From assembly GCA_035457525.1 (NCBI GenBank), contig DATIBN010000033.1, positions 1,061 through 65,060 on the forward strand: a DNA stretch of 64,000 bases, read 5' to 3'. Positions 1-64,000 of the stretch are shown here, piece by piece. Below the pieces are notes generated by a model. That model searched no databases and had not been told where the DNA came from. It saw nothing but the letters and a program-made list of their open reading frames with translations. A program made the translations under genes and the position numbers. The first letter of the stretch is position 1. Each line of letters starts with the position of its first letter. This DNA comes from Thermoanaerobaculia bacterium. GTDB taxonomy: Bacteria; Acidobacteriota; Thermoanaerobaculia; UBA5066; Gp7-AA6.

Positions 1-1098
1 GGCGCGCAGTCGTAGGCGGAGTTCCACAGACCGAGGAAGCTGCAGACGAACGCATTGCTTGCGATCTCCTCGTACCCGTGATCGGCGAGCGCCTCGCTAT
101 TGGAGAGAAGGACGATCGAGACGTTCCTCTCCGGTACCTTGAGATACACCGCAGAGAACCCGGTGCCCCAATGGCCGTAGTGCCAGACCAGTTTGTTCCC
201 GTGGTAGTCCGTGACGAACCAGCCGAATCCGTAGGGGAGGCGTTGGCCGGCGTTCGACACGAAAGGCGTCCAGGCTTTTTCCTGTGTCTCCTTCTTCAGA
301 AACAGGTGCCGATCGAGGGCGACGTCATATCTGGCGAGGTCCCGGACCGTCGACAGAAACCCCGCAGCCGCACTGAAGGAGTCTCTGGGCGGATAGGAGT
401 CGTGAACGGTTTCGCCAGCGCCGTAATAGGTGTAAGGCTGAGCGAGTCTCTCCAGGCTCGCTTTGAAGCGATCGAGGCGTTCCTTCCCCAGCGAACCGAT
501 CCACCTTTCCGAATCGACCACGACGTTGTGGTACGGAACGCTGCTCGACATCCCCAGCGGGTCGAAGAAGGTCTCGACGGCGACATTGAGGAACGGCTTG
601 CCAAACTTCTTCTCGATCACTGCCGTCAGGTGGTCGAAGTTGTTGCCGTCGTACTGGAAGCGCTCTCCGGGCACTCCGGCCGAAGTATGGCTGAGAAGGT
701 GTTTGATCTTGACCGACTCATCCTTGAAGTCGCTCGAGTAGCGGGAGGCCGGCTCGTCGAGGTCGAGCTTCCCCTGCTCGACGAGCTGCATGATCAGCGT
801 CGCGCCGAACGTCTTGGTCAGCGACGCGATGGAGTACAAGGTGTCCGGCGTTGCGGGAATGCGATTCTCCACGTCGGCGAAACCGAATCCGCGGATCCAG
901 AGGATCTTCTGATTCTCGAGAATGACGACAGAGAGTGCGGGAATCTTGAGGCGCGACCGAAGAACGTCGACTCGTTTCTCGAAACTCCTCAGCCGTTTCT
1001 TTTCTGCCGGCGACTGAGAGAACGACACGTTTGCGTTGAACAGCAGAGCCAGGCCAATGACGCACCGGGTAAGCACACGGAGGTGCTTGAGGATCATC
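1..1098 (-). CDS. serine hydrolase / beta-lactamase (class C-like) family protein, 3' end beyond window
   Basis: Own translation of minus strand from ATG at 1098: MILKHLRVLTRCVIGLALLFNANVSFSQS (signal peptide) then ...LYSIASLTKTF... (SxxK motif) and ...HYGHWGTGFS... Partial ORF, so not in the track. Confidence 0.75.
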
Positions 1099-1315
1099 AC
1101 CGTTTCCTCCAGGCCGTTAGACGACCGCAAAAGCGGCGAGTTAGCAGCGGACGCCGAGGGCGCCCGGCCGGTCGAGGACGTGCGAGTAAGTTATTGTGTC
1201 TTCACGTCCTTATAACCCAGGAGGTCCCGGGTCGTCCAAACGTCACGTCGCGAGCGATCGAGAGCTCCGCCGAGGGCTTGAGTGCCGGGGAAGCGCGCCG
1301 CTCGGAGTCGGTCGG

Positions 1316-1861
1316 TTACGGGCTCGAGAGGGCGACCGACTTCTCCCACCAGGGCGACGGCGGGATCGCGTCCGCCCGGCGGCGGGGCGCGAAACCGAGG
1401 CTCGTCAGACGCTCCACGAGCGCCGCGGCCGCCCGCGGGACGGCCTCCTGCACGGCAGGGGAGAGGCCGACGCCCATTTCGACCGCTCCCGGCACGACCC
1501 CGACGAGCGCGACGTCTTCCGGGGCGGAGCCGGCGAGGGTCAGGGCGAAGAGGACCTCCTTCAGTCCGGGATCATGCGGCGAGAGTCGAGGCTCGGCCGG
1601 CCGCGCGAGAAGCTGTTCGCGCTCGTACACGCGGATCCGGCCGGGCGGGCCGTCGGACTTCACCGTGTCCACGATCAGGATGGCGTCGGCGCCGCCGACG
1701 TAGGGGACGAGGTCGAGGCCGGGTGTCCCGACGTCCACGACCTCGACGTTCTCCGGGAACTCCCAGTTCGCGAGGAGCTCCTCGATCACCCAGGGGCCGA
1801 CGGCGTCGTCCCCCATCAGGACGTTGCCCAGTCCGAGGACTCGGACCTTCGGAAGGGCCAC
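1316..1861 (-). CDS. hybD: hydrogenase maturation (C-terminal processing) protease
   Basis: GLGNVLMGDDAVGPWV N-terminus is typical of HyaD/HybD endopeptidases. Lies 8 nt downstream of the large subunit. Confidence 0.85.
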   Translation of the reverse strand: MALPKVRVLGLGNVLMGDDAVGPWVIEELLANWEFPENVEVVDVGTPGLDLVPYVGGADAILIVDTVKSDGPPGRIRVYEREQLLARPAEPRLSPHDPGLKEVLFALTLAGSAPEDVALVGVVPGAVEMGVGLSPAVQEAVPRAAAALVERLTSLGFAPRRRADAIPPSPWWEKSVALSSP

Positions 1862-1868
1862 GGCTCTC

Positions 1869-3569
1869 CTACAGCGCCTTGACGCGGGCGATCTCCCGGC
1901 CCTCGGGGTCGAGCGTGTGGATCGCGCACGCGAGGCAAGGGTCGAACGAGTGGATGGTGCGCAGGACCTCGAGAGGCCTCTCCGCGTCGGCGACGGGATT
2001 CCCGACGAGCGACGCCTCGTACGGCCCCGGCTGGTTCTTCTCGTCCCGGGGTCCGGCGTTCCAGGTGGAGGGCACGACCGCCTGGTAGTTCTTGATCTTG
2101 CCGTTCTCGATGACGACCCAGTGCGAGAGGGTGCCGCGCGGCGCCTCGTGGAAGCCGAACCCGCGCTGCTCGCCCTTCGGAAAGACCGGCTGGTTGAAGA
2201 TCGTCGTGTCCCCCTTGCCGATGTTGTCCGCGAGCAGCTTCCAGTGCTTGAGCGCGAGCTCCGAGATGACCGCGGTGCGGATCATGCGCGCCGCGTGGCG
2301 GCCGAGCGTCGAGTGGAGCACGGCGGGCGTCAGCGTCGTCTTCGCCACCGCGCCGGCGGTGGCCAGCGTCTTGCCGGCCCAGCGCTTCGTCGGCTCGTGG
2401 CCGAGCGCGTAGGCGACCAGCACCTCCGCGAGCGGTCCGACCTGCATGACCTTCCCCTGGAAGCGCGGAGCCTTCACCCACGAGTACTTCTTCGAGTCGT
2501 CGTACTTCGTGTACTTGGGGACGGTGTCCTCTTCGTAGGGGTGCTTCGTCCAGTCCCCGTCGTACCAGGCGTGGGCGATCGACTCGGTGACGTTCTCCTT
2601 GAAGTAGGCGTCGTCGAAGGACTTGATCTCCCGGACGTTCGCGAGATCCCCGTTGAAGATCGTGCCGCCCGGCATGTCGAACTTGGTGCCCTTGCCGTCG
2701 AGCGGGAAGTCCGGCACCGCCAGGTAGTTCGTGACGCCGGCGCCGTATCCGAGCCACTCCGGGTACATCCCGGCGACCGCGCAGACGTCCACGAAGTAGA
2801 CCTGCTCGATGAAGGCTCCCATCTCGTCCAGGATGTCTTTCACCATGTAGAGCTTGTTCATGTTGAGCGTGGCCTCGTTGTCGAGGTTGATGGCGTTGGC
2901 CACGCCGCCCACGGCGAGGTTCTGGATGTTGGGGGTCTTCGCGCCCAGGATCGCGACGACCTGGTTGACCTTTCTCTGGTACTCGAGCGCCTGAAGGTAG
3001 TGCGAGACCGCCAGCAGGTTGACCTCCGGCGGGAGCTTCATCGCCGAGTGACCCCAGTATCCGTTGGCGAAGATCCCGAGCTGGCCGGCGTCGACGAAGC
3101 TCTTCAGCTTCTCCTTCACGCCCGCGAGCGCAAGCCGGTTGTTGTGCGGCCAGGGGGAGAGGCTCTCGGCGAGGTCGGCAGTCTTCGCCGGATCCGCCTT
3201 CAACGCGGAGACCACGTCCACCCAGTCGAGCGCGGAGAGCTGGTAGAAGTGGACGATGTGGTCGTGCATCGCGTGCGCGGCCACGATCAGGTTGCGGATG
3301 TACTGAGCGTTCAGCGGGACCTCGAGGTCGAGCGCGTTTTCCACCGCGCGGACCGACGCGATCGCGTGCACCGTGGTGCACACTCCGCAGAACCTCTGGG
3401 TGAAGAGCCAGGCGTCCCGGGGATCGCGGCCGAGAAGGATCGTCTCGATTCCGCGGAACATCTGTCCGGAAGACCAGGCCTTCTGGACCTTGCCTCCGTC
3501 CACCTCGACGTCGATTCGGAGGTGACCCTCGATGCGGGTGACTGGGTCGACGGTTATGCGTCTGGCCAT
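1869..3569 (-). CDS. hybC: [NiFe] hydrogenase large subunit (group 1, membrane-bound uptake)
   Basis: N-terminal RIEGH...RFCGVC and C-terminal DPCLACAIH Ni-binding motifs, with a short C-terminal extension for proteolytic maturation. 566 aa. Confidence 0.95.
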   Translation of the reverse strand: MARRITVDPVTRIEGHLRIDVEVDGGKVQKAWSSGQMFRGIETILLGRDPRDAWLFTQRFCGVCTTVHAIASVRAVENALDLEVPLNAQYIRNLIVAAHAMHDHIVHFYQLSALDWVDVVSALKADPAKTADLAESLSPWPHNNRLALAGVKEKLKSFVDAGQLGIFANGYWGHSAMKLPPEVNLLAVSHYLQALEYQRKVNQVVAILGAKTPNIQNLAVGGVANAINLDNEATLNMNKLYMVKDILDEMGAFIEQVYFVDVCAVAGMYPEWLGYGAGVTNYLAVPDFPLDGKGTKFDMPGGTIFNGDLANVREIKSFDDAYFKENVTESIAHAWYDGDWTKHPYEEDTVPKYTKYDDSKKYSWVKAPRFQGKVMQVGPLAEVLVAYALGHEPTKRWAGKTLATAGAVAKTTLTPAVLHSTLGRHAARMIRTAVISELALKHWKLLADNIGKGDTTIFNQPVFPKGEQRGFGFHEAPRGTLSHWVVIENGKIKNYQAVVPSTWNAGPRDEKNQPGPYEASLVGNPVADAERPLEVLRTIHSFDPCLACAIHTLDPEGREIARVKAL

Positions 3570-3572
3570 GGT

Positions 3573-4775
3573 CTATCTCTCCCTCCGGGAGCGCACGCGG
3601 ACCTCCGCGGGCGCGCTCCCGCTCAGAATGGGGAACGTCTTCACGATGACGATGTACGCGATGATCTCCAGGGCGATGAGGCCCACGGTGATCAGGAACT
3701 CGGGCACGCTGGGGAAGTAGTGAACGTCGTCGGCCGGGCGGTACGCGACCAGGTACGTGTTGAAGCGGTACAGGCCTCCGGCGAGCATCATGAGCATCGC
3801 CGCGCGGAAGAGGTTGCCCGGGGCGCGCCGGGCCTGCCGCGACGCGAGGAGGAAGAGGGGCGCGATCATCAACGCGATCTCCACCCAGAAGGACACGGCG
3901 AACCGGTTGGCGACGAACGCCTGGCGGATCTGTCCTCGGACGACGAGGTCGCCGATCCGCAGCAGGAGAAACGCCGCGAGGACCGGCAGCATCGCGCCGG
4001 AGAGGCCGGCGAGCATTTCCGTTTCGGGACGGCGTCGGAAGAACATGGTCGAGAGGCTCGACTCGAACACGACCGCCGCGTAACCCATCGCGATGCTCGA
4101 GACGAGGAAGAGGAGCGGCAGGAGCGGGGTCTGCCAGAGCGGGTGGAGCTTCGGCCCCGTCAGCAGGATCAGGCTGCCGAGCGAGGACTGGTGCATCGTC
4201 GGCAGCAGCATCCCGAGCGCGATGATCCAGATGAGGTAGCGCTCGATGATCGGGTGCGCTTTCGCCGAGAACCGCTGGAGCTTTCCTTCCGGCCCGGCTT
4301 TCCAGCGCTCCAGGAAAGCGGGCGAGAGCTCGATCCAGAGCACGAAGACGTACGCCATGATGCAGAGCGCGACCTCGAGGAGCGCGGAGTTCAGGTTCCA
4401 GGACCAGAAGAAGAGAGGAACCTTCCAGACCTGCCACGGCCGCCCGATGTCGAGCACCACCGAGATGCCCGCCATCGTGTAGCCGAGCGCGCTCGTCAGG
4501 ATCGCGGACCGCACGAGCGGGTGGTACTTCCCCTTGTTGAAGATGTACACCAGGATCGCCATCGCGTATCCGCCGCAGGCGAAGGCGGTGCCGGTGACGA
4601 CGTCGAAAGCGATCCAGAGACCCCAGGGATAGCCGTCGGACAGGGCCGTCGTCGCCCCGAGGCCGGCGACGAGCCGCCACAGGATGAGCGCGGCCCCGAG
4701 AGCGAAAATGACGAAGAGGATTCGGAAGGGGCGCGTCACGATGGGACCGCCCAGAGGTTCGGCTCGGGCGCTCAC
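3573..4775 (-). CDS. hybB: hydrogenase membrane anchor subunit (NrfD/PsrC-like, HybB-type)
   Basis: About 400-aa polytopic membrane protein. GTG start overlaps the HybA stop (GTGA). The track ORF 3573..5756 is the same frame run on through a high-GC artifact. Confidence 0.8.
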   Translation of the reverse strand: MSARAEPLGGPIVTRPFRILFVIFALGAALILWRLVAGLGATTALSDGYPWGLWIAFDVVTGTAFACGGYAMAILVYIFNKGKYHPLVRSAILTSALGYTMAGISVVLDIGRPWQVWKVPLFFWSWNLNSALLEVALCIMAYVFVLWIELSPAFLERWKAGPEGKLQRFSAKAHPIIERYLIWIIALGMLLPTMHQSSLGSLILLTGPKLHPLWQTPLLPLLFLVSSIAMGYAAVVFESSLSTMFFRRRPETEMLAGLSGAMLPVLAAFLLLRIGDLVVRGQIRQAFVANRFAVSFWVEIALMIAPLFLLASRQARRAPGNLFRAAMLMMLAGGLYRFNTYLVAYRPADDVHYFPSVPEFLITVGLIALEIIAYIVIVKTFPILSGSAPAEVRVRSRRER

Positions 4776-5713
4776 GATTCGCCTCCCTTCTCGGAACCCT
4801 GTCCCTCGACCGCGGACTTGCGCCGATTCCGCCAGAGGACGGCGCCGAGGACTCCGTAGAGCGCGATCGGAGCGATGAAGCCCTGGTAGATGCCGTGCTG
4901 GATCGTCCGCTGCTGATCGGGGATGGCGCGGTCGGAAAGCGTCGGAAGACCGATCTTGTCGAACGGCACGTGCGAGAGGTACAGGACCTGGGTGCCGCCG
5001 CCGTCCGTCTCGCCGTAGATCTTCGGCACGTAGCGGTCCGGGTTTTCCTTCATTCGGCGGCGCGCCTCGTGGAGCAGCTCGTCGCGCGTCCCGTAGATCA
5101 CGGCCTCGCGCGGGCAGACCTCGCAGCAGGCCGGTCCTTTTCCTTTCGCATACCGGGTGAAGCCGCCGCTCGTCGCGAGCGTCGCCCCGACCGCACGGTG
5201 CCGGCAGAGCTCGCACTTGACGATCTTGGGCGCGGCCGACTTCCACTCGAACTTCGGGACGTTGAACGGACACGCCATCTGGCAATAGCGGCAGCCGACG
5301 CAGTGGCTCGCGTCGTATTCGACGATCCCGTGCGCCTTCTTCTTCAGCGCGCCGATCATGCACGCGTTGGTGCACGCGGGGTCGACGCAGTGCATGCACT
5401 GCGCCTTGACGTACGAGCGGTGCGGGCCGTCGCGGTAGAGCTTGATGACGTTCTTGGTCTGTCCGTTCAGGTCCGTCGGAGCCTGATACAACCCGCCTTC
5501 GAAGTAGTCCGTGTCGGGGGTGAGGTTGTTCGCTTCCCGGCACGCGACGACGCAGGCCTTGCACCCGATGCAGCGGGTCGTGTCGTAGAGCATTCCGAGG
5601 GCGTCGGGCGGAGCGGTGCGCGGCGCGCGGGCCAGCGCCGGCGCGGTTCCCGCCGCGACGGCGGCGCCGGTCGCCGCGACGGTCTTGAAGAGGGCGCGTC
5701 GATCGACAGCCAT
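4772..5713 (-). CDS. hybA: hydrogenase 4Fe-4S ferredoxin-type electron-transfer subunit (HybA-like)
   Basis: Tat-like N-terminus (RRALFKTVAATGAAVAAG). Multiple CxxCxxCxxxCP ferredoxin motifs. C-terminal TM helix. Confidence 0.85.
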   Translation of the reverse strand: MAVDRRALFKTVAATGAAVAAGTAPALARAPRTAPPDALGMLYDTTRCIGCKACVVACREANNLTPDTDYFEGGLYQAPTDLNGQTKNVIKLYRDGPHRSYVKAQCMHCVDPACTNACMIGALKKKAHGIVEYDASHCVGCRYCQMACPFNVPKFEWKSAAPKIVKCELCRHRAVGATLATSGGFTRYAKGKGPACCEVCPREAVIYGTRDELLHEARRRMKENPDRYVPKIYGETDGGGTQVLYLSHVPFDKIGLPTLSDRAIPDQQRTIQHGIYQGFIAPIALYGVLGAVLWRNRRKSAVEGQGSEKGGES

Positions 5714-5715
5714 GG

Positions 5716-6861
5716 TCAGCTCTCCTTTCCGGTCCCGGTGACGTCGGGCGGCTCACTCCGATCGAGTTTGCGCGACGCCATCACGCCCGCAGTGACGAGA
5801 GCGCCACCGACCAGACCGGCGATCCCGGTCGCGACCGGGCTCACGCGCCCCTGGCGCGCCTGGATCGGCGGATACGTGTCGGGCCCCGTCGGCCGCTCGA
5901 TGTCCACGGTGTCGTGGAGAGCGACTCGGAACGCGAGCTTCTGCTCGGTGCAGCCGAAGCAGGGGTGCCCGAGGCCGATCGGCCAGGCGTCGACCACTTC
6001 GCCGAAGTGGAGCGTCGAGCAGTTCGCGTAGGTGGACGGTCCCTTGCAGCCGAGCTTGTAGAGGCAGTAGCCGAGCCGGTGCCCTTCGTCGCCGAACTTT
6101 TCGGCGAAGCGGCCCGCGTCGAAGTGCGCGCGGCGCGGGCAGTGCTCGTGAATCGTCCGCCCGTAGGCGAACTTCGGCCTTCCCTTGTCGTCGAGCTCCG
6201 GAAGCGTCCCGAACGTTGCGTACTGGAGAACGGTGCCGAGGAGGTTGTACGGGTTGGCGGGGCAGCCCGGGATCGTCACGACGGTCTTGCCCTTGAGAAC
6301 CATGGGTGCCCCCGTCGCGCCGGTCGGGTTCGGGTCCGCGGACGGGATCCCTCCCCAGGAGGCGCAGGATCCGATTGCGACGATCGCGCCGGCGTCCTTC
6401 GCCACGTCGTTGACGATTTCGAGCGCCGTGCGGCCGCCGATCATGCAGTAGATCCCGTCGTCCTTCGTGGGGATCGCGCCCTCGATCACGCAGACGTACT
6501 TCCCCTTGTTCTCCGTCATCGCGGTCTTGAGCACGGCCTCGGCCTGGTGTCCCGCGGCGGCGAGCAGCGTCTCGCAGTAGTCGAGCGACACGAGATCGAG
6601 GATCAGCTCGGAGACGGCGGGATGTGACGTCCGGAGGAGCGACTCCGTGCAGCCGGTGCACTCCTGGAAGTGGAGCCAGATGACCGAAGGTTTCAGTTTC
6701 TTCTTGACGACGGCCTGGGCGATCTCGGCTGCGGCCGAGAACGGGATTCCGACGGCGGCGAGAGCCAGGGTGCAGACCCGGATGAAATCGCGGCGATCCA
6801 CGGAGGACTTTCCGGCCGGTCGGATGCGATTGCCGACGGCGCTCGACGACTGCATAAACAA
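5716..6861 (-). CDS. hybO: [NiFe] hydrogenase small subunit
   Basis: Twin-arginine signal (VDRRDFIRVCTL). Conserved Cys clusters (CTGCTES, GCPANP, CxxC). 381 aa. Confidence 0.9.
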   Translation of the reverse strand: MFMQSSSAVGNRIRPAGKSSVDRRDFIRVCTLALAAVGIPFSAAAEIAQAVVKKKLKPSVIWLHFQECTGCTESLLRTSHPAVSELILDLVSLDYCETLLAAAGHQAEAVLKTAMTENKGKYVCVIEGAIPTKDDGIYCMIGGRTALEIVNDVAKDAGAIVAIGSCASWGGIPSADPNPTGATGAPMVLKGKTVVTIPGCPANPYNLLGTVLQYATFGTLPELDDKGRPKFAYGRTIHEHCPRRAHFDAGRFAEKFGDEGHRLGYCLYKLGCKGPSTYANCSTLHFGEVVDAWPIGLGHPCFGCTEQKLAFRVALHDTVDIERPTGPDTYPPIQARQGRVSPVATGIAGLVGGALVTAGVMASRKLDRSEPPDVTGTGKES

Positions 6862-6994
6862 CCTCCTGTCAGGGACCGTTCAGGCGAAGGATCAATGTGC
6901 GAATGGCGGCCCCTATGCTTCAAATGCATCATTTGAGTGATCTGGAGCATTTGCATCAGGCCGCCGTTTCCGACCCGATCCGATACTCGCTCTC

Positions 6995-7351
6995 GTGCAC
7001 GAGCTCGGACTGGCCGCCGAGATCTTCCGGATCGCGCGCGAGACCGTGGACGCGCGCGGAGGCGGGCGACTCGAGTCCGTCACGGTCGTCGTCGGCGACC
7101 TCGCCGCCGTCGAACCGGATCTCCTCGAGTTCGCGTGGAAGGCCACCGTCTCCGGCGGTCTCGACGACGGCGCGAAGTTGAACGTCGACTGGCGGCCGGC
7201 GCGGCAGCTCTGTTCTTCCTGCGGCGACGTGCCCGAGCGCGCCGAGGGTTCGTGGCTGCGGCTCTGCCCGCGGTGCAAGCAGCCGCTCCGAGTCGAGGGG
7301 GGAGACGAGCTCGAGGTGCGAACGATGACTTTTTCGGAAGGAGCGGCATGA
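6995..7351 (+). CDS. hypA: hydrogenase nickel incorporation protein HypA
   Basis: MHELGLA N-terminus and CxxC...CxxC zinc motif. Divergent from hybO, with a 134-bp intergenic region. Confidence 0.85.
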   Translation: MHELGLAAEIFRIARETVDARGGGRLESVTVVVGDLAAVEPDLLEFAWKATVSGGLDDGAKLNVDWRPARQLCSSCGDVPERAEGSWLRLCPRCKQPLRVEGGDELEVRTMTFSEGAA

Positions 7352-8040
7352 CCGAGATCGACGTCAAGAGAAAGGTCCTCGAGGCGAACGCGAGCGCCGC
7401 CCGGTCGCTCAAGGAGACGTTCCGCGCGTCGGGCACTCTCGTCGTCAACCTCATCTCGTCTCCCGGATCGGGCAAGACGACTCTCCTGGAGGCGACCGCC
7501 CGGACGTTGAAAAACCGCTTCCGTCTCGGGGGACTCGACGGAGACATCGCGACGGAGCGCGACGCCGAGCGGCTGCAGCGCGCGGGCATTCCGGCGCGGC
7601 AGATCCTGACGGGCGGCGCGTGCCACCTGGACGCCCGGCAGGTCGAGAAGGCGCTCGCCGAAGAGGGGTCGCGGCTCGCCGGCCTCGACGCGCTCTTCAT
7701 CGAGAACGTCGGGAACCTGATCTGCCCGACCTCCTACGACCTGGGGGAGGACTTCAAGGTGGTGCTGCTGTCCGTGGTGGAGGGGGACGACAAGCCCTTC
7801 AAGTATCCGGCGATCTTTTCGCGCGCGGCGTTCACGGTCGTCACCAAGTGCGACCTGCTGCCGCACGTGGACTTCGACCTTTCCGCCGTCCGGGAGCAGG
7901 TTGCCGCGCTGAATCCCTCGGCGGGTTTCCTGGTGGTTTCCGCGCGAAGCGGCCAAGGAATGGATGCCTGGTATTCGCTGCTCGAAGAGAAGATCGCGTG
8001 GAAGCGCGAAGCGCCCGCAGCGGCTCTCGTGGCTCCATGA
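7348..8040 (+). CDS. hypB: hydrogenase nickel incorporation GTPase HypB
   Basis: GSGKTTLLE P-loop, CH metal site and ENVGNLICP motif. ATGA start/stop overlap with hypA. Confidence 0.9.
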   Translation: MTEIDVKRKVLEANASAARSLKETFRASGTLVVNLISSPGSGKTTLLEATARTLKNRFRLGGLDGDIATERDAERLQRAGIPARQILTGGACHLDARQVEKALAEEGSRLAGLDALFIENVGNLICPTSYDLGEDFKVVLLSVVEGDDKPFKYPAIFSRAAFTVVTKCDLLPHVDFDLSAVREQVAALNPSAGFLVVSARSGQGMDAWYSLLEEKIAWKREAPAAALVAP

Positions 8041-8450
8041 GCGAGGCCGAGCCGAACGAGGCGCTGGCCCGCCGCCGTCTTCTGCTGGCGCTCGGCGGAT
8101 GGTTGGGGCTCGCCGCGCTGCCTTCGGCGTGCAGCTCCGAGGCGCCGCCGAAGCCGGGGCAGGTCTCCGTCCCTCTCACCGAGCTCGAAGGAGACCGGCG
8201 CGTCGTGGTCGTCGTCCTCGGGAACCCCGTCGAGGTATCCCGTTCGGGAGACGAGGTCGTGGCCCGTTCGCTCCTCTGTACGCATACCGGCTGCGTCGTG
8301 AAGTGGAAAGAGGACCGGCGCGAGTACCTCTGTCCGTGCCACGAGGGACGTTACGACGCCGACGGACAGGTCATCCAGGGTGCGCCTCCGAAACCGCTCT
8401 CGAGGGTGGCCGTGCGGGTGTCGCAGGGCCGGGCAATCGTGGGAGGCTGA
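8037..8450 (+). CDS. small Rieske [2Fe-2S] domain protein with Tat-like signal
   Basis: CTHTGC ... CPCHEG Rieske boxes. RRRLLLALGGWLGLAAL N-terminus. ATGA overlap with the hypB stop. The track ORF 7620..8450 is the same frame begun from an upstream start. Confidence 0.75.
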   Translation: MSEAEPNEALARRRLLLALGGWLGLAALPSACSSEAPPKPGQVSVPLTELEGDRRVVVVVLGNPVEVSRSGDEVVARSLLCTHTGCVVKWKEDRREYLCPCHEGRYDADGQVIQGAPPKPLSRVAVRVSQGRAIVGG

Positions 8451-8451
8451 C

Positions 8452-9099
8452 ATGGAAGGGCTCTTTCTCGGCCTGGCCGGCGCGGCGATTTCGATCGGAT
8501 CGCTCCACACCGCCGCTCCCGACCACTGGGTACCGTTCGCGGCGCTCTCGCGAGCCCGCGGCTGGACGGCTCGAAAAACGGCGGCGGTCACCCTGCTGTG
8601 CGGGTTCGGCCACGTCACCGTCTCCGCGCTGCTCGGTCTTCTCGGCCTCTTCTTCGGCGTGACGCTGCTCGAGTCGGTCGGCGAGCGGTTGAGCGCCTTC
8701 GCGCCGCTCTTCCTGATCGCGTTCGGCGTCGTCTACGCGCTCTGGGGTTTGAAGCGGGCCGTTGCGCCGCGTCTCCACGGCCATGCGCATGCCCACTACG
8801 ACCACGTCCACGACGAGCCGCGCACGAGCGTCTGGACTCTCTTCCTGCTCTTCTCGGCCGACCCCTGCGTCGCGGTCGTACCGCTGATGTTCGCCGCCGC
8901 CCCGCTCGGCGTGGGCAAGACGGCCGCGGTCGTACTCCTCTACGAGGTCGCGACGCTCGGCACGATGCTCCTCCTGGTGCTGCCGGCGCGGGCGGGGGCC
9001 CGGCTGCTCCGGGCGCCGTGGATGGAACGTTACGGTGACGCGTTCGCCGGCTGCGTGATCGCGGCCATCGGCCTCACGGTCACTCTCTTCGGGATCTGA
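8452..9099 (+). CDS. putative nickel/cobalt transporter (NicO/UreH/HupE-type HX4DH membrane protein)
   Basis: HTAAPDH (HX4DH) signature in TM1. His-rich loop HGHAHAHYDHVH. Multi-TM protein. Context with hypAB. Start at MEGLF, inside track ORF 8380..9099. Confidence 0.65.
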   Translation: MEGLFLGLAGAAISIGSLHTAAPDHWVPFAALSRARGWTARKTAAVTLLCGFGHVTVSALLGLLGLFFGVTLLESVGERLSAFAPLFLIAFGVVYALWGLKRAVAPRLHGHAHAHYDHVHDEPRTSVWTLFLLFSADPCVAVVPLMFAAAPLGVGKTAAVVLLYEVATLGTMLLLVLPARAGARLLRAPWMERYGDAFAGCVIAAIGLTVTLFGI

Positions 9100-9145
9100 G
9101 GACCGTCGCGGCGGTCGGGAACGGCTGCTCGCCGGTGCGGGCGGT

Positions 9146-9586
9146 TCAGAGAGTCAGCGACGGAGCGACCGGCGGTGGGGGCGGTGCAACCACGAACGGA
9201 CGGGCGATGACCTCGACCCGCGGGGGATCGAGCAGGTGCTTCTTGACGCTGCACTGATCCGTCGCGCGGACGATCGCCTCGCGGTACCGCGATGGGAAGT
9301 CGGGCGGCAGCTCGATCTCGATCAGGACGTCCGTGACGCGCCGGACGGCCGGGTCTTTCTCCGCGGTCACCTTCAGCGTCACGTTTTCGGTCGGAATCCC
9401 GCGCGCCTGGCAGAACCGGAGAGCGTAGTAGCCGGCGCAGGTGCCGACCGAGGCCAGGAAGAGGTCGAAGGGGGACGGGGCCGAGCCCTCGCCTCCCACG
9501 GATGGCGGCTGGTCGGTCCGAACGGTGAGGCCGTTGAAGTCCGCCTCCACTGCGAGCCCACCGGGCAAACGGATGTTCATTTCCAT
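9146..9586 (-). CDS. OsmC/Ohr family peroxiredoxin-like protein
   Basis: GTCAGYYALRFCQARG region typical of OsmC. Start taken at MEMNIRL. An alternative ATG at 9634 lies inside the 18-bp palindrome. Confidence 0.7.
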   Translation of the reverse strand: MEMNIRLPGGLAVEADFNGLTVRTDQPPSVGGEGSAPSPFDLFLASVGTCAGYYALRFCQARGIPTENVTLKVTAEKDPAVRRVTDVLIEIELPPDFPSRYREAIVRATDQCSVKKHLLDPPRVEVIARPFVVAPPPPPVAPSLTL

Positions 9587-9619
9587 GCCCCAAGGAGACC
9601 CCCGTCCCGCCTCTCCGGC

Positions 9620-9637
9620 CTGATGCAAGCGCATCAG
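9620..9637. promoter_or_regulatory. 18-bp palindrome CTGATG-N6-CATCAG (copy 1 of 5), putative operator
   Basis: ctgatgcaagcgcatcag. Lies in the divergent region between the OsmC-like and radical-SAM-like genes. Confidence 0.4.
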
Positions 9638-9718
9638 TGCTTTTCCAGGGCATCCGGATGATCTTCGTCATGTGCCCGGGAGGGGCGCGTCGCCACAATC
9701 CGACAGGGAGGCATCGCC

Positions 9719-10957
9719 ATGTTCTCACCGGTCGAGCTCGAGATCGAGCTGTTCTGCCGCGGGCTCAAGGTCGATCGCACGTGCGAGCTGGGCGCCGACG
9801 GCCGCCGCATAGCTCGAACGCGGGCGGGGCTCGGCTCCGGGCTGGAGCTCGTCATCCGCGGGCGCCGGCGGGATCACTGGGTCAACGTCCCGGTCGCCGA
9901 GGGTTTCGCGGAGAAGTCGCCTTTCCGCCTGTTCAAGCAGCCCGACGGGTACTGGCTCCTGGACGAGCGGAGCGGCGAAGGGTACCGGGCCGCCCTGCCG
10001 GAGGAGCCCGACTGGTATTCGCGGCGGACCTCCTCGGGCGTCGAGATGAGCCGGGTGGGAGTTCTCCAGGGAAACTACCTCGGCATCTACGTCTCGACGG
10101 CCTGCCTCTTCTGGGCGTCGCGCCCCCTGCGCGCGTGCAAGTTCTGCACGACCGGAAAGAATGTGGGGTCCGTCGAGCAGGCGCGGAAGAAGATCGAGGA
10201 CGTCGTCGAGGTCGCCACCGCGGCCCGCGACGAGTCCGGCTCGGTCTTCACGCACCTGAACACCGGTTATCACTATGAAGAGGTCGACCGGCTCGAGGCT
10301 GTCCACGGCCTGCGGCAGTGCGAGCCCTTCGTGCGCGCGTTGCGCCGCAAGGTCGGAGGCTTCATCGGCATCCAGTGCATGCCGGTCCCGCGTCGCATGT
10401 TCCACGAGTACGACGCGTTGATGGATGCCGGCGCCGACCACTTCTCGTTCTGCTACGAGTTCGAGGACCCGGAAGTGTTCGCCCGGGTGTGTCCGGGCAA
10501 AGCGGAGACCGTGGGTCAGGCCGCTTTCTTCGAGGCCATGGAGTACACCGCGGCGCGACTGGGCCGGGGCCGCGTCTCCGGCGAGATCATCGCGGGCATC
10601 GAGCCGATCGAGTCCACGAAGAGGGGCATCGACCGGATCGTCAGCGCCGGCGCGTTCCCGACGGTCTGCATCTTCCGTCCCACGATCGGAAGCGAGATGG
10701 AGAACGTCCCAGCCCCCGACCCCGAGGCGATGAAGGAAGTTTTCGCGCACCTCTATCAGGCGTGCCGTGCGGCGCAGCTGCCGGTCGGCATCCTCCCGAT
10801 CGACGTGTCTCTCGTCGTCCAGCCCGAGGAGTGCCGGGATCTGGTCGAGCCGACCTTCGACTCGCGGCTCTACGACTGGGAGCTCGCCGCGCTCCGCTTC
10901 CTCGCGCGACCCTACGTCGCCTGGAAGACGCGGCCGCGCCGCTTCGCGGCCGCGTAG
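9719..10957 (+). CDS. putative Fe-S / radical-SAM-like protein
   Basis: 412 aa. Cys cluster ACLFWASRPLRACKFC (CX10CX2C) followed by a TIM-barrel-like region. Family not firmly recognised. Confidence 0.4.
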   Translation: MFSPVELEIELFCRGLKVDRTCELGADGRRIARTRAGLGSGLELVIRGRRRDHWVNVPVAEGFAEKSPFRLFKQPDGYWLLDERSGEGYRAALPEEPDWYSRRTSSGVEMSRVGVLQGNYLGIYVSTACLFWASRPLRACKFCTTGKNVGSVEQARKKIEDVVEVATAARDESGSVFTHLNTGYHYEEVDRLEAVHGLRQCEPFVRALRRKVGGFIGIQCMPVPRRMFHEYDALMDAGADHFSFCYEFEDPEVFARVCPGKAETVGQAAFFEAMEYTAARLGRGRVSGEIIAGIEPIESTKRGIDRIVSAGAFPTVCIFRPTIGSEMENVPAPDPEAMKEVFAHLYQACRAAQLPVGILPIDVSLVVQPEECRDLVEPTFDSRLYDWELAALRFLARPYVAWKTRPRRFAAA

Positions 10958-10964
10958 CGGGCGC

Positions 10965-11651
10965 TCAGTCCTCCTCCAGGTTGGGCGCGAGGAGGGAGAG
11001 ATCGGGGATCCGGAAGCCCTTCTTGTCCGTTTCGACGATCCCTTCCTTCTGCCACCGGCTCAGGATGCGGATCGAGGTCTCGACGGTCGTGCCGACCAGG
11101 TCGGCGATCTCCTGTCGGGAAAGCGCGATCGGGATGAAAATCCCGTCCTTCGTTTTCTGTCCGACCCGCTCGGCCAGCGTCGAGAAAAGACGGCCGATGC
11201 GGATCTCGACGGAGCCCGTCATGTCGGCCATCCGGCGGTTCAGGGCCATCAGGCGCATCGTCAGGCCGGCGAGCAGCCGGCGCGTGATCTCGGGACGCTT
11301 CTCCAGAAGCGAGAAGAACTCGCGGCTCGGGATCGAGATGACGCCCGACGGCTCGAGCGCGATCGCGGTCGCCGGGAAGGGCCGGCGCTCGTAGACGGCC
11401 ACCGCCCCCACCGGTTCGCCCGGGCCGAGGATCTCGAGGATCAGGTCCCGGTCCCCGGCCGACTTGACGATCTTGACGCGCCCGAGGAACAGGAAGTGGA
11501 TGTGGTTGGCGGGATCTCCCTCCTCGAAGATCGTCGCTCCCTTCTCGTAGGCGGCGAGCTCGCAGAGCGGCTCGAGCGCCCGGCGGTCGTCTTCCGTGAG
11601 CGAGAGCAGGACCGGGATCGCGTTGAACGGAATCGGCGGGCGCGGCGACAC
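10965..11651 (-). CDS. Crp/Fnr family transcriptional regulator
   Basis: N-terminal cNMP-binding beta-roll and C-terminal HTH (RQEIADLVGTTVETSIRILSRW). No Fnr-type N-terminal Cys cluster. Confidence 0.85.
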   Translation of the reverse strand: MSPRPPIPFNAIPVLLSLTEDDRRALEPLCELAAYEKGATIFEEGDPANHIHFLFLGRVKIVKSAGDRDLILEILGPGEPVGAVAVYERRPFPATAIALEPSGVISIPSREFFSLLEKRPEITRRLLAGLTMRLMALNRRMADMTGSVEIRIGRLFSTLAERVGQKTKDGIFIPIALSRQEIADLVGTTVETSIRILSRWQKEGIVETDKKGFRIPDLSLLAPNLEED

Positions 11652-11674
11652 GCGGGGATTATGGCGCGGTCAGC

Positions 11675-11810
11675 CCCCTCACCCCGGCCCTCTCCCCGCC
11701 AGATCGGGGTCAGGTCTCCACTTGCCACTTCGCGCCGCGAAGTGGCAAGTCCGTTGCCGTCAAGTCGGAACTGACGCGACTCGTGAATACCTGACCCCGC
11801 GGGGAGAGGG
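11675..11810. repeat. GC-rich hairpin repeat with a nested MITE-like palindromic insertion
   Basis: Arms ccctctccccgc (11688-99) and gcggggagaggg (11799-810) flank a ~93-bp insert. The insert has 10-bp TIRs (ggggtcaggt / acctgacccc) and an inner perfect 15-bp-arm palindrome (11720-11750). The leader cccctcaccccggccc matches the repeat at 50263. Confidence 0.5.
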
Positions 11811-12182
11811 AGTACCTGCGGCGCCGCGTTCGCTTCGCGCGCGGCGCGGCTGGAGCAAAGGAAACGGGCCGGTCGGACGCCCGAGACGCGCCTGGGAGGG
11901 CGGCGTCTAGACCGGCCCGTGGAACGGGGAGAAACCGATCTGCTCCGGGGCCGAGCGTCGCGGTGGAGCGGGGCATGTCACCGCGGGACCGCTGGCGGAA
12001 GTCCGGGTCAGGGAAAAACCCGGAGAAAGGGGGGAGGCAGATCGGGAGTGATGCCGGTGTTCGCGATTCGAGTCAATGGCGCAAGAGCGTCCGGCCCGAT
12101 GAGTCGAGCCCTGCTTCGGATTTCGCGTTCCGTTCATCCTCTCCCCTGGTCCGGGATACTCGTCCACCCCGTTGACGCCGGT

Positions 12183-12200
12183 CTGATGAGAATTCATCAG
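12183..12200. promoter_or_regulatory. 18-bp palindrome CTGATG-N6-CATCAG (copy 2 of 5)
   Basis: ctgatgagaattcatcag, overlapping the 3' end of the NnrS-family gene. Confidence 0.35.
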
Positions 12201-14011
12201 ACGCCGTGCACCGGCAGGGTCGACTGGAAGGAAGGCTTTTTGCGGACCGGCGGGCGCGGCTTCTCGCGGCCGCGCATCGTCCGGAACAGGTTGAACATGA
12301 AGAGCACGAGCGCGAGCACGACGGGGATGCCCATCCAGGAGCCGATCTCGTAGAAGACGGGCCGGAAAGCCGCCGGGTACTGCAGGAGCCTCATCGCCGC
12401 GCCGCCGAGCAGGAGGCCGTAGGTCACGCGCGCGAGCGCCGGCGACCAGAGACGCTTTCCCGAGAACACCGGCAGGATTCGGAAGCTCATCCCGACGATC
12501 AGGAGCGTGAGGAATCCGATCGTGAAAACGTGCCGGCCGGCGTCCGCCCACCAGAGGTTCTGCGCCGGGATCCGCGTGGTGCGGGAGAGAGCCACGGCCG
12601 CGAGCTCCAGGACCGCCCAGAGGCCGAGGCACGCGAACGCCGAGCGGATCGCGAACGTCGGCGATCCCGGAGCCTTCATGGCCGGGAGCTTCGGCTTCCT
12701 CCAGAGGAAGCCGTTTCCGCCGAGATAGACGACCGCCGACAGGGCCGCGAGCACCAGGCCTGCGTCGCGCAGAGCGAGGCCGGCGGCCGGCGCGAGGAAG
12801 GGGAGCCACCCCGCGCAGTAGAGCGGCCCGGCCGCGATCTGCAGGACCATGGCGGTCTCCGGCGTGCCGCGCCGCGCGGGGCCGAGCCCGAGGAACAGAG
12901 ACACCACCCGGTTCCCGAAGCCGTAGATCCAGGCGAGCAGGAATCCGTAGAGCGCCAGGAAATAGAAGGTCTCGTTCAGGGCGGTGGGCAGGGAAGTCTC
13001 GTGATGTCCCGCGAGCCAGATGCCCTGGGCTCCCAGGACGACGAGAGCGGCGGCGAAGAAGGCGGTCCCGATGGCGACGAACCGCAGGATCGGGTCCTTC
13101 CGGTCGTACTTGCCGGCCGGCATCTCCGAGAAGAGCGAGAAGACGAACGTGACGAAGAGAACGCCCGCCGCGAGCTCAATCGCCGCGGAGAGAAAGGAGA
13201 TCACGCGGCCGATCGGATAGAAGCCGAGCGGCTGGCCGACGTTCCTCAGGATCACTCCCCCGAACATGAGCCAGAACGCGACGCGCGACGACTTCGGGGT
13301 CCGGCTTCCGATCCCGAGGATTCGCGGCAGGGCGTGGTACGCGATCCCCATCAGGAAGAGCGCGGCGAAGCCGAGGACCTGCGTGTGACCATGGATCTGG
13401 CGGTGGGACAGCGGGACTTCGGCTCCCGCCGCGATCCGCAGGAGGTTGATCATCCCGGTCGTCGCGCCGAGCGTGAGCGTCAGGAAGAGGCTCCCGAGGA
13501 TGAAGTGCGGCGAGAACGGGCGGGCCGAGGTCGCGGGAACGGGAGGCGCCGCCGCGGTGTCGCGCACGGCGGCTTCGCGAAGGTCGCGGAGGAACTCCTC
13601 GAGCGGAAGCCGGTGCACCGTGGCGAACCAGGCGACCGGCTCGTCGGGCCCCTCGGGTCCGCCGCAGTCTCCGAGCCCGTAGCGCTCGAAGACCGGCGCC
13701 GTCCCCGGGAAGCGTCGGCGGATCTCGCGGATCGACATCGTCGGGGGAACGATGGCGTGGGCCTCCGCCGCACGATGCGCGGACTGGAGATCGGCCACGA
13801 CGTCCTCGAGAGGCTCCCCGCGCGCCGCGCACGCCTGCGCCAGCGGGTGCTCGCCGCCGCAGCAGGTGTCGAGGCCTCGCGCCGCGAGAGCGGACGAGAG
13901 GTGGGGCATCCGGGCGAGGATCTCCCGGACCGGCATCCGCGGATCGATGGCTCCCGGTTCCATGGTCCGACGATCTCTCCGGAGGGGGCCCCGCGCCATG
14001 ACGCCGGTCAT
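12197..14011 (-). CDS. DUF1858 (x2)-NnrS family membrane protein
   Basis: Two N-terminal DUF1858-like modules (MPVREILARMPHL...GLDTCCGGEHPL; MSIREIRRRFPGTAPVFERYGLGDCGGP) followed by a ~12-TM NnrS-like domain. Exact start uncertain. Confidence 0.65.
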   Translation of the reverse strand: MTGVMARGPLRRDRRTMEPGAIDPRMPVREILARMPHLSSALAARGLDTCCGGEHPLAQACAARGEPLEDVVADLQSAHRAAEAHAIVPPTMSIREIRRRFPGTAPVFERYGLGDCGGPEGPDEPVAWFATVHRLPLEEFLRDLREAAVRDTAAAPPVPATSARPFSPHFILGSLFLTLTLGATTGMINLLRIAAGAEVPLSHRQIHGHTQVLGFAALFLMGIAYHALPRILGIGSRTPKSSRVAFWLMFGGVILRNVGQPLGFYPIGRVISFLSAAIELAAGVLFVTFVFSLFSEMPAGKYDRKDPILRFVAIGTAFFAAALVVLGAQGIWLAGHHETSLPTALNETFYFLALYGFLLAWIYGFGNRVVSLFLGLGPARRGTPETAMVLQIAAGPLYCAGWLPFLAPAAGLALRDAGLVLAALSAVVYLGGNGFLWRKPKLPAMKAPGSPTFAIRSAFACLGLWAVLELAAVALSRTTRIPAQNLWWADAGRHVFTIGFLTLLIVGMSFRILPVFSGKRLWSPALARVTYGLLLGGAAMRLLQYPAAFRPVFYEIGSWMGIPVVLALVLFMFNLFRTMRGREKPRPPVRKKPSFQSTLPVHGV

Positions 14012-14038
14012 ATCGAGGGGCGGCTGGCCCGCCCGGGC

Positions 14039-16552
14039 TCAGCCGGGTGTCGGGAGGGACCTCCGGGCGCGGAAGATCTTGAACGCCTCGAACCAGGCGA
14101 TGCCGGAGAGCCCGGCCCCGAGGCAGAGGAGGAGATCGTTGGCGTGCAGCTTCGAGAAGCCGAAGAGCTCGCGGGGTCCCGGCGCCGCCAGCAGGAGCAC
14201 GAGAAGACAGAGGGCCCCGCCGACGACCCACGGGAGAGCGCTGTTCTTCGAACGGAACGACTGGACGATGGTGCGGGTCCAGCTCCGGTTGGCGAGGATG
14301 AGGGCGAGGTTGGAGACGATGAGGGTCGTGAACGCGAGCGCACGCGCGTCCTCGGCACCCTGACCACGCGAGAGCGCGACGGCGAACACCGTCAGGACGA
14401 TCGCGAGCACCCCCGCGCCCTGGAGGACCGCGAGGCCGACCGTCTTCCGCGAGAAGAGCGGCTCCTCGGGTCGTCGCGGTGGACGTGTCATGACGTCCGC
14501 TTCCTCCGGCTCGGCCTCGAACACGAGCGAGCAGGCGGGGTCGATGATCAGCTCGAGGAAGACGATGTGCACGGGCATCAGCACGAGCGGCCAGCCGAAG
14601 ACGATCGGCAGCAGCGACATTCCCGCGATGGGAACGTGAATGGCGAAGATGTACGCGCCGGCGTTGCGGAGGTTGTCGAAGATGCGCCGGCCCATCCGGA
14701 CGGCGGCCACGATCGACGCGAAGTCGTCGTCGAGTAGGACGAGATCCGCGGCTTCGCGGGCCACGTCGGTGCCGCGCTGGCCCATCGCGATGCCCATGCC
14801 GGCCGCCTTCAGCGCCGGCGCGTCGTTCACCCCGTCCCCGGTCATTGCGACGATTTCTCCGTTCGCCTTCAGCGCGCGCACGATGGCCAGCTTCTGCTCG
14901 GGTCGGACGCGGGCGAACACCTCGACCGACTCGATCCGGCCGCGGAGTGTGTCGTCGTCCATCCGATCGAGGTCCGCTCCCGTGAGGACGACGACCGCGT
15001 GGTCCCGCGCCAGTCCGATCTCGCGCGCGATCTGGATCGCCGTGACCGGGTAGTCTCCCGTGATCATCACGACGCGGATACCGGCCTGCCGGCATTCGCG
15101 GATCGCACCCGGAACCTCCGGGCGGATCGGATCGGCGAGGCCGAGGAGCCCGACGAGTTCGAAGGCGAAACCGGTCTGATCGTCCGGCAGCTCCGGCGGA
15201 TCGAATGTTCCTCGCGCCACCCCGAGCACGCGCAGCCCCCGGGCCGCGAGAGTACCCACGGCCTGCTGGACCGACTCACTCTCGGACGGCGAAAGCGCGC
15301 AGAGGTCCGCGATCGCTTCGGGAGCCCCTTTCGCCGCGATGACCCGCCGGCCGTCCGCGGGGGACACCCAGACCTGGGACATCACGAGCCGCTCGGGCGA
15401 CAGGGGATACTCGCGGGTCAGCGTCCACTCCGCACGGCGGGCCGGAAGAGGCGGCCCCGCTCGCGGCTCGAGGGAGCGGATCGCCTGCTCCATCGGGTCG
15501 AACGGGTCCGGTTTGCTGGCGAGGATTGCGACCTCGACGACCTCACGCACTGGCTCGGGAAGCGGGTCGTTCCCCGGCGAGACGTCGTAGACACTCCCTG
15601 CCGTCGCGATGGTCCGCACCGCCATCCGGTTCTGTGTCAGCGTTCCCGTCTTGTCCACGCAGAGCACCGTGGTCGCTCCGAGGCTCTCGATCGCCGGGAG
15701 CCGCCGCGTGAGCACCCGCCGGCGGGAGATGCGCCAGGCGCCGAGCGCAAAGAAGATCGTCAGGATGACCGGGAACTCCTCCGGCAGGACGGACATGGCG
15801 AGAGCGAGTCCCGCGAGGAATCCCTGCAGCCAGTTTCCCCTCGTCATGCCGTAGAGGACGACGACGGCCGCGCAGAGCGAGAGGCCAACGATGGCAAGGC
15901 GCCGCACGATGCGGCCGGTCTCCTCCTGAAGGCGGGTCTTGCCGGGCGCGATCGTCTCGAGCGATCGGCCGATCTTTCCGATCGCGGTGCGGGAGCCGGT
16001 CGTATCGACCCGCGCCAGCGCGTTCCCGGAAACGACGAGGGTTCCGGAGTGAACGGCATCGCCCGCCGCCTTCCGAACCGGAAGGGACTCGCCCGTCAGG
16101 AGCGACTCGTCCACGGCGAGGTTCGACTGCTCCAGGAGCGTCGCGTCGGCGGGGACCCGGTCCCCCTCCGAGAGGACGACGAGGTCGCCCGGCACGACCT
16201 CCCGGCCCGGGATTCTCCGCCGCGTTCCATCGCGGATCACGAGCGCGCGCGGGCTCGAAAGGTCCCGCAGCGCCTGGAGGGCACGCTCGGTCCGCTGGTT
16301 CTGAAACAGGGAGATCGCGACGACGACGAGTACCGAAAACAGGAGCACGATCGCTTCGCGGAGATCGCCCAGCAGGAGGTAGATCCCGCCCGCCGCGAGC
16401 AGCATCAGGATCATCGGCTCCCGCACGACGTCGAGCGCCGCCCGGAGGAGGCCCGTGCGCCGGGCCGCCGGCAGTTCGTTGAAGCCGGACTGGATGAGGA
16501 GCGCCGCGGCTTCCCGTTCCGAGAGCCCGAGGCCGCTCGAGATCGAAGTCAC
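14039..16552 (-). CDS. cation-transporting P-type ATPase (Ca2+/Mg2+-type, P2)
   Basis: DKTGTLT phosphorylation motif, TGES, MITGD and GDGVNDAPAL. 837 aa with 10 predicted TM. Confidence 0.9.
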   Translation of the reverse strand: MTSISSGLGLSEREAAALLIQSGFNELPAARRTGLLRAALDVVREPMILMLLAAGGIYLLLGDLREAIVLLFSVLVVVAISLFQNQRTERALQALRDLSSPRALVIRDGTRRRIPGREVVPGDLVVLSEGDRVPADATLLEQSNLAVDESLLTGESLPVRKAAGDAVHSGTLVVSGNALARVDTTGSRTAIGKIGRSLETIAPGKTRLQEETGRIVRRLAIVGLSLCAAVVVLYGMTRGNWLQGFLAGLALAMSVLPEEFPVILTIFFALGAWRISRRRVLTRRLPAIESLGATTVLCVDKTGTLTQNRMAVRTIATAGSVYDVSPGNDPLPEPVREVVEVAILASKPDPFDPMEQAIRSLEPRAGPPLPARRAEWTLTREYPLSPERLVMSQVWVSPADGRRVIAAKGAPEAIADLCALSPSESESVQQAVGTLAARGLRVLGVARGTFDPPELPDDQTGFAFELVGLLGLADPIRPEVPGAIRECRQAGIRVVMITGDYPVTAIQIAREIGLARDHAVVVLTGADLDRMDDDTLRGRIESVEVFARVRPEQKLAIVRALKANGEIVAMTGDGVNDAPALKAAGMGIAMGQRGTDVAREAADLVLLDDDFASIVAAVRMGRRIFDNLRNAGAYIFAIHVPIAGMSLLPIVFGWPLVLMPVHIVFLELIIDPACSLVFEAEPEEADVMTRPPRRPEEPLFSRKTVGLAVLQGAGVLAIVLTVFAVALSRGQGAEDARALAFTTLIVSNLALILANRSWTRTIVQSFRSKNSALPWVVGGALCLLVLLLAAPGPRELFGFSKLHANDLLLCLGAGLSGIAWFEAFKIFRARRSLPTPG

Positions 16553-16574
16553 GGGCGCCCTGGCGAAGCGGCGC

Positions 16575-17021
16575 TCAGAGCGAGCGGCCGGCCGGCACCA
16601 CCAGCAAAGGGATCGGCGAGCGGACGAGCAGCTCCTGCACGGTCGAGCCGAGGAGGAAACTCGCGGTCCGGCCGTGTCCCCGCGTTCCCATCACGAGCAT
16701 GTCGTGTCCGCGTCGCGCCTCGCGTCCGAGCTCCCGTGCGGCGTCGCCGCGAAGGAGGCGGATCGCCGCGTCGCCGCGCGCGAGCTTCCCGAGGCGTTTC
16801 TCGTAGTGCTCCGCGATCGCCTTCTCGAGCGCGCCCGTTCCGAGGTGCAGAAGATCTCCCCGCTCTTCGAGAACCGCGGCGCGCACGTCGGAGAGCGGCC
16901 GCACGTGGGCGATCGTGATCTCCCCGCCAACGCGCTTCGCGAGGCGCGTCGCCGCCCGGAGCGCCGCGAGCGACTCCGGCGAAAAATCGACCGCGACGAG
17001 GACGCGCAGGGGTGAGGCCAC
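16575..17021 (-). CDS. universal stress protein (UspA family)
   Basis: LRVLVAVDFSPES ... MLVMGTRGHGRTASFLLGSTVQELLVRSPIPLLVV. GTG start immediately after the upstream stop. Exact start uncertain. Confidence 0.7.
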   Translation of the reverse strand: MASPLRVLVAVDFSPESLAALRAATRLAKRVGGEITIAHVRPLSDVRAAVLEERGDLLHLGTGALEKAIAEHYEKRLGKLARGDAAIRLLRGDAARELGREARRGHDMLVMGTRGHGRTASFLLGSTVQELLVRSPIPLLVVPAGRSL

Positions 17022-17032
17022 CTCCGGGGATT

Positions 17033-17434
17033 CTATCCGCGCGGGGAGTCGGACGAGGGTTCGCCCCGTCTCGCGCTGCCGAACACGAAGGCGTCGGGCT
17101 CCGGCGGCCGGAACTCGACCAAGGTCGTCGTTCCGTCGGCGGAGTTGATCCCGAGCGCGGCGTCGCCGCCGTCGTCGCTCCTCTCGAGCCAGACCGCGAT
17201 CGGACGCGAGACCGCGTGCTCCACGTTTCGGCCGGGCGCGTCGCCGAGGTGAATCGAGATCTTCGTCGCCAGCCGATCGGACACGATTCCCTCGAGCGGC
17301 AGGTCGCGCGCTTCGACCTGCGCGCCGATGCGCGGACCGACGAGCCACACGGTGGTCGGCCACCCGGGATGGCGCCGCGTGAACCCTTCGAAGAACGAAA
17401 ACCATTCGGCGCGGGGGACGAGTCGGTTTCTCAT
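17033..17434 (-). CDS. hypothetical protein (DUF5335-like general stress protein)
   Basis: Balanced-composition ORF MRNRLVPRAEWFSFFEGFTRRHPGW... in the frame opposite an R-rich artifact. Start may be at 17464 or 17488. Confidence 0.4.
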   Translation of the reverse strand: MRNRLVPRAEWFSFFEGFTRRHPGWPTTVWLVGPRIGAQVEARDLPLEGIVSDRLATKISIHLGDAPGRNVEHAVSRPIAVWLERSDDGGDAALGINSADGTTTLVEFRPPEPDAFVFGSARRGEPSSDSPRG

Positions 17435-17546
17435 GGCCCCCTCCTCGACAGAATCCTGCCTCATCCGCGAATGAAATCGCTGATGCAAACGCTTCTATCT
17501 CCGGAGACGGGGCCCGTTCCACGATGATCCCCGTCGAAAAGGAGCT

Positions 17547-20285
17547 TTGATGGAACCCGATCTCTCCAAATCCCCGTCCGCCGGGCCGTTGCCTTCCCCG
17601 GCGCCGGAGCCCGGTACCCTCGCGTCGGAGCGCTACGAGACCGACGTCGTCCTCAAGAACGGATCGACCCTGCACCTGCGCCCCGTCCGCCCGGAGGACG
17701 CCCCGCGGCTGCTCGATTTCATCCGGGGGCTGTCGCCCGAGAGCCTCTATCTGCGGTTTCTCTCCGTGCCGAACGTGGACCTCGCGCGCGCGGAGTACCT
17801 GGCGCAGGTCGACTATGCCAACCAGTTCGCGCTCGTCGGCGAGACACGCCACGGGATCGTCGCGCTCGGTCATTTCTTCCGTGACCCGGAGAGACCGGAC
17901 CGCGCCGAAGCCGCCTTCGCGGTGGCGGACGCCCTCCACGGGCAGGGGATCGGCACCAGCCTCCTCGACCGGCTGGCGCGCGTCGCCCTGGAGATGGGCA
18001 TCCGCACGTTCGAGGCGGAGGTGCTGCCGTACAACCGCAAGATGATCGACGTGTTCGTCTCCTCCGGTTTCGACGTCCGCCAGAGGGCGGAGGATGGCGT
18101 CGTCTGGTTCGAGATCTCGCTCGAGCCGACGACGACCTCCGTCGAGAAAGCCGCGGAGCGGGCGCGCCACGCGGCGACCGCGTCGATGCAGGCGTTCTTC
18201 GAGCCGCGCACCGTCGCGGTCATCGGAGCGGACCGGACCCGCGGCCGCATCGGCTCGGAGATCCTGAACAACCTCCGGGAGACCGGTTTCCGCGGACAGA
18301 TCGTGGCCGTGAACCCGAACGCGACCTCCATCCAGGGAGTGCCCTGCTACCCGCGCGTGACCGACGTCCCGGGCGACGTGGATCTCGCCGTCATCGTGGT
18401 CCCCGCGGTCCGGGTCGACGCCGTCGTCGACGACTGCCTCGCCAAGGGCGTCAAGGCGCTGGTGGTCATCAGCGCCGGCTTCAGCGAGACCGGGGAGGCG
18501 GGGCGCGCGCGGGAGGCCGCGCTCGTCGAGAAGATCCGCGCGTCGGGCGTGCGCATGATCGGACCCAACTGCATGGGGATCCTGAACACCGATCCGGACG
18601 TCCGGCTGAACGCGACGTTCTCGCCGGTCTATCCGCCGGAGGGCCGCGTCGCGATGCTCTCGCAGAGCGGAGCGCTGGGGCTCGCGATCCTGAACTACGC
18701 GAGGCGCCTCAACCTCGGGATCTCGACCTTCGTTTCCGTGGGCAACAAGCCGGACGTCTCCGGCAACGACCTCCTCCAGTACTGGGAGGAGGACCCCCGC
18801 ACCGACGTGATCCTTCTCTACCTCGAGAGCTTCGGGAACCCGCGGAACTTCGGGCCGATCGCGCGGCGCGTTTCACGATCGAAGCCGATCGTCGTCGTGA
18901 AGGCCGGGCGGTCGCGCGCCGGCGCGCGGGCCGCGTCCTCGCACACGGGGGCCCTGGCGGAAAGCGACGCCGTGGTCGGAGCGCTCCTGCGCCAGTCCGG
19001 CGTCATCCGCACCCGGACACTGGAGGGGCTCTTCGACGTCGCGTCGCTCCTGTCGCACCAGCCGCTGCCCAAGGGCAACCGCGTGGCGATCGTCACGAAC
19101 GCGGGGGGGCCCGGAATACTCGCGGCGGATGCCTGCGAGGCCCACGGCCTGCCGCTCGCCTCGCTTTCCGCCGAGACGACCTCCGCGCTGCGCTCGTTCC
19201 TGCCGGCGGAGGCGAGTGTCGGCAACCCCGTCGACCTCCTCGCGTCCGCTTCGGCCGAGGACTATCGGCGCGCGGTCCGACTCGTGCTCGCCGACTCCGC
19301 AGTGGACAGCCTTCTCGTCATCTTCATCCCGCCGCTCGTGACCGACGCCGACACCGTCGCGGCCGCCGTCGTGGAGGAAGCGGGACAGTCGTCGAAAACC
19401 GTTCTCGCCACCTTCATGGGGGCGAAGGGCGCCCCGCCCGGCCTCGCGCCGATCCCCTGTTATCCGTTCCCGGAGTCGGCGGTGACCGCCCTGTCGCGCG
19501 CCACCGAGTACGGCGAGTGGCGGCGCCGACCGGCGCCCTCGACGGAAGGGCCGACCGGCGTCCGGGTCGAGGACGCGCGCGAGTTCATCCAGATGGCCCT
19601 CGAGCGCGGGGAAGGCTGGCTCGCGCCCGCGGAGGCGCGCTCCATCCTGACGGCATTCGGAATCCCGGTCGCCCGTTCGCGCGTGGCTCCGGGGTGGAAC
19701 GAGGTGCGCCGCGCGGCCCGCGAGATCGGTTATCCCGTCGCCTTGAAGGCGCTCGGCCCGACGCTCCTCCACAAGACGGACGTCGGCGGGGTGAAGCTCG
19801 ACATCGGGACCCCGGCCCAGCTGCGCCGAGCTTTTGCCGAGCTCGAGCAGAGACTCGGTGACCGCGTCACGGACTACCTCGTGCAGGAAATGGTGCCGGG
19901 AGGCGTGGAGGTCATCGTCGGCGGGCTCGTCGACCGGACCTTCGGTCCGCTCGTCCTTTACGGAAGCGGCGGTACGCTCGTCGAGTTGCTCGGCGACACG
20001 GCCTTCCGCATCGCGCCGCTCTCCGACGCCGACGTGTCGGACATGCTGAACGAGGTGAAGGGAACGGCGTTGCTCCGCGGATTCCGCGGCGCGCCGCCGG
20101 CCGACGAAAAGGCGCTCGCGGACGTTCTCTTCCGCGTGTCGGCGCTCCTCGAGGCGTGCCCGGAAATCCAGGAGATGGACCTGAACCCCGTGAAAGTATT
20201 CGAGAGCGGGGCTCGCGTCGTCGACTTCCGTATCCGGGTCGGCCGCCGTCCGGCTCCCGTACGCTCGCGCCGGATCACCTATTGA
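17547..20285 (+). CDS. GNAT acetyltransferase fused to acetyl-CoA synthetase (ADP-forming, alpha+beta domains)
   Basis: N-terminal GNAT (QGIGTSLLDRL). Then CoA-binding, succinyl-CoA-synthetase-like and ATP-grasp domains (VAVIGAS-like, GPNCMGI, SQSGALG). 912 aa. Confidence 0.85.
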   Translation: MMEPDLSKSPSAGPLPSPAPEPGTLASERYETDVVLKNGSTLHLRPVRPEDAPRLLDFIRGLSPESLYLRFLSVPNVDLARAEYLAQVDYANQFALVGETRHGIVALGHFFRDPERPDRAEAAFAVADALHGQGIGTSLLDRLARVALEMGIRTFEAEVLPYNRKMIDVFVSSGFDVRQRAEDGVVWFEISLEPTTTSVEKAAERARHAATASMQAFFEPRTVAVIGADRTRGRIGSEILNNLRETGFRGQIVAVNPNATSIQGVPCYPRVTDVPGDVDLAVIVVPAVRVDAVVDDCLAKGVKALVVISAGFSETGEAGRAREAALVEKIRASGVRMIGPNCMGILNTDPDVRLNATFSPVYPPEGRVAMLSQSGALGLAILNYARRLNLGISTFVSVGNKPDVSGNDLLQYWEEDPRTDVILLYLESFGNPRNFGPIARRVSRSKPIVVVKAGRSRAGARAASSHTGALAESDAVVGALLRQSGVIRTRTLEGLFDVASLLSHQPLPKGNRVAIVTNAGGPGILAADACEAHGLPLASLSAETTSALRSFLPAEASVGNPVDLLASASAEDYRRAVRLVLADSAVDSLLVIFIPPLVTDADTVAAAVVEEAGQSSKTVLATFMGAKGAPPGLAPIPCYPFPESAVTALSRATEYGEWRRRPAPSTEGPTGVRVEDAREFIQMALERGEGWLAPAEARSILTAFGIPVARSRVAPGWNEVRRAAREIGYPVALKALGPTLLHKTDVGGVKLDIGTPAQLRRAFAELEQRLGDRVTDYLVQEMVPGGVEVIVGGLVDRTFGPLVLYGSGGTLVELLGDTAFRIAPLSDADVSDMLNEVKGTALLRGFRGAPPADEKALADVLFRVSALLEACPEIQEMDLNPVKVFESGARVVDFRIRVGRRPAPVRSRRITY

Positions 20286-20364
20286 AGGCGCGGAAGGAGG
20301 AGACATGTCCGGCACGGTCGAGATTCCCGAGGCAGCCGCCGAGACGGCGCGGGAGAGGGGCACC

Positions 20365-21414
20365 ATGAAAGCGTTCGTGATGCGCGAGATCGGAAAAGTC
20401 GGCGTCGTCGACAAGCGGATCCCCGACGTCGGACCGAACGACGCGCTCGTGCGCACGACCGCCGCCCTCATCTGCACGTCCGACGTTCACACGGTCCAGG
20501 GCGCGATCGGCCCCCGGGAGAACCGGACGCTCGGCCACGAAGCGGTCGGGTTGATCGAGAAGCTCGGCGGCGCGGTGTCCGGACTCGAGGTCGGCCAGCG
20601 GGTGACCGTCTCCGCGATCACTCCCTGCTGGAAGTGCGAGAACTGCCTGCGCGGCTTTTCCTCGCAGTGCGGGGAGGCGCTCGGCGGGTGGAAGTTCGCG
20701 AACACGAAGGACGGAAATCTCGCCGAGTACTTCCACGTCAACGACGCGCAGGCGAACGTCACCCCGATCCCGGACGACGTCCCGGACGAGCTCGCGGTCT
20801 ACGTGTGCGACATGCTCTCGACCGGCTTCATGGGCGCCGAGCACGCCGCGATCCCGATCGGCGGCACGGTGGCCGTGTTTGGCGCCGGTCCGGTCGGACT
20901 CATGGCGATCGCGGGATCGAAGCTCCTCGGCGCCGGACTCGTCATCGCGGTCGAGAGCGAGGGAAAGCGCCAGGACTTCGCGCGTTACTACGGTGCGGAC
21001 GCCATCGTGGACTTCACGCGCCTCGACCCCGCCATCGAAATCCGGAAACTGACCGGCGGACGCGGCGTCGATTCGGCGATCGAAGCGGTCGGCAACGCGG
21101 ACAGCTTCGCCGGATGCGTGAAGGCCACGCGCCCGGGTGGAACGATCTCGAACGTCGGATACCACGGAAAGGGCGACGTCGTCCCGATCCCGCGCCTGGA
21201 GTGGGGGGTCGGCATGGCGGACAAGACCATCCGGACGGGGCTCTGTCCGGGAGGGCGGGAGCGGATGGAAAGACTGCTGCGCCTCCTTCAGAGGAAGCGC
21301 GTGGACCCGACCCCGCTGACGACCCATCGCTTCCCGTTCTCGGAAGTCGAACGCGCCTTCGAGATGATGCGCACGAAGGAGAACGGGATCATCAAGCCGC
21401 TGATCCTCTTCTGA
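20365..21414 (+). CDS. zinc-dependent alcohol dehydrogenase (NAD(P)-dependent, secondary-ADH-like)
   Basis: GHEAVG Zn site, CxxCxxC structural Zn site, and GAGPVGL Rossmann motif. Start taken at MKAFVM, inside track ORF 20305..21414. Confidence 0.85.
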   Translation: MKAFVMREIGKVGVVDKRIPDVGPNDALVRTTAALICTSDVHTVQGAIGPRENRTLGHEAVGLIEKLGGAVSGLEVGQRVTVSAITPCWKCENCLRGFSSQCGEALGGWKFANTKDGNLAEYFHVNDAQANVTPIPDDVPDELAVYVCDMLSTGFMGAEHAAIPIGGTVAVFGAGPVGLMAIAGSKLLGAGLVIAVESEGKRQDFARYYGADAIVDFTRLDPAIEIRKLTGGRGVDSAIEAVGNADSFAGCVKATRPGGTISNVGYHGKGDVVPIPRLEWGVGMADKTIRTGLCPGGRERMERLLRLLQRKRVDPTPLTTHRFPFSEVERAFEMMRTKENGIIKPLILF

Positions 21415-21418
21415 GCGC

Positions 21419-21700
21419 TCAGCGGCCGGGCGGAGGGCCGTCCCGGCGTTCGATTTCGATCCGGTGGTAGTCCTCGAGCGCCTTCCGGACGATCTTCTGG
21501 AGGTTTTTCATGCGCCGGGCCGACCTTCGGCGCTCCCGCTCGTCGAGGAAGGCCCGGCGCCGGCGGACCGTCTCCCGCCAGAGCAGGTCGACCGCCCGCT
21601 TCAGCCGGGCATAGAGGAGCTCGGCCGTCAGGTCCAGCGTCTCGGCCACGGGACGATTCTCCCTCTGTTCTGGCCAAAAAGGGTGCTGATTCGTTTGCAT
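21419..21700 (-). CDS. hypothetical protein (93 aa)
   Basis: MQTNQHPFWPEQ... ORF. Its ATG lies inside palindrome copy 3. Confidence 0.35.
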   Translation of the reverse strand: MQTNQHPFWPEQRENRPVAETLDLTAELLYARLKRAVDLLWRETVRRRRAFLDERERRRSARRMKNLQKIVRKALEDYHRIEIERRDGPPPGR

Positions 21701-21703
21701 CAG
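21686..21703. promoter_or_regulatory. 18-bp palindrome CTGATT-N6-CATCAG (copy 3 of 5)
   Basis: ctgattcgtttgcatcag, in a divergent region 72 bp upstream of the Cys-rich secreted protein gene. Confidence 0.35.
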
Positions 21704-21774
21704 GACTCCGGGGCGGGGGGGTTCTAGCCTGCAATCCAGCGGGAAAACGGAACGTCCCCCGCAGGAGGAAACCA

Positions 21775-22272
21775 GTGCTCTTCCGCCGCCCCGGTCTCGT
21801 CCAGGTCGCGTCGTTCGTGCTCCTGTTCGGTGTGCCGCTCGCCGCGTCACTCGCCCTCGATCGCGCCGCTTCCTCGCGGACGTCCCGTCACGTCCGGTTC
21901 TTCGACGCCCCGTCTCAGACCGCCGAGTTCATCGGTTACTCGAGGTCCATCACGCTCACGCCCGCGGAGCAGAAAGTCCGCGACAAGGCGCTCCAGGCCA
22001 TGGAAGCGCCCTGTTGCGAGAAATTCTCCCTCGCGACGTGCTGCTGCCCCTGCAACCTGGCGAAGAGCGCATGGGGCCTCTCGAACTACCTGATCGCCCG
22101 GAAAGGCGCCAGCGCCGCGGAGGTCCGCGATGCGGTCGGCGGCTGGCTCGCGTTCGTCAACCCGAACGGCTTCAGCGGCGACGCCTGCGACACCGCGGGA
22201 GGGTGCGCCCGTCGCTTCGCCCATAACGGTTGTGGAGGAATGGATGAAAGAAATCTCCTCACGGCCCGCTGA
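21775..22272 (+). CDS. secreted cysteine-rich hypothetical protein
   Basis: Signal-peptide-like N-terminus. Cys clusters PCCEKFSLATCCCPCNL and ACDTAGGCARRFAHNGCGG. Confidence 0.45.
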   Translation: MLFRRPGLVQVASFVLLFGVPLAASLALDRAASSRTSRHVRFFDAPSQTAEFIGYSRSITLTPAEQKVRDKALQAMEAPCCEKFSLATCCCPCNLAKSAWGLSNYLIARKGASAAEVRDAVGGWLAFVNPNGFSGDACDTAGGCARRFAHNGCGGMDERNLLTAR

Positions 22273-22597
22273 CGGATCGTCCCCGACCCGGCCGCGACCA
22301 CCCGGTCCGCGGAGCACCTCCGGCGCCCGCCGGCAGCTCACCCGGCGCGAGAAGGAGATCCTGCGTTTCCTCGCGCTCGGAATGGGCACGTCGGCGATCG
22401 CCCGGGAGCTGGCGATCTCTCCGGCGACGGTGCGCAACCATGCGCAGCGGATCCTGGCGAAGCTCCAGGTCCACAGCCGGCTCGCCGCGGTGGCGCGCGG
22501 CTACGCGGTCGGTTTGCTGACCTCGCCGCAGTGGATGAACTCGCCGGCGCCGGACTTGACGGGCCGGCTGGCGCGTAACGTTCCAGCCCCCGGCTGA
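22244..22597 (+). CDS. LuxR-family HTH transcriptional regulator (small)
   Basis: REKEILRFLALGMGTSAIARELAISPATVRNHAQRILAKL LuxR-type HTH. GGAGG 6 nt upstream of the ATG. Confidence 0.7.
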   Translation: MKEISSRPADGSSPTRPRPPGPRSTSGARRQLTRREKEILRFLALGMGTSAIARELAISPATVRNHAQRILAKLQVHSRLAAVARGYAVGLLTSPQWMNSPAPDLTGRLARNVPAPG

Positions 22598-22658
22598 TTC
22601 GTCCGAGCATGGATCCGGGGGCCGCCCGTGCCTGGATTGGAAACAGGGGAGGTGAATC

Positions 22659-23243
22659 ATGACCACGATCGTCCTCATTCTCGCGGTGGCTTTCGTTCTG
22701 TCGTGGATTCCCGCGATCGTCGTCCACTTCGTCGCGCGGCGACGAAGCGCGGGTGACCGGGTCATCACCTGCCCGGAGACGCACACGACCGAAGTCGTTC
22801 GCGTCGACGCGGGACACGCGGCCTGGACGGAGATACGCGGAGACAAGGAGCTGCGCCTGCAAGCGTGCTCGCGCTGGCCGGAGAAAGCGGATTGCGCCCA
22901 GGATTGCATCCGGGAGATCGAGGCCGCACCCGACGGGTGTCTCGTCCGCGAACGGCTCGAAACCTGGTATCGCGGCGCGGAGTGCGCTCTCTGCGGAATG
23001 ACCATCGGGGCGCTCCACTGGTTCGAGCACCGTCCCGGTCTGCTGACGCCGGAGAACAAGGCGGTCTCGTGGGAAGAGATCCCCGCGAAGGAGCTTCCGA
23101 CGGCGCTGGCCGAGGATCGGCCGATCTGTTCCGACTGCTTTCTCGCCGAGTCGTTCCGCGAGAAGTTCCCGGAGCGGGTGATCGACGATCCCTGGCACAA
23201 GGTGAACCGCCGCGAAACGCGCTCACCCGGGCCGATGGCGTGA
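22659..23243 (+). CDS. membrane-anchored cysteine-rich hypothetical protein
   Basis: N-terminal TM helix, then multiple Cys pairs (CALCG, CSDCF). Confidence 0.45.
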   Translation: MTTIVLILAVAFVLSWIPAIVVHFVARRRSAGDRVITCPETHTTEVVRVDAGHAAWTEIRGDKELRLQACSRWPEKADCAQDCIREIEAAPDGCLVRERLETWYRGAECALCGMTIGALHWFEHRPGLLTPENKAVSWEEIPAKELPTALAEDRPICSDCFLAESFREKFPERVIDDPWHKVNRRETRSPGPMA

Positions 23244-23315
23244 CGACGGGCAGTTCCGCCCGCGTCCTCCACCGGGACGAAGCGATCTCTCACCTGCGAT
23301 CGTCGCTCGTCCGCA

Positions 23316-23638
23316 TGACGGACGAGGAGCATTCGCTCTGTCAGGTCGCCGCGGACCTCGGGATTTTCTGCCGCGGCTTCCGCCGATGGAACGAGGCGGA
23401 GTTCGACCGCCACTGGCGCAAGTCGATCGGTCGCAGCACGCACCTCTCGCGCCGCCAGATGGAGGAGTACGCGAACCTGTGGCAGCTCGCCGAGCAGGTC
23501 CGGCGCCGCGTCTCGCTTGCCTGCGACGCGCAGACGATTTCCGGCGGGCCGTGTCGCGGATGGAGCGAGTTTTCCAACGCGGAGCTCGCGCGGTTCTGCA
23601 ACGACGTCCTCGGCGAGAACGTGGACGTCATCGAGTAG
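23316..23638 (+). CDS. hypothetical protein
   Basis: Balanced-composition ORF MTDEEHSLCQVAADLGIFCRGF... May start at the GTG at 23240. Confidence 0.3.
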
Positions 23639-23695
23639 TCAACAGCGGCGCGGACTCGCTGCCGGCGAACCCGATGACCGGAATCGCCGGCGGAT

Positions 23696-24211
23696 TCACA
23701 GCAGGCCGCGATCGTGGAGGAGACGCCAGAGCGATCCGATCGCCTCTTCCGGAGCGCCGGCGCCGGAGACGACGAGGTCCGGGCGGAGCGGATCCTCGTA
23801 CGGCTCGCCCATCCCGGGGAGGTGAGGTGCGTCGCCGCTCCGGGCCGCGCGGTAGAGACCCTTCGGGTCACGCCGCTCGCAGACGTCGGGCGGCGTGTCC
23901 ACGAAGACCTCGAGGAAGACGGGAATCCGGCGGCGGGCGCTCCCGCGGTGCGCGCGGCGCGGGCTCGTCGCGTCCACGATCACCGGGATCCCCTGCCCGG
24001 CGAGGAGCGCCGCGAGCGCGGCGACCATCTCGTAGAAACGGTCGCGCTCTTCGGCCGCATAGGTCGGCTGCGGGGTCAGGATCCGGCGCAGCGAGTCCGA
24101 TTCGAGATGCACGAGCGCCACTCCGCGGTCGGCGGCGAGCTCTTTGAGCGCCCGCGCGAGCGTCGTCTTGCCGGCGGCGGGCCGTCCGGTGAACCAAATT
24201 ACCCAGCTCAC
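23696..24211 (-). CDS. cysC: adenylyl-sulfate (APS) kinase
   Basis: WFTGRPAAGKTTLA P-loop and APS-kinase-like C-terminus. GTG start overlaps the upstream stop (GTGA). Confidence 0.85.
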   Translation of the reverse strand: MSWVIWFTGRPAAGKTTLARALKELAADRGVALVHLESDSLRRILTPQPTYAAEERDRFYEMVAALAALLAGQGIPVIVDATSPRRAHRGSARRRIPVFLEVFVDTPPDVCERRDPKGLYRAARSGDAPHLPGMGEPYEDPLRPDLVVSGAGAPEEAIGSLWRLLHDRGLL

Positions 24212-25314
24212 GTTTCCCCGCGTGTCAACAACTCGTCGATCTCGGCCGGATCGAATCGGTCTCGGCCGAGAACCCCGACCACGAAGCGGAGGAGCGCACG
24301 CCGCGTGGCGTCGGCTTCCGCCGGGTACCAGAGCGGGTTCGCGAGCACCAGCGCCCGGAACGCGAAGTGCGGCGCGATCACGCCCGCGAGCTCTTCGTCT
24401 CCGGAGGCGTCCCGGTATCGGTTCCAGAAGAGATGGAACAGGTCGGCGAACGGACCGAGAAACCCTCCCCTCCCGCGCAGGGCGAAGAAGAGCCAGTTGA
24501 TCGCGAGCGCCGCGACGTCGTCCGCGGGCTCTCCGTAGCGGCCGCGGCTCCGATCGAGCGCGGTGAAGTTCGTTCCCTCTCGAAAGAGGATGTTCCAGGG
24601 GTGAAAATCGCCGTGGATCCGGCGGAGCCGTTCCGCACGATCCCGCAGCCGGTAACGCCAGCGAAGGACGAGGGCCTCTACCCGTTCGAGGTAAGCCGCG
24701 TCGGGGAACCCGGAGCCCGGGTAGGAGTCCGCGATCCCGGCGATGCACTCCCCGGAGCCCGCGAGCTCGCGCAGCCGCCGGCGGTACCACGTCTCGTGAA
24801 CGATGGGCTCGCGGTGTATGGCGGCGAGGTAATCGGCGAGCGCGAGGGCGCGATCGGAATCGAGCGGCTCGAGCCGGTCGCGCCCGGCGATGCGCTCCAG
24901 GTCGCGCGCATACGGCTCTCCTTCGACGAACTCGGTCAGCAGGAAAAACTCTCCGGCGCCGGCGAGCGCGACGAGCCCGTTCGATTTCGAGAATGCGCCC
25001 GCGTCGACGGCGCGCACGTGCTTCGGCAGCTCGCCGTAGTCGTCGAAAGCACGAAGGACGAGGGCGGCGCGGTCGGCGCGATCTTCGTGGCCGAAGCCGC
25101 CGGGCCGGACGGTCTCGAGCACGTAGCGGCGTTCGATATCGCCCGATCGCCAGCGGACGAGCTGCGGAACGCCGTAGCCGCCCCCCTTGACTCCCGGTGC
25201 GGTCGCGAGAGGCTCGATCCGCGCGAAGCCGGCGTCGGGCCCGAACTTCGCGGCGAGGTAATCGCGGAGACCCGCAAAGCGAAGCTCCCGGGTCTCGACG
25301 TCGGCGCTGGCCAC
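24208..25314 (-). CDS. aminoglycoside-phosphotransferase-like (APH/protein-kinase-like fold) kinase
   Basis: IHGDFHPWNILF catalytic motif. The N-terminal 350 aa of track ORF 24208..26394 is the antisense of the UbiA gene. Start taken at the GTG at 25314; an ATG at 25419 is the alternative. Confidence 0.65.
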   Translation of the reverse strand: MASADVETRELRFAGLRDYLAAKFGPDAGFARIEPLATAPGVKGGGYGVPQLVRWRSGDIERRYVLETVRPGGFGHEDRADRAALVLRAFDDYGELPKHVRAVDAGAFSKSNGLVALAGAGEFFLLTEFVEGEPYARDLERIAGRDRLEPLDSDRALALADYLAAIHREPIVHETWYRRRLRELAGSGECIAGIADSYPGSGFPDAAYLERVEALVLRWRYRLRDRAERLRRIHGDFHPWNILFREGTNFTALDRSRGRYGEPADDVAALAINWLFFALRGRGGFLGPFADLFHLFWNRYRDASGDEELAGVIAPHFAFRALVLANPLWYPAEADATRRALLRFVVGVLGRDRFDPAEIDELLTRGET

Positions 25315-25358
25315 GTTGGTCCCTCGCCCGAAGACTAGGCCCCCGTGACCGCTTGACT

Positions 25359-25376
25359 TTGATGAGGACGCATCAA
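25359..25376. promoter_or_regulatory. 18-bp palindrome TTGATG-N6-CATCAA (copy 4 of 5)
   Basis: ttgatgaggacgcatcaa, between the divergent kinase and UbiA-family genes. Confidence 0.4.
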
Positions 25377-25401
25377 GGAACGCGTTCGACGCCCGCCTAC
25401 A

Positions 25402-26319
25402 GTGGGTTTCGTGGTGCATTCCTTCGCCGCGGGCCTCGGGAGACTCGCCGATCCGAAGATCTCGCTCGCGTCGTTCTCGTCCCTGTTTCTCGGGACCGTT
25501 CTCGCAGCGCACGACGGCGCGCTCTCGATCGCATGGCTCGCCGTGACGGTCGGCGGCATCTTCGCTCTCGAGATCGCGAAGAACGCTTCGGGGGAGATCC
25601 ACGACTTCGCCGCCGATTCGTCGGTGAGAGCAGAGGAGCGGACTCCGTTCTCCGGCGGCAAGCGAGTTCTGGTGGACGGAGTGCTCACGCCGCGCGAGAC
25701 TGCCGTGCTCGCGGCGACCGGTTACTTCGTCACGGCTGCGTGTGGAGTGGCGATCGTTCTCTTTCGGGAGCCGGCCGTGCTCGGACTCGGCGTGCTCGGA
25801 CTCGCGTGCGCGTACTTCTACAACGCTCCGCCGGTGCGCCTCTCGTATCGCGGCCTCGGCGAGATCGCGGTCGGGATCTGTTACGGGCCGCTCATCGCGT
25901 GCGGAACGTACCTGGTTCAGCGCGGGACGATCGCGCGCTCCGTCCTGATTCTGTCGATCCCGCTCGGTCTCCTGATCGCGGCGTTTCTCTTCGTCAACGA
26001 GATCCCCGACCGCCGCGCCGACGAAAGTACGGGCAAGCGCACTCTCGTCGTGCGCCTGGGGGCCCGTCGTGCGGCCGTCGTTTTCGGTGGGATTCTCGCC
26101 GCCGCGTTCGCTCTCCTCTTCGCGCTCCCGCTCGCAGGTCTCCCTCTCGGCCTCGCCCTCGGCGTCGTCGCGGCCGTCCCCGCTTTCTTCGCCGCCCGGG
26201 ACCTCAAGAGAGATGTCTCGACTCCCGGCGCGTCCCTGCCTGCGCAACGCCTCGCTCTCGTGACATTTCTCCTGTTCGCTGCGGGCTCGGGGGTGGGTGC
26301 GGCGCTCCTCAAATCGTGA
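25402..26319 (+). CDS. UbiA-family aromatic prenyltransferase (MenA/UbiA-like)
   Basis: Polytopic membrane protein with NEIPDRRAD (NxxxDxxxD) motif. Confidence 0.8.
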   Translation: MGFVVHSFAAGLGRLADPKISLASFSSLFLGTVLAAHDGALSIAWLAVTVGGIFALEIAKNASGEIHDFAADSSVRAEERTPFSGGKRVLVDGVLTPRETAVLAATGYFVTAACGVAIVLFREPAVLGLGVLGLACAYFYNAPPVRLSYRGLGEIAVGICYGPLIACGTYLVQRGTIARSVLILSIPLGLLIAAFLFVNEIPDRRADESTGKRTLVVRLGARRAAVVFGGILAAAFALLFALPLAGLPLGLALGVVAAVPAFFAARDLKRDVSTPGASLPAQRLALVTFLLFAAGSGVGAALLKS

Positions 26320-26349
26320 AGAACCCCCGTCTTTTCCGTACCTTGGGAC

Positions 26350-26367
26350 CTGATGCACCTGCATCAA
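26350..26367. promoter_or_regulatory. 18-bp palindrome CTGATG-N6-CATCAA (copy 5 of 5), upstream of the MtrC-like gene
   Basis: ctgatgcacctgcatcaa, 133 bp upstream of the SD-linked ATG at 26500. It is followed by an AT-rich tract with direct repeats GCAACAAACTCAAA / GCAACAGGCTCAAA (26411-26442). Confidence 0.4.
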
Positions 26368-26499
26368 GACGGGGAACGGACCGCGATATCTCATGGGATC
26401 GCAACAAACTCAAAAAATGCAACAGGCTCAAATCGCTCATATGAAGCAAACTCCGAACGCGGGGTACGACCTCGACCGGACGAATTGGAGGAGTCGAAG

Positions 26500-28581
26500 A
26501 TGACGCTGTTCCGACGCACTCTCGCGATGGCGGTGACGGCGGGCGTGGTCTCGTTGACCGGCGCCGGCAAGCCGCCGAAGATAGTCGACCCCCGGTCCGT
26601 GATGGCTCCGGACCAGCTCTACCCGACGACCGCGGTCGAGCACTACTTGACCCAGGAGGTCTTCGACTACGTCCGACCCGGGTTCAACATCCGTGTCAAC
26701 AGCGTCACGATTCCGGAGGACCGGCGTCCGGTCGTGGATCTCAACTTTTATGACGACCTGAACCAGCCGCTCGATCGGCTCGGTCAGGTCACCCCCGGTG
26801 CGCTTTCGATCAGCCACATCCTCGCGTGGTGGGATCCCGTGAAGCGCCAGTACACCGCCTATACGACGCGGACCCAGACGAGCCCGATCACCGGAGTCTC
26901 CGCCGTCCAGGCGTCGTCCGACTCCGGCGGCGCGTTCACGGACATCGAGATCGGCCACGCGAGGTACCGGTTCCGCACGGCGCTGCCGGCGGACTTCGAC
27001 CGGACCAAGACCCACACGCTCGCCATCTACGCGACGCGCAACCTGAACGCGATCCTCGGCAAGAACTACTACGAGAACGTCGAGCACGACTTCCGCCCGG
27101 ACGCGGCCCCCGTCACCGAGACCTGGGCCGCCGTCACGAACGTCGAGCAAAGCTGCAACAAGTGCCACAACCCGCTTTCCGCGCACGGAGGCTCCCGGCA
27201 GGACGTGAAGCTCTGCGTGACCTGCCACCAGCCCCAGACGACGGATCCCGATACGGGGCAGACCGTGGATTTCAAGGTGATGATCCACAAGATCCACCGG
27301 GGCGAGGACCTGCCGAGCGTCCAGGCGGGCACGCCCTACGTCATCATCGGAAACCAGCAGTCCGTTCACGACTACTCCGAGGTCGTGTTCCCGCAGGACA
27401 TCCGCAACTGCACGACGTGCCACCAGGCGACCGCGCCCGAGGGACATATCTGGTACACGCGCCCGAGCCGCGCCGCCTGTTCCTCCTGCCACGACAACGT
27501 CGACTTCGCAACCGGTCAGAATCACCCCGCCGGCGCACAGGCCGACGACTCGGCCTGCGCGAGCTGCCACATCCCACAGGGCGACCGCGAGTTCGACGCG
27601 TCGATCAAGGGCGCGCACACGGTGCCGCTGAAGTCGGCGCAGTTGAAGGGGCTGACCGCGACCATCGTGTCGGTCGAGGATGCCGGACCCGGGTTGAAAC
27701 CGCGCGTGACCTTCCAGCTCAAGGAAGACGACGGAACCATCCTGAATCCGCAGCCTTTCGGCAGCAACCTGAACCTCCTCATGGGCGGCCCCACGAAGGA
27801 CTACGCGATCAATCCAATCCGGGAGCGCGCGGACAGCGCGTCCTTCAACGGTACGGTCGCGACCTACACGTTCAATCGGATGATCCCGGCCGACGCGACG
27901 GGCACGTGGGCGTTCTCGATCGAGGCGCGGCGCACGGTCGCTCTGAACCCGGGCACCACGGACCAGATGAACGTCACCGAGGGCGCGCTCAACCCGGTCG
28001 CCTATGCGGCCGTCACGGACTCGCAGCCGGTGCCACGGCGGATGACGGTCTCGATGGCCAAGTGCAACGAGTGCCACGACAGTCTCCGGCTTCACGGCGG
28101 CCAGCGGATCGAGATCCAGGAATGCGTGATGTGCCACAACCCGAACGCGAGCGACACCTCGCGGCGGCCGGCGGCGAACAATCCACCCGAGTCGATCGAC
28201 TTCAAGCGGATGATCCACCGGATCCACACGGGCGAGGAGCTCACGCAGGACTACACGGTGTACGGCTTCTTCACGCCGCCGAATCCGCCGAACCCGATCA
28301 ACTTCAACCACGTCCTGTTCCCGGGAGACCGGCGCGACTGCCAGTCGTGTCACGTCGCCGGCGAGTATCAGCTGCCGCTCGGCGAGGACAATCTGCCCAC
28401 ACAGACGTTGCGAGACTTCTACACGCCCCAGCAACCCACCGCGACCTCGTGCCTCGGGTGCCACGACACGCGGTCCGCGGCGGCGCACGCCTTCGTCAAC
28501 ACGGCGCCCTTCGGAGAGGCCTGCGCGTCCTGTCACGGTCCGAACGCCGAGTTCGCCGTCGACAAGGTCCATGCCCGCTAG
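26500..28581 (+). CDS. mtrC: decaheme outer-surface c-type cytochrome (MtrC/OmcA family-like)
   Basis: Signal peptide MTLFRRTLAMAVTAGVVSLTGA. Ten CxxCH motifs. GGAGG 6 nt upstream. Operon with MtrA- and MtrB-like genes. Confidence 0.75.
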   Translation: MTLFRRTLAMAVTAGVVSLTGAGKPPKIVDPRSVMAPDQLYPTTAVEHYLTQEVFDYVRPGFNIRVNSVTIPEDRRPVVDLNFYDDLNQPLDRLGQVTPGALSISHILAWWDPVKRQYTAYTTRTQTSPITGVSAVQASSDSGGAFTDIEIGHARYRFRTALPADFDRTKTHTLAIYATRNLNAILGKNYYENVEHDFRPDAAPVTETWAAVTNVEQSCNKCHNPLSAHGGSRQDVKLCVTCHQPQTTDPDTGQTVDFKVMIHKIHRGEDLPSVQAGTPYVIIGNQQSVHDYSEVVFPQDIRNCTTCHQATAPEGHIWYTRPSRAACSSCHDNVDFATGQNHPAGAQADDSACASCHIPQGDREFDASIKGAHTVPLKSAQLKGLTATIVSVEDAGPGLKPRVTFQLKEDDGTILNPQPFGSNLNLLMGGPTKDYAINPIRERADSASFNGTVATYTFNRMIPADATGTWAFSIEARRTVALNPGTTDQMNVTEGALNPVAYAAVTDSQPVPRRMTVSMAKCNECHDSLRLHGGQRIEIQECVMCHNPNASDTSRRPAANNPPESIDFKRMIHRIHTGEELTQDYTVYGFFTPPNPPNPINFNHVLFPGDRRDCQSCHVAGEYQLPLGEDNLPTQTLRDFYTPQQPTATSCLGCHDTRSAAAHAFVNTAPFGEACASCHGPNAEFAVDKVHAR

Positions 28582-29566
28582 CGGGGGGAAGGACACCGAT
28601 CTCCGCGCCCGCCCGTTTCGCCGGGCGCGGAGCCTGTCCGTCTCCCTCCTGGCGTTCGCGATCGCCGCGCTGACGCTCGCCGTCGCGACGGCTCAGAACG
28701 CTCCGCCCGCACCCACGCCGACACCCGCCTCCGCCGAGGCGGCGCCGGCGGAAGCCGCCGCGCTCTGCGGCGACTGCCACGACGACCAGGCCAAGGCCTT
28801 CGCGGCCAATCCGCACGCGCGAATGCCCGAGAAGCTCCGTCCCTTCGCGGGTTCTCCGAACTCCCTCTGCGAGAGCTGCCACGGCGACGGAAAAGCCCAC
28901 ATCGAGGCGGGAGGCGACAAGGCGCTGATCCGCGGCTTCCATGGCCGCGCCGACGCGGACACCTGTCTGACCTGCCACCTGCCGCGAGGAGACCATTCCG
29001 GACTGCGCGGCGGAATCCACACGAACTCGGAGGCCGTGCGCTGCACGACCTGCCACTCGGTTCACAGCCCGACGCCGAAGAGCCCGCACCTGCTGGCGAA
29101 GGCGCCGGTTCCGCTGTGCGCGTCGTGTCACGTCGTCCAGTCCGCGTCCCTCGCGACGAAGCCCTTCGCGCACCGGCTGGGTCGCGGCGGCCTCGACTGC
29201 ACCTCCTGTCACGACCCGCACGGCCGTCCCGGCAAGGAGAGCCTGAAGCAGACCCGCGACGGCGAGATGCCGTGCCTGAACTGCCACGCCGAGAAGCGCG
29301 GACCGTTCGTCTTCGAGCATCCACCCTCGGGTCTCGTCGGGGACTGCACGACGTGCCACCAGCCGCACGGCTCATCCAACCCGAAGCAACTCACGCGGGC
29401 GAACGTCTTCCAGCTCTGCCTGGAGTGCCACTCGACGCTCTCGGCCTCGACGCTCGGGTCGCAACCCCCCTCCTTCCACAACATCTCTCTGCCCCGGTAC
29501 CGCAACTGCACGACCTGTCACGTGGCCATCCACGGCTCGAATCTTTCGCCCGTCTTCTTCAAGTGA
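28571..29566 (+). CDS. mtrA: periplasmic decaheme c-type cytochrome (MtrA/DmsE/PioA family)
   Basis: 331 aa with ten CxxCH motifs (CGDCH, CESCH, CLTCH, CTTCH, CASCH, CTSCH, CLNCH, CTTCH, CLECH, CTTCH). Size and heme count match MtrA. Confidence 0.85.
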   Translation: MPASGGKDTDLRARPFRRARSLSVSLLAFAIAALTLAVATAQNAPPAPTPTPASAEAAPAEAAALCGDCHDDQAKAFAANPHARMPEKLRPFAGSPNSLCESCHGDGKAHIEAGGDKALIRGFHGRADADTCLTCHLPRGDHSGLRGGIHTNSEAVRCTTCHSVHSPTPKSPHLLAKAPVPLCASCHVVQSASLATKPFAHRLGRGGLDCTSCHDPHGRPGKESLKQTRDGEMPCLNCHAEKRGPFVFEHPPSGLVGDCTTCHQPHGSSNPKQLTRANVFQLCLECHSTLSASTLGSQPPSFHNISLPRYRNCTTCHVAIHGSNLSPVFFK

Positions 29567-29573
29567 GGGCGCG

Positions 29574-31520
29574 ATGAGACCCGAACGGATCGCGGTTTTC
29601 CTCCTCGGCGCCGTTCTGCTCCTGGTTCCGACCGGTGCGTCGGGCCAGGCGATCCCCCTCGACCTGGAAATCGGATACCGGTTCGTGGACGTCGACGGGA
29701 ACGACGACATGTACCGCAGCCAGATCAACGACCGCGAGGGGATCCTCCTGCGGTCGTTGACGTTCGCAACGGGAACGGTCGGCGGCTCGTTCGTCGACTC
29801 ACTGCGCGTGGATGCCTTCGACCTGGGCGCCGGGCCCGCCGGCCGGTTCCGCCTCGAGGCCGGGAAGACCGGCCTCTACCGTCTGCGCGTGGACTACCGT
29901 CGGATGGAGTTCTTCAGCGCGCTGCCGGCGTTCGCCAATCCGCTTCTCGACCGGGGCATCATCCCCGGCCAGCACACGTACGACCGGACGCGCCACCTGC
30001 TCGACGCGGAAATCGAGCTCCTGCCCTACGCGACCTTCTCGCCGATCGTCGGCTACTCGCTCAATCGGTACGAAGGTCCGGCCCGAACCACCTACGACGT
30101 CGGGGGCGACGAGTTCCGGCTCGCCTCGGATCTCGAGGACACGGAGCAGGAAGCGCGCATCGGCGTCGCGTTTCACACGGAGAACATCTCCGGCCGGATC
30201 GTGCAGGGGTGGCGGCAGTTCAAGGAAACCGAGAGGCTGACCCTCGCTCCGGGCGAGGGCGCCGGCAACAACGCCGGACCCGTGCTCGGCACGCCCGTGT
30301 CCATCACCGACTTCGAGCGGGATTCGCGCGTGAGGACGAACGTCCCGGTGACGACGGCGTTCCTGACCGGCCGGTTCGCCGGCCGCCTCCGGATCGCGGC
30401 GGGATACCTCCGCGCGAACAGCGAGACCCAGGCGTCGGAGACCGAGGACCTGACGGGCAACCTCGTCTCCTTCCAGATCAGCCGCTTCTTCCGCGGCCTC
30501 TCCGAGCCCATCTCTTCGCGCGCGCGTAACGAGCAGTGGCGCGGGCACGGCCGCGTCGAGTTCGAGATCGTCGACGGGATGGACATCTCCGCCGGCTACA
30601 CGCAGCGACACCGCGAGCTCGACGGCTTCGCGCTCATCTCCAGCCTCTTCCTCGACACCCTGACGTTCTCGGGACAGGACCCGCGCGACCTCCAGAGGTT
30701 GATCGAGGCGAACACCGCGCTCGAGAAGACCGAGAAGATCTTCGACGCGGCCTTCGACGCCCGGAGCCTCGGTCCGGTCGCCGTGCGCGTCGGATACGAG
30801 CAGACCGACCAGGACGTGCGGGTCACGCCCGATCCCGAAGAGATCGTCGTGCCCGGCGGCCAGGGCGGCGATTTCGACCGCCGGATCAAGTCCTGGACGG
30901 CCTCGGCGAATTTCCGCAGCGGCGGGATCACGCTCGGCGCCGACTACCGCAACGACCGCGCGGACGACGCCATCGTTCGGATCGACTACATCGAGCGCGA
31001 CCGCTATCGCGTGCGCGCCGGCTTTTCTCTGGGAGATCGCCTCCGGCTCTCCGCCAACGGCGAGCAGGTCGACGTTTCGAACGACGATCCCGGGATCGGG
31101 TTCGACGGTCGGATCCGGCAGTACGGCGGAGATCTCGAGGGCGTTCCCTGGAAGCCGCTCACGCTCCGCTTCTCCGCCAGCCGCTTCGAGGCGCGGAGCA
31201 CGATTCCGATCCGCCAGCCCCAGAATTTCTCGGTGATCGAGTCCCGGCATCGCGAGGACGGAACCTGGTTCGAGGGGGGCGCGGCGCTGGCATTCACCCG
31301 CTTCCGGCTCGAGGGGGCTCTGGGCCGGTTGGAGAACGAGGGGACCTTCCCCTTCACGATCGATCGGGCCCGGGCGCGCGCCGAGTTCGACTTCACCGCG
31401 CACCTGTCCGGCATCCTCGACTGGTATAACGACGAATACAGCGAATCGCCGCAGGACAACGGGAACCTGGGCGGCTTCGAGGCGAGCCGCTACGGGGTTT
31501 TTCTGCGGTTCCGCCTTTGA
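29574..31520 (+). CDS. mtrB: outer-membrane beta-barrel porin of the porin-cytochrome complex (MtrB/PioB-like)
   Basis: Signal peptide. 648 aa with alternating-hydrophobic beta-strand character, ending in an aromatic/hydrophobic C-terminus. Lies immediately after the mtrA-like gene. Confidence 0.7.
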   Translation: MRPERIAVFLLGAVLLLVPTGASGQAIPLDLEIGYRFVDVDGNDDMYRSQINDREGILLRSLTFATGTVGGSFVDSLRVDAFDLGAGPAGRFRLEAGKTGLYRLRVDYRRMEFFSALPAFANPLLDRGIIPGQHTYDRTRHLLDAEIELLPYATFSPIVGYSLNRYEGPARTTYDVGGDEFRLASDLEDTEQEARIGVAFHTENISGRIVQGWRQFKETERLTLAPGEGAGNNAGPVLGTPVSITDFERDSRVRTNVPVTTAFLTGRFAGRLRIAAGYLRANSETQASETEDLTGNLVSFQISRFFRGLSEPISSRARNEQWRGHGRVEFEIVDGMDISAGYTQRHRELDGFALISSLFLDTLTFSGQDPRDLQRLIEANTALEKTEKIFDAAFDARSLGPVAVRVGYEQTDQDVRVTPDPEEIVVPGGQGGDFDRRIKSWTASANFRSGGITLGADYRNDRADDAIVRIDYIERDRYRVRAGFSLGDRLRLSANGEQVDVSNDDPGIGFDGRIRQYGGDLEGVPWKPLTLRFSASRFEARSTIPIRQPQNFSVIESRHREDGTWFEGGAALAFTRFRLEGALGRLENEGTFPFTIDRARARAEFDFTAHLSGILDWYNDEYSESPQDNGNLGGFEASRYGVFLRFRL

Positions 31521-31558
31521 AAGGGTCACGAAAGGGGAGCGGTAACAGGGAGATGAAG

Positions 31559-31840
31559 ATGAAAAAGAGCGGGTCGAAGATCGGATTCATTGCACTGGCA
31601 TTTTTCTGGGCCGGCTGGATGGCTTTGACGTCCGTGTCGACCGCGACACTTCCGATCCAGAAGAAGGCGAAGGAAGCCGGGTATCCGGCGACCAACTGCC
31701 AGTACTGCCACGTCGAGAAGCTCCCGAAGAAGGGGGCCGTGTCGCACAACGAGCGTGGCAAATGGCTGATCGCCGAAAAGGCAAAGCGGAAAGCGGCCGA
31801 GGTGGATGCCGCCTGGCTGAAGGATTACCCGGGCAAGTAA
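31559..31840 (+). CDS. small secreted single-CxxCH protein, paralog 1 (putative monoheme cytochrome c)
   Basis: MKKSGSKIGFIALAFFWAGWMALTSVSTATLPIQKKAKE...NCQYCH...WLKDYPGK. Highly similar to the ORFs at 35408 and 38600. Confidence 0.6.
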   Translation: MKKSGSKIGFIALAFFWAGWMALTSVSTATLPIQKKAKEAGYPATNCQYCHVEKLPKKGAVSHNERGKWLIAEKAKRKAAEVDAAWLKDYPGK

Positions 31841-31851
31841 GAACCGGGGAT

Positions 31852-31885
31852 CGGCCGGCCGGCTGCGGCCGGCCGGTGTTCGTTT
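31852..31885 (+). terminator. hairpin (self-complementary CCGGCCGG pair) followed by a T-rich tract
   Basis: cggccggccggctgcggccggccggtgttcgtttt, directly after small paralog 1. Confidence 0.4.
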
Positions 31886-31913
31886 TCACGCCCGACGCGA
31901 GGGGGGCGCCCGC

Positions 31914-33866
31914 ATGAGGCTGGCTTCGGCGTCGATGGTCCTCTGTCTCTCGGCGCTGGCCGCGGTCGCGCAGGCCCAGAAGGCGCCGACGAACGAGGAC
32001 TGCCTGACGTGCCACGAGGACCCGGAGTCGAAGCGCGCCAACGGCACGCCGGTCTTCGTCGCGAAGGACCGATTCGCGTCCTCTCTGCACGGCGAGGCGG
32101 GCCTCGCCTGCATCGACTGTCACGCCGACCTGGCGAAGACCGCGGACTTTCCGCACCCCGAGAAGCTCGCGCCGGCGCAGTGCTCGAGCTGCCACGACGA
32201 GGCGGTGAGGGCCTACTCCGAGGGGGTCCACGCGCTCGCGCGCCAGAAGGCTCCGGGCAGCCGGGCAGCGACCTGTGTGAGCTGTCATGGTGATGCCCAC
32301 ACGATGGTCGGCAGCTCGAGCCCCGGGTCGCCGATCTCCCGCACCGCCCTGCCCAAGACCTGCGGCAAGTGCCACGGCGTGAAGTTCGTCATGGAGCCCT
32401 CCGGTTACGACGTCAGCCCGTTCTTCAACTACCAGGAGAGCGTGCACGGGCGCGCCGTCGCCAACGGCTCCCAGACGGCCGCGGTGTGCACCGACTGCCA
32501 CAACGCGCACGACGTGCGCAGCGGCAAGGACCCCAAGTCGACGATCTTCAAGTTCAACGTGCCGGCCACCTGCAACAAGTGCCATGCCGAGCAGTCCGCT
32601 CAATTCATCGAAAGCGTGCACGGCAAGGCTCTCGAACGCGGAAACTGGCAGGCGCCCGTCTGCACCGACTGCCATGGCATCCACCTGATCAAGGATCACG
32701 TCGACCCGGCATCCTCGGTCTCCTCGCAGGCGGTCGCCCAGACGACCTGCGCCCAGTGTCACGAGGGCGTTCGGCTGACCCAGGAGTTCGGTGTCGCGCC
32801 GCAGCGCGTCGCGTCCTACCGGGGGAGCTATCACGGCCTGGCGTCGAGGATCGGAGCGGACGTGGCGGCCAACTGCGCGAGCTGCCACGGCGTGCACAAC
32901 ATCCTCCCGTCCTCGGATCCGCGCTCGACGGTCTACAAGGCCAACCTGGAGAAGACCTGCGGAACGTGCCACCCGGGGGCCGGAGCGAACTTCGCCGCCG
33001 GCACGATCCACCTCGGAGTTCCCGAGTCTCAGGACATCGGGTCGAAGGCCACGCGCTGGGTGCGCGTCATCTACATCGTTCTGATCGCCGGCACCATCGG
33101 ATTCATGCTGCTCCACAACGGGCTCGCGTGGTGGCGGCACGCCGCCGCCAAGCGCCGGCGCAAGGACCGCGTGATCCTGCGCATGAACAGGGTCCAGCGG
33201 ATCCAGCACTTCATCCTGTTCGCGAGCTTCGTGCTCCTGGTCCTGTCGGGCTTCGCGCTCGCCTGGCCGGATTCCTGGCTGGCCTGGCTGCTTGGCTCGA
33301 ACGAAAGCCTCCGGCGCACGATCCACCGCGTGGCGGGCGCCGTGATGCTCCTCCTCGCTCTCTTCCACGTGGGCTACATGGTCGGGACGCGGGAGGGCCG
33401 CCAGGGAATCAAGGACTTCTGGTTCCGGCCGCGCGACCTGCGCGACCTCTTCGGGAACTTCCGTTATTTCCTGGGACTCACGGACCGCCGTCCCGGATTC
33501 GGCCACTTCACTTACGCCGAGAAAGTCGAGTACTGGGCGCTGATCTGGGGCACGGGCGTCATGGGCGTCACGGGACTGATGCTCTGGTTCAAGGTGCAGT
33601 TCGGCACTTGGATTCCCCGCTGGTGGCTCGACATCGCGACGGCGATCCACTTCTGGGAGGCGGTGCTCGCCACGCTCGCGATCGTGGTCTGGCACTTCTA
33701 TCAGGTCATCTTCGAGCCCGAGGTCTACCCGATGAACTGGGCGTGGTGGGACGGGCGGATGACGGAGGAGGAGTACGCCCACGAGCACGGAGAAGAGCAC
33801 GCGAAGCGGCTCCGCGAGCAGGAAGAGAAGAAGGGTGCTCCGCCTCCGAAGCCCTCGGAGTCGTAA
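31914..33866 (+). CDS. multiheme cytochrome c fused to dihaem cytochrome b (CbcL-like inner-membrane quinol oxidoreductase)
   Basis: Signal peptide. Eleven CxxCH motifs in the N-terminal periplasmic domain. C-terminal FdnI/HydC-like 4-5 TM dihaem cytochrome b domain. Confidence 0.8.
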   Translation: MRLASASMVLCLSALAAVAQAQKAPTNEDCLTCHEDPESKRANGTPVFVAKDRFASSLHGEAGLACIDCHADLAKTADFPHPEKLAPAQCSSCHDEAVRAYSEGVHALARQKAPGSRAATCVSCHGDAHTMVGSSSPGSPISRTALPKTCGKCHGVKFVMEPSGYDVSPFFNYQESVHGRAVANGSQTAAVCTDCHNAHDVRSGKDPKSTIFKFNVPATCNKCHAEQSAQFIESVHGKALERGNWQAPVCTDCHGIHLIKDHVDPASSVSSQAVAQTTCAQCHEGVRLTQEFGVAPQRVASYRGSYHGLASRIGADVAANCASCHGVHNILPSSDPRSTVYKANLEKTCGTCHPGAGANFAAGTIHLGVPESQDIGSKATRWVRVIYIVLIAGTIGFMLLHNGLAWWRHAAAKRRRKDRVILRMNRVQRIQHFILFASFVLLVLSGFALAWPDSWLAWLLGSNESLRRTIHRVAGAVMLLLALFHVGYMVGTREGRQGIKDFWFRPRDLRDLFGNFRYFLGLTDRRPGFGHFTYAEKVEYWALIWGTGVMGVTGLMLWFKVQFGTWIPRWWLDIATAIHFWEAVLATLAIVVWHFYQVIFEPEVYPMNWAWWDGRMTEEEYAHEHGEEHAKRLREQEEKKGAPPPKPSES

Positions 33867-33923
33867 ACTGGTCTCCCGATTCGCCGGAAAACGGTACGCC
33901 GCCCTGATTCAGGAGGGATAAGC

Positions 33924-35378
33924 ATGCCGAAGAAGGGGACCAGAACGTTCGGACAGTGGCTGCGGCCCGCTTTCTATCTCGGGCAGAATCCGATCAGCCT
34001 GACCGGCGCGATCCTGACGACGAGCGCCGGCCTGACTCTCGTGACGTTCTGGGCCTACGAGATCCTCAAGGGTGGGCCCGTTCATCCGTACACGGGCATC
34101 GTCTTCTTCCTCGTACTTCCCGGGATTTTCCTTCTCGGCCTCGTCCTGATGCCGCTCGGGGCGTTCCTCCAGCGCCGCAAACTGCGGAAGGAAGGCAAGC
34201 TCGCGCAGCCGTATCCGGCGATCGACCTTCGCCGGCCGATCCTCCGGCGCGCTCTCGTCCTCGTGATCTTCGCCAGCGCGTTGAACGCGACTCTCATGGG
34301 CATCGCGAGCTACAAGGGCGTCGAGCACATGGACTCCGTCGAGTTCTGCGGGCAGACCTGTCACGTCGTGATGGCGCCGGAGTTCACGGCGTACAAGGGG
34401 TCCCCGCACTCGCGGGTTCCCTGCGTGGACTGCCACATCGGGTCGGGCGCGCCGTGGTTCGTGAAGGCGAAAATCTCGGGAGTTCGCCAGGTGTTCGCCG
34501 TCGCCTTCGACACCTATTCGCGCCCGATCCCCTCGCCCGTCGAGGAGCTGCGCCCCGCGCGCGACACCTGCGAGCAGTGCCACTGGCCGCAGAAGTTCAC
34601 GGGCGACAAGCTCCTGGTGCGCAAGAAATTCACGGACGACGAGAAGAACACCCCCCTGACGACGGTGCTGCTGCTCAAGATCGGCGGCCGGCGCGGCGAC
34701 GGCGGCATCGGCATCCACGGCCGCCACCTCGACGAGGTCGAGCGGATTCAGTACGTCACGACGGACCGGCGTCGGCAGGTGATCCCGCAGGTGACCTACA
34801 CCGGAACCGACGGGCGGCAGATCGTGTACGCCTCCTCAGAGATCAAGGCGACGGCGGAACAGCTCAAGACCGGCGAGCGCCGCACGATGGACTGCATGGA
34901 TTGCCACAACCGTCCGTCGCACGCGTTCCAGATGCCGGAGCGGGCGGTCGACGAGGCGATGGCGACCAACCGCATCAGCCCGGAGCTGCCGTTCGCCAAG
35001 AAGAAGTCGGTGGAGCTGCTTCGCGCGGCGTATCCCGATCGTGGAACGGCCGCGCGAAAGATCCCGGCTTCCTTCGCCGAGTACTACCGGACGACGTATC
35101 CGCAGGAGTATCAGACCCACCGTGCGCTCGTGGAGTCGTCGGGCCAGCAGGTCGCGGAGATCTACCTGCGGAACGTCTTCCCGAACATGAAGATCACGTG
35201 GGGCACCTATCCGAACAACATCGGGCACGAGGACTTTCTCGGCTGCTTCCGCTGCCACGACGGCAACCACAAGAGCGCCGACGGAAAGCTGATCTCCGAC
35301 GACTGCGAAGCGTGCCACACGGTTCTCGCGCAGGAGGAATCGGATCCCAAGGTCCTCGCGGACCTGGGTCTCAAATAG
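33924..35378 (+). CDS. inner-membrane multiheme c-type cytochrome (ImcH/NapC-NirT-like, 7 heme motifs)
   Basis: Three N-terminal TM helices. One CX3CH (CGQTCH) and six CxxCH motifs. Confidence 0.7.
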   Translation: MPKKGTRTFGQWLRPAFYLGQNPISLTGAILTTSAGLTLVTFWAYEILKGGPVHPYTGIVFFLVLPGIFLLGLVLMPLGAFLQRRKLRKEGKLAQPYPAIDLRRPILRRALVLVIFASALNATLMGIASYKGVEHMDSVEFCGQTCHVVMAPEFTAYKGSPHSRVPCVDCHIGSGAPWFVKAKISGVRQVFAVAFDTYSRPIPSPVEELRPARDTCEQCHWPQKFTGDKLLVRKKFTDDEKNTPLTTVLLLKIGGRRGDGGIGIHGRHLDEVERIQYVTTDRRRQVIPQVTYTGTDGRQIVYASSEIKATAEQLKTGERRTMDCMDCHNRPSHAFQMPERAVDEAMATNRISPELPFAKKKSVELLRAAYPDRGTAARKIPASFAEYYRTTYPQEYQTHRALVESSGQQVAEIYLRNVFPNMKITWGTYPNNIGHEDFLGCFRCHDGNHKSADGKLISDDCEACHTVLAQEESDPKVLADLGLK

Positions 35379-35407
35379 ATGAGGCTGCTAGACTTCAAAC
35401 CGGACTG

Positions 35408-35707
35408 GAGGAACCAATGAACAGCGGAAAATCGCGCGTCGCCCTCGTTGCGCTCGTCCTCTTCTGGGTCGGCTGGATGGCGTTCACCTCGACATCGTCG
35501 GCGACCCTCCCCATGCAGAAGAAGGCGAAAGAGCTGGGCATCACCGGAGTGACGGACTGCCTGTCCTGCCATGGCGAGAAGATGCCCAAGAAGGGCGCCT
35601 CGACTCTGAACGACCGCGGCAAGTGGCTCGTGGCCGAGAAGGAGAAGAGGGGAGTGAAGGAAATCGACGTCGCCTGGCTGAAGGATTACCCGGGCGACAA
35701 GAAGTAG
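35408..35707 (+). CDS. small secreted single-CxxCH protein, paralog 2
   Basis: MNSGKSRVALVALVLFWVGWMAFTSTSSATLPMQKKAKE...DCLSCH...WLKDYPGDKK. Confidence 0.6.
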   Translation, partial: EEPMNSGKSRVALVALVLFWVGWMAFTSTSSATLPMQKKAKELGITGVTDCLSCHGEKMPKKGASTLNDRGKWLVAEKEKRGVKEIDVAWLKDYPGDKK

Positions 35708-35729
35708 CGCGCGCGGAAGGGTCGGCGAC

Positions 35730-36191
35730 GTGGAGGCGACGGCGAGGGAACCGGGCTCCGGCGGCGTGACGCGCCGGAGCTGGGCCTCCTGGCTCCTCGG
35801 GACGAGTCTCGGCGCGACGCTGTTTGCGTTCCTGTATCCGGTCTTGAACTACCTCGTCCCTCCGGCGTCGTCGGAGCCCTCGCTCTCCGAGTTCGAGCTC
35901 GACCTGAAGGCGGCGGACGTCCCGCCGTCCTCCGGCCGGATCGTTCCGGTCGGCGGGAAACCGGTGCTGCTCCTGAAAAACGCGGCCGGGGAGCTCTCGG
36001 CGCTGACCGCGACGTGCACGCACCTCGACTGCACGGTCCAATACCGCGCCGACCGCACCGACGTCTGGTGCGCGTGCCACAACGGAACCTACGACCTGAA
36101 GGGGCGGAACATCTCCGGACCCCCTCCCCGTCCGCTGACGCCGCTGGAGGTGTATGTCCGAGGCGAAAAGATCGTCGTCAAGCTCGCCTGA
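35730..36191 (+). CDS. Rieske iron-sulfur protein (cytochrome bc-type complex)
   Basis: Tat-like [17 protein letters not shown] ... CACHNG Rieske boxes. GTG start. Confidence 0.8.
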
Positions 36192-37278
36192 TCCGGCGCC
36201 GCGGGCGCCGGGGGAAAGCCGGCTGCACGCCTGGGCGCGCGACCGGCTGGGCTGGGACGACCTCGCGCACCTCGCGGCGAAGAAACGCGTCCCGGTTCAC
36301 CGCTACACCATCTTCTATTACCTCGGCGGGATGGCGTTGTTCCTCTTTCTCGTCCAGGTCGCCACCGGCATCCTCCTTCTCCTCTACTACCGGCCGAGCG
36401 CGGCCGAGGCGTTCGAGAGCGTCCAGTACATGATGGCCGACGTTCCGTTCGGCTGGCTGATTCGCTCGATCCACTCGTGGGGGGCGAACCTCTTCGTCGG
36501 GGTCGTCTTCGCGCACCTGATCTCGGTTTTCTTCCTGAAGGCCTACCGGGCGCCGCGCGAGATGACCTGGGTCACGGGCGTTCTGCTTCTCTTCCTCGCG
36601 CTCGGGTTCGGGTTCTCGGGCTACCTCCTGCCGTGGAACACGCTGGCGTTCTTCGCCACGAAGGTCGGAACCGACGTCCCCGCGCAGATCCCGGTCGTCG
36701 GCCACCTGCTCTCGCGCATCATGCGCGGGGGTTCGGACGTGAGCGGCGCGACGCTCTCCCGGTTCTACGGCATTCACGTCGCGATCCTGCCGGCCATCTC
36801 GACGCTGATTCTCGGGGCGCACCTCCTGCTCGTTCAGAGGCACGGGATGAGCGTTCCCCGCTCGGTGGAGGGGAAGACGCGCCGCAGCATCCCGTTCGTT
36901 CCGGACTTCCTCATGCGCGACATGGTGGGTTGGCTCGCGGCGGTCGGGCTTCTCGCGGCGCTCGCCGCGTTCTTCCCGTGGGAGCTGGGCGTCAAGGCGG
37001 ACCCGTTCGCGCCCGCGCCCGCCGGAATCCGTCCGGAGTGGTACTTCCTCTGGATGTTCCAGGGGCTGAAGTACCTTCCGGCGAAAATTTTCGGAATCCC
37101 CGGGGAGACCCTGGGCGTGCTCTTCTTCGGGGCGCTCGGCGCCGCTCTCGTCGCGGTTCCCTGGCTCGACCCGCGCGGCCGGCGCGGGATCGCGATCGCC
37201 GCCGTGGTCGTGCTCGCGGCCGCCGCGATACTGACCGTGCTCGCGCTCCTGCCGGTTCCAGGAGAAGCGAAGCCGTGA
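36154..37278 (+). CDS. cytochrome b (bc1/b6-type)
   Basis: Conserved N-terminal region [10 protein letters not shown]...[13 protein letters not shown]. Haem-ligating His in TM helices. 374 aa. Confidence 0.85.
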
Positions 37279-38549
37279 GGGGGTTCGTCGTCCTCCTCTT
37301 GATGTTCCTCGCGGCGCCGTCAGTCCGTGCCCAGGCGCCCCCGAAGCCGCCGGCCGCGATCAACGGGTGCGTCGACTGCCACACCGCCCTGGACGACCCG
37401 AGGATCACGCCGCCCGTGAAGCTCTTCGCCGACGACGTCCACGCGAAGGCCGGCTTCACGTGCGTCTTCTGCCACGGAGGGGACGCGCGGCAGGAGGACC
37501 AGGAGAAGGCGCACGATCCGGCGAAGGGCTTCATCGGCAAGCCGAAGCCGCGCGAGATCCCGGAGCTGTGCGGAAAGTGTCACTCGGACGCGGCGCTCAT
37601 GAAGCAGTACGACCCCTCCCAGAGGATCGATCAGCTCGCCGAATACCGGACGAGCGGGCACGGCAAGGCGCTCGCCCGGGGCGACACGACGGTCGCGGAG
37701 TGCGCGAGCTGCCACGGCGCGCACGGAATCCAGCCGGTGAAGGACACGCGGTCTCCCGTGTCGCCGACCCGGGTCGCGGAGACCTGCAACCACTGCCACG
37801 GAAACGCCGCGCTCATGGCGGCGCACCAGCTCCCCTCGGATCCGTACGAGAAGTGGTCTCGGAGCGTGCACTACCGTGCGCGGGTGGAGAAGGCGGACCT
37901 GTCCGCCCCGACGTGCAACTCGTGTCACGGCAACCACGGTGCGGTGCCGCCCGAGGTCGGCTCGGTGGCGAACGTCTGCGGCACGTGCCACGTGACCTTC
38001 GCCGATCAGTTCAAGCTCTCGCCTCACTGGGAACCGTTCAAGGAGATGGGCCTCCCCGGCTGCGTGGCCTGTCACGAAAACCACGAGATCGTGAAGCCGA
38101 CCGAGGCGTTCCTGGCGGAGGGGAGTGAGAGCAAGTGCTCGAGCTGCCACGAGGCGGACTCGAAGGGCGCGCGGGCGGCGGCCGAGATGCACTCGGATCT
38201 CGTCGGGCTCGACCGCGAGATCCGGCGCGCCACGCAATTGGTCGACCGTGCGGCGGAGGCGGGGATGGAGGTGTCGAAGGTCCGCTTCGACCTCGTCGCT
38301 GCGACGAACGCCCTGACGAAGGCGCGCGCCGACGTCCACCTGTTCCGCCCGTCGGCGGTTCAAGCGGCGGTGGCGGAGGGTCTGAAGGTCGCCCGCGGGG
38401 CCGCCACCGGCGGGGAGGCGCGCCTGAAGGAGCGCGACTTCCGACGCCGGGGACTATTCATCTCTCTCGGGCTGATCCTGCTGTCGATCGCGGCGCTGGT
38501 GGTCCGGATCCGCGAACGGGAGCGTTCGACGCGGGAACCCGGGGAGTAG
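37275..38549 (+). CDS. nonaheme c-type cytochrome with C-terminal membrane anchor (bc-complex c-subunit, Cbc-like)
   Basis: Signal peptide and nine CxxCH motifs. GTG start overlaps the cytochrome b stop (GTGA). C-terminal TM helix. Confidence 0.8.
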
Positions 38550-38599
38550 GCTCTATTCACGCGCAGGGACGCGACCCTGCCGAACACGGAGGATCGGAG

Positions 38600-38890
38600 A
38601 TGAAGAAACCCGACTCGCGCCTCGCCGCGACCGCGCTCGTACTGTTCTCGGCCGGATGGATCGCGCTGACAGCGTCCTCGACGGCAACGATGCCCCTGCA
38701 GAAAAAAGCGAAGGAGCTGGGCTTCTCCGCCGACAACTGCCTCTACTGCCACAACGAGAAGCTGCCGAAGAAGGGCGCCGTGACGCAGAACGGCCGGGGA
38801 GAGTGGCTCATCGCCGAGAAGGAGAAGAGACACGCCAAGGAAGTCGACGTGACCTGGCTGAAGTACTACCCGGAGGAAAAGAAGAAGTAG
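38600..38890 (+). CDS. small secreted single-CxxCH protein, paralog 3
   Basis: MKKPDSRLAATALVLFSAGWIALTASSTATMPLQKKAKE...NCLYCH...WLKYYPEEKKK. Confidence 0.6.
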   Translation: MKKPDSRLAATALVLFSAGWIALTASSTATMPLQKKAKELGFSADNCLYCHNEKLPKKGAVTQNGRGEWLIAEKEKRHAKEVDVTWLKYYPEEKKK

Positions 38891-38918
38891 GGCGCCGCTC
38901 GCCGGCGCGGGCTCACCG

Positions 38919-39677
38919 TCAACCGCGTCCGCCGACGGCCTCGCGCCACCTCTTTGCCGATTCGAGCACGAGCGAGCGGTCGCTCGTCGTGAAGAAGCGG
39001 TAGCCCAGATCGCGAAGCGCCGGGATCTGGTCGCGATTGGCGACCATGATCCCCGCGGTCTTGCCGGCGCGCGACGCCTCGGTGGCGATCTGTTCGAGAG
39101 CCGAGCGGTAGCGCTCCGACGACGTATCGCCCGGAGAGCCCAGGGCCTGCGAGAGGTCGTTGGGGCCGACGAAGAGCACGTCGACCGCGGGCAGTTGGGC
39201 GAGCGCCGGGAGCTCGGCGAGCGCGCCTTCCCGCTCGATCTGGACTGCAACCAGCGTTTCGTCGTTCGCGCGCCGGACGAAGTCCGCGAGCGGCATCGTG
39301 GCGTAGCGGTTCGCTCGCACGCCGCCCAGGCCGCGCTTTCCCTCCGGGGCGAATTTCAGGGCGTCGAGGGCGGCCTTGGCCATCGCGGCGCTCTCGACGC
39401 GGGGGAGAAGCGCCCCCGCCGCGCCGGCGTCGAGGTACCGGCCGAGCTGTTCCGATACGGCGGTCGGAGGCCGCACGACCGCCGCGATCCCCGCGGCGTC
39501 GGCCGCGAGAACCATTGCCGCAACCGACTCGATCGAGAAGAACCCGTGCTCGACGTCGATGAGGACGAAGTCGAACCCGGCGAGCCCCGCGAGCTCGACG
39601 ACTCCGCTCGACGGCCACGTCAGGAAACAGCCGAGGACGGGTTCGCCGTCGAGGACGCGCCTGCGGAAGACCGGCAT
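38919..39677 (-). CDS. HpcH/HpaI family aldolase (citrate-lyase-beta-like)
   Basis: FVLIDVEHG...VRPP and LFVGPNDLS motifs. Confidence 0.75.
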   Translation of the reverse strand: MPVFRRRVLDGEPVLGCFLTWPSSGVVELAGLAGFDFVLIDVEHGFFSIESVAAMVLAADAAGIAAVVRPPTAVSEQLGRYLDAGAAGALLPRVESAAMAKAALDALKFAPEGKRGLGGVRANRYATMPLADFVRRANDETLVAVQIEREGALAELPALAQLPAVDVLFVGPNDLSQALGSPGDTSSERYRSALEQIATEASRAGKTAGIMVANRDQIPALRDLGYRFFTTSDRSLVLESAKRWREAVGGRG

Positions 39678-39742
39678 CCGGCGGAAACTATCAGGTCCCG
39701 GGCGCGATCGCTCGCCGCCGTCGGACCCGCTATGCTTTCCCC

Positions 39743-41926
39743 ATCCGCCGCGACCTTCTCGTCATCCTGATCCTCGCCGCGCCCCTTCGCCCGGATGGGA
39801 CCGACGGGGAGACCCCGCCGTATCCGGCGACACGCCGTGACCCCGTCGTCGAGGAGCACTTCGGCACGAAGGTCGCGGATCCGTACCGCTGGCTGGAGCA
39901 GCTCGACGGTCGCGACACCGCCGGATGGGTGAAGGAGCAGACGGCGTACACGCGGACGTATCTCGACCGAATTCCGCAGCGAGACGCGATCCGGCGCCGG
40001 CTGACAACCCTGTGGAACGCGACCGCCACCGGCGTGCCCTGGCGCGAGGCCCGTCGCCTCTTCTTCACGGAGAACGCGGGCCTGCAGCAGCAGCCGGCCC
40101 TGTACGAGCAGGACGGGCCCGAAGGCGCGCCGCGCCTCGTCTTCGATCCCCAGCGAATTTCGCCGGACGGGTCGGTCGCGGTCGGGGACTACGTCGTGTC
40201 GCCGGACGGGCGCCGGCTCGCCTATTCGGTCTCGAAGGGCGGCGCGGACGCCGGAGAGACGCGCGTTCGAGACCTCGCAACGGATCGCGATCTCCCCGAT
40301 ACCGTCGTCGGCGGTGGCATCTGCTGGACGAAGGACGCCCGCGGCTTCTTCTACAAGCGTTCGCAGTCGGCGGATCCGGCAGACACGCCCGACGCCGCGC
40401 GGATCGTGAAGCAGCTCTACTACCACTTGCTCGGCCGGCCGCCGGAGGAGGACCGGTTGCTCCACGAGTGGAGGGAGAACTACCGCTGGCTTTACGCGAT
40501 GCTCTCCGACGACGGCCGATGGGCGATCGTCGTCGCGGAGCGGGGAGCGAACGCGTGGATGTATGCTGTCCCCCTCGGAGATACCGGGGCCCTCGGCCCC
40601 TCGACCCGGCTCGTGGCGCTGACCGGCGGCGAGGCGGCCTACACCCCGATCGACACGGTGGGGGACACCCTCTACGCCGTGACCGATCGGGAAGCTCCGC
40701 GGCGCCGCGTGATCGCTCTCGACCTTCGGCGAGGGACCGCGGCCTGGGCGCGTACTGTCGTCCCCGAGTCGGCCGACGTGATCGACAACGCCGCGCTCGC
40801 CGGCGACCGGCTCGTCGTGCATTACCTCGGGGACGTCCAGAGCCGGCTGCGCCTCTTCACGCTGGACGGAAAACCCGCGGGAGAGATCGCGCTTCCGGGG
40901 ATCGGGGCGGTCGGGTGGCCGATGAACGCGCGACCCTCGGCGCGGGAGCTCTATTACTCCTTCACGTCGTACCTTCTGCCGGAGACGGTCTACCGCTACG
41001 ACCTGACGAACGGGGTGAGCCGCCCGTTCCGTCCGCCCCGGACGACCTTCGACGCCCGGGCCTACGAGACCCGGCAGGTCTTCTATCGGTCGAAGGACGG
41101 CACGCGGGTGCCGATGTTCGTCACGGCGAAGAAGTCCCTGCGCTTGACCGGGCGGAATCCAACGATGCTGACCGGGTACGGCGGTTACGGCTCAGTCTTG
41201 ACCCCGCAGTACCGCCCGGACGTCGCGCTCTGGCTGGAGTCGGGCGGGATCTACGCCGTGGCCAACATCCGCGGGGGCGGCGAGTACGGCGAGGAATGGC
41301 ACCGCGCCGGCAGCCTCGAACGGAAGCAGAACAGCTTCGACGACTTCATCGCCGCCGCGGAGTATCTGATCGCCCGGCGCTACACCTCCGCCGGAAGGCT
41401 CGCGATCTACGGACATTCGAACGGCGGGTTGCTGGTCGGGGCGGTCGCGACCCAGCGCCCGGACCTCTTCGCGGTGGCGATCGCGAACGCCGGGCACCAC
41501 GACATGCTGCGATACCACCGGTTCACGGCCGGCGCGGGCTGGATCCCGGAGTACGGCTCTCCCGACGATCCGGCCGCGTTCCGCTACCTGCGCGCCTACT
41601 CGCCGCTGCACAACGTCCGGAAGGGCGCGTGCTATCCCGCGACGCTGCTGCTCGTTGCGGATCACGACGACCGCGTCGTGCCGAGCCACTCGTACAAGTT
41701 CGCCGCCACGCTCCAGGCGGCGCAGGAGTGCAATCGACCGATCCTCCTCCGCGTGGCGCGCGACGCCAGCCACAGCTACGCGTCCGCGACCGCGGCGATC
41801 GACGAGCTGTCGGACCTGTGGGCGTTCGTCGCGGCTCGGCTCGGAGTGCCGACGACGGCCGCCGGCCGTCAGGGCGAGTTCGGCGTCCGGCTCCGGACCA
41901 GGTTGAACTTCAGCATCTCGCCGTAG
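39743..41926 (+). CDS. prolyl oligopeptidase (S9A family); canonical start codon not found
   Basis: Own translation: ...IRRDLLVILILAAPL...PPYPATRRDPVVEEHFGTKVADPYRWLEQLD... then Ser/Asp/His region GHSNGGLL ... DHDDRVVP ... SHSY. The track ORF starts at an internal GTG at 39929. Start given here is approximate. Confidence 0.75.
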   Translation: MRRDLLVILILAAPLRPDGTDGETPPYPATRRDPVVEEHFGTKVADPYRWLEQLDGRDTAGWVKEQTAYTRTYLDRIPQRDAIRRRLTTLWNATATGVPWREARRLFFTENAGLQQQPALYEQDGPEGAPRLVFDPQRISPDGSVAVGDYVVSPDGRRLAYSVSKGGADAGETRVRDLATDRDLPDTVVGGGICWTKDARGFFYKRSQSADPADTPDAARIVKQLYYHLLGRPPEEDRLLHEWRENYRWLYAMLSDDGRWAIVVAERGANAWMYAVPLGDTGALGPSTRLVALTGGEAAYTPIDTVGDTLYAVTDREAPRRRVIALDLRRGTAAWARTVVPESADVIDNAALAGDRLVVHYLGDVQSRLRLFTLDGKPAGEIALPGIGAVGWPMNARPSARELYYSFTSYLLPETVYRYDLTNGVSRPFRPPRTTFDARAYETRQVFYRSKDGTRVPMFVTAKKSLRLTGRNPTMLTGYGGYGSVLTPQYRPDVALWLESGGIYAVANIRGGGEYGEEWHRAGSLERKQNSFDDFIAAAEYLIARRYTSAGRLAIYGHSNGGLLVGAVATQRPDLFAVAIANAGHHDMLRYHRFTAGAGWIPEYGSPDDPAAFRYLRAYSPLHNVRKGACYPATLLLVADHDDRVVPSHSYKFAATLQAAQECNRPILLRVARDASHSYASATAAIDELSDLWAFVAARLGVPTTAAGRQGEFGVRLRTRLNFSISP

Positions 41927-43425
41927 GACACCCGGGAGTCCAGGTCCTCCCGCGCAATCTTCAGGTGCTGCGTCAGGCCCTCGAGGACGAGCTCCATGCC
42001 GACCGCGAGCTCCTCGGCCGACGCCGGGGCGAAGTGCTCCTCGACCGCCTTCTTCAGTCCGGGGACGGACTCGAGCGTCGCGAGGTGCTCGGAAAAGGGG
42101 GAGTCGTCCGAGAGCGTGATCTTGTTTCCCGCCGCGAACCACTCGAGGATCGGCTCGTAGAGCGGATGGATCTTCTCCGGCGGCGCCATCGCGCGCGCCC
42201 GCCGCGGCATCGACAGCTCGTCCGTGTCGTCCTCGTCGGCGGGGCGGCGGCGCTGCGAGGGGCGCCCCGAGTCGGGCGCCGGGAACCGCGCGTCGAAGAG
42301 CTTCTTGACCGCTGTCGCGATCAGCTTCTTGGCGATGACCTCCGCCCCCTGCTGCTCCCCTTCGTAGACCATCTCGACTTTCCCCGTGATCGCGGGGAGG
42401 CACGCCGGCAGGTCGCAGAGCCGGGGGAAGACGTGCCGCTCCCCGTGGACGAGCCCACGGCGCTCCAGGTTCGACGCGAGGATCTCCACTGCGGAGATCG
42501 GCATCCGCGCCGACACTCCGGACGACTGGTCGACGAACTCGCTCGCTCGTGCGGCGAACGCGATCTCCTCGACGAGCTCGCGGAAGAACTCCGGGACCTC
42601 GACCGCGGGATGGGCGTCGCGCTCGAGCCACGCCTCCTGAGCCGTGATCCTCGCCGCGGTCTTCACGTCGTCCGGGTAGTGCGTGAGGATCTGGGACGAG
42701 ATCCGGTCCTTCAGCGGCGTGATGATGTTGCCGCGGTTCGTGTAGTCCTCCGGGTTCGCCGAGAACACGAGGAGGATGTCGAGCGGTATCCGGACCGGGA
42801 AGCCCCGGATCTGGAGGTCGCGCTCCTCGAGGATGTTCAGCAGTCCCACCTGGATCCGCGGCTGCAGGTCCGGGAGTTCGTTGATCGCGAAGATGCCCCG
42901 GTTGGTGCGCGGGATGATTCCGAAGTGGATGACCTCTTCGTCCGAGTAGGACCGGCGCTCCGTCGCCGCCTTGATGGGGTCCACGTCGCCGATCAGGTCC
43001 GCGATCGTCACGTCGGGCGTGGCGAGCTTTTCCCGGTACCGTTCCTCGCGCGGCATCCACGCGATCGGCGTCTCGGGGCCGTGCTCGGCGACCATCCGCC
43101 GGCCGTACTTCGTGATCGGGTGAAACGGGTCTTCGTTCAGATCGCTCCCCGCGATCGTGGGGATCTCCGGGTCGAGCAGGCCGACGAGGAGCCGCAGCAG
43201 GCGCGTCTTCGCCTGGCCCCGGAGCCCCAGGAGGAGGAAGTCGTGGCGGGAGAGAACGGCGTTGTGAAGCGCCGGAAGGACCGTGCGCTCGTATCCGTGG
43301 ATTCCGTCGAACGGGTTCCTTCCCTCCGCGAGCGCACGGCGGAGGTTGCCGCGCAGCTCTTCCTTGACGCTGCGCGGGCGGTACCCGGCCGCCTGGAGCT
43401 CACCGAGCGTCCGGGGCTTCGTCAT
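41869..43425 (-). CDS. AAA+ ATPase, Mg-chelatase ChlI-like family
   Basis: Walker A GLRGQAKT, FAINELPDL (Walker B-like), and arginine-finger region similar to ChlI/BchI. Confidence 0.65.
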   Translation of the reverse strand: MTKPRTLGELQAAGYRPRSVKEELRGNLRRALAEGRNPFDGIHGYERTVLPALHNAVLSRHDFLLLGLRGQAKTRLLRLLVGLLDPEIPTIAGSDLNEDPFHPITKYGRRMVAEHGPETPIAWMPREERYREKLATPDVTIADLIGDVDPIKAATERRSYSDEEVIHFGIIPRTNRGIFAINELPDLQPRIQVGLLNILEERDLQIRGFPVRIPLDILLVFSANPEDYTNRGNIITPLKDRISSQILTHYPDDVKTAARITAQEAWLERDAHPAVEVPEFFRELVEEIAFAARASEFVDQSSGVSARMPISAVEILASNLERRGLVHGERHVFPRLCDLPACLPAITGKVEMVYEGEQQGAEVIAKKLIATAVKKLFDARFPAPDSGRPSQRRRPADEDDTDELSMPRRARAMAPPEKIHPLYEPILEWFAAGNKITLSDDSPFSEHLATLESVPGLKKAVEEHFAPASAEELAVGMELVLEGLTQHLKIAREDLDSRVSYGEMLKFNLVRSRTPNSP

Positions 43426-43465
43426 CCGGCTCGCCGGCCGGCTGCCCGCCGGCGTTTCGGGACTC

Positions 43466-43945
43466 TCATCCGGGGACGATCAGGGGGACGTTCTCGCCGA
43501 TCCGGAAAATCCGCACCGACGGGCGTCCGGCGCGGTGGCCGGCGTGCTTCGCCAGCGCCTCGAGCCTCGGGCGCTGAAATCCGACCACCGTCTCGCGGAT
43601 CCGGGCGCCCGCTCCGACGAGAAAGAACGTAGGGACGTTCGTCAGCCCGAGCGCAGCCGATGCCTTCCACGGCGGCGCATCGTAGAGCGTCTCGAGGCGG
43701 ACGCCCAGGCGCTCGTTGAACGCCGCCGTCTCCGGCCGGCCGTCCTGCGACACCGCGAAAACGGGGACGGCTCCGGAGGCGGCTCGGCGGATCCGGTCGA
43801 AGTACGGCCACGCGAGCTCGGACGTCGGGCAGGTCGTCTTGAAAAAGCCGTAGAGAGCTTCGCCGTCGGGAGGAACGAACCGGGCGCCGGTCTCCGTTTC
43901 GAGCTCGATTTTCGGAAACACCGTGCCGGGTTCGAGGGCCGCCAA
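43466..43945 (-). CDS. redoxin/thioredoxin-fold protein (AhpC/TSA-like)
   Basis: LEPGTVFPKIELETETGARFVPPDG...FFKTTCPTS thioredoxin-fold motif. Start (TTG/GTG) uncertain. The rest of track ORF 43466..45655 is artifact. Confidence 0.45.
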   Translation of the reverse strand: MAALEPGTVFPKIELETETGARFVPPDGEALYGFFKTTCPTSELAWPYFDRIRRAASGAVPVFAVSQDGRPETAAFNERLGVRLETLYDAPPWKASAALGLTNVPTFFLVGAGARIRETVVGFQRPRLEALAKHAGHRAGRPSVRIFRIGENVPLIVPG

Positions 43946-44050
43946 AAAACCTCCCGCTCCGGATCCTCCGGAGCCGTTCTTCGACGTCGCGATTATAGAC
44001 TTCCGCCGCTTCGCGCTCGACGATTCCGAGGCGGCCGAACTCGAGGAGAA

Positions 44051-45394
44051 ATGCCGGCGCAGAAACCGCGGAAGATCTCGCGTCGCGAGCTCGTCCGGAG
44101 CGCGGGCGCGGCCCTCACTCTGGGAGCGCTTCCCGCTCTCGCGTGCGGGCGACGCGGCCGGCAGCCCGCCCCCGGAAAGAAAACGCTGAAGATCCTCCAG
44201 TGGAGTCACTTCATCCCGGCGTACGACCGCTGGTTCGACGGCATCTACACGAAGCAGTGGGGCGAGAAGAACGGCGTCCAGGTCACCGTGGACCACATGG
44301 CCTCCACCGAGGTCGCCGCGCGCGGAGCGGCCGAGGTCGCGGCGCGCCAGGGGCACGATCTCTTCCTGTTCCTGTCTCCTCCCGCCGCCTACGAAGCGCA
44401 GGTCCTGGACCACCGCGACGTCGTCGAAGCGGTCGAGAAGAAGCACGGGAAAATGATCCGCCTCGCCGAGCGGTCCACGTACAACCCGAAGACCGGCAAG
44501 TACTACGCGTTTTCCGACTCCTATGTGCCGGACCCCGGCAACTACCGGACCGACCTCTGGCGCGAGGTCGGTTTCCCCAACGGCCCCGACACGTGGGAGG
44601 ACCTGCGGATCGGGGGCGGCCGGATCAAGCAGAGATTCGGCAATCCGGTGGGCGTGGGGCTCTCCCAGGAGATCGACTCGAACATGGCGCTGCGCGGGGT
44701 CCTCTGGTCGTTCGGCGGCGCCGAGCAGGACGAAGAGGGTCGCGTCGCGATCAACTCGCAGGAGACGATCGAGGCCCTGAAGTTCATGCGGGCGCTCTAC
44801 AAGGAGACCATGACCCCGGAGGTCTTCACGTGGGACCCGTCGTCGAACAATCGCATGATCCTCGCCGGGCGCGCGTCCTTCGTGTGCAACGCGATCTCCG
44901 TCACGCGAACCGCAGAGAGGGAGAACCGGGAGATGGCGAGGAAGATCGGTCTGACGCCGGCGCTGGCCGGGCCGGTGCGCCGAATCGCTTCCGAGCACGT
45001 CATGAATTGCTACGTCGTCTGGAAGTTCGCGGAAAACCCGGACGCCGCGAAGCAGTTCCTCGTGGACCTGATCGACCACTTCTCCGACGTGTTCCGCGAG
45101 GGGGAGTCGTACAACTTTCCGTGCTTTCCGGCGTCGCTTCCCGACCTCGCGGAGAGAATCGCGAACGATCCGAAAGCGGAGCCGCCCGACAAGTACCGCG
45201 TTCTCGAATCGGTCCTCGACTGGGCGACGAACGTCGGGTTTCCGGGCTATGCGACGGCCGAAATCGACGAGGTCTTCAACACGTTCGTGATCCCGACGAT
45301 GTTCGCCCGCGTGGCGCGGGAGGAGGTCACGCCGGAGGAAGCCGTGAAAGTCGCGGAGCAGGAGATCCGCCGGATCTTCGCGAAGTGGCAGTAG
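44051..45394 (+). CDS. ABC transporter substrate-binding protein (family-1, sugar-type) with Tat signal
   Basis: SRRELVRSAGAALTLGALPALA twin-arginine signal. Solute-binding-protein fold. Followed by ATPase and two permeases. Confidence 0.85.
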   Translation: MPAQKPRKISRRELVRSAGAALTLGALPALACGRRGRQPAPGKKTLKILQWSHFIPAYDRWFDGIYTKQWGEKNGVQVTVDHMASTEVAARGAAEVAARQGHDLFLFLSPPAAYEAQVLDHRDVVEAVEKKHGKMIRLAERSTYNPKTGKYYAFSDSYVPDPGNYRTDLWREVGFPNGPDTWEDLRIGGGRIKQRFGNPVGVGLSQEIDSNMALRGVLWSFGGAEQDEEGRVAINSQETIEALKFMRALYKETMTPEVFTWDPSSNNRMILAGRASFVCNAISVTRTAERENREMARKIGLTPALAGPVRRIASEHVMNCYVVWKFAENPDAAKQFLVDLIDHFSDVFREGESYNFPCFPASLPDLAERIANDPKAEPPDKYRVLESVLDWATNVGFPGYATAEIDEVFNTFVIPTMFARVAREEVTPEEAVKVAEQEIRRIFAKWQ

Positions 45395-45419
45395 GTCCGG
45401 GGACGGCCCGAAGGGTCGC

Positions 45420-46436
45420 ATGGCCGTAGTCGAGACCCGCAGCCTCACGAAAGTCTTCCCGGGCGCCGAGTCGCCCGCCGTCGACTCCGTCGACCTCGTC
45501 AGCGCCGAAGGGGAGTTCCTGGTTCTCCTGGGCCCGTCGGGATCGGGCAAGACGACGGTCCTGCGCATGATCGCCGGCCTCGAGGACCCGACGTCCGGCG
45601 AGATCTTCATCGGCGGCCGGCTCGTGAACGCTCTCTCCCCCCGCGAGCGGCGCATCGCGATGGTCTTCCAGAGCTACGCGCTGTATCCGCACCTGACGGT
45701 CTTCCAGAACATCGCGTTTCCGCTGAAGGCCCAGGGAGTTCCGAAGTCGGAGCATCGGAGAAAGGTCGAGTGGGCGGCTTCGATCTTCGGGATCGAGAGG
45801 CTCCTCGGCCGGCGCCCGCGCGAGCTCTCCGGCGGCGAGAGGCAGCGCGTCGCGCTCGCCCGCGCGCTGGTGCGCGAGCCGGCGCTCTTCCTCCTGGACG
45901 AGCCGCTTTCGAACCTCGACGCGAAGCTGCGGGCCACGGCGCGGGAGGAGCTCCAGAAATTCCAGCGGCAGATCGCGACGACCACGGTCTACGTGACCCA
46001 CGACCAGGTCGAGGCGATGGCGCTCGGAGACCGGGTGGTCGTCATGGACCGCGGACGGGTCCGGCAGATCGGGACTCCGGCCGAGGTCTACGACGACCCG
46101 GCGGACACCTTCGTCGCGACGTTTCTCGGATCTCCCCCCATGAACCTGATGGAGGACGGCGCGGTCACCGTCGGCTTCCGGCCGGAGCACTTCCGTCCGG
46201 CGGACGGAGGGGAGCGCGAGGAGCTGCGGGCTCCGTTCACGATCGAGCACATCGAATATCTCGGGGCCGATCGGCTCCTCTACGGATCGCTCGGCGGACG
46301 ATTCGCCGGTCGGACGGCGTTCTCCCGGCTCCCGTCCTACCGGTCCGCGCCCGCCGTCGGGACGACGCTCGACTTCGTCGTCGAGGCGGGGGGGCTGAAG
46401 CTCTTCGAGACGGCGTCCGGAAAGCGCCGGAAGTGA
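45420..46436 (+). CDS. ABC transporter ATP-binding protein (MalK/UgpC-like)
   Basis: GPSGSGKTT Walker A, LSGGERQRVALARAL signature, and C-terminal TOBE-like domain. Confidence 0.9.
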   Translation: MAVVETRSLTKVFPGAESPAVDSVDLVSAEGEFLVLLGPSGSGKTTVLRMIAGLEDPTSGEIFIGGRLVNALSPRERRIAMVFQSYALYPHLTVFQNIAFPLKAQGVPKSEHRRKVEWAASIFGIERLLGRRPRELSGGERQRVALARALVREPALFLLDEPLSNLDAKLRATAREELQKFQRQIATTTVYVTHDQVEAMALGDRVVVMDRGRVRQIGTPAEVYDDPADTFVATFLGSPPMNLMEDGAVTVGFRPEHFRPADGGEREELRAPFTIEHIEYLGADRLLYGSLGGRFAGRTAFSRLPSYRSAPAVGTTLDFVVEAGGLKLFETASGKRRK

Positions 46437-47311
46437 CCGCACGAACGGGCTCGCGCCTCGGTGCGGCCCTTCTCCTCCCCGCCGTCGTCTACATCGCCGC
46501 CCTCGTGGGGCTCCCGTTCTTCCTCGCGCTCTTCTACAGCGTGAGCGACGTCAAGGTCGCGAGCGACGAGATTCACTTCGTCGGCCTGCGGAACTTCGCC
46601 GACGTGCTCGCCACCCCCGCGTTCCGCCGCGCCCTGCGGAACTCCTTCGTCTTCACCGTCCTCTCGCAGGTTTTCGTGCTCGCGGGCGCGACCACGCTGG
46701 CGCTGGCGCTCAAGGAGGCGTTCCGGACGCGCCGCGTCGTGCGATTCCTCATCCTGCTGCCGTGGGTGGCGCCGATCTCACTCGGCTCGATCGGGTGGAA
46801 GTGGCTCCTCGACTCGATCTACAGCGTGTTCAACTGGTTCCTGACGCGGCTCCATCTGGTGGAGACTCCGCCCATGTGGCTCGGCGAGCCGGGTCTCGCC
46901 ATGGCGTCCGTCGTCCTCGTGCACACGTGGCGGATGCTGCCTTTTGCGACCGTCGTCCTTCTCGCCGGGCTCACGTCCATCCCCCGGGACATCCCGGAGG
47001 CGGCCGCGATGGACGGCGCGGGGTTCTGGCGGACGCACTTCCAGATCACCCTGCCCATGATCCGGCCGATCATCCTCGTCGCGCTCCTCTTCGGGGTGAT
47101 CTTCACGTTCACGGACATGACCGTCGTGTACATCCTGACGCGCGGCGGGCCCTACGACACGACGCAGGTGCTGCCGTCGCTCGCCTTCTTCACGGGCATC
47201 CTCGGCGGCGACCTCTCGGGGGGCGCGGCGATCTCACTGTTTCTCTTCCCCCTGCTCGTGCTGGCGGCTTTTCTGATGCTGCGAACCTCGCGACGGGGCG
47301 AGGTCACGTGA
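46433..47311 (+). CDS. ABC transporter permease (MalF/UgpA-like)
   Basis: EAA-type loop (AAMDGAGFWRTHFQITLPMIRP). GTG start overlaps the ATPase stop. Confidence 0.85.
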   Translation: MTARTGSRLGAALLLPAVVYIAALVGLPFFLALFYSVSDVKVASDEIHFVGLRNFADVLATPAFRRALRNSFVFTVLSQVFVLAGATTLALALKEAFRTRRVVRFLILLPWVAPISLGSIGWKWLLDSIYSVFNWFLTRLHLVETPPMWLGEPGLAMASVVLVHTWRMLPFATVVLLAGLTSIPRDIPEAAAMDGAGFWRTHFQITLPMIRPIILVALLFGVIFTFTDMTVVYILTRGGPYDTTQVLPSLAFFTGILGGDLSGGAAISLFLFPLLVLAAFLMLRTSRRGEVT

Positions 47312-48153
47312 GGCGCGTGGGCCGGGCGCGGGGCCCGCGCGCCGCGCACCTCTTCGTCGTCGCGCTCTTCGCGGTCTTCCTGTCGTTCCCGTTCTACTGG
47401 ATGCTCGTCACCTCGTTCAAACGAACGGGCGACCTGTACGACCTCGGGAACAACCCGCTCCTCTTCAATGAGCCGCCGACGCTCGAACACTGGAAGCTCC
47501 TCTTCACGGAGACGCTCTACGGCCGCTGGCTGGGAAACACCGCCCTGATCGGCGTTCTGGTCGTGGCGATCACGCTCCTCCTCGCCGTTCCCGCCGCGTA
47601 CAGCCTGGCGCGCCTGACCGGGAAGTGGGGAGAGCGCGCCGGGATCGGGATGTTCCTCATGTACCTGGTTCCCCCGACTCTTCTCTTCATCCCGCTGTCG
47701 CGGGTCGTCGTGACGCTCGGGGTGCAGGACTCGATCTGGGCTCTCGTGATCGTCTATCCGACTTTCACCGTCCCGTTCTCGACGTGGCTGCTGATGGGGT
47801 TCTTCAAGTCCATACCCCGGGACCTGGAGGACGCGGCTCGGGTCGACGGTCTCTCGCGATTCCAGACCTTTGCGAAGCTCGTGGTGCCCATCTCCTATTC
47901 GGGGATCCTGACGATCGCGATCTTCTCGTTTACCCTCGTGCTCCAGGAGTTCGTGTACGCGCTGACCTTCGTTTCTTCGGCCTCCCAGCAGACGGTGAGC
48001 GTGGGTGTCCCGATCTACCTCGTGCGAGGAGACGTCTACTACTGGGGCTCGCTCATGGCGGCGTGCCTGCTCGCGAGCGTGCCCGTGGCCATCGTCTACA
48101 ACCTCTTCCTGGACCGGTTCATCGCCGGGTTCACGGCGGGCGCGATCAAATGA
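47308..48153 (+). CDS. ABC transporter permease (MalG/UgpE-like)
   Basis: EAA loop (EDAARVDGLSRFQTFAKLVVPIS). GTG start overlaps the upstream stop. Confidence 0.85.
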   Translation: MRRVGRARGPRAAHLFVVALFAVFLSFPFYWMLVTSFKRTGDLYDLGNNPLLFNEPPTLEHWKLLFTETLYGRWLGNTALIGVLVVAITLLLAVPAAYSLARLTGKWGERAGIGMFLMYLVPPTLLFIPLSRVVVTLGVQDSIWALVIVYPTFTVPFSTWLLMGFFKSIPRDLEDAARVDGLSRFQTFAKLVVPISYSGILTIAIFSFTLVLQEFVYALTFVSSASQQTVSVGVPIYLVRGDVYYWGSLMAACLLASVPVAIVYNLFLDRFIAGFTAGAIK

Positions 48154-48278
48154 GCCGCGCGGCGCGGAGCGAGCGCGCGGCTCATCCCGAGGGCCGAAGG
48201 CCCGAGGGATCTCTCGATCTCTTCGCCCGGGCGCCGGACGCGGCCGCTCGATAGAATTCGCCCCGATCGGGGGGAAAC

Positions 48279-50240
48279 ATGACGAGTCCGCCGGACAAAG
48301 CAATCGAAGCCCTGCTCGACGAGGATCGCGAGTTCCCGCCGCCCGAGGACTTCGCCCGGCAGGCGAACGTTCAGGACCCCTCCATTTATCGGACGGCGGA
48401 TCGCGACTTCGAGAAGTTCTGGGAGGACTTCGCGCACGAGCTCTCCTGGTACAAGCCGTGGAAACGCGTCCTCGACTGGAAGCCTCCCCGGGCGGAGTGG
48501 TTCGTGGGGGGGAAGATCAACGCGTCGGTCAACTGCCTCGACCGCCACGTCGCCGGTCCGCGCAAGAACAAGGCCGCCTTGATCTGGGAGGGGGAACCCG
48601 GGGATCAGAGGACGCTCACCTACCGCGAGCTCCTGCGGGAGGTCTCGAAGTTCGCCAACGTCCTGAAATCGCTGGGCGTCGACAAGGGCGACCGCGTCAC
48701 CCTCTACCTGCCGATGATCCCGGAGCTTCCGATCGCGATGCTCGCTTGCGCGCGGATCGGAGCGATCCACTCGGTCGTCTTCGGCGGCTTTTCGGCCGAG
48801 TCGTTGAGGGATCGCATCAACGACCAGGAGGCGAAGGTCCTCGTCACCGCCGACGGCGGCTGGAGGCGCGGCAACGTCGTCCAGCTCAAGCGGATCGCGG
48901 ACGAGGCGCTCGAGTCCACGCCGTCGATCGAATCGGTCGTCGTCGTGAAGCGGACGGGGCTCGGCGTCGCCATCGACGAGAAGCGCGACCACTGGTGGCA
49001 CGACCTGATGGCGAAGGCCTCCGCCCACTGCCCGCCCGAGAAGATGGACTCGGAAGATCCCCTCTACATCCTCTATACGTCGGGCACGACCGGGAAGCCG
49101 AAGGGAATCCTCCACACCACCGGCGGCTACCTCGTGGGCACGTACGCCACCTCGAAGTGGGTCTTCGACCTGAAGGACGAGGACGTCTACTGGTGCACGG
49201 CGGATATCGGCTGGGTCACCGGCCACTCGTACGTCGTTTACGGCCCGCTCGCGAACGGCGCGACGTGCCTGATCTACGAGGGCGCCCCCGACACCCCGGC
49301 CCGAGACCGCTTCTGGGACCTGATCGAGCGGCACGGCGTCACCATCCTCTACACGGCTCCCACCGCGATCCGGGCGTTCATGAAGTGGGGGACCGAGTGG
49401 CCCGAAAAGCATGACCTGTCGTCACTTCGGCTGCTCGGGACGGTAGGGGAGCCCATCAACCCGGAGGCCTGGATCTGGTACCAGGAGAACATCGGCAAGG
49501 GCCGCTGCCCCGTCGTGGACACGTGGTGGCAGACCGAGACGGGAATGATCCTGATCACGCCGCTGCCCGGCCTGACGAAGACGCGCCCGGGCTCGGCGAC
49601 TTTTCCTTTCCCGGGGGTGCGGGCATCCGTTCTCGATCCCTCTGGCACCGAAGTCCCCGTCGGCGGCGGTTACCTCGCGATCACGCGCCCGTGGCCGGCG
49701 ATGCTGCGGACGATCTGGAGGGACGACGAGAGATACGTGCAGACGTACTGGTCGCGATGGGGGCCCGAAATCTACTTCCCCGGCGACGGAGCGAAGCGGG
49801 ACGAGGAGGGGTACTTCTGGCTCCTCGGCCGCGTGGACGACGTCATGAACGTCGCGGGCCACCGCATCGGAACGATGGAGGTCGAGTCCGCGCTCGTGGA
49901 CCACGATTCCGTGGCGGAGTCGGCGGTCGTCGGGATCTCGGACGATTTGAAGGGCACGGCGATCGCCGCGTTCGTGATCCTGAAGGAGAAGAAGGCGGGC
50001 GAAGCGGACGCAGACTTCGAGATCGAGCTGCGGGCGCACGTGGCGAAAAAGATCGGGGCGATCGCCCGGCCCGACAAGCTCTTCTTCGTGGCGGACCTCC
50101 CCAAGACGCGTTCCGGGAAGATCATGAGAAGGCTGCTGCGTGACATCGCAGAAGGACGTGTGCTCGGCGACACGACGACGCTCGCCGACTCGTCGGTGGT
50201 CGAGACCTTGAAGTCGCAGTACGAGGAGGGGGAGGGGTAG
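48279..50240 (+). CDS. acs: acetyl-CoA synthetase (AMP-forming)
   Basis: [14 protein letters not shown]-binding motif and WWQTETG. 653 aa. Confidence 0.9.
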
Positions 50241-50262
50241 AAACTTCTCGTCGCGACGGGAA

Positions 50263-50301
50263 CCCCTCACCCCCGGCCCCCTCTCCCCGGCGGGGAGAGG
50301 G
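50263..50301. terminator. GC-rich hairpin repeat (second copy) acting as a likely bidirectional terminator between convergent acs and bfr
   Basis: cccctcacccccggcc + ccctctccccg / cggggagaggg hairpin. The same leader and arms occur at 11675-11810. Confidence 0.5.
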
Positions 50302-50317
50302 TGCAACCTTCGGCGAT

Positions 50318-50806
50318 TTAGGTGAGCTCTCTCTTTGCGGCGCCGGAGCCGGAAGCGTAAGTCTCGACTTCTCCGGGCCGACGCAGCATCTTGTCCACTT
50401 CGGCGAGGTGCATCGACTCTTCGGTGATCAGCCGCCGCGCGTACTCTTCGAGCATGATGTCGCGGCCCGCGACGAGTTCGAGCAGCCTCTGGTAGAGCGC
50501 CAGTCCGACGCGCTCGTTGTCGAGCGCCTCCCGCAGGATGTCTCCGACGTCGTGACGATGGGTCTCGAGCAGCTTGCCGATCGAGAGCGACGGGTGCTCG
50601 CCCAGGAGGGTGATCATCTCGCCGGCCTGCTGAGCGTGGCCGATCGACTCCGTGGCCTGCTCCCGGAGCCACGAGACGATCGGGATCCGGTTGTACCCGT
50701 AGACCATGAACGAGTAGTGGGTGTATCGCACGACGCCGGCGAGCTCGGCTTCGAGGATCCGGTTCAGAACGTCGATCACCCCTTTTTTGTCGATCTTCTC
50801 TTCCAT
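50318..50806 (-). CDS. bacterioferritin / ferritin-like diiron protein
   Basis: Ferritin-like four-helix-bundle motifs (ELAGVVRYTHYSFMVYG ... ESMHLAEVDKMLR). Confidence 0.7.
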   Translation of the reverse strand: MEEKIDKKGVIDVLNRILEAELAGVVRYTHYSFMVYGYNRIPIVSWLREQATESIGHAQQAGEMITLLGEHPSLSIGKLLETHRHDVGDILREALDNERVGLALYQRLLELVAGRDIMLEEYARRLITEESMHLAEVDKMLRRPGEVETYASGSGAAKRELT

Positions 50807-50922
50807 GCGGACCCTCCGTGTCAGTGTGTCCTCGGGTCGGGGCAGCGATCTTATCCGTGGCGCGCGTCACAATCGAAAAAATTGGATACCTTCCCGCTGA
50901 CGACCGGCTAGAATCTGAGCAG

Positions 50923-52077
50923 TTGAAACAAACCGAGGGCGTTCTGGACGGCCGCACACTCGGTCGGCTGGATCGCTGGCGGTACGCGCGAGCCCTCTTC
51001 GTGAGACCCGACGGGGTCGAGGCGGAACGCGCGGTTGCCCTGGCGTTCGGTCGGCGGTGGTCGCGTGCCCAGGTGTACGGGCGGGCGCGCCGCCTCCTCA
51101 TGGAGGCGGACCCGGAATCGTTCCTCAATCGCATGCAGGACACGCTCGGGCCGCTCGCGCACAACGTCCGCGTCGCTCCGGAGGACCCGCGCCAGACGAA
51201 GTGGGACGCGATGTCGAACCTCGCGCCGCTTTCCCGGGCGAAGAGCGAGGTCCGCGCCCTCTGGTTCGCCGATCTCCTTCGCGGCGGCGACTTCTTCGCG
51301 AAGTTTCAGCCGATCGCGGAGCTCGCGGATGGAGACGTGATCGGGTACGAGGGACTCCTGCGCGGCCACACCCAGTCGGCGAGCCGGCCGTCGGCGGAGA
51401 TGTTCCCCGCCGCGCGCGCTCTCCGGGTCGAGCGTCCCTTCGAGACGCTGTCGTGGCTCTCGGTGCTCGAGTCGGCCGCGGCGCTGCCCCGGGAGTCCCG
51501 GCTGTTCCTGAACGTGAACCCGCAGCTCTTCGGCGAGGAAGGGGAAGGGTTGCTCGGTCTGTGGCGCGCTCTCGACGAGTACAGCTTCCCGGCGTCGCGG
51601 CTGGTCCTCGATCTCGTCGAGGTGGAAAACGTCTCCTCGCTCGAGAGTCTCGCGCGCGCCGTCGCGCAGGCGCGGGAGCAGGGCGCGAGCGTCGCGCTCG
51701 ACGACGTGACTTCTCCCTACCGCACGATCCAGCTCTGCGAGTCCTTCCGGCCGCAGTGGGCGAAGGTGGATTGCGACATCACGCGGGGCGTGGCGCGGGA
51801 CGTGCGGCGCCGGACGATCCTGAAGTTCTTCGGCCGTCTGGCGCGCCACTTCTCGTTCGGCCTGATCGCGGAAGGCGTGGAAAACGCGGCCGATCTGGAC
51901 GTCTGCCTTTCCGCCGGGGTGGTCGCGGCCCAGGGGTATTTCGTGGGCCATCCCAAGCCGGAGCCGGAGGCTCCCGAGGCCGCTTTCCTCGACTGGATCG
52001 CCTCCCGCGCGGAGGCGGCGGCCGTCGATTCCGACGAGAAGATGGACGCGCCCGAGACGGAAGAACGCGCCTCCTGA
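50923..52077 (+). CDS. EAL-domain protein (c-di-GMP phosphodiesterase-like, EGL variant)
   Basis: FQPIAELADGDVIGYEGLLRG, with DDVTS and EGVEN EAL-domain motifs. Start uncertain. The track start at 50818 would crowd the divergent bfr start and an AT-rich promoter-like tract. Confidence 0.65.
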   Translation: MKQTEGVLDGRTLGRLDRWRYARALFVRPDGVEAERAVALAFGRRWSRAQVYGRARRLLMEADPESFLNRMQDTLGPLAHNVRVAPEDPRQTKWDAMSNLAPLSRAKSEVRALWFADLLRGGDFFAKFQPIAELADGDVIGYEGLLRGHTQSASRPSAEMFPAARALRVERPFETLSWLSVLESAAALPRESRLFLNVNPQLFGEEGEGLLGLWRALDEYSFPASRLVLDLVEVENVSSLESLARAVAQAREQGASVALDDVTSPYRTIQLCESFRPQWAKVDCDITRGVARDVRRRTILKFFGRLARHFSFGLIAEGVENAADLDVCLSAGVVAAQGYFVGHPKPEPEAPEAAFLDWIASRAEAAAVDSDEKMDAPETEERAS

Positions 52078-52460
52078 CCGCTGCCGAATCGGTCCGCCTC
52101 GACGTCTGGCTGGACGTGGCCTGCATCTTCCCGACCCGGTCCCGGGCGAAAGCCGCGTGCGAAGGGGGGAAGGTGGACGTCAACGGCGCTCGCGCCAAGC
52201 CGCACCGGCTCGTTCGCGAAGGAGATCGCGTCCAGGTTACGACCGGTCCGGCGCGTCGGCGCTCGCTCGTGGTCCGAGGCGTCGCTGACCGCTCCATTCC
52301 GAAGGCGGCTGCCCGCGCGCTGTACGAGGACGTGACGCCTCCTCCGTCCCCCGAGGAGATCGAAATTCGGAAGATGGAACGCATCTTCGCGCCATCGGCC
52401 GGAGCCGGCCGCCCGGACCGGCGGGAGAGACAGGAGCGCCGCCGCCGAAAAGGGTGGTGA
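52074..52460 (+). CDS. S4-domain RNA-binding protein (Hsp15-like)
   Basis: VRLDVWLDVACIFPTRSRAKAACEGGKVDVNG S4 motif. No ATG/GTG before the domain, so a CTG or other unusual start is possible. Confidence 0.5.
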   Translation: MTAAESVRLDVWLDVACIFPTRSRAKAACEGGKVDVNGARAKPHRLVREGDRVQVTTGPARRRSLVVRGVADRSIPKAAARALYEDVTPPPSPEEIEIRKMERIFAPSAGAGRPDRRERQERRRRKGW

Positions 52461-52476
52461 GCGGTAAACTCCCTCC

Positions 52477-52764
52477 GTGGACTTCGAGCTCCTCTGTCCC
52501 TGCTGCGGCGCGCGACTCAAGGTCGACCCGGACCTGAAGGCCGTCATCGCCCACGAGGCGCCGAAGGTCGCGCGCAAGTTCGAGACGGTCGACGCCGCGA
52601 TCGAGGGACTGAAGACCCACGACGCCGAGCGCGAGAAGAAGTTCGCCGCCTCCGTCGAAGCGGAGAAGAGCAAGCGTGACGTCCTGAACCGCAAGTTCGA
52701 AGAGCTCTTCGAGAAGACGAAGGGCGACACCTCGAAACCCATCCGCGACATCGACCTCGATTGA
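52477..52764 (+). CDS. small zinc-ribbon hypothetical protein
   Basis: MDFELLCPCCGARLKV N-terminus, then a charged helical tail. Confidence 0.4.
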   Translation: MDFELLCPCCGARLKVDPDLKAVIAHEAPKVARKFETVDAAIEGLKTHDAEREKKFAASVEAEKSKRDVLNRKFEELFEKTKGDTSKPIRDIDLD

Positions 52765-53282
52765 CCGCTTCGATCGCGGTCTTCGGCTCGAGCCGAGCCG
52801 ACGAAGACAGTCCGGACTACCCGAACGCCATCGCCGTCGGGCGCGAGATCGCCGAACGCGGAGGCCGGGTCGTCTGCGGGGGCGGCGGCGGGATCATGGA
52901 GGCGGTCTGCCGCGGCGCGGCGGAAGCGGGGGGGAGGAGCCTCGGAGTCGTGATCGGCGACGCCGCACCGAACCGCTGGGTCACGGACGTTCTGCGGGAA
53001 CCGGACATCGCGGCGCGCCTCCGCCGGCTCCGGGACGAATCCTCGGCGGCGATCTTCCTGCCCCGGGGCCTGGGCACGATGCTCGAGCTCGCCGGGATGG
53101 CGGAGTCGGTCGTGAAGGGCGAAATCGCGCCGCGGCCGCTCGTGTTCCTCGGCCTCTTCTGGCGGCGCGCCGTCGCGCTCGCACTCTCCGAGGCAGCGGG
53201 GCCGGGCGCGGACGCGCTCGCGAAGAGCATCCGCTTCGTGAACTCCCCGGGCGAGGCGGTCGAGGAGGCCTACCGGGCCTGA
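52761..53282 (+). CDS. LOG-family (TIGR00730) cytokinin riboside 5'-monophosphate phosphoribohydrolase-like protein
   Basis: IAVFGSSR ... GGGGGIMEAV ... PGGLGTMLEL-like motifs. Confidence 0.8.
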   Translation: MTASIAVFGSSRADEDSPDYPNAIAVGREIAERGGRVVCGGGGGIMEAVCRGAAEAGGRSLGVVIGDAAPNRWVTDVLREPDIAARLRRLRDESSAAIFLPRGLGTMLELAGMAESVVKGEIAPRPLVFLGLFWRRAVALALSEAAGPGADALAKSIRFVNSPGEAVEEAYRA

Positions 53283-54235
53283 TAGGCCATTTCGCGAAGC
53301 AGCGCGATTCTCTTCGCGATGGGCGGATGCGTCGCGAGGAGCTCGGCCAGGCCGCCCTCGCGCTCGTTGACGCGTCGCCCGCGCGGGTCCGCGATGCAGA
53401 GGTGCGCGACGCCCTGCTTGATGGAGGGCGTCGGCTCCTTCGCCGCGTCGATCTTCTCGAGCGCCGAAGCGAGCGCCCCGGGGTTGCGCGTCAGCTCCGA
53501 CCCGGAGGCATCCGCCAGGTACTCCCGCTCGCGGGACACGGCCATCGCGACCAGGCGGGCGATCAGCGGCGCGAGGAGGATCGAGACGATCCAGAGCACG
53601 AGGAAGACGAGCATCACGGCCCCGCCCCCCCCGCCGCTGCGGCTCGATCGGCGACGTCCGCCGCCCCACCGGATCCCCCGCCTTCCAAAGTCCGAGATCA
53701 GCAGAACGGACCCGACGAGCGCGGCGACGACGGTCATGAGGCGCACGTCGTAGTTCTTCACGTGCGCCATCTCGTGAGAAACGACGGCCTGCAGCTCCTC
53801 CCGGTTGAGCGCCTCGATGAGCCCCGCCGTGACCGCGACCGACGACTTTTCCGGCCCGGACCCCGTGGCGAACGCGTTGGGGTCGTGATCCGGAATGACG
53901 TACACGGCCGGCTTCGGCAGCCCGCCGGCGATCGCCATTTCCTCGACGATGTTGTCGAGCTGCTGCTGGCCCGGGTCGCTTCGATCGACCGGACGGGCGT
54001 TCGCGGACTCGAGCACCGCGCGGTCTCCGGCCCGGAGCGCCCAGAGTGAGGACCCGGCGCCGAAGAGGAGGGCTCCGATGGTCGCGATCGGGAACCCCGG
54101 CCCGGCGCCGGAGCCGTAGAGGAAGAAGTCCGCGCCGATCCCCAGGAATGCGAGGAACGCGACGAAGCCGGCGAGGAAGCCGGTCGTGCGGCGGAGGTTT
54201 CTCTTCTGCTGCTCGAAGAGGTTGGTGCCGGTCAA
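53270..54235 (-). CDS. M48-family zinc metalloprotease (HtpX-like)
   Basis: HEMAHV zinc motif and TM helices. Gly/Arg-rich insert. Confidence 0.85.
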   Translation of the reverse strand: MTGTNLFEQQKRNLRRTTGFLAGFVAFLAFLGIGADFFLYGSGAGPGFPIATIGALLFGAGSSLWALRAGDRAVLESANARPVDRSDPGQQQLDNIVEEMAIAGGLPKPAVYVIPDHDPNAFATGSGPEKSSVAVTAGLIEALNREELQAVVSHEMAHVKNYDVRLMTVVAALVGSVLLISDFGRRGIRWGGGRRRSSRSGGGGGAVMLVFLVLWIVSILLAPLIARLVAMAVSREREYLADASGSELTRNPGALASALEKIDAAKEPTPSIKQGVAHLCIADPRGRRVNEREGGLAELLATHPPIAKRIALLREMAYQAR

Positions 54236-54263
54236 CGGCGGCGTGATTTCCGCGCCACGCTTC

Positions 54264-54845
54264 CTACTGCGGCCGGATGTTCAGATCGACCTTCGGCACC
54301 TCGCGCTCCGCCGGCTCCTGGATCTCGTAGAGCTCCACCGGCTGGAACTTGAAAGTCTGCGCGATCAGGCTGTCCGGAAAGACCTGCTGGGCCGTGTTGT
54401 AGCGCGTGGCGACGTCATTGTAGTACTGGCGTGCGAAGCCGACCTTGTTCTCCGTGGACGTCAGCTCCTCCATGAGGGTGCGCACGCTCTCGTTCGCCTT
54501 GAGGTTGGGGTAGTTCTCGGCGAGCGCGAAGAGGCGGGAGAGCGTCTGGGTGAGGGCGTTCTCCTTTTCGGCGGTGTCGGCGACGCCGCGCGCCGCGACC
54601 GCGCTGTTGCGCGCGGCGATGACCTTCTCGAGCGTGTCCTGCTCGAACTGCATCTCCCCCCGGACCGCCGCGATGAGGTTCGGGATCAGGTCGTGCCGCC
54701 GCTTCAACTGCACGTCGATCTGCTTCCAGGCGTTGGCGACCTGGTACTTGAGCGCGACGAGGTTGTTGTAGCGCCAGATCGCCCAGATCGCGGCGAATAC
54801 CGCGATGAGGACCAGGAAAAGAAAACAGCCTCCGATTGCTCCCAT
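54264..54845 (-). CDS. LemA family protein
   Basis: N-terminal TM, then the conserved LemA core (RYNNLVALKYQVANAWKQIDVQLKRRHDLIPNL ... ENYPNLKANE). Confidence 0.85.
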   Translation of the reverse strand: MGAIGGCFLFLVLIAVFAAIWAIWRYNNLVALKYQVANAWKQIDVQLKRRHDLIPNLIAAVRGEMQFEQDTLEKVIAARNSAVAARGVADTAEKENALTQTLSRLFALAENYPNLKANESVRTLMEELTSTENKVGFARQYYNDVATRYNTAQQVFPDSLIAQTFKFQPVELYEIQEPAEREVPKVDLNIRPQ

Positions 54846-54857
54846 TAGTGCCCCTCG

Positions 54858-55994
54858 CTAGGCATTCAGGCCCTGTTTCAACTCCCGGGCGAGGATCTCG
54901 ACGGCCGAGCGTTTTCCGGCCGTCATCTTCTCGCGCCACACCGTTTCCGTTTCGAAGCGTCGGTCGCCGATCGACTCCGACCACGGCCGCAGCGCCGCGT
55001 CGAGCTCGCCCGCGGACCAGACGTCGCCGCCGCGCTTGCGGATCATCGAGATGACGTAGGGGACCGTCCGGATGAAGGCGCGTAGCGCGGTCGAGCTCTT
55101 GATCGAGTACTTGCGCCCGTGGAACGCGGTCGGGAAGGCGCGGGCGGCCGCCTTGAAGTAGTTGAGAAAAAACCGCCTCGAGTTCTCGCGGAACTCGCGG
55201 GCCGTTCGACCTCCGGCCGAATCCATCGCGGCGAAGACGTCCCGCAGCTCGTCGGCGAGCGACGCCTGGGTCACGCTCCCACGCCCGATGCCGAGCACCT
55301 TGATCTGGCCGCGCAGGGGGGAGCCGTCGTCCTCGTTCAGCGTGCGGATGACGTCGTGCGCGGCGGCGAGGTTCTCGTCCCGGTAGAGCCGGCGGCCGGA
55401 GAGCGAGATCAGGTGCGACGGGTTCAACTTGGTGTGCTTGCTGTTGATCGTGACGAAGAGCTCGACGACCTGGTCGGCCGTCAGGTTGTCGAAGACGACC
55501 GCGGGGACCTGGAAGTCCTTCAGGTTGTGTTTCTCGGCGAGCTGATGCAGCGCCAGGAGCCGGTGCTGTCCGTCGAGCGCGCGCAGGATGCCGGACTCCT
55601 CCGGCAGCTTGAGTGTCCCCGAATCGCCGCGGCCTCCGGAAGGCGAAAACTCGAGCCGCCGATCCGAGACGAGGAGGACGCTGCCGGGAATCGCCGGCAG
55701 GGTGCCGGAGTCGGCGCACTGGAGGTAATACGTGACGAGCTCGTCGATCTTCTTGCGGATGATCGGCCGCTGGTAGGCGTGCTCGGACGCGGAGATGCGC
55801 TTTTCCAGTAGCTCCCAGTTGACCCGCGCCGCCTTGGCCTGTTTTGCGTGGCCGCGGGTGGTCTGGCCCGCCAGCCCGAACGAGAGCACCTCGAACCCGA
55901 CGAGCGACTGGAGGTCCGCTCCCGAGAGGAGGGCCTCGTAAAAACTCACCCCGAACTGGTTCAGCCGGAGAGAAGGAACCGAGAGCATCCCCAA
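54858..55994 (-). CDS. DGQHR-domain protein (DndB-like)
   Basis: LDGQHRL motif and FVTINSKHTKL. 378 aa. No dndCDE nearby. Confidence 0.75.
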   Translation of the reverse strand: MGMLSVPSLRLNQFGVSFYEALLSGADLQSLVGFEVLSFGLAGQTTRGHAKQAKAARVNWELLEKRISASEHAYQRPIIRKKIDELVTYYLQCADSGTLPAIPGSVLLVSDRRLEFSPSGGRGDSGTLKLPEESGILRALDGQHRLLALHQLAEKHNLKDFQVPAVVFDNLTADQVVELFVTINSKHTKLNPSHLISLSGRRLYRDENLAAAHDVIRTLNEDDGSPLRGQIKVLGIGRGSVTQASLADELRDVFAAMDSAGGRTAREFRENSRRFFLNYFKAAARAFPTAFHGRKYSIKSSTALRAFIRTVPYVISMIRKRGGDVWSAGELDAALRPWSESIGDRRFETETVWREKMTAGKRSAVEILARELKQGLNA

Positions 55995-56128
55995 CCTCCT
56001 GTACCGCCGCCCGGCTAAGTCTCGCCGGCGGAACGGCTTGGAACGGCCGCTCCCGTCATGGACTCCACGCGTCCGTGGCGCGGATTATATGCAAACGGGT
56101 TTTCGGGCCTCCGGCCCCGAAATTCGGC

Positions 56129-56473
56129 CTAGGGCGACGGCTCGTGGCGCCAGTCCGTGCTCTTCAGGATGTCGCGGTAAACGCGCTCGGCGCCCGCGAG
56201 GATCCCGCGCAGTTCGTCAGTCAGGAGCTTCTCGATCTCGGGCAGCGACTCGGATCCGCCGAGGGGAACCGAGCACTCGACGACCGAGCGTCCGAGCGAG
56301 GCGAAGAACGGGGAGGGGCGCCTCGTCCAGTCGGATTCGTTGCGCCGGTGCTTGACCATGAGAAAGGCCGCCAGCCGGCGCTCGTCCCAGGGTTGCCGAA
56401 TCCGCCAGCTGAAGTTGGCCCGGGACGCCTTGTGCTGGATGTCGGGTTTCTCGTCGGCGAGAGCGATCGACAT
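56129..56473 (-). CDS. hypothetical protein (115 aa)
   Basis: C-terminal balanced-composition part of track ORF 56129..57364 (MSIALADEKPDIQHK...). Upstream of the DGQHR gene. Confidence 0.3.
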   Translation of the reverse strand: MSIALADEKPDIQHKASRANFSWRIRQPWDERRLAAFLMVKHRRNESDWTRRPSPFFASLGRSVVECSVPLGGSESLPEIEKLLTDELRGILAGAERVYRDILKSTDWRHEPSP

Positions 56474-56518
56474 TGAAGCGCCTTTGAGGATAGCATTTGC
56501 GACGATTCGACCGCCAGA

Positions 56519-57280
56519 ATGAGCCGAACCACCTCCACCGTCCTCCTCGGCGGCCTGTTCGTAGCTGCCCTCGCGGCGGCAGCCGGGCCGGCGGAACCCG
56601 AGGTCTATTCCTCCCACCTGATGGTGGATCAGGAAGTTACGGTCAGCGCCCGCATCACGGGGGTGATCGAGAAGATCAACGTCGACCGGGGGACCGTCGT
56701 GAAGCGGGGTCAGTCGCTCGCCCAGCTCGAGCTGCAGGAGTTCGAGCAGGGCGTCCGCGAGGCCAAGGAGGAAATGGAGCTGCGGAAAGTCGAGCTCGAG
56801 CGCGCGAAAGCGCTCTCCGCCGGCAACATCATGAGCAAGGCGGAGCTCGACGAGAAACGCGCCCGCTACGCCGTCGCTCAAGCCGCGTGGGAGAGGATGC
56901 GCGCGATCCGGGACTACGCCTTCATCCGGGCCCCTTTCGCCGGGGTCGTGACCGAGAAGTACGCGCGGGTGGGTCAAAAAGTCATCGACAACCAGAACGT
57001 GCCCTTGTTCAAGATCACCGCATTCGAGCCTCTGCTCGCGCGGGTCTACCTGCCGGAGCAGCGCCTGATGAGCGTCCGCCGGGGAGACCGGGTCGACGTC
57101 GTTCCGGACAAGTTCCCGAAGGCCCGGACCACGGGGGTCGTTCAGTACATCAGCCCGACGGTCGACGCGGCGAGCGGGACGTTCCAGGTGATCGTCCACG
57201 TCCGGCGCGACCCGACTCAGGCGGCCCTCCGGCCGGGCGTGGCGGTCAAGGTCCACTTCAACAACGCGGGCAGATCGTGA
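56519..57280 (+). CDS. HlyD-like membrane-fusion (periplasmic adaptor) protein, short form
   Basis: Signal/TM N-terminus. Coiled-coil and biotin-lipoyl-like beta-barrel motifs (AFIRAPFAGVV). Confidence 0.55.
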   Translation: MSRTTSTVLLGGLFVAALAAAAGPAEPEVYSSHLMVDQEVTVSARITGVIEKINVDRGTVVKRGQSLAQLELQEFEQGVREAKEEMELRKVELERAKALSAGNIMSKAELDEKRARYAVAQAAWERMRAIRDYAFIRAPFAGVVTEKYARVGQKVIDNQNVPLFKITAFEPLLARVYLPEQRLMSVRRGDRVDVVPDKFPKARTTGVVQYISPTVDAASGTFQVIVHVRRDPTQAALRPGVAVKVHFNNAGRS

Positions 57281-57284
57281 GGGT

Positions 57285-58058
57285 ATGAACGAGAAGGCGC
57301 CCCGCCGTTCCCGACGGCTCCGCTCGACCCTCGACCGCGTCCTCGTCCACGACATCAAGAACATGGGGTTCCGGCTGCAGCTGCTGCTGTCGAACCTGGA
57401 AGAAAACTACGGCGACCCGGAATTCAAGCGCTCCGTCGAGGAGCTCCTCCGGTCGACCGTGGATCGGATCGACGGGATCGTCGACCGTTTCTCGTCGCAC
57501 GACGAACCCGTCCTGATCAAGGTCCTCGTGGACCTGAACGGGATCGTCCGCGAGGTCGCGGAGGGGGAGACGCGCCGCGGCCTGCCGGTCCCCCCCGCGG
57601 TGCCGGGGAACCGGACTCTGTCGCTGGCCCTCGGCCCCATCCCGGAGATCTGGGGAGATCCGTACTACCTGACGGACGCCGTCAAGAGTCTGGTCGAGAA
57701 CGCCCTGGAGGCCGTCCCCCCGGAAGGCCGCGTTCTCGTACGCACCTACCGCGACGACGGGGCGAAGCGGCCCCGCGTGGTCGTCGAGATCATCGACAAC
57801 GGTCAGGGCATGACGCCCGAGTACGTCCGCGACCGGCTTTTCAAGCCGTTCCAGACGACGAAGCCGGACGGGGTGGGGCTCGGTCTCACGACCGCGAGCC
57901 AGATCGTCCACTTTCACGACGGCAAGTTCGCCGTCCTTTCCCGCCCGGGGGGCGGCACCGTCATCCGGATCGCGTTCCCGGCAGTCGCCCACCTGGAACG
58001 CGGCACGCCCACGCCGCCTCCGGTGTCTCCGGGCCCGGCGCCGACGGGGACCGGATGA
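57285..58058 (+). CDS. sensor histidine kinase (cytoplasmic, no obvious sensor domain)
   Basis: H-box LVHDIKN. N, G1 and G2 boxes (ENALEA, IIDNGQGM, GVGLGLT). Confidence 0.7.
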   Translation: MNEKAPRRSRRLRSTLDRVLVHDIKNMGFRLQLLLSNLEENYGDPEFKRSVEELLRSTVDRIDGIVDRFSSHDEPVLIKVLVDLNGIVREVAEGETRRGLPVPPAVPGNRTLSLALGPIPEIWGDPYYLTDAVKSLVENALEAVPPEGRVLVRTYRDDGAKRPRVVVEIIDNGQGMTPEYVRDRLFKPFQTTKPDGVGLGLTTASQIVHFHDGKFAVLSRPGGGTVIRIAFPAVAHLERGTPTPPPVSPGPAPTGTG

Positions 58059-59416
58059 CCTCGGCGGGCGCGCCCGGCTCGATCGTCATCGTCGAGGACG
58101 ATCCCGTCCTGCTCGATCAGCTGACCTGGGCTCTCAAGGGGAAGTTCGACGTGACGAGCGCGCGCGACGCGGGGGAGGCGCGCACCCTCTGCGAATCGGA
58201 CCCCGATCTCTATCTCTTCGACCTGAGGCTCCCTCCATCCGGCGAGATCGAGGAGGGCTTGAACCTGCTGGAAGCGGTCCGCCGCCGAAACCCGGACGCG
58301 ACCGTGATCATGATGTCGGGGGAGCAGGACCGGCACGGCGTCCTGCGCTCGATCGAGCTCGGGGCGTTCGACTTCTTCCGTAAGCCGGTCGACCCCGCAG
58401 AGCTCCTCGTCATCCTGCAGCGCGCCCTGGAGCGGCGGCGCCTGGTCGCGGAGAACCGGGAGCTCAAGGAGCAGGCACACCAGAAGCCCGAGACATTCGA
58501 TCAGCTCGTCGGGTCCAGCTCCGGAATGCGGCGCCTCTTCCGTCAGATCGAGAAGGTCGCGCCAAGCGACGCCACCGTGCTCCTCCAGGGGGAGAGCGGG
58601 ACCGGAAAGGAGCTCGTCGCCCACTCGATCCACGCCCGGAGCGCGCGCCGCGATCGGCCGTTCGTCGCGGTCAACGCTTCGGCGCTGCCCGAGTCGCTGG
58701 CGGAGGCCGAGCTCTTCGGGCACGAGAGGGGGGCGTTCACCGGGGCGGTCGCCTCCCGGCCGGGCCGGTTCGAGCTCGCCCACGGAGGCACGCTCTTCCT
58801 CGACGAAATCGCGACCCTCTCGTCGGCCGTCCAGGCCAAGCTCCTCCGCGCGATCGAGACGCGGCAGATCGAGCGCGTCGGAGGCCGCCGCAGCCAGCCC
58901 GTCGACTTCCGGCTGATCACGGCGACCAACGAGGACCTGGAGAAGCGGGTGGCGGACGGGACGTTCCGGGAGGACCTTTATTACCGGATCAACACGGTTC
59001 TCATCCGCATCCCTCCGCTGCGGGAGCGGGGGGACGACGTCGCGCTCCTGGCCGAACACTTCCTGGCGAAGTTCTGCAGGCGACACGGGAAGGGGGAACG
59101 GAAGCTCTCGGCGGCGGTCGTCGAGAGGCTCCGCGACCATCCCTGGAAGGGCAACGTCCGCGAGCTCGAGCACGTCGTCGAGAACCTCGTCCTCTTCGCC
59201 GAGCAGGATGAGATCGGCGAAGAGGACCTGCCCCGTGTCCTGCGCCAATCGAACGGCGCCGCCCGGGCGCCCTTCGCCAGGGCCGTCCAGGAGTTCGAGC
59301 GAAAGCTGCTGGCTGAAGCGATCCGGGAGGCGGGCGGCGTGAAGGCCGAGGCGGCCCGCCGGCTCGGCCTCGACGGGAACCAGATCAAGTACCTCTGCCG
59401 GAAATACCGGCTCTAG
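58055..59416 (+). CDS. sigma54-dependent response regulator (NtrC family enhancer-binding protein)
   Basis: REC domain (D at DLRLP). AAA+ domain with GESGTGKE Walker A and GAFTGA sigma54-contact motif. C-terminal HTH. Confidence 0.9.
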   Translation: MTSAGAPGSIVIVEDDPVLLDQLTWALKGKFDVTSARDAGEARTLCESDPDLYLFDLRLPPSGEIEEGLNLLEAVRRRNPDATVIMMSGEQDRHGVLRSIELGAFDFFRKPVDPAELLVILQRALERRRLVAENRELKEQAHQKPETFDQLVGSSSGMRRLFRQIEKVAPSDATVLLQGESGTGKELVAHSIHARSARRDRPFVAVNASALPESLAEAELFGHERGAFTGAVASRPGRFELAHGGTLFLDEIATLSSAVQAKLLRAIETRQIERVGGRRSQPVDFRLITATNEDLEKRVADGTFREDLYYRINTVLIRIPPLRERGDDVALLAEHFLAKFCRRHGKGERKLSAAVVERLRDHPWKGNVRELEHVVENLVLFAEQDEIGEEDLPRVLRQSNGAARAPFARAVQEFERKLLAEAIREAGGVKAEAARRLGLDGNQIKYLCRKYRL

Positions 59417-59550
59417 CGGATCGCCGGAGGATGGAAATTTCACCTCCGGTTCAAACTTTCATCCCGCCTCCGCGCCGCCGGCCGACCTTCTCAGAAACGT
59501 AAGTCACTTGATCCAGGCCTCTTGGCTCTCCGGCACGGATCCGGGGCACC

Positions 59551-59566
59551 TGGTCCCGCGTTTGCG
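59551..59566 (+). promoter_or_regulatory. putative sigma54 (-24/-12) promoter of repeat-protein gene 1
   Basis: TGGTCCcgcgtTTGCG, with GG-N10-GC spacing as in TGGCACG-N4-TTGCW. About 30 nt upstream of the AAGGAGAG SD and the ATG at 59598. Confidence 0.5.
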
Positions 59567-59597
59567 ATAGGTCGAGGACAAAGGAGAGCAAAGGCGC

Positions 59598-60002
59598 ATG
59601 GCAAAAGAAGTGAGAATCCAACTGACCCCCGAGCAGAAGGCCAAGATCAAGGCGGCCACCGGAAAGACCATGGGCGAGATCCGGGTGACCAGTCTGGGCA
59701 AGAACCTGGCCGTTTCACCCAGCCAGCAGACGACCAAGCTCGGCGCCCAGGACATGAGCATCGGCGCGCAGGACATGAGCATCGGCGCGCAGGACCTGAG
59801 CATCGGCGCCCAGGACATGAGCATCGGCGCGCAGGACCTCACCGCGCAGGACCTCACCGCGAAGGATCTCAGCGCGAAGGATCTCACGGCGAAAGACCTC
59901 ACCGCGAAGGACCTCACCGCGAAGGATCTCAGCGCGAAGGATCTCAGCGCGAAGGACCTCACGGCGAAGGATCTCACCGCGAAGGATCTCCGCCAGGCTT
60001 GA
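59598..60002 (+). CDS. small tandem-repeat protein (GAQDMSI x4, then AKDL[TS] x ~10)
   Basis: MAKEVRIQLTPEQKAKIKAATGKTMGEIRV N-terminal module, then low-complexity heptad and pentad repeats. Strong SD. Confidence 0.55.
   Translation: MAKEVRIQLTPEQKAKIKAATGKTMGEIRVTSLGKNLAVSPSQQTTKLGAQDMSIGAQDMSIGAQDLSIGAQDMSIGAQDLTAQDLTAKDLSAKDLTAKDLTAKDLTAKDLSAKDLSAKDLTAKDLTAKDLRQA
59741..59993 (+). repeat. coding tandem DNA repeats (21-bp x4, then 15-bp x ~10)
   Basis: Units gcgcgcaggacatgagcatcg and gcgaaggatctcacc with variants, read directly in the sequence. Confidence 0.7.
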
Positions 60003-60026
60003 CGTTCCGATTCTCTCGAAGCGAAA

Positions 60027-60049
60027 GCCCCGCACCCGCGGGGCTTTTT
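60027..60049 (+). terminator. intrinsic terminator
   Basis: gccccgc-accc-gcggggc followed by ttttt. Confidence 0.6.
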
Positions 60050-60071
60050 GTTTGGTCGATGCTGGCCTTCG

Positions 60072-60093
60072 ATCGTTGACTAATCGTTGACTA
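60072..60093. promoter_or_regulatory. perfect 11-bp tandem direct repeat ATCGTTGACTA x2 (possible enhancer/UAS)
   Basis: Located 115-135 bp upstream of the second sigma54-like -24 element, in an AT-richer tract. Confidence 0.3.
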
Positions 60094-60206
60094 AATCATC
60101 CAGGGCTCAGAAATTCAGCCATCCCGGGTGCCGTGGCTGGGCCGCAGCGGGGAGCTATCTCTCTGCAGGAGCGCGAGGTCGGGGGCGGGCCGGTCGGTTT
60201 GCGAAT

Positions 60207-60222
60207 TGGTCCCCGAATTGCG
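60207..60222 (+). promoter_or_regulatory. putative sigma54 (-24/-12) promoter of repeat-protein gene 2
   Basis: TGGTCCccgaaTTGCG. Both hexamer and pentamer are identical to the promoter at 59551, with identical spacing. Confidence 0.5.
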
Positions 60223-60254
60223 AGGAGTCTTCCGGAGGAAAGGAGGTGACACCG

Positions 60255-60539
60255 ATGGCCGAGAAAGAGGTGAAGGTCGAGCTGACGGAGGCCCAGAGGG
60301 AGAAGATTCGCGAGGCTCTCCCCGATGCCAGAGAGCTGTCCGCCCGGGACACCCGGATTGCGGCGCAGGATCTGAGGGCGCAGGACCTGAGCGCGAAGGA
60401 CACGAGCATCCAGGCCGAGGACCTGAGCGCGAAGGACACGAGCATCCAGGCGGAAGATCTCTCGGCGAAGGACTTGAGCGCGAAGGACACGAGCATCCAG
60501 TCGGAAGACCTGAGCTACGGCGACGACGAGTCCTTCTAA
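60255..60539 (+). CDS. small tandem-repeat protein, paralog 2 (AKDTSIQAEDLS repeats)
   Basis: MAEKEVKVELTEAQREKIREALPDARE N-terminus is paralogous to the 59598 gene. 30-nt repeat units x3. AAGGAGGTGA SD. Confidence 0.55.
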   Translation: MAEKEVKVELTEAQREKIREALPDARELSARDTRIAAQDLRAQDLSAKDTSIQAEDLSAKDTSIQAEDLSAKDLSAKDTSIQSEDLSYGDDESF

Positions 60540-60573
60540 CTCAGACGTCGATTCGCGTCCGAACCGACAGTTG

Positions 60574-60595
60574 GCCCCGCTTTGCGGGGCTTTTT
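60574..60595 (+). terminator. intrinsic terminator
   Basis: gccccgc-ttt-gcggggc followed by ttttt. Same stem sequence as the terminator at 60027. Confidence 0.6.
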
Positions 60596-60596
60596 C

Positions 60597-62651
60597 TCAC
60601 CAGAAGATCGTTCGCAGTCTCCGCCAGACGACGCTCCACGCCCGGGAGCCGTAGGACTCTCGACTCGACTTGATCTTGACGCGCGCCTGAGCCCCCGGCA
60701 GGAGGGTTCCGTCGGCGTTGTCGAAGAGCGCGAGAGCGACGAACTGGTCGGGGTGCCTCGGCGGGCCCGGCCGCTCGACGTTGGCGGTCGCCGTGACCGG
60801 TTGCTCGAGTGTCGCCGGCGAGATCGTCGAGACGCGGCCCGGCCAGGTCTTCATGGGGCTGGTCTGAATTTGAGCGCTGACCGGCGCACCGGGTTTCAGG
60901 TACTCCAGAAGTCTCTCGGAAACGGGAAGCTGCGCCACCATCTGACGGCAGTCCCCGACGCGAGCGAGAAGATATCCCTCCGTGACGAACCGTCCGGCCA
61001 GATCCCCCGTGCGGGGGGTCAAAACCCGTCCGTTGATCGGGCTTCGAACCAGGAGGTTCTCGTGGCGGATCTTCGAGCTCCGAAGGGCCGCTTCCGCCGA
61101 TGATCCGCGCTGGGTGGCCTGGAAGGCGCCGGCGGCATCGCCCGCCTGCCGGCTGCCGCTCGACTTCTTCGCAAATCTTTCCCGTTCCACCGTCCTTCGC
61201 TGGAGCTCCTCGTCAGCCGCGGAGCTCGAAACGCGAAAGAGAGGCTGTCCCTTGCGGACGTTCTCTCCCTCCCGAACGAACACTTCCTCAACCCGCCCAT
61301 CCTGCGGAGCGGCGAGCTGGACCTCGTTCACCGGCTTCATCAGGGCATCCGCCCGGATCGTCCGGCGAGACCAGGGCACGAGGAGAACGATAAGGAGAAG
61401 GGTCACGACCCCCGCGAGCGGGAGGCGGCTCCGAGGCGATTTCACCAGATCCTTCTTGTCCAGGTAGAAAAGCTTTCCGACGCGAATGGCGGTCCTCGCT
61501 TTCTTCCGGAAAATCTGGCTCAGAGTCACGATGAGAAGGACGACCCCGAAGTCGGGAAAGTATTTCGAATAGAAATTGTCGAAGAGCCGATAGATGACGA
61601 ACATTATCGTCGCGGTGTAGAGGATCGAGAGAATGCCGTAGATCCAGTACAGCCGGCGCTTCCGCCGCGTCGCCGCGGGGATCTCGACCGGCAGGCGCAG
61701 GATGTACTTCTGGATCCAGGCGCCGATCTGGGCCCACGCCGCTTCCCGTAGGTCGGGAAGCTTCAGGATGCTCGAGAGCGCATAGTAGCCGTCCACCTTG
61801 ATGAGGGGATTGATGTTGAAGAAGACCGCCGAGATTCCCGTGAAGAGCATCGTCTTGTAGGCGAGCTCGTTGACCAGCGTGTCCGGATAGGAAATCACCC
61901 ACAGCACCGTCGCCACGGCACAGATCGCCACCTCGCTGTATATCCCGGCGATCGTGACCCACAGCCTCTTGTTCTGGTTCGGAAACATGAAGGCGTCGGA
62001 GGTGTCGCAGTAGAACGCCGGGGTGAAATAGAAGAGCGCGAAGCCGATGTCGTGGCATTCACCTCCGTACTTCTTGAGCGCGTAGGCATGGGCGAACTCG
62101 TGGATCGCCCCGATGACGCTCAGGATGAAGAAGAAGTGCAAGATGTCCAGGAACGGCTTTCCGAGGAAGTGGTACAGGTCCATGGTTCCCGACCACAGGG
62201 GGCCCCAGTTCTGGGCGAAGATCCAGGCCGTCCAGAGCGACGCGATGAACGTTGCGATCGCAACGGGAGGAGACCAGATCCATCCGACGTACTTGATCGT
62301 GCGATTCAGGAACCGGTCCGGGTCCACGACGTGGAACATGATGAAGAACGGGTTGAATCCTTCGGCTTTCTCTTCTGCCTTCTTGTGCCGCAGGCTCTTG
62401 TATTTGTCGAGCAGGGTCAGGCTGCGCTCGGCGGCCGACTGCTCGATCAGATCCTTCTCGCGAAGGAACTCCTCGTATTCCAGAATCAGATCGAGCGTGA
62501 CCGGCGTGGTCAGTCTCCGATTGAGGGCTTCGAGAATCTCGGTTCGCGTCCGCGTGCCGTCGAAAAGTCGGATCACCTGCCAGTAAACGTCCTTGAACTG
62601 GTTGTACTTGAGCGTCGTCGGGTTCTTGACGATCCAGTTGACCTCGCCCAT
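60597..62651 (-). CDS. site-2-protease-like (peptidase M50) membrane domain fused to HlyD-like periplasmic adaptor domain
   Basis: IHEFAHAYAL (HExxH) and NINPLIKVDGYYAL (NxxPxxxxDG) S2P motifs in a polytopic core. C-terminal biotin-lipoyl/beta-barrel HlyD-like region (SPINGRVLTPRTGDLAGRFVTEG). The N-terminal part of track ORF 60597..63527 is artifact. Confidence 0.65.
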   Translation of the reverse strand: MGEVNWIVKNPTTLKYNQFKDVYWQVIRLFDGTRTRTEILEALNRRLTTPVTLDLILEYEEFLREKDLIEQSAAERSLTLLDKYKSLRHKKAEEKAEGFNPFFIMFHVVDPDRFLNRTIKYVGWIWSPPVAIATFIASLWTAWIFAQNWGPLWSGTMDLYHFLGKPFLDILHFFFILSVIGAIHEFAHAYALKKYGGECHDIGFALFYFTPAFYCDTSDAFMFPNQNKRLWVTIAGIYSEVAICAVATVLWVISYPDTLVNELAYKTMLFTGISAVFFNINPLIKVDGYYALSSILKLPDLREAAWAQIGAWIQKYILRLPVEIPAATRRKRRLYWIYGILSILYTATIMFVIYRLFDNFYSKYFPDFGVVLLIVTLSQIFRKKARTAIRVGKLFYLDKKDLVKSPRSRLPLAGVVTLLLIVLLVPWSRRTIRADALMKPVNEVQLAAPQDGRVEEVFVREGENVRKGQPLFRVSSSAADEELQRRTVERERFAKKSSGSRQAGDAAGAFQATQRGSSAEAALRSSKIRHENLLVRSPINGRVLTPRTGDLAGRFVTEGYLLARVGDCRQMVAQLPVSERLLEYLKPGAPVSAQIQTSPMKTWPGRVSTISPATLEQPVTATANVERPGPPRHPDQFVALALFDNADGTLLPGAQARVKIKSSRESYGSRAWSVVWRRLRTIFW

Positions 62652-62785
62652 CTGAACCTGGCGCAGGATGCCGAGGTCCTTTCGTAGCGCGGGTCGGACG
62701 TCCGGGGGGCCGTGGCGAGCCGCGAGAGCCCGGGCGGTTTCCTCCGGTCGGGCCGCCGAAAGGTACCGATGGGACCCGCGGATCG

Positions 62786-63985
62786 CTACGGAAGAATCGG
62801 CCAGATTCGTCTCCAGATCCACCGCACGGGCTTGCGGAAGATCGCCGTGATGAGAGGAACTTTGATCGTCGAGACCTTTGCCTTGCCGAGCATGCCGGTC
62901 TTGAGCCCGGTCGGGCTTTCGACCTGGACTTCGGCGATGACGAATCGCTCCTCGCCTTCCTGGCGCACGTGGGAGCCGGGACGCACGACCTTCCCGTGGA
63001 AGAGACGGGTCGGGTAGGGATTGAGTTTGAGGGCGACCCGCTCGCCGACTCGAACGAGGGCGGCATCCGCCTCGGGAACCGCGACCTCCGCCAGCACGCT
63101 CTCCACGTCTGCCACGACGCAAAGCTCCGTCCCCCGCGTCAGGAACTGGCCGACCCGCTCTTCGATGCGGGGCGTCACGATCACACCCGACGCCGGAGCC
63201 CGGATCTGTGTGTGGGCGAACCGGTCCTCTTCGAGATTGATTCGGGCTTCGAGCTCGTCCTTCCGGGACAACGCCTCGAACATCGCGGGCGCATCGCCGG
63301 CCTCTCGGTATCGCGACACTTCGCTGTCCGCGATCTGATAGTCCGCTCGCGCCTCCGCCAGCGCCGCCACGTAGTTGGACGCATCGAGGGTCGCGACGAG
63401 GTCTCCGGCCTTGACCTGGTCGCCCTCGCGCCGGACCACGGACCGGACGATGCCGTCCACCCCCGCCGTGACGGAGGCGCGTCGCCCCGGCGCGATCCGG
63501 GCCAGGCCCTCGACCCGAACCCTCCACGGGATCGCGATCAGGGCAAGGAGCAGGACGAGGGCGGCGAGGCCGAAGGTGAGACGGCGCCGCTTCGGAATCT
63601 CCAGGAATTTCCGACGCTGTTCCGCCAGGGGTTTCAGGAACCCGGGGAGGGGGACGTGACGGTAGAGCTGCGCATTGCGGACGGCGACGGTTGCCTGATT
63701 GACGAGGATAGCTGCCAGGTCCCGCAGTCCTTCATCGAATGCGAGCGGTTGCCGACTCTTGAAGGCGAGGACTCCCAGTTTTCCTTCATCATCGTTCAGC
63801 AGCAGTCCGTGGAAGGAACGGAATCCGGTCTGTTGAAAGAACGACCGGAATTTTTCCCGGGTCTCCGGACGGTCGGCCTGGATGTTCCCTTCGGCGTCCT
63901 GTATGACGACGACGTCCGCTCCCCCGAAATAGACCCACTCCAGGAGGTCCTCCGTCGCCTGCAGCTTTGGATCCTTCCGGTCCAT
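62786..63985 (-). CDS. HlyD-like membrane-fusion protein with N-terminal GAF-like region, probably 5'-truncated by the window edge
   Basis: GAF-like fragment (HGLLLNDDEGKLGVLAF), TM helix, then HlyD motifs (TQIRAPASGVIV). Upstream of and co-directional with the M50-HlyD gene. Confidence 0.6.
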   Translation of the reverse strand: MDRKDPKLQATEDLLEWVYFGGADVVVIQDAEGNIQADRPETREKFRSFFQQTGFRSFHGLLLNDDEGKLGVLAFKSRQPLAFDEGLRDLAAILVNQATVAVRNAQLYRHVPLPGFLKPLAEQRRKFLEIPKRRRLTFGLAALVLLLALIAIPWRVRVEGLARIAPGRRASVTAGVDGIVRSVVRREGDQVKAGDLVATLDASNYVAALAEARADYQIADSEVSRYREAGDAPAMFEALSRKDELEARINLEEDRFAHTQIRAPASGVIVTPRIEERVGQFLTRGTELCVVADVESVLAEVAVPEADAALVRVGERVALKLNPYPTRLFHGKVVRPGSHVRQEGEERFVIAEVQVESPTGLKTGMLGKAKVSTIKVPLITAIFRKPVRWIWRRIWPILP

Positions 63986-64000
63986 TTTCAGGGTTCCCGA

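What the first reader, a model, noticed from the sequence alone, without database searches (positions are those of the whole stretch)
31559..38890. Three paralogous ~95-aa secreted single-CxxCH proteins, one terminating each cytochrome module
ORFs at 31559-31840, 35408-35707 and 38600-38890 encode near-identical proteins. Each has a signal peptide ending ...T(S)S(S)ATLP, then xQKKAKExG...(N/D)C(Q/L)(Y/S)CH(V/G/N)EK(L/M)PKKGA...RG(K/E)WL(I/V)AEK(A/E)KR...(V/I)D(A/V)(A/T)WLK(D/Y)YP. Each sits as the last gene of a module: after mtrB-like, after ImcH-like, after the 9-heme cytochrome. A single CxxCH in a lysine-rich ~65-residue mature protein, and the one-per-module arrangement, suggest a dedicated small periplasmic partner, either an electron shuttle or an assembly factor. 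I do not recognise this as a named family.
Basis: seen in the sequence. Interest (0 to 1): 0.75.

Follow-up and report, generated by a model that had tools for sequence, protein, structure and literature searches.

The report
Tiny unnamed cytochromes in metal-respiration cluster
Three related genes in an acidobacterial metal-respiration gene cluster encode very small (about 7.5 kDa) exported single-haem proteins of an undescribed family that most likely ferry electrons across the periplasm, a known job done here by a new kind of protein.

Summary
Three paralogous genes (31559-31840, 35417-35707, 38600-38890, + strand) encode 93-96 aa proteins that are 60-65% identical. Each has a signal peptide and one CxxCH. 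The mature proteins are 64-67 aa with pI about 9.4. They sit in an MtrCAB-type / CbcL-like / NapC-NirT / Rieske-cytochrome b cluster of a Thermoanaerobaculia genome.

No Pfam, NCBIfam or PDB family matches them. A confident AlphaFold model (pLDDT 83) has no structural neighbour.

The family is real and under purifying selection: 407 close homologues, 236 clusters at 50% identity, dN/dS 0.1-0.26. CxxCH is invariant, but no second His or Met is conserved.

"One per module" is peculiar to this lineage. In most relatives, 2-3 copies lie in tandem between the porin gene and the CbcL-like gene. Distant family members (Holophagae and others) are stand-alone genes with no cytochrome neighbours.

Best reading: soluble periplasmic monohaem electron carriers, doing the job of MtoD/PmcA in Sideroxydans or PpcA in Geobacter, but unrelated to them in sequence and predicted fold.

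The signal-peptidase site lies in a strictly fixed register. In dihaem variants an invariant Met sits at the equivalent internal position. Together these suggest the sixth haem ligand comes from the extreme N-terminus, possibly the alpha-amine as in cytochrome f. That step is inferred, not shown.

The parts
31559..31840 (+). S1: 93-aa precursor. After predicted cleavage (STA|TLPI) the mature protein is 64 aa, 7.2 kDa plus haem, pI 9.6, with one CxxCH (CQYCH).
   Evidence: Translation, alignment, properties and Shine-Dalgarno site. In the tree it groups with the porin-adjacent first copies of tandem arrays.
31850..31887 (+). Terminator-like hairpin (12 bp, 10 G-C pairs) followed by a T-rich tail, directly after S1.
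   Evidence: Similar hairpin plus T-run after the last S copy in 8 related loci. Suggestive only.
35417..35707 (+). S2: 96-aa precursor, mature 67 aa (SSA|TLPM), pI 9.4, CLSCH. It has no His other than the one in CxxCH, and has Met at mature position 4.
   Evidence: Orthologues at the same position in L002, L009 and L065.
38600..38890 (+). S3: 96-aa precursor, mature 67 aa (STA|TMPL), pI 9.3, CLYCH. Orthogroup signature RGEWL..KRHAKEVDVxWLKYYP.
   Evidence: (100% identical to P0001, 'hypothetical protein', Thermoanaerobaculia MAG).
26500..28581 (+). OmcA/MtrC-family decahaem outer-surface cytochrome.
   Evidence: NCBIfam TIGR03507, 495 bits against a cut-off of 209. Pfam PF22113. 10 CxxCH.
28571..29566 (+). 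MtrA/DmsE-family decahaem periplasmic cytochrome.
   Evidence: NCBIfam TIGR03508, 206 bits against a cut-off of 192. 10 CxxCH.
29574..31520 (+). Outer-membrane porin in the MtrB position.
   Evidence: Only a borderline Pfam Porin_4 match, so the assignment rests on position. The equivalent gene in L064, whose similarity to this one was not measured, matches PF11854 MtrB_PioB.
31914..33866 (+). CbcL-like inner-membrane quinol oxidoreductase: a multihaem c domain (11 CxxCH) fused to a cytochrome b561/FdnI-type membrane domain.
   Evidence: Pfam PF01292 plus multihaem families, NCBIfam. The CbcL architecture is described in PMC9129911.
33924..35378 (+). NapC/NirT-family membrane multihaem cytochrome.
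   Evidence: Pfam PF03264. NrfH and TorC models score below cut-off. 5 CxxCH.
35730..36191 (+). Rieske iron-sulfur subunit.
   Evidence: Pfam PF00355.
36154..37278 (+). Cytochrome b (b6/bc type).
   Evidence: Pfam PF00033 and PF00032, NCBIfam.
37275..38549 (+). 9-CxxCH multihaem cytochrome of the Rieske/cytochrome b module. The C-terminal hydrophobic stretch was read from the translation only.
   Evidence: Gene boundaries follow the identical contig L065.

Best explanation
S1, S2 and S3 are Sec-exported, soluble, lysine-rich c-type monohaem cytochromes of about 7.5 kDa. They belong to an uncurated family seen so far almost only in Acidobacteriota.

Proposed mechanism, step by step:
1. After the signal peptide is cut at a conserved Ser/Ala-x-Ala site, the cytochrome c maturation system attaches one haem to the invariant CxxCH.
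2. In this organism the three paralogues act as diffusible periplasmic electron carriers. They take electrons from the inner-membrane quinol oxidoreductases of the same cluster: the CbcL-like protein, the NapC/NirT-type protein, and the Rieske/cytochrome b/9-haem complex.
3. They deliver the electrons to the MtrA-type decahaem of the outer-membrane MtrCAB-type conduit. The direction could be reversed during electron uptake.
4. The paralogues are old and kept apart by selection, so they probably differ in redox potential or partner preference. They are not wired one-to-one to the three modules.

Shown: gene reality, export signal, invariant CxxCH, purifying selection, tight synteny with electron-transfer genes in this subfamily, absence from curated families, and no known fold match.

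Inferred: haem binding, solubility, electron shuttling, partner identity, and the nature of the sixth ligand.
For: Haem site:
- CxxCH is invariant in every intact member, both in 47 distant sequences and in 133 sequences.
- Dihaem variants keep both copies of the motif.

Export:
- n-h-c signal peptides, with Ala at -1 in 290 of 324 sequences and Ser/Ala at -3 in 277 of 319.

Selection:
- dN/dS is 0.11-0.26 between orthologues.
- Paralogue dS is 0.6 to above 2, so these are old duplicates.

Context:
- 49 genome loci were analysed. Among 92 copies, the arrays are flanked upstream by the porin gene (20) and downstream by the CbcL-like gene (28) or the Rieske gene (9).
- A second cluster type reads MtrA | MtrB_PioB porin | S | NapC/NirT tetrahaem | Rieske | cytochrome b | multihaem | S (also L003 and L008).
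- That mirrors the Sideroxydans mto cluster, in which the small monohaems MtoD and PmcA flank MtoA, MtoB and ImoA (PMC4412085, PMC13390432).
- No other small soluble cytochrome is encoded in the window's cluster.

Precedents:
- Geobacter CbcL passes electrons to the 71-residue PpcA (PMC9129911).
- Lineage-specific periplasmic cytochromes just downstream of mtrB are a known pattern (PMC8805035).
- Tandem paralogues and basic pI (median 9.4) fit abundant, electrostatically steered carriers.
Against: - No experiment shows haem binding, and no expression data were available.
- No conserved Met or second His exists. 38 members have neither anywhere in the core. The haem may therefore be five-coordinate or unusually ligated, which is less typical of simple shuttles.
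- Distant members of the family are stand-alone genes next to unrelated functions, or are fused to NTF2-like (DUF4440), DUF2911 or DinB domains. The fold is therefore not specific to electron export.
- A few window-type copies lie in non-cytochrome contexts (L007, L033, L044).
- Whether the rest of this genome encodes other periplasmic carriers is unknown.
Confidence: 0.58

Rival explanations
1. Bound subunit rather than shuttle. Each small cytochrome docks permanently on a membrane complex as its electron exit or entry haem, for example playing the cytochrome c1 role for the Rieske/cytochrome b complex or capping the periplasmic end of MtrA.
For: - S genes lie directly upstream of Rieske/cytochrome b genes in 9 cases. 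These include a second, divergent Rieske/cytochrome b type (28% and 37% identity) in L004, L016, L019 and L043.
- S2 ends 22 nt before the Rieske gene.
- A missing sixth ligand could be supplied by a partner protein.
Against: - The commonest position is a tandem array between the porin and CbcL genes, not next to one complex.
- Copy number (1-3) does not track the number of complexes.
- The Rieske/cytochrome b module already has its own 9-haem subunit.
- There is no membrane anchor after cleavage.
Confidence: 0.15
2. Ligand-binding or catalytic haem protein. The haem is five-coordinate with an open distal site and binds or detoxifies a small molecule (NO, O2, H2O2, sulfide) or senses redox state, protecting the periplasmic cytochrome network rather than carrying its electron flux.
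For: - No conserved distal ligand. 38 members have no Met and no second His at all.
- Apart from CxxCH, the only invariant residues are Gly, Asp and Trp. This loosely recalls His-Asp-Trp proximal arrangements in peroxidases (own knowledge, speculative).
- Distant members are stand-alone or fused to non-redox domains.
Against: - A 60-residue domain can hardly build a selective distal pocket.
- The window-type subfamily has strong, specific synteny with electron-transfer modules.
- The invariant Met in dihaem variants points to six-coordinate haem at the equivalent site.
Confidence: 0.12
3. Biogenesis or assembly factor, such as a haem or apoprotein chaperone for the multihaem cytochromes of the cluster.
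For: Only the co-location with many multihaem cytochrome genes.
Against: - A CxxCH motif is itself a substrate of the maturation machinery. By own knowledge, known haem chaperones such as CcmE use other motifs.
- Distant members occur without cytochrome neighbours.
- There is no similarity to any Ccm, Ccs or Nrf biogenesis family.
- Tandem multiplication is not expected of a chaperone.
Confidence: 0.05
4. Not a haem protein. The Cys-x-x-Cys-His is a metal (Fe, Zn or Cu) site or a redox-active disulfide in a small periplasmic protein.
For: - Weak local resemblance (CxxCHxEKxP) to DUF2024/2HFQ, which to my knowledge is not described as a haem protein (own knowledge). The match is E 0.007 and 16.7 bits against a cut-off of 27.
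- One window-type copy lies next to a FeoB-like ORF (L044).
Against: - Strict invariance of exactly C-x-x-C-H in an exported protein, in organisms rich in c-type cytochromes. By own knowledge, the maturation systems haem-load accessible periplasmic CxxCH motifs.
- No further conserved Cys or His to complete a metal site.
- Duplication of the helix-plus-CxxCH unit in dihaem variants, with an invariant Met.
Confidence: 0.05

Closest known systems
MtoD and PmcA of Sideroxydans lithotrophicus ES-1 (small periplasmic monohaem cytochromes of the mto cluster)
   Same: - Small exported monohaem cytochromes encoded inside a porin-cytochrome cluster, next to the porin/MtrA genes and a NapC/NirT-type quinol oxidoreductase.
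- More than one such monohaem per cluster, with distinct potentials (+155 and -143 mV) and distinct partners (PMC4412085, PMC13390432).
- The order in L064 (MtrA | MtrB | S | NapC-like ... S) is directly comparable.
   Different: - MtoD and PmcA are 11-11.5 kDa class I cytochromes with bis-His or His/Met ligation.
- S proteins are 7.2-7.8 kDa and have no conserved distal ligand.
- S proteins give no significant match to class I models or to 4XXL (E 0.32), and no fold match.
- The organisms are Acidobacteriota whose cluster looks like a metal-reducing one (OmcA/MtrC, CbcL-like), not betaproteobacterial iron oxidisers.
PpcA family (cytochrome c7) of Geobacter
   Same: - Very small (71 aa), basic, abundant periplasmic carriers.
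- PpcA accepts electrons from CbcL (PMC9129911).
- By own knowledge, the family occurs as several paralogues, some of them adjacent.
   Different: - PpcA carries three bis-His haems.
- S proteins have one CxxCH and no PF14522 match.
- They are not homologous.
Lineage-specific accessory cytochromes of mtrCAB clusters (Baker et al. 2022, mBio)
   Same: - Periplasmic cytochrome genes immediately downstream of mtrB that are specific to one phylogenetic group. Examples are a tetrahaem in Group 5 Acidobacteriia and a monohaem in Group 6 (PMC8805035).
   Different: - 'Thermoanaerobacul*' does not occur in the text of that paper.
- The S family, its tandem arrays and its wider stand-alone superfamily appear in none of the papers found by the searches run here.
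Cytochrome f (haem ligation mode only)
   Same: - In cytochrome f the sixth haem ligand is the alpha-amino group of residue 1 of the mature protein, with N-terminus Y1-P2-I3-F4 and C21-x-x-C24-H25 (own knowledge of the structure).
- S-family members have a fixed mature N-terminus x1-[Pro at 2 or 3]-hydrophobic/aromatic4, many literally YPPF, with CxxCH 15-18 residues later.
   Different: - There is no sequence or fold relationship. Cytochrome f is a large beta-rich protein.
- The ligation mode in S proteins is a hypothesis, not a result.

Membership tests
c-type cytochrome (general) | CxxCH haem-attachment motif conserved across homologues | tested here: met
   C, C and H are invariant in alignments A2, A3 and A4. 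The 19 of 270 sequences lacking the motif mostly look like fragments or frameshifted calls.
c-type cytochrome (general) | Export to the periplasm, where haem is attached | tested here: met
   n-h-c signal peptide with Ala at -1 (90%) and Ser/Ala at -3 (87%). Rule-based reading only; no SignalP was available.
c-type cytochrome (general) | Covalently bound haem in the mature protein | not testable with these tools
   Needs haem stain, pyridine haemochrome or mass spectrometry.
Class I cytochrome c (Pfam PF00034 / PF13442; includes MtoD, PmcA, c551-c553) | Significant match to class I sequence models | tested here: not met
   - Best Pfam match is PF13442 at E 0.36, 11.6 bits against a cut-off of 27.
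- Distant members also score below cut-off.
- The PDB profile search gives per-domain E 7.4 for c555 and E 0.32 for MtoD, covering only the N-terminal helix plus CxxCH.
Class I cytochrome c | Conserved distal Met (or His) ligand C-terminal to the CxxCH | tested here: not met
   - No conserved Met or His outside CxxCH.
- S1 has no Met and S2 has no second His.
- 38 members have neither.
Class I cytochrome c | Class I fold | tested here: not met
Cytochrome c7 / PpcA family | Three CxxCH motifs in about 70 residues, with a PF14522 match | tested here: not met
   One CxxCH and no PF14522 hit.
Periplasmic carrier of a porin-cytochrome pathway (functional class of MtoD, PmcA, PpcA, STC) | Gene embedded in a cluster with outer-membrane conduit genes and inner-membrane quinol oxidoreductase genes | tested here: met
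   Shown for the window and most of 49 related loci. Not true of distant family members.
Periplasmic carrier of a porin-cytochrome pathway | Electron exchange with both inner-membrane and outer-membrane partners at suitable potentials | not testable with these tools
   Needs voltammetry plus NMR or kinetic titrations.
HAO-like / PF13447 multihaem module | Match above the family threshold | tested here: not met
   PF13447 at E 0.015, 15 bits against a cut-off of 21.9. HAO-like PDB chains at E 0.18-0.39 over about 67 residues. Kept only as a lead.
DUF2024 (PF09630) | Match above the family threshold | tested here: not met
   16.7 bits against a cut-off of 27, covering only about 30 residues around CxxCHxEKxP.
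Cytochrome f-type ligation (mechanistic analogy, not a family claim) | Mature N-terminus at a fixed distance from the haem site, with Pro and an aromatic/hydrophobic residue in the first four positions | tested here: met
   305 of 366 sequences have no indel between the -1 Ala and Ala8. Pro is at position 2 or 3, and position 4 is always M, F, I, Y, L or W.
Cytochrome f-type ligation | Alpha-amino nitrogen bound to the haem iron | not testable with these tools
   Needs a crystal or NMR structure, or spectroscopy of N-terminally extended variants.

The most novel reading that the evidence does not exclude
The family is a new minimal cytochrome c fold of about 60 residues and three short helices, with no structural relatives. 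Its sixth haem ligand is supplied by the extreme N-terminus created by signal-peptide cleavage: the alpha-amine as in cytochrome f, or Met at mature position 4 where present.

Under this reading the three paralogues in the window differ in ligation or environment at that spot (S1 Ile4, S2 Met4, S3 Leu4). They would form a set of carriers with staggered potentials, matched to the CbcL-like, NapC/NirT-type and Rieske/cytochrome b quinol oxidoreductases, which in Geobacter-type systems work in different potential windows.
Probability: 0.25. Interest if true: 0.7.

Novelty: new variant of a known kind. Interest (0 to 1): 0.5.

Why it matters
- Thermoanaerobaculia and Vicinamibacteria are widespread soil, sediment and wastewater Acidobacteriota with no genetic system. 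Their gene clusters suggest mineral or electrode respiration, but the periplasmic link between inner and outer membrane was unassigned. These proteins are the only candidates in the cluster, so they make the pathway model complete and testable.
- At 64-67 residues they would be among the smallest natural monohaem cytochromes c. They have no recognisable fold relative and no canonical sixth ligand. That makes them an attractive minimal scaffold for studying how haem potential is set, and a possible second example of N-terminal amine ligation.
- Practically, an HMM of the window-type subfamily would be a compact marker for this acidobacterial electron-export cluster in metagenomes. At present the genes are annotated 'hypothetical protein' or given generic COG names.

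Tried and rejected
- **Curated families.** Pfam and NCBIfam scans of the three proteins gave only sub-threshold noise: DUF2024, PF13447, PF13442 and PP0621.
- **PDB sequence profiles.** Searches with a shallow and a deep profile found nothing significant. The c555-trimer E-value of 5.6e-5 is an artefact of three identical weak domains, each at E 7.4.
- **First AlphaFold run.** With 30 close homologues and the signal peptide included, the model was poor (pLDDT 62) and was not used.
- **'One paralogue per module'.** Rejected by comparative synteny.
- **Recent duplication or gene conversion.** Rejected because paralogue dS is 0.6 or more.
- **Internal ligand candidates.** Lys, Tyr and Asp were considered. 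Tyr90 is replaced by Phe in several members, Lys74 by Arg, Glu or Leu, and the Lys-rich loop after CxxCH is absent from distant subgroups. None can be a family-wide ligand.
- **Dihaem contexts.** The metagenome scan gave only 8 mostly short loci. The three examined (L056-L058) lack cytochrome neighbours.
- **Terminator conservation.** The scan after the S array is only suggestive in such GC-rich DNA.
- **Literature.** Searches found no description of the family.
Full report
**1. Observation**

The three ORFs are real. They are 60-65% identical in protein and 74-75% in DNA, and tblastn finds no further copy in the window. Each has a GGAGG- or GGGAG-type ribosome-binding site. GC3 is 0.80-0.89, against 0.88-0.91 in the neighbouring genes. 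S3 is identical to a 'hypothetical protein' of a Thermoanaerobaculia MAG.

**2. Surroundings**

The genes lie in one co-directional cluster:
- UbiA-family prenyltransferase, 25402-26319.
- OmcA/MtrC-family decahaem, 26500-28581 (TIGR03507, 495 bits).
- MtrA/DmsE-family decahaem, 28571-29566 (TIGR03508, 206 bits).
- Porin, 29574-31520.
- S1.
- Multihaem-plus-cytochrome-b561 fusion with the CbcL architecture, 31914-33866.
- NapC/NirT-family multihaem protein, 33924-35378.
- S2.
- Rieske protein, 35730-36191.
- Cytochrome b, 36154-37278.
- 9-CxxCH cytochrome, 37275-38549.
- S3.
- A convergent aldolase gene.

These assignments come; the CbcL architecture is described in PMC9129911. A strong terminator-like hairpin follows S1 at 31850-31887. 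No other small soluble cytochrome is encoded in the cluster.

**3. The protein**

The predicted precursor has a classical signal peptide. Cleavage after Ser/Thr-Ala leaves 64-67 residues, 7.2-7.8 kDa without haem, at pI 9.3-9.6.

No Pfam or NCBIfam model reaches threshold. Profile searches of all PDB sequences give nothing significant. The only recurring weak signal is the generic 'N-terminal helix plus CxxCH' of class I cytochromes, plus a marginal stretch of HAO-like proteins.

**4. The family**

Close homologues number 407. All are about 95 aa, have no Pfam domain, and are named 'hypothetical' or given generic COG names.

An exhaustive profile search of 1.84 billion representative proteins finds 236 clusters at E of 0.001 or better. 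They fall into several groups:
- The window type.
- Types beginning A|YPPF.. or A|KPAF...
- Dihaem variants of 122-176 aa, in which the first helix plus CxxCH is duplicated.
- Versions fused at the C-terminus to DUF4440/SnoaL, DUF2911 or DinB domains.

Named sources are Thermoanaerobaculia, Vicinamibacteria, Holophagae and unclassified Acidobacteriota. One contig is labelled Ignavibacteriota; its copies are nearly identical to those of a Vicinamibacteria contig.

Across 47 distant members only C, C, H, Trp and Leu (of WLKDY) are invariant. Across 133 sequences the invariant residues are C, C, H, Gly, Asp and Trp. Orthologue dN/dS is 0.11-0.26.

The invariance of exactly C-x-x-C-H in an exported protein is the main argument for covalent haem. 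Haem binding itself is inferred.

**5. Is it 'one per module'?**

Not in most relatives. In 49 genome loci plus the window there are 92 copies, arranged as 26 singletons, 18 doublets and 10 triplets. The arrays are flanked upstream by the porin gene (20 cases) and downstream by the CbcL-like gene (28) or a Rieske gene (9).

The typical layout is OmcA | MtrA | porin | S | S (| S) | CbcL | NapC-type | ... | Rieske | cytochrome b | multihaem, with nothing after the NapC-type gene or the multihaem gene. Only the closest relatives (L002, L009, L001, L065) share the dispersed layout of the window.

A neighbour-joining tree of the mature domain (short sequences, no bootstrap) gives this picture:
- S1 groups with the porin-adjacent first copies.
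- S2 and S3 group with the CbcL-proximal copies.
- S3 groups with the middle copy of triplets.

The three paralogues therefore predate the rearrangement that scattered them. Vicinamibacteria have their own triplication.

A compact cluster type also exists: MtrA | MtrB_PioB porin | S | NapC/NirT tetrahaem | Rieske | cytochrome b | multihaem | S (L003 and L008).

**6. Is the link to cytochrome clusters general?**

No. Five of five distant monohaem members examined are stand-alone genes among unrelated functions, and the three dihaem loci examined also have no cytochrome neighbours. A few window-type copies also lie outside cytochrome clusters (L007, L033, and L044 next to a FeoB-like ORF). The electron-transfer association is therefore a property of one subfamily of a broader small-cytochrome family.

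**7. Mechanism**

The best-supported role is a diffusible periplasmic electron carrier between the inner-membrane quinol oxidoreductases and the MtrA-type entry of the outer-membrane conduit.

The closest functional precedent is the Sideroxydans mto cluster. There the small monohaems MtoD (bis-His, +155 mV) and PmcA (His/Met, -143 mV) flank MtoA, MtoB and the NapC/NirT protein ImoA, and they have different partners (PMC4412085, PMC13390432). In Geobacter, CbcL reduces the 71-residue PpcA. Group-specific periplasmic cytochromes downstream of mtrB are a recognised pattern (PMC8805035).

S proteins share the job description and the genomic position, but not the family. They fail the class I tests on sequence, on distal ligand and on fold.

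**8. The sixth ligand**

S1 contains no Met, and S2 contains no His outside CxxCH. Thirty-eight family members have neither residue anywhere in the core. Canonical His/Met or bis-His ligation therefore cannot be the family-wide solution.

Two regularities point to the N-terminus:
- **Fixed register of the cleavage site.** Ala occupies -1 in 290 of 324 sequences. The mature chain then reads x1, Pro at position 2 or 3, a hydrophobic or aromatic residue at position 4 (M 86, F 68, I 63, Y 55, L 37, W 24), x5, K6, K7, A8. There is no indel in 305 of 366 sequences.
- **Dihaem variants.** In these, the internal copy of this helix cannot have a free N-terminus. An invariant Met appears there, and HMMER aligns it to position 4.

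The start of the first helix therefore probably covers the distal face of the haem. In the monohaem proteins the ligand could be:
- the alpha-amine of residue 1, as in cytochrome f, whose mature N-terminus is Y-P-I-F with CxxCH at residues 21-25 (own knowledge);
- Met4 where it is present, as in S2;
- nothing, giving a five-coordinate haem.

This step is inference. The model coordinates could not be inspected and no haem-aware prediction was available.

**9. Verdict**

An undescribed small-cytochrome family linked to electron-transfer clusters exists, and a carrier role is likely. The one-per-module pairing is lineage-specific, and the superfamily is not confined to cytochrome operons.

It is a new variant of a known kind: a periplasmic carrier of a porin-cytochrome pathway, built on an unrelated and unusually small haem domain. 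Interest is moderate. It would be higher if the N-terminal ligation or staggered potentials are borne out.

Noticed in passing
window 31850-31887: Strong terminator-like hairpin (12 bp, 10 G-C pairs) plus a T-rich tail directly after S1. It suggests the OmcA-MtrA-porin-S1 genes form a transcription unit, or that the S1 3' end is stabilised. Similar hairpins follow the last S copy in L013, L017, L028, L037, L039, L044, L045 and L046.
   Followed up: partly
window 59740-60473: Tandem repeats with 15-nt (also 21-, 36- and 60-nt) periods at 87-100% match. They are probably coding pentapeptide-type repeats. Unrelated to the finding.
   Followed up: partly
window 11720-11750: A 31-nt, near-perfect (97%) inverted self-match (palindrome) picked up by the window self-BLAST.
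   Followed up: no
window 25402-26319: A UbiA-family prenyltransferase gene lies directly upstream of the OmcA/MtrC gene on the same strand. It may be quinone- or haem-related and part of the same unit.
   Followed up: no
window 8220-8441: A second, weak Rieske-like tblastn match far upstream of the cluster.
   Followed up: no
L044 10001-10258 and 10337-12334: In one Vicinamibacteria MAG a window-type S gene lies directly upstream of a FeoB-like GTPase ORF (ferrous iron transport) rather than next to cytochromes.
   Followed up: no
L064 6925-7140: A 71-aa ORF with no Pfam match sits between the NapC/NirT tetrahaem gene and the Rieske gene in the compact cluster type.
   Followed up: no
L004, L016, L019, L043: A window-type S gene directly precedes a second, divergent Rieske/cytochrome b pair (28% and 37% identical to the window's). 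This hints at a separate bc-type complex that also uses this small cytochrome.
   Followed up: partly
P0132, P0136, P0137, P0140, P0143, P0145-P0147, P0149, P0150, P0153-P0155, P0161, P0165, P0197 (alignment A5 uses 16 of these): Dihaem variants of the family. The first helix plus CxxCH is duplicated, with an invariant Met, and in one subgroup a His-Met pair, in the linker. The contexts examined are stand-alone.
   Followed up: partly
P0190, P0210, P0213, P0244, P0262, P0263, P0189, P0194, P0250: Distant members carry C-terminal DUF4440/SnoaL (NTF2-like), DUF2911 or DinB_2 domains after a low-complexity linker. This is an unexplained pairing of a mini-cytochrome with non-redox domains.
   Followed up: partly
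S1-S3 residues about 31-87 against HAO-like chains 6t5e and 4n4j, residues about 240-310: Marginal similarity (E 0.18-0.39; Pfam PF13447 at E 0.015) that spans the whole mature domain, to one haem-binding stretch of hydroxylamine-oxidoreductase-like multihaem proteins. It may hint at the evolutionary origin of the domain. Not significant.
   Followed up: partly
L046 (contig labelled Ignavibacteriota): Its three S copies and flanking genes are nearly identical to those of Vicinamibacteria contig L037. This is probably a binning error or a very recent transfer.
   Followed up: no
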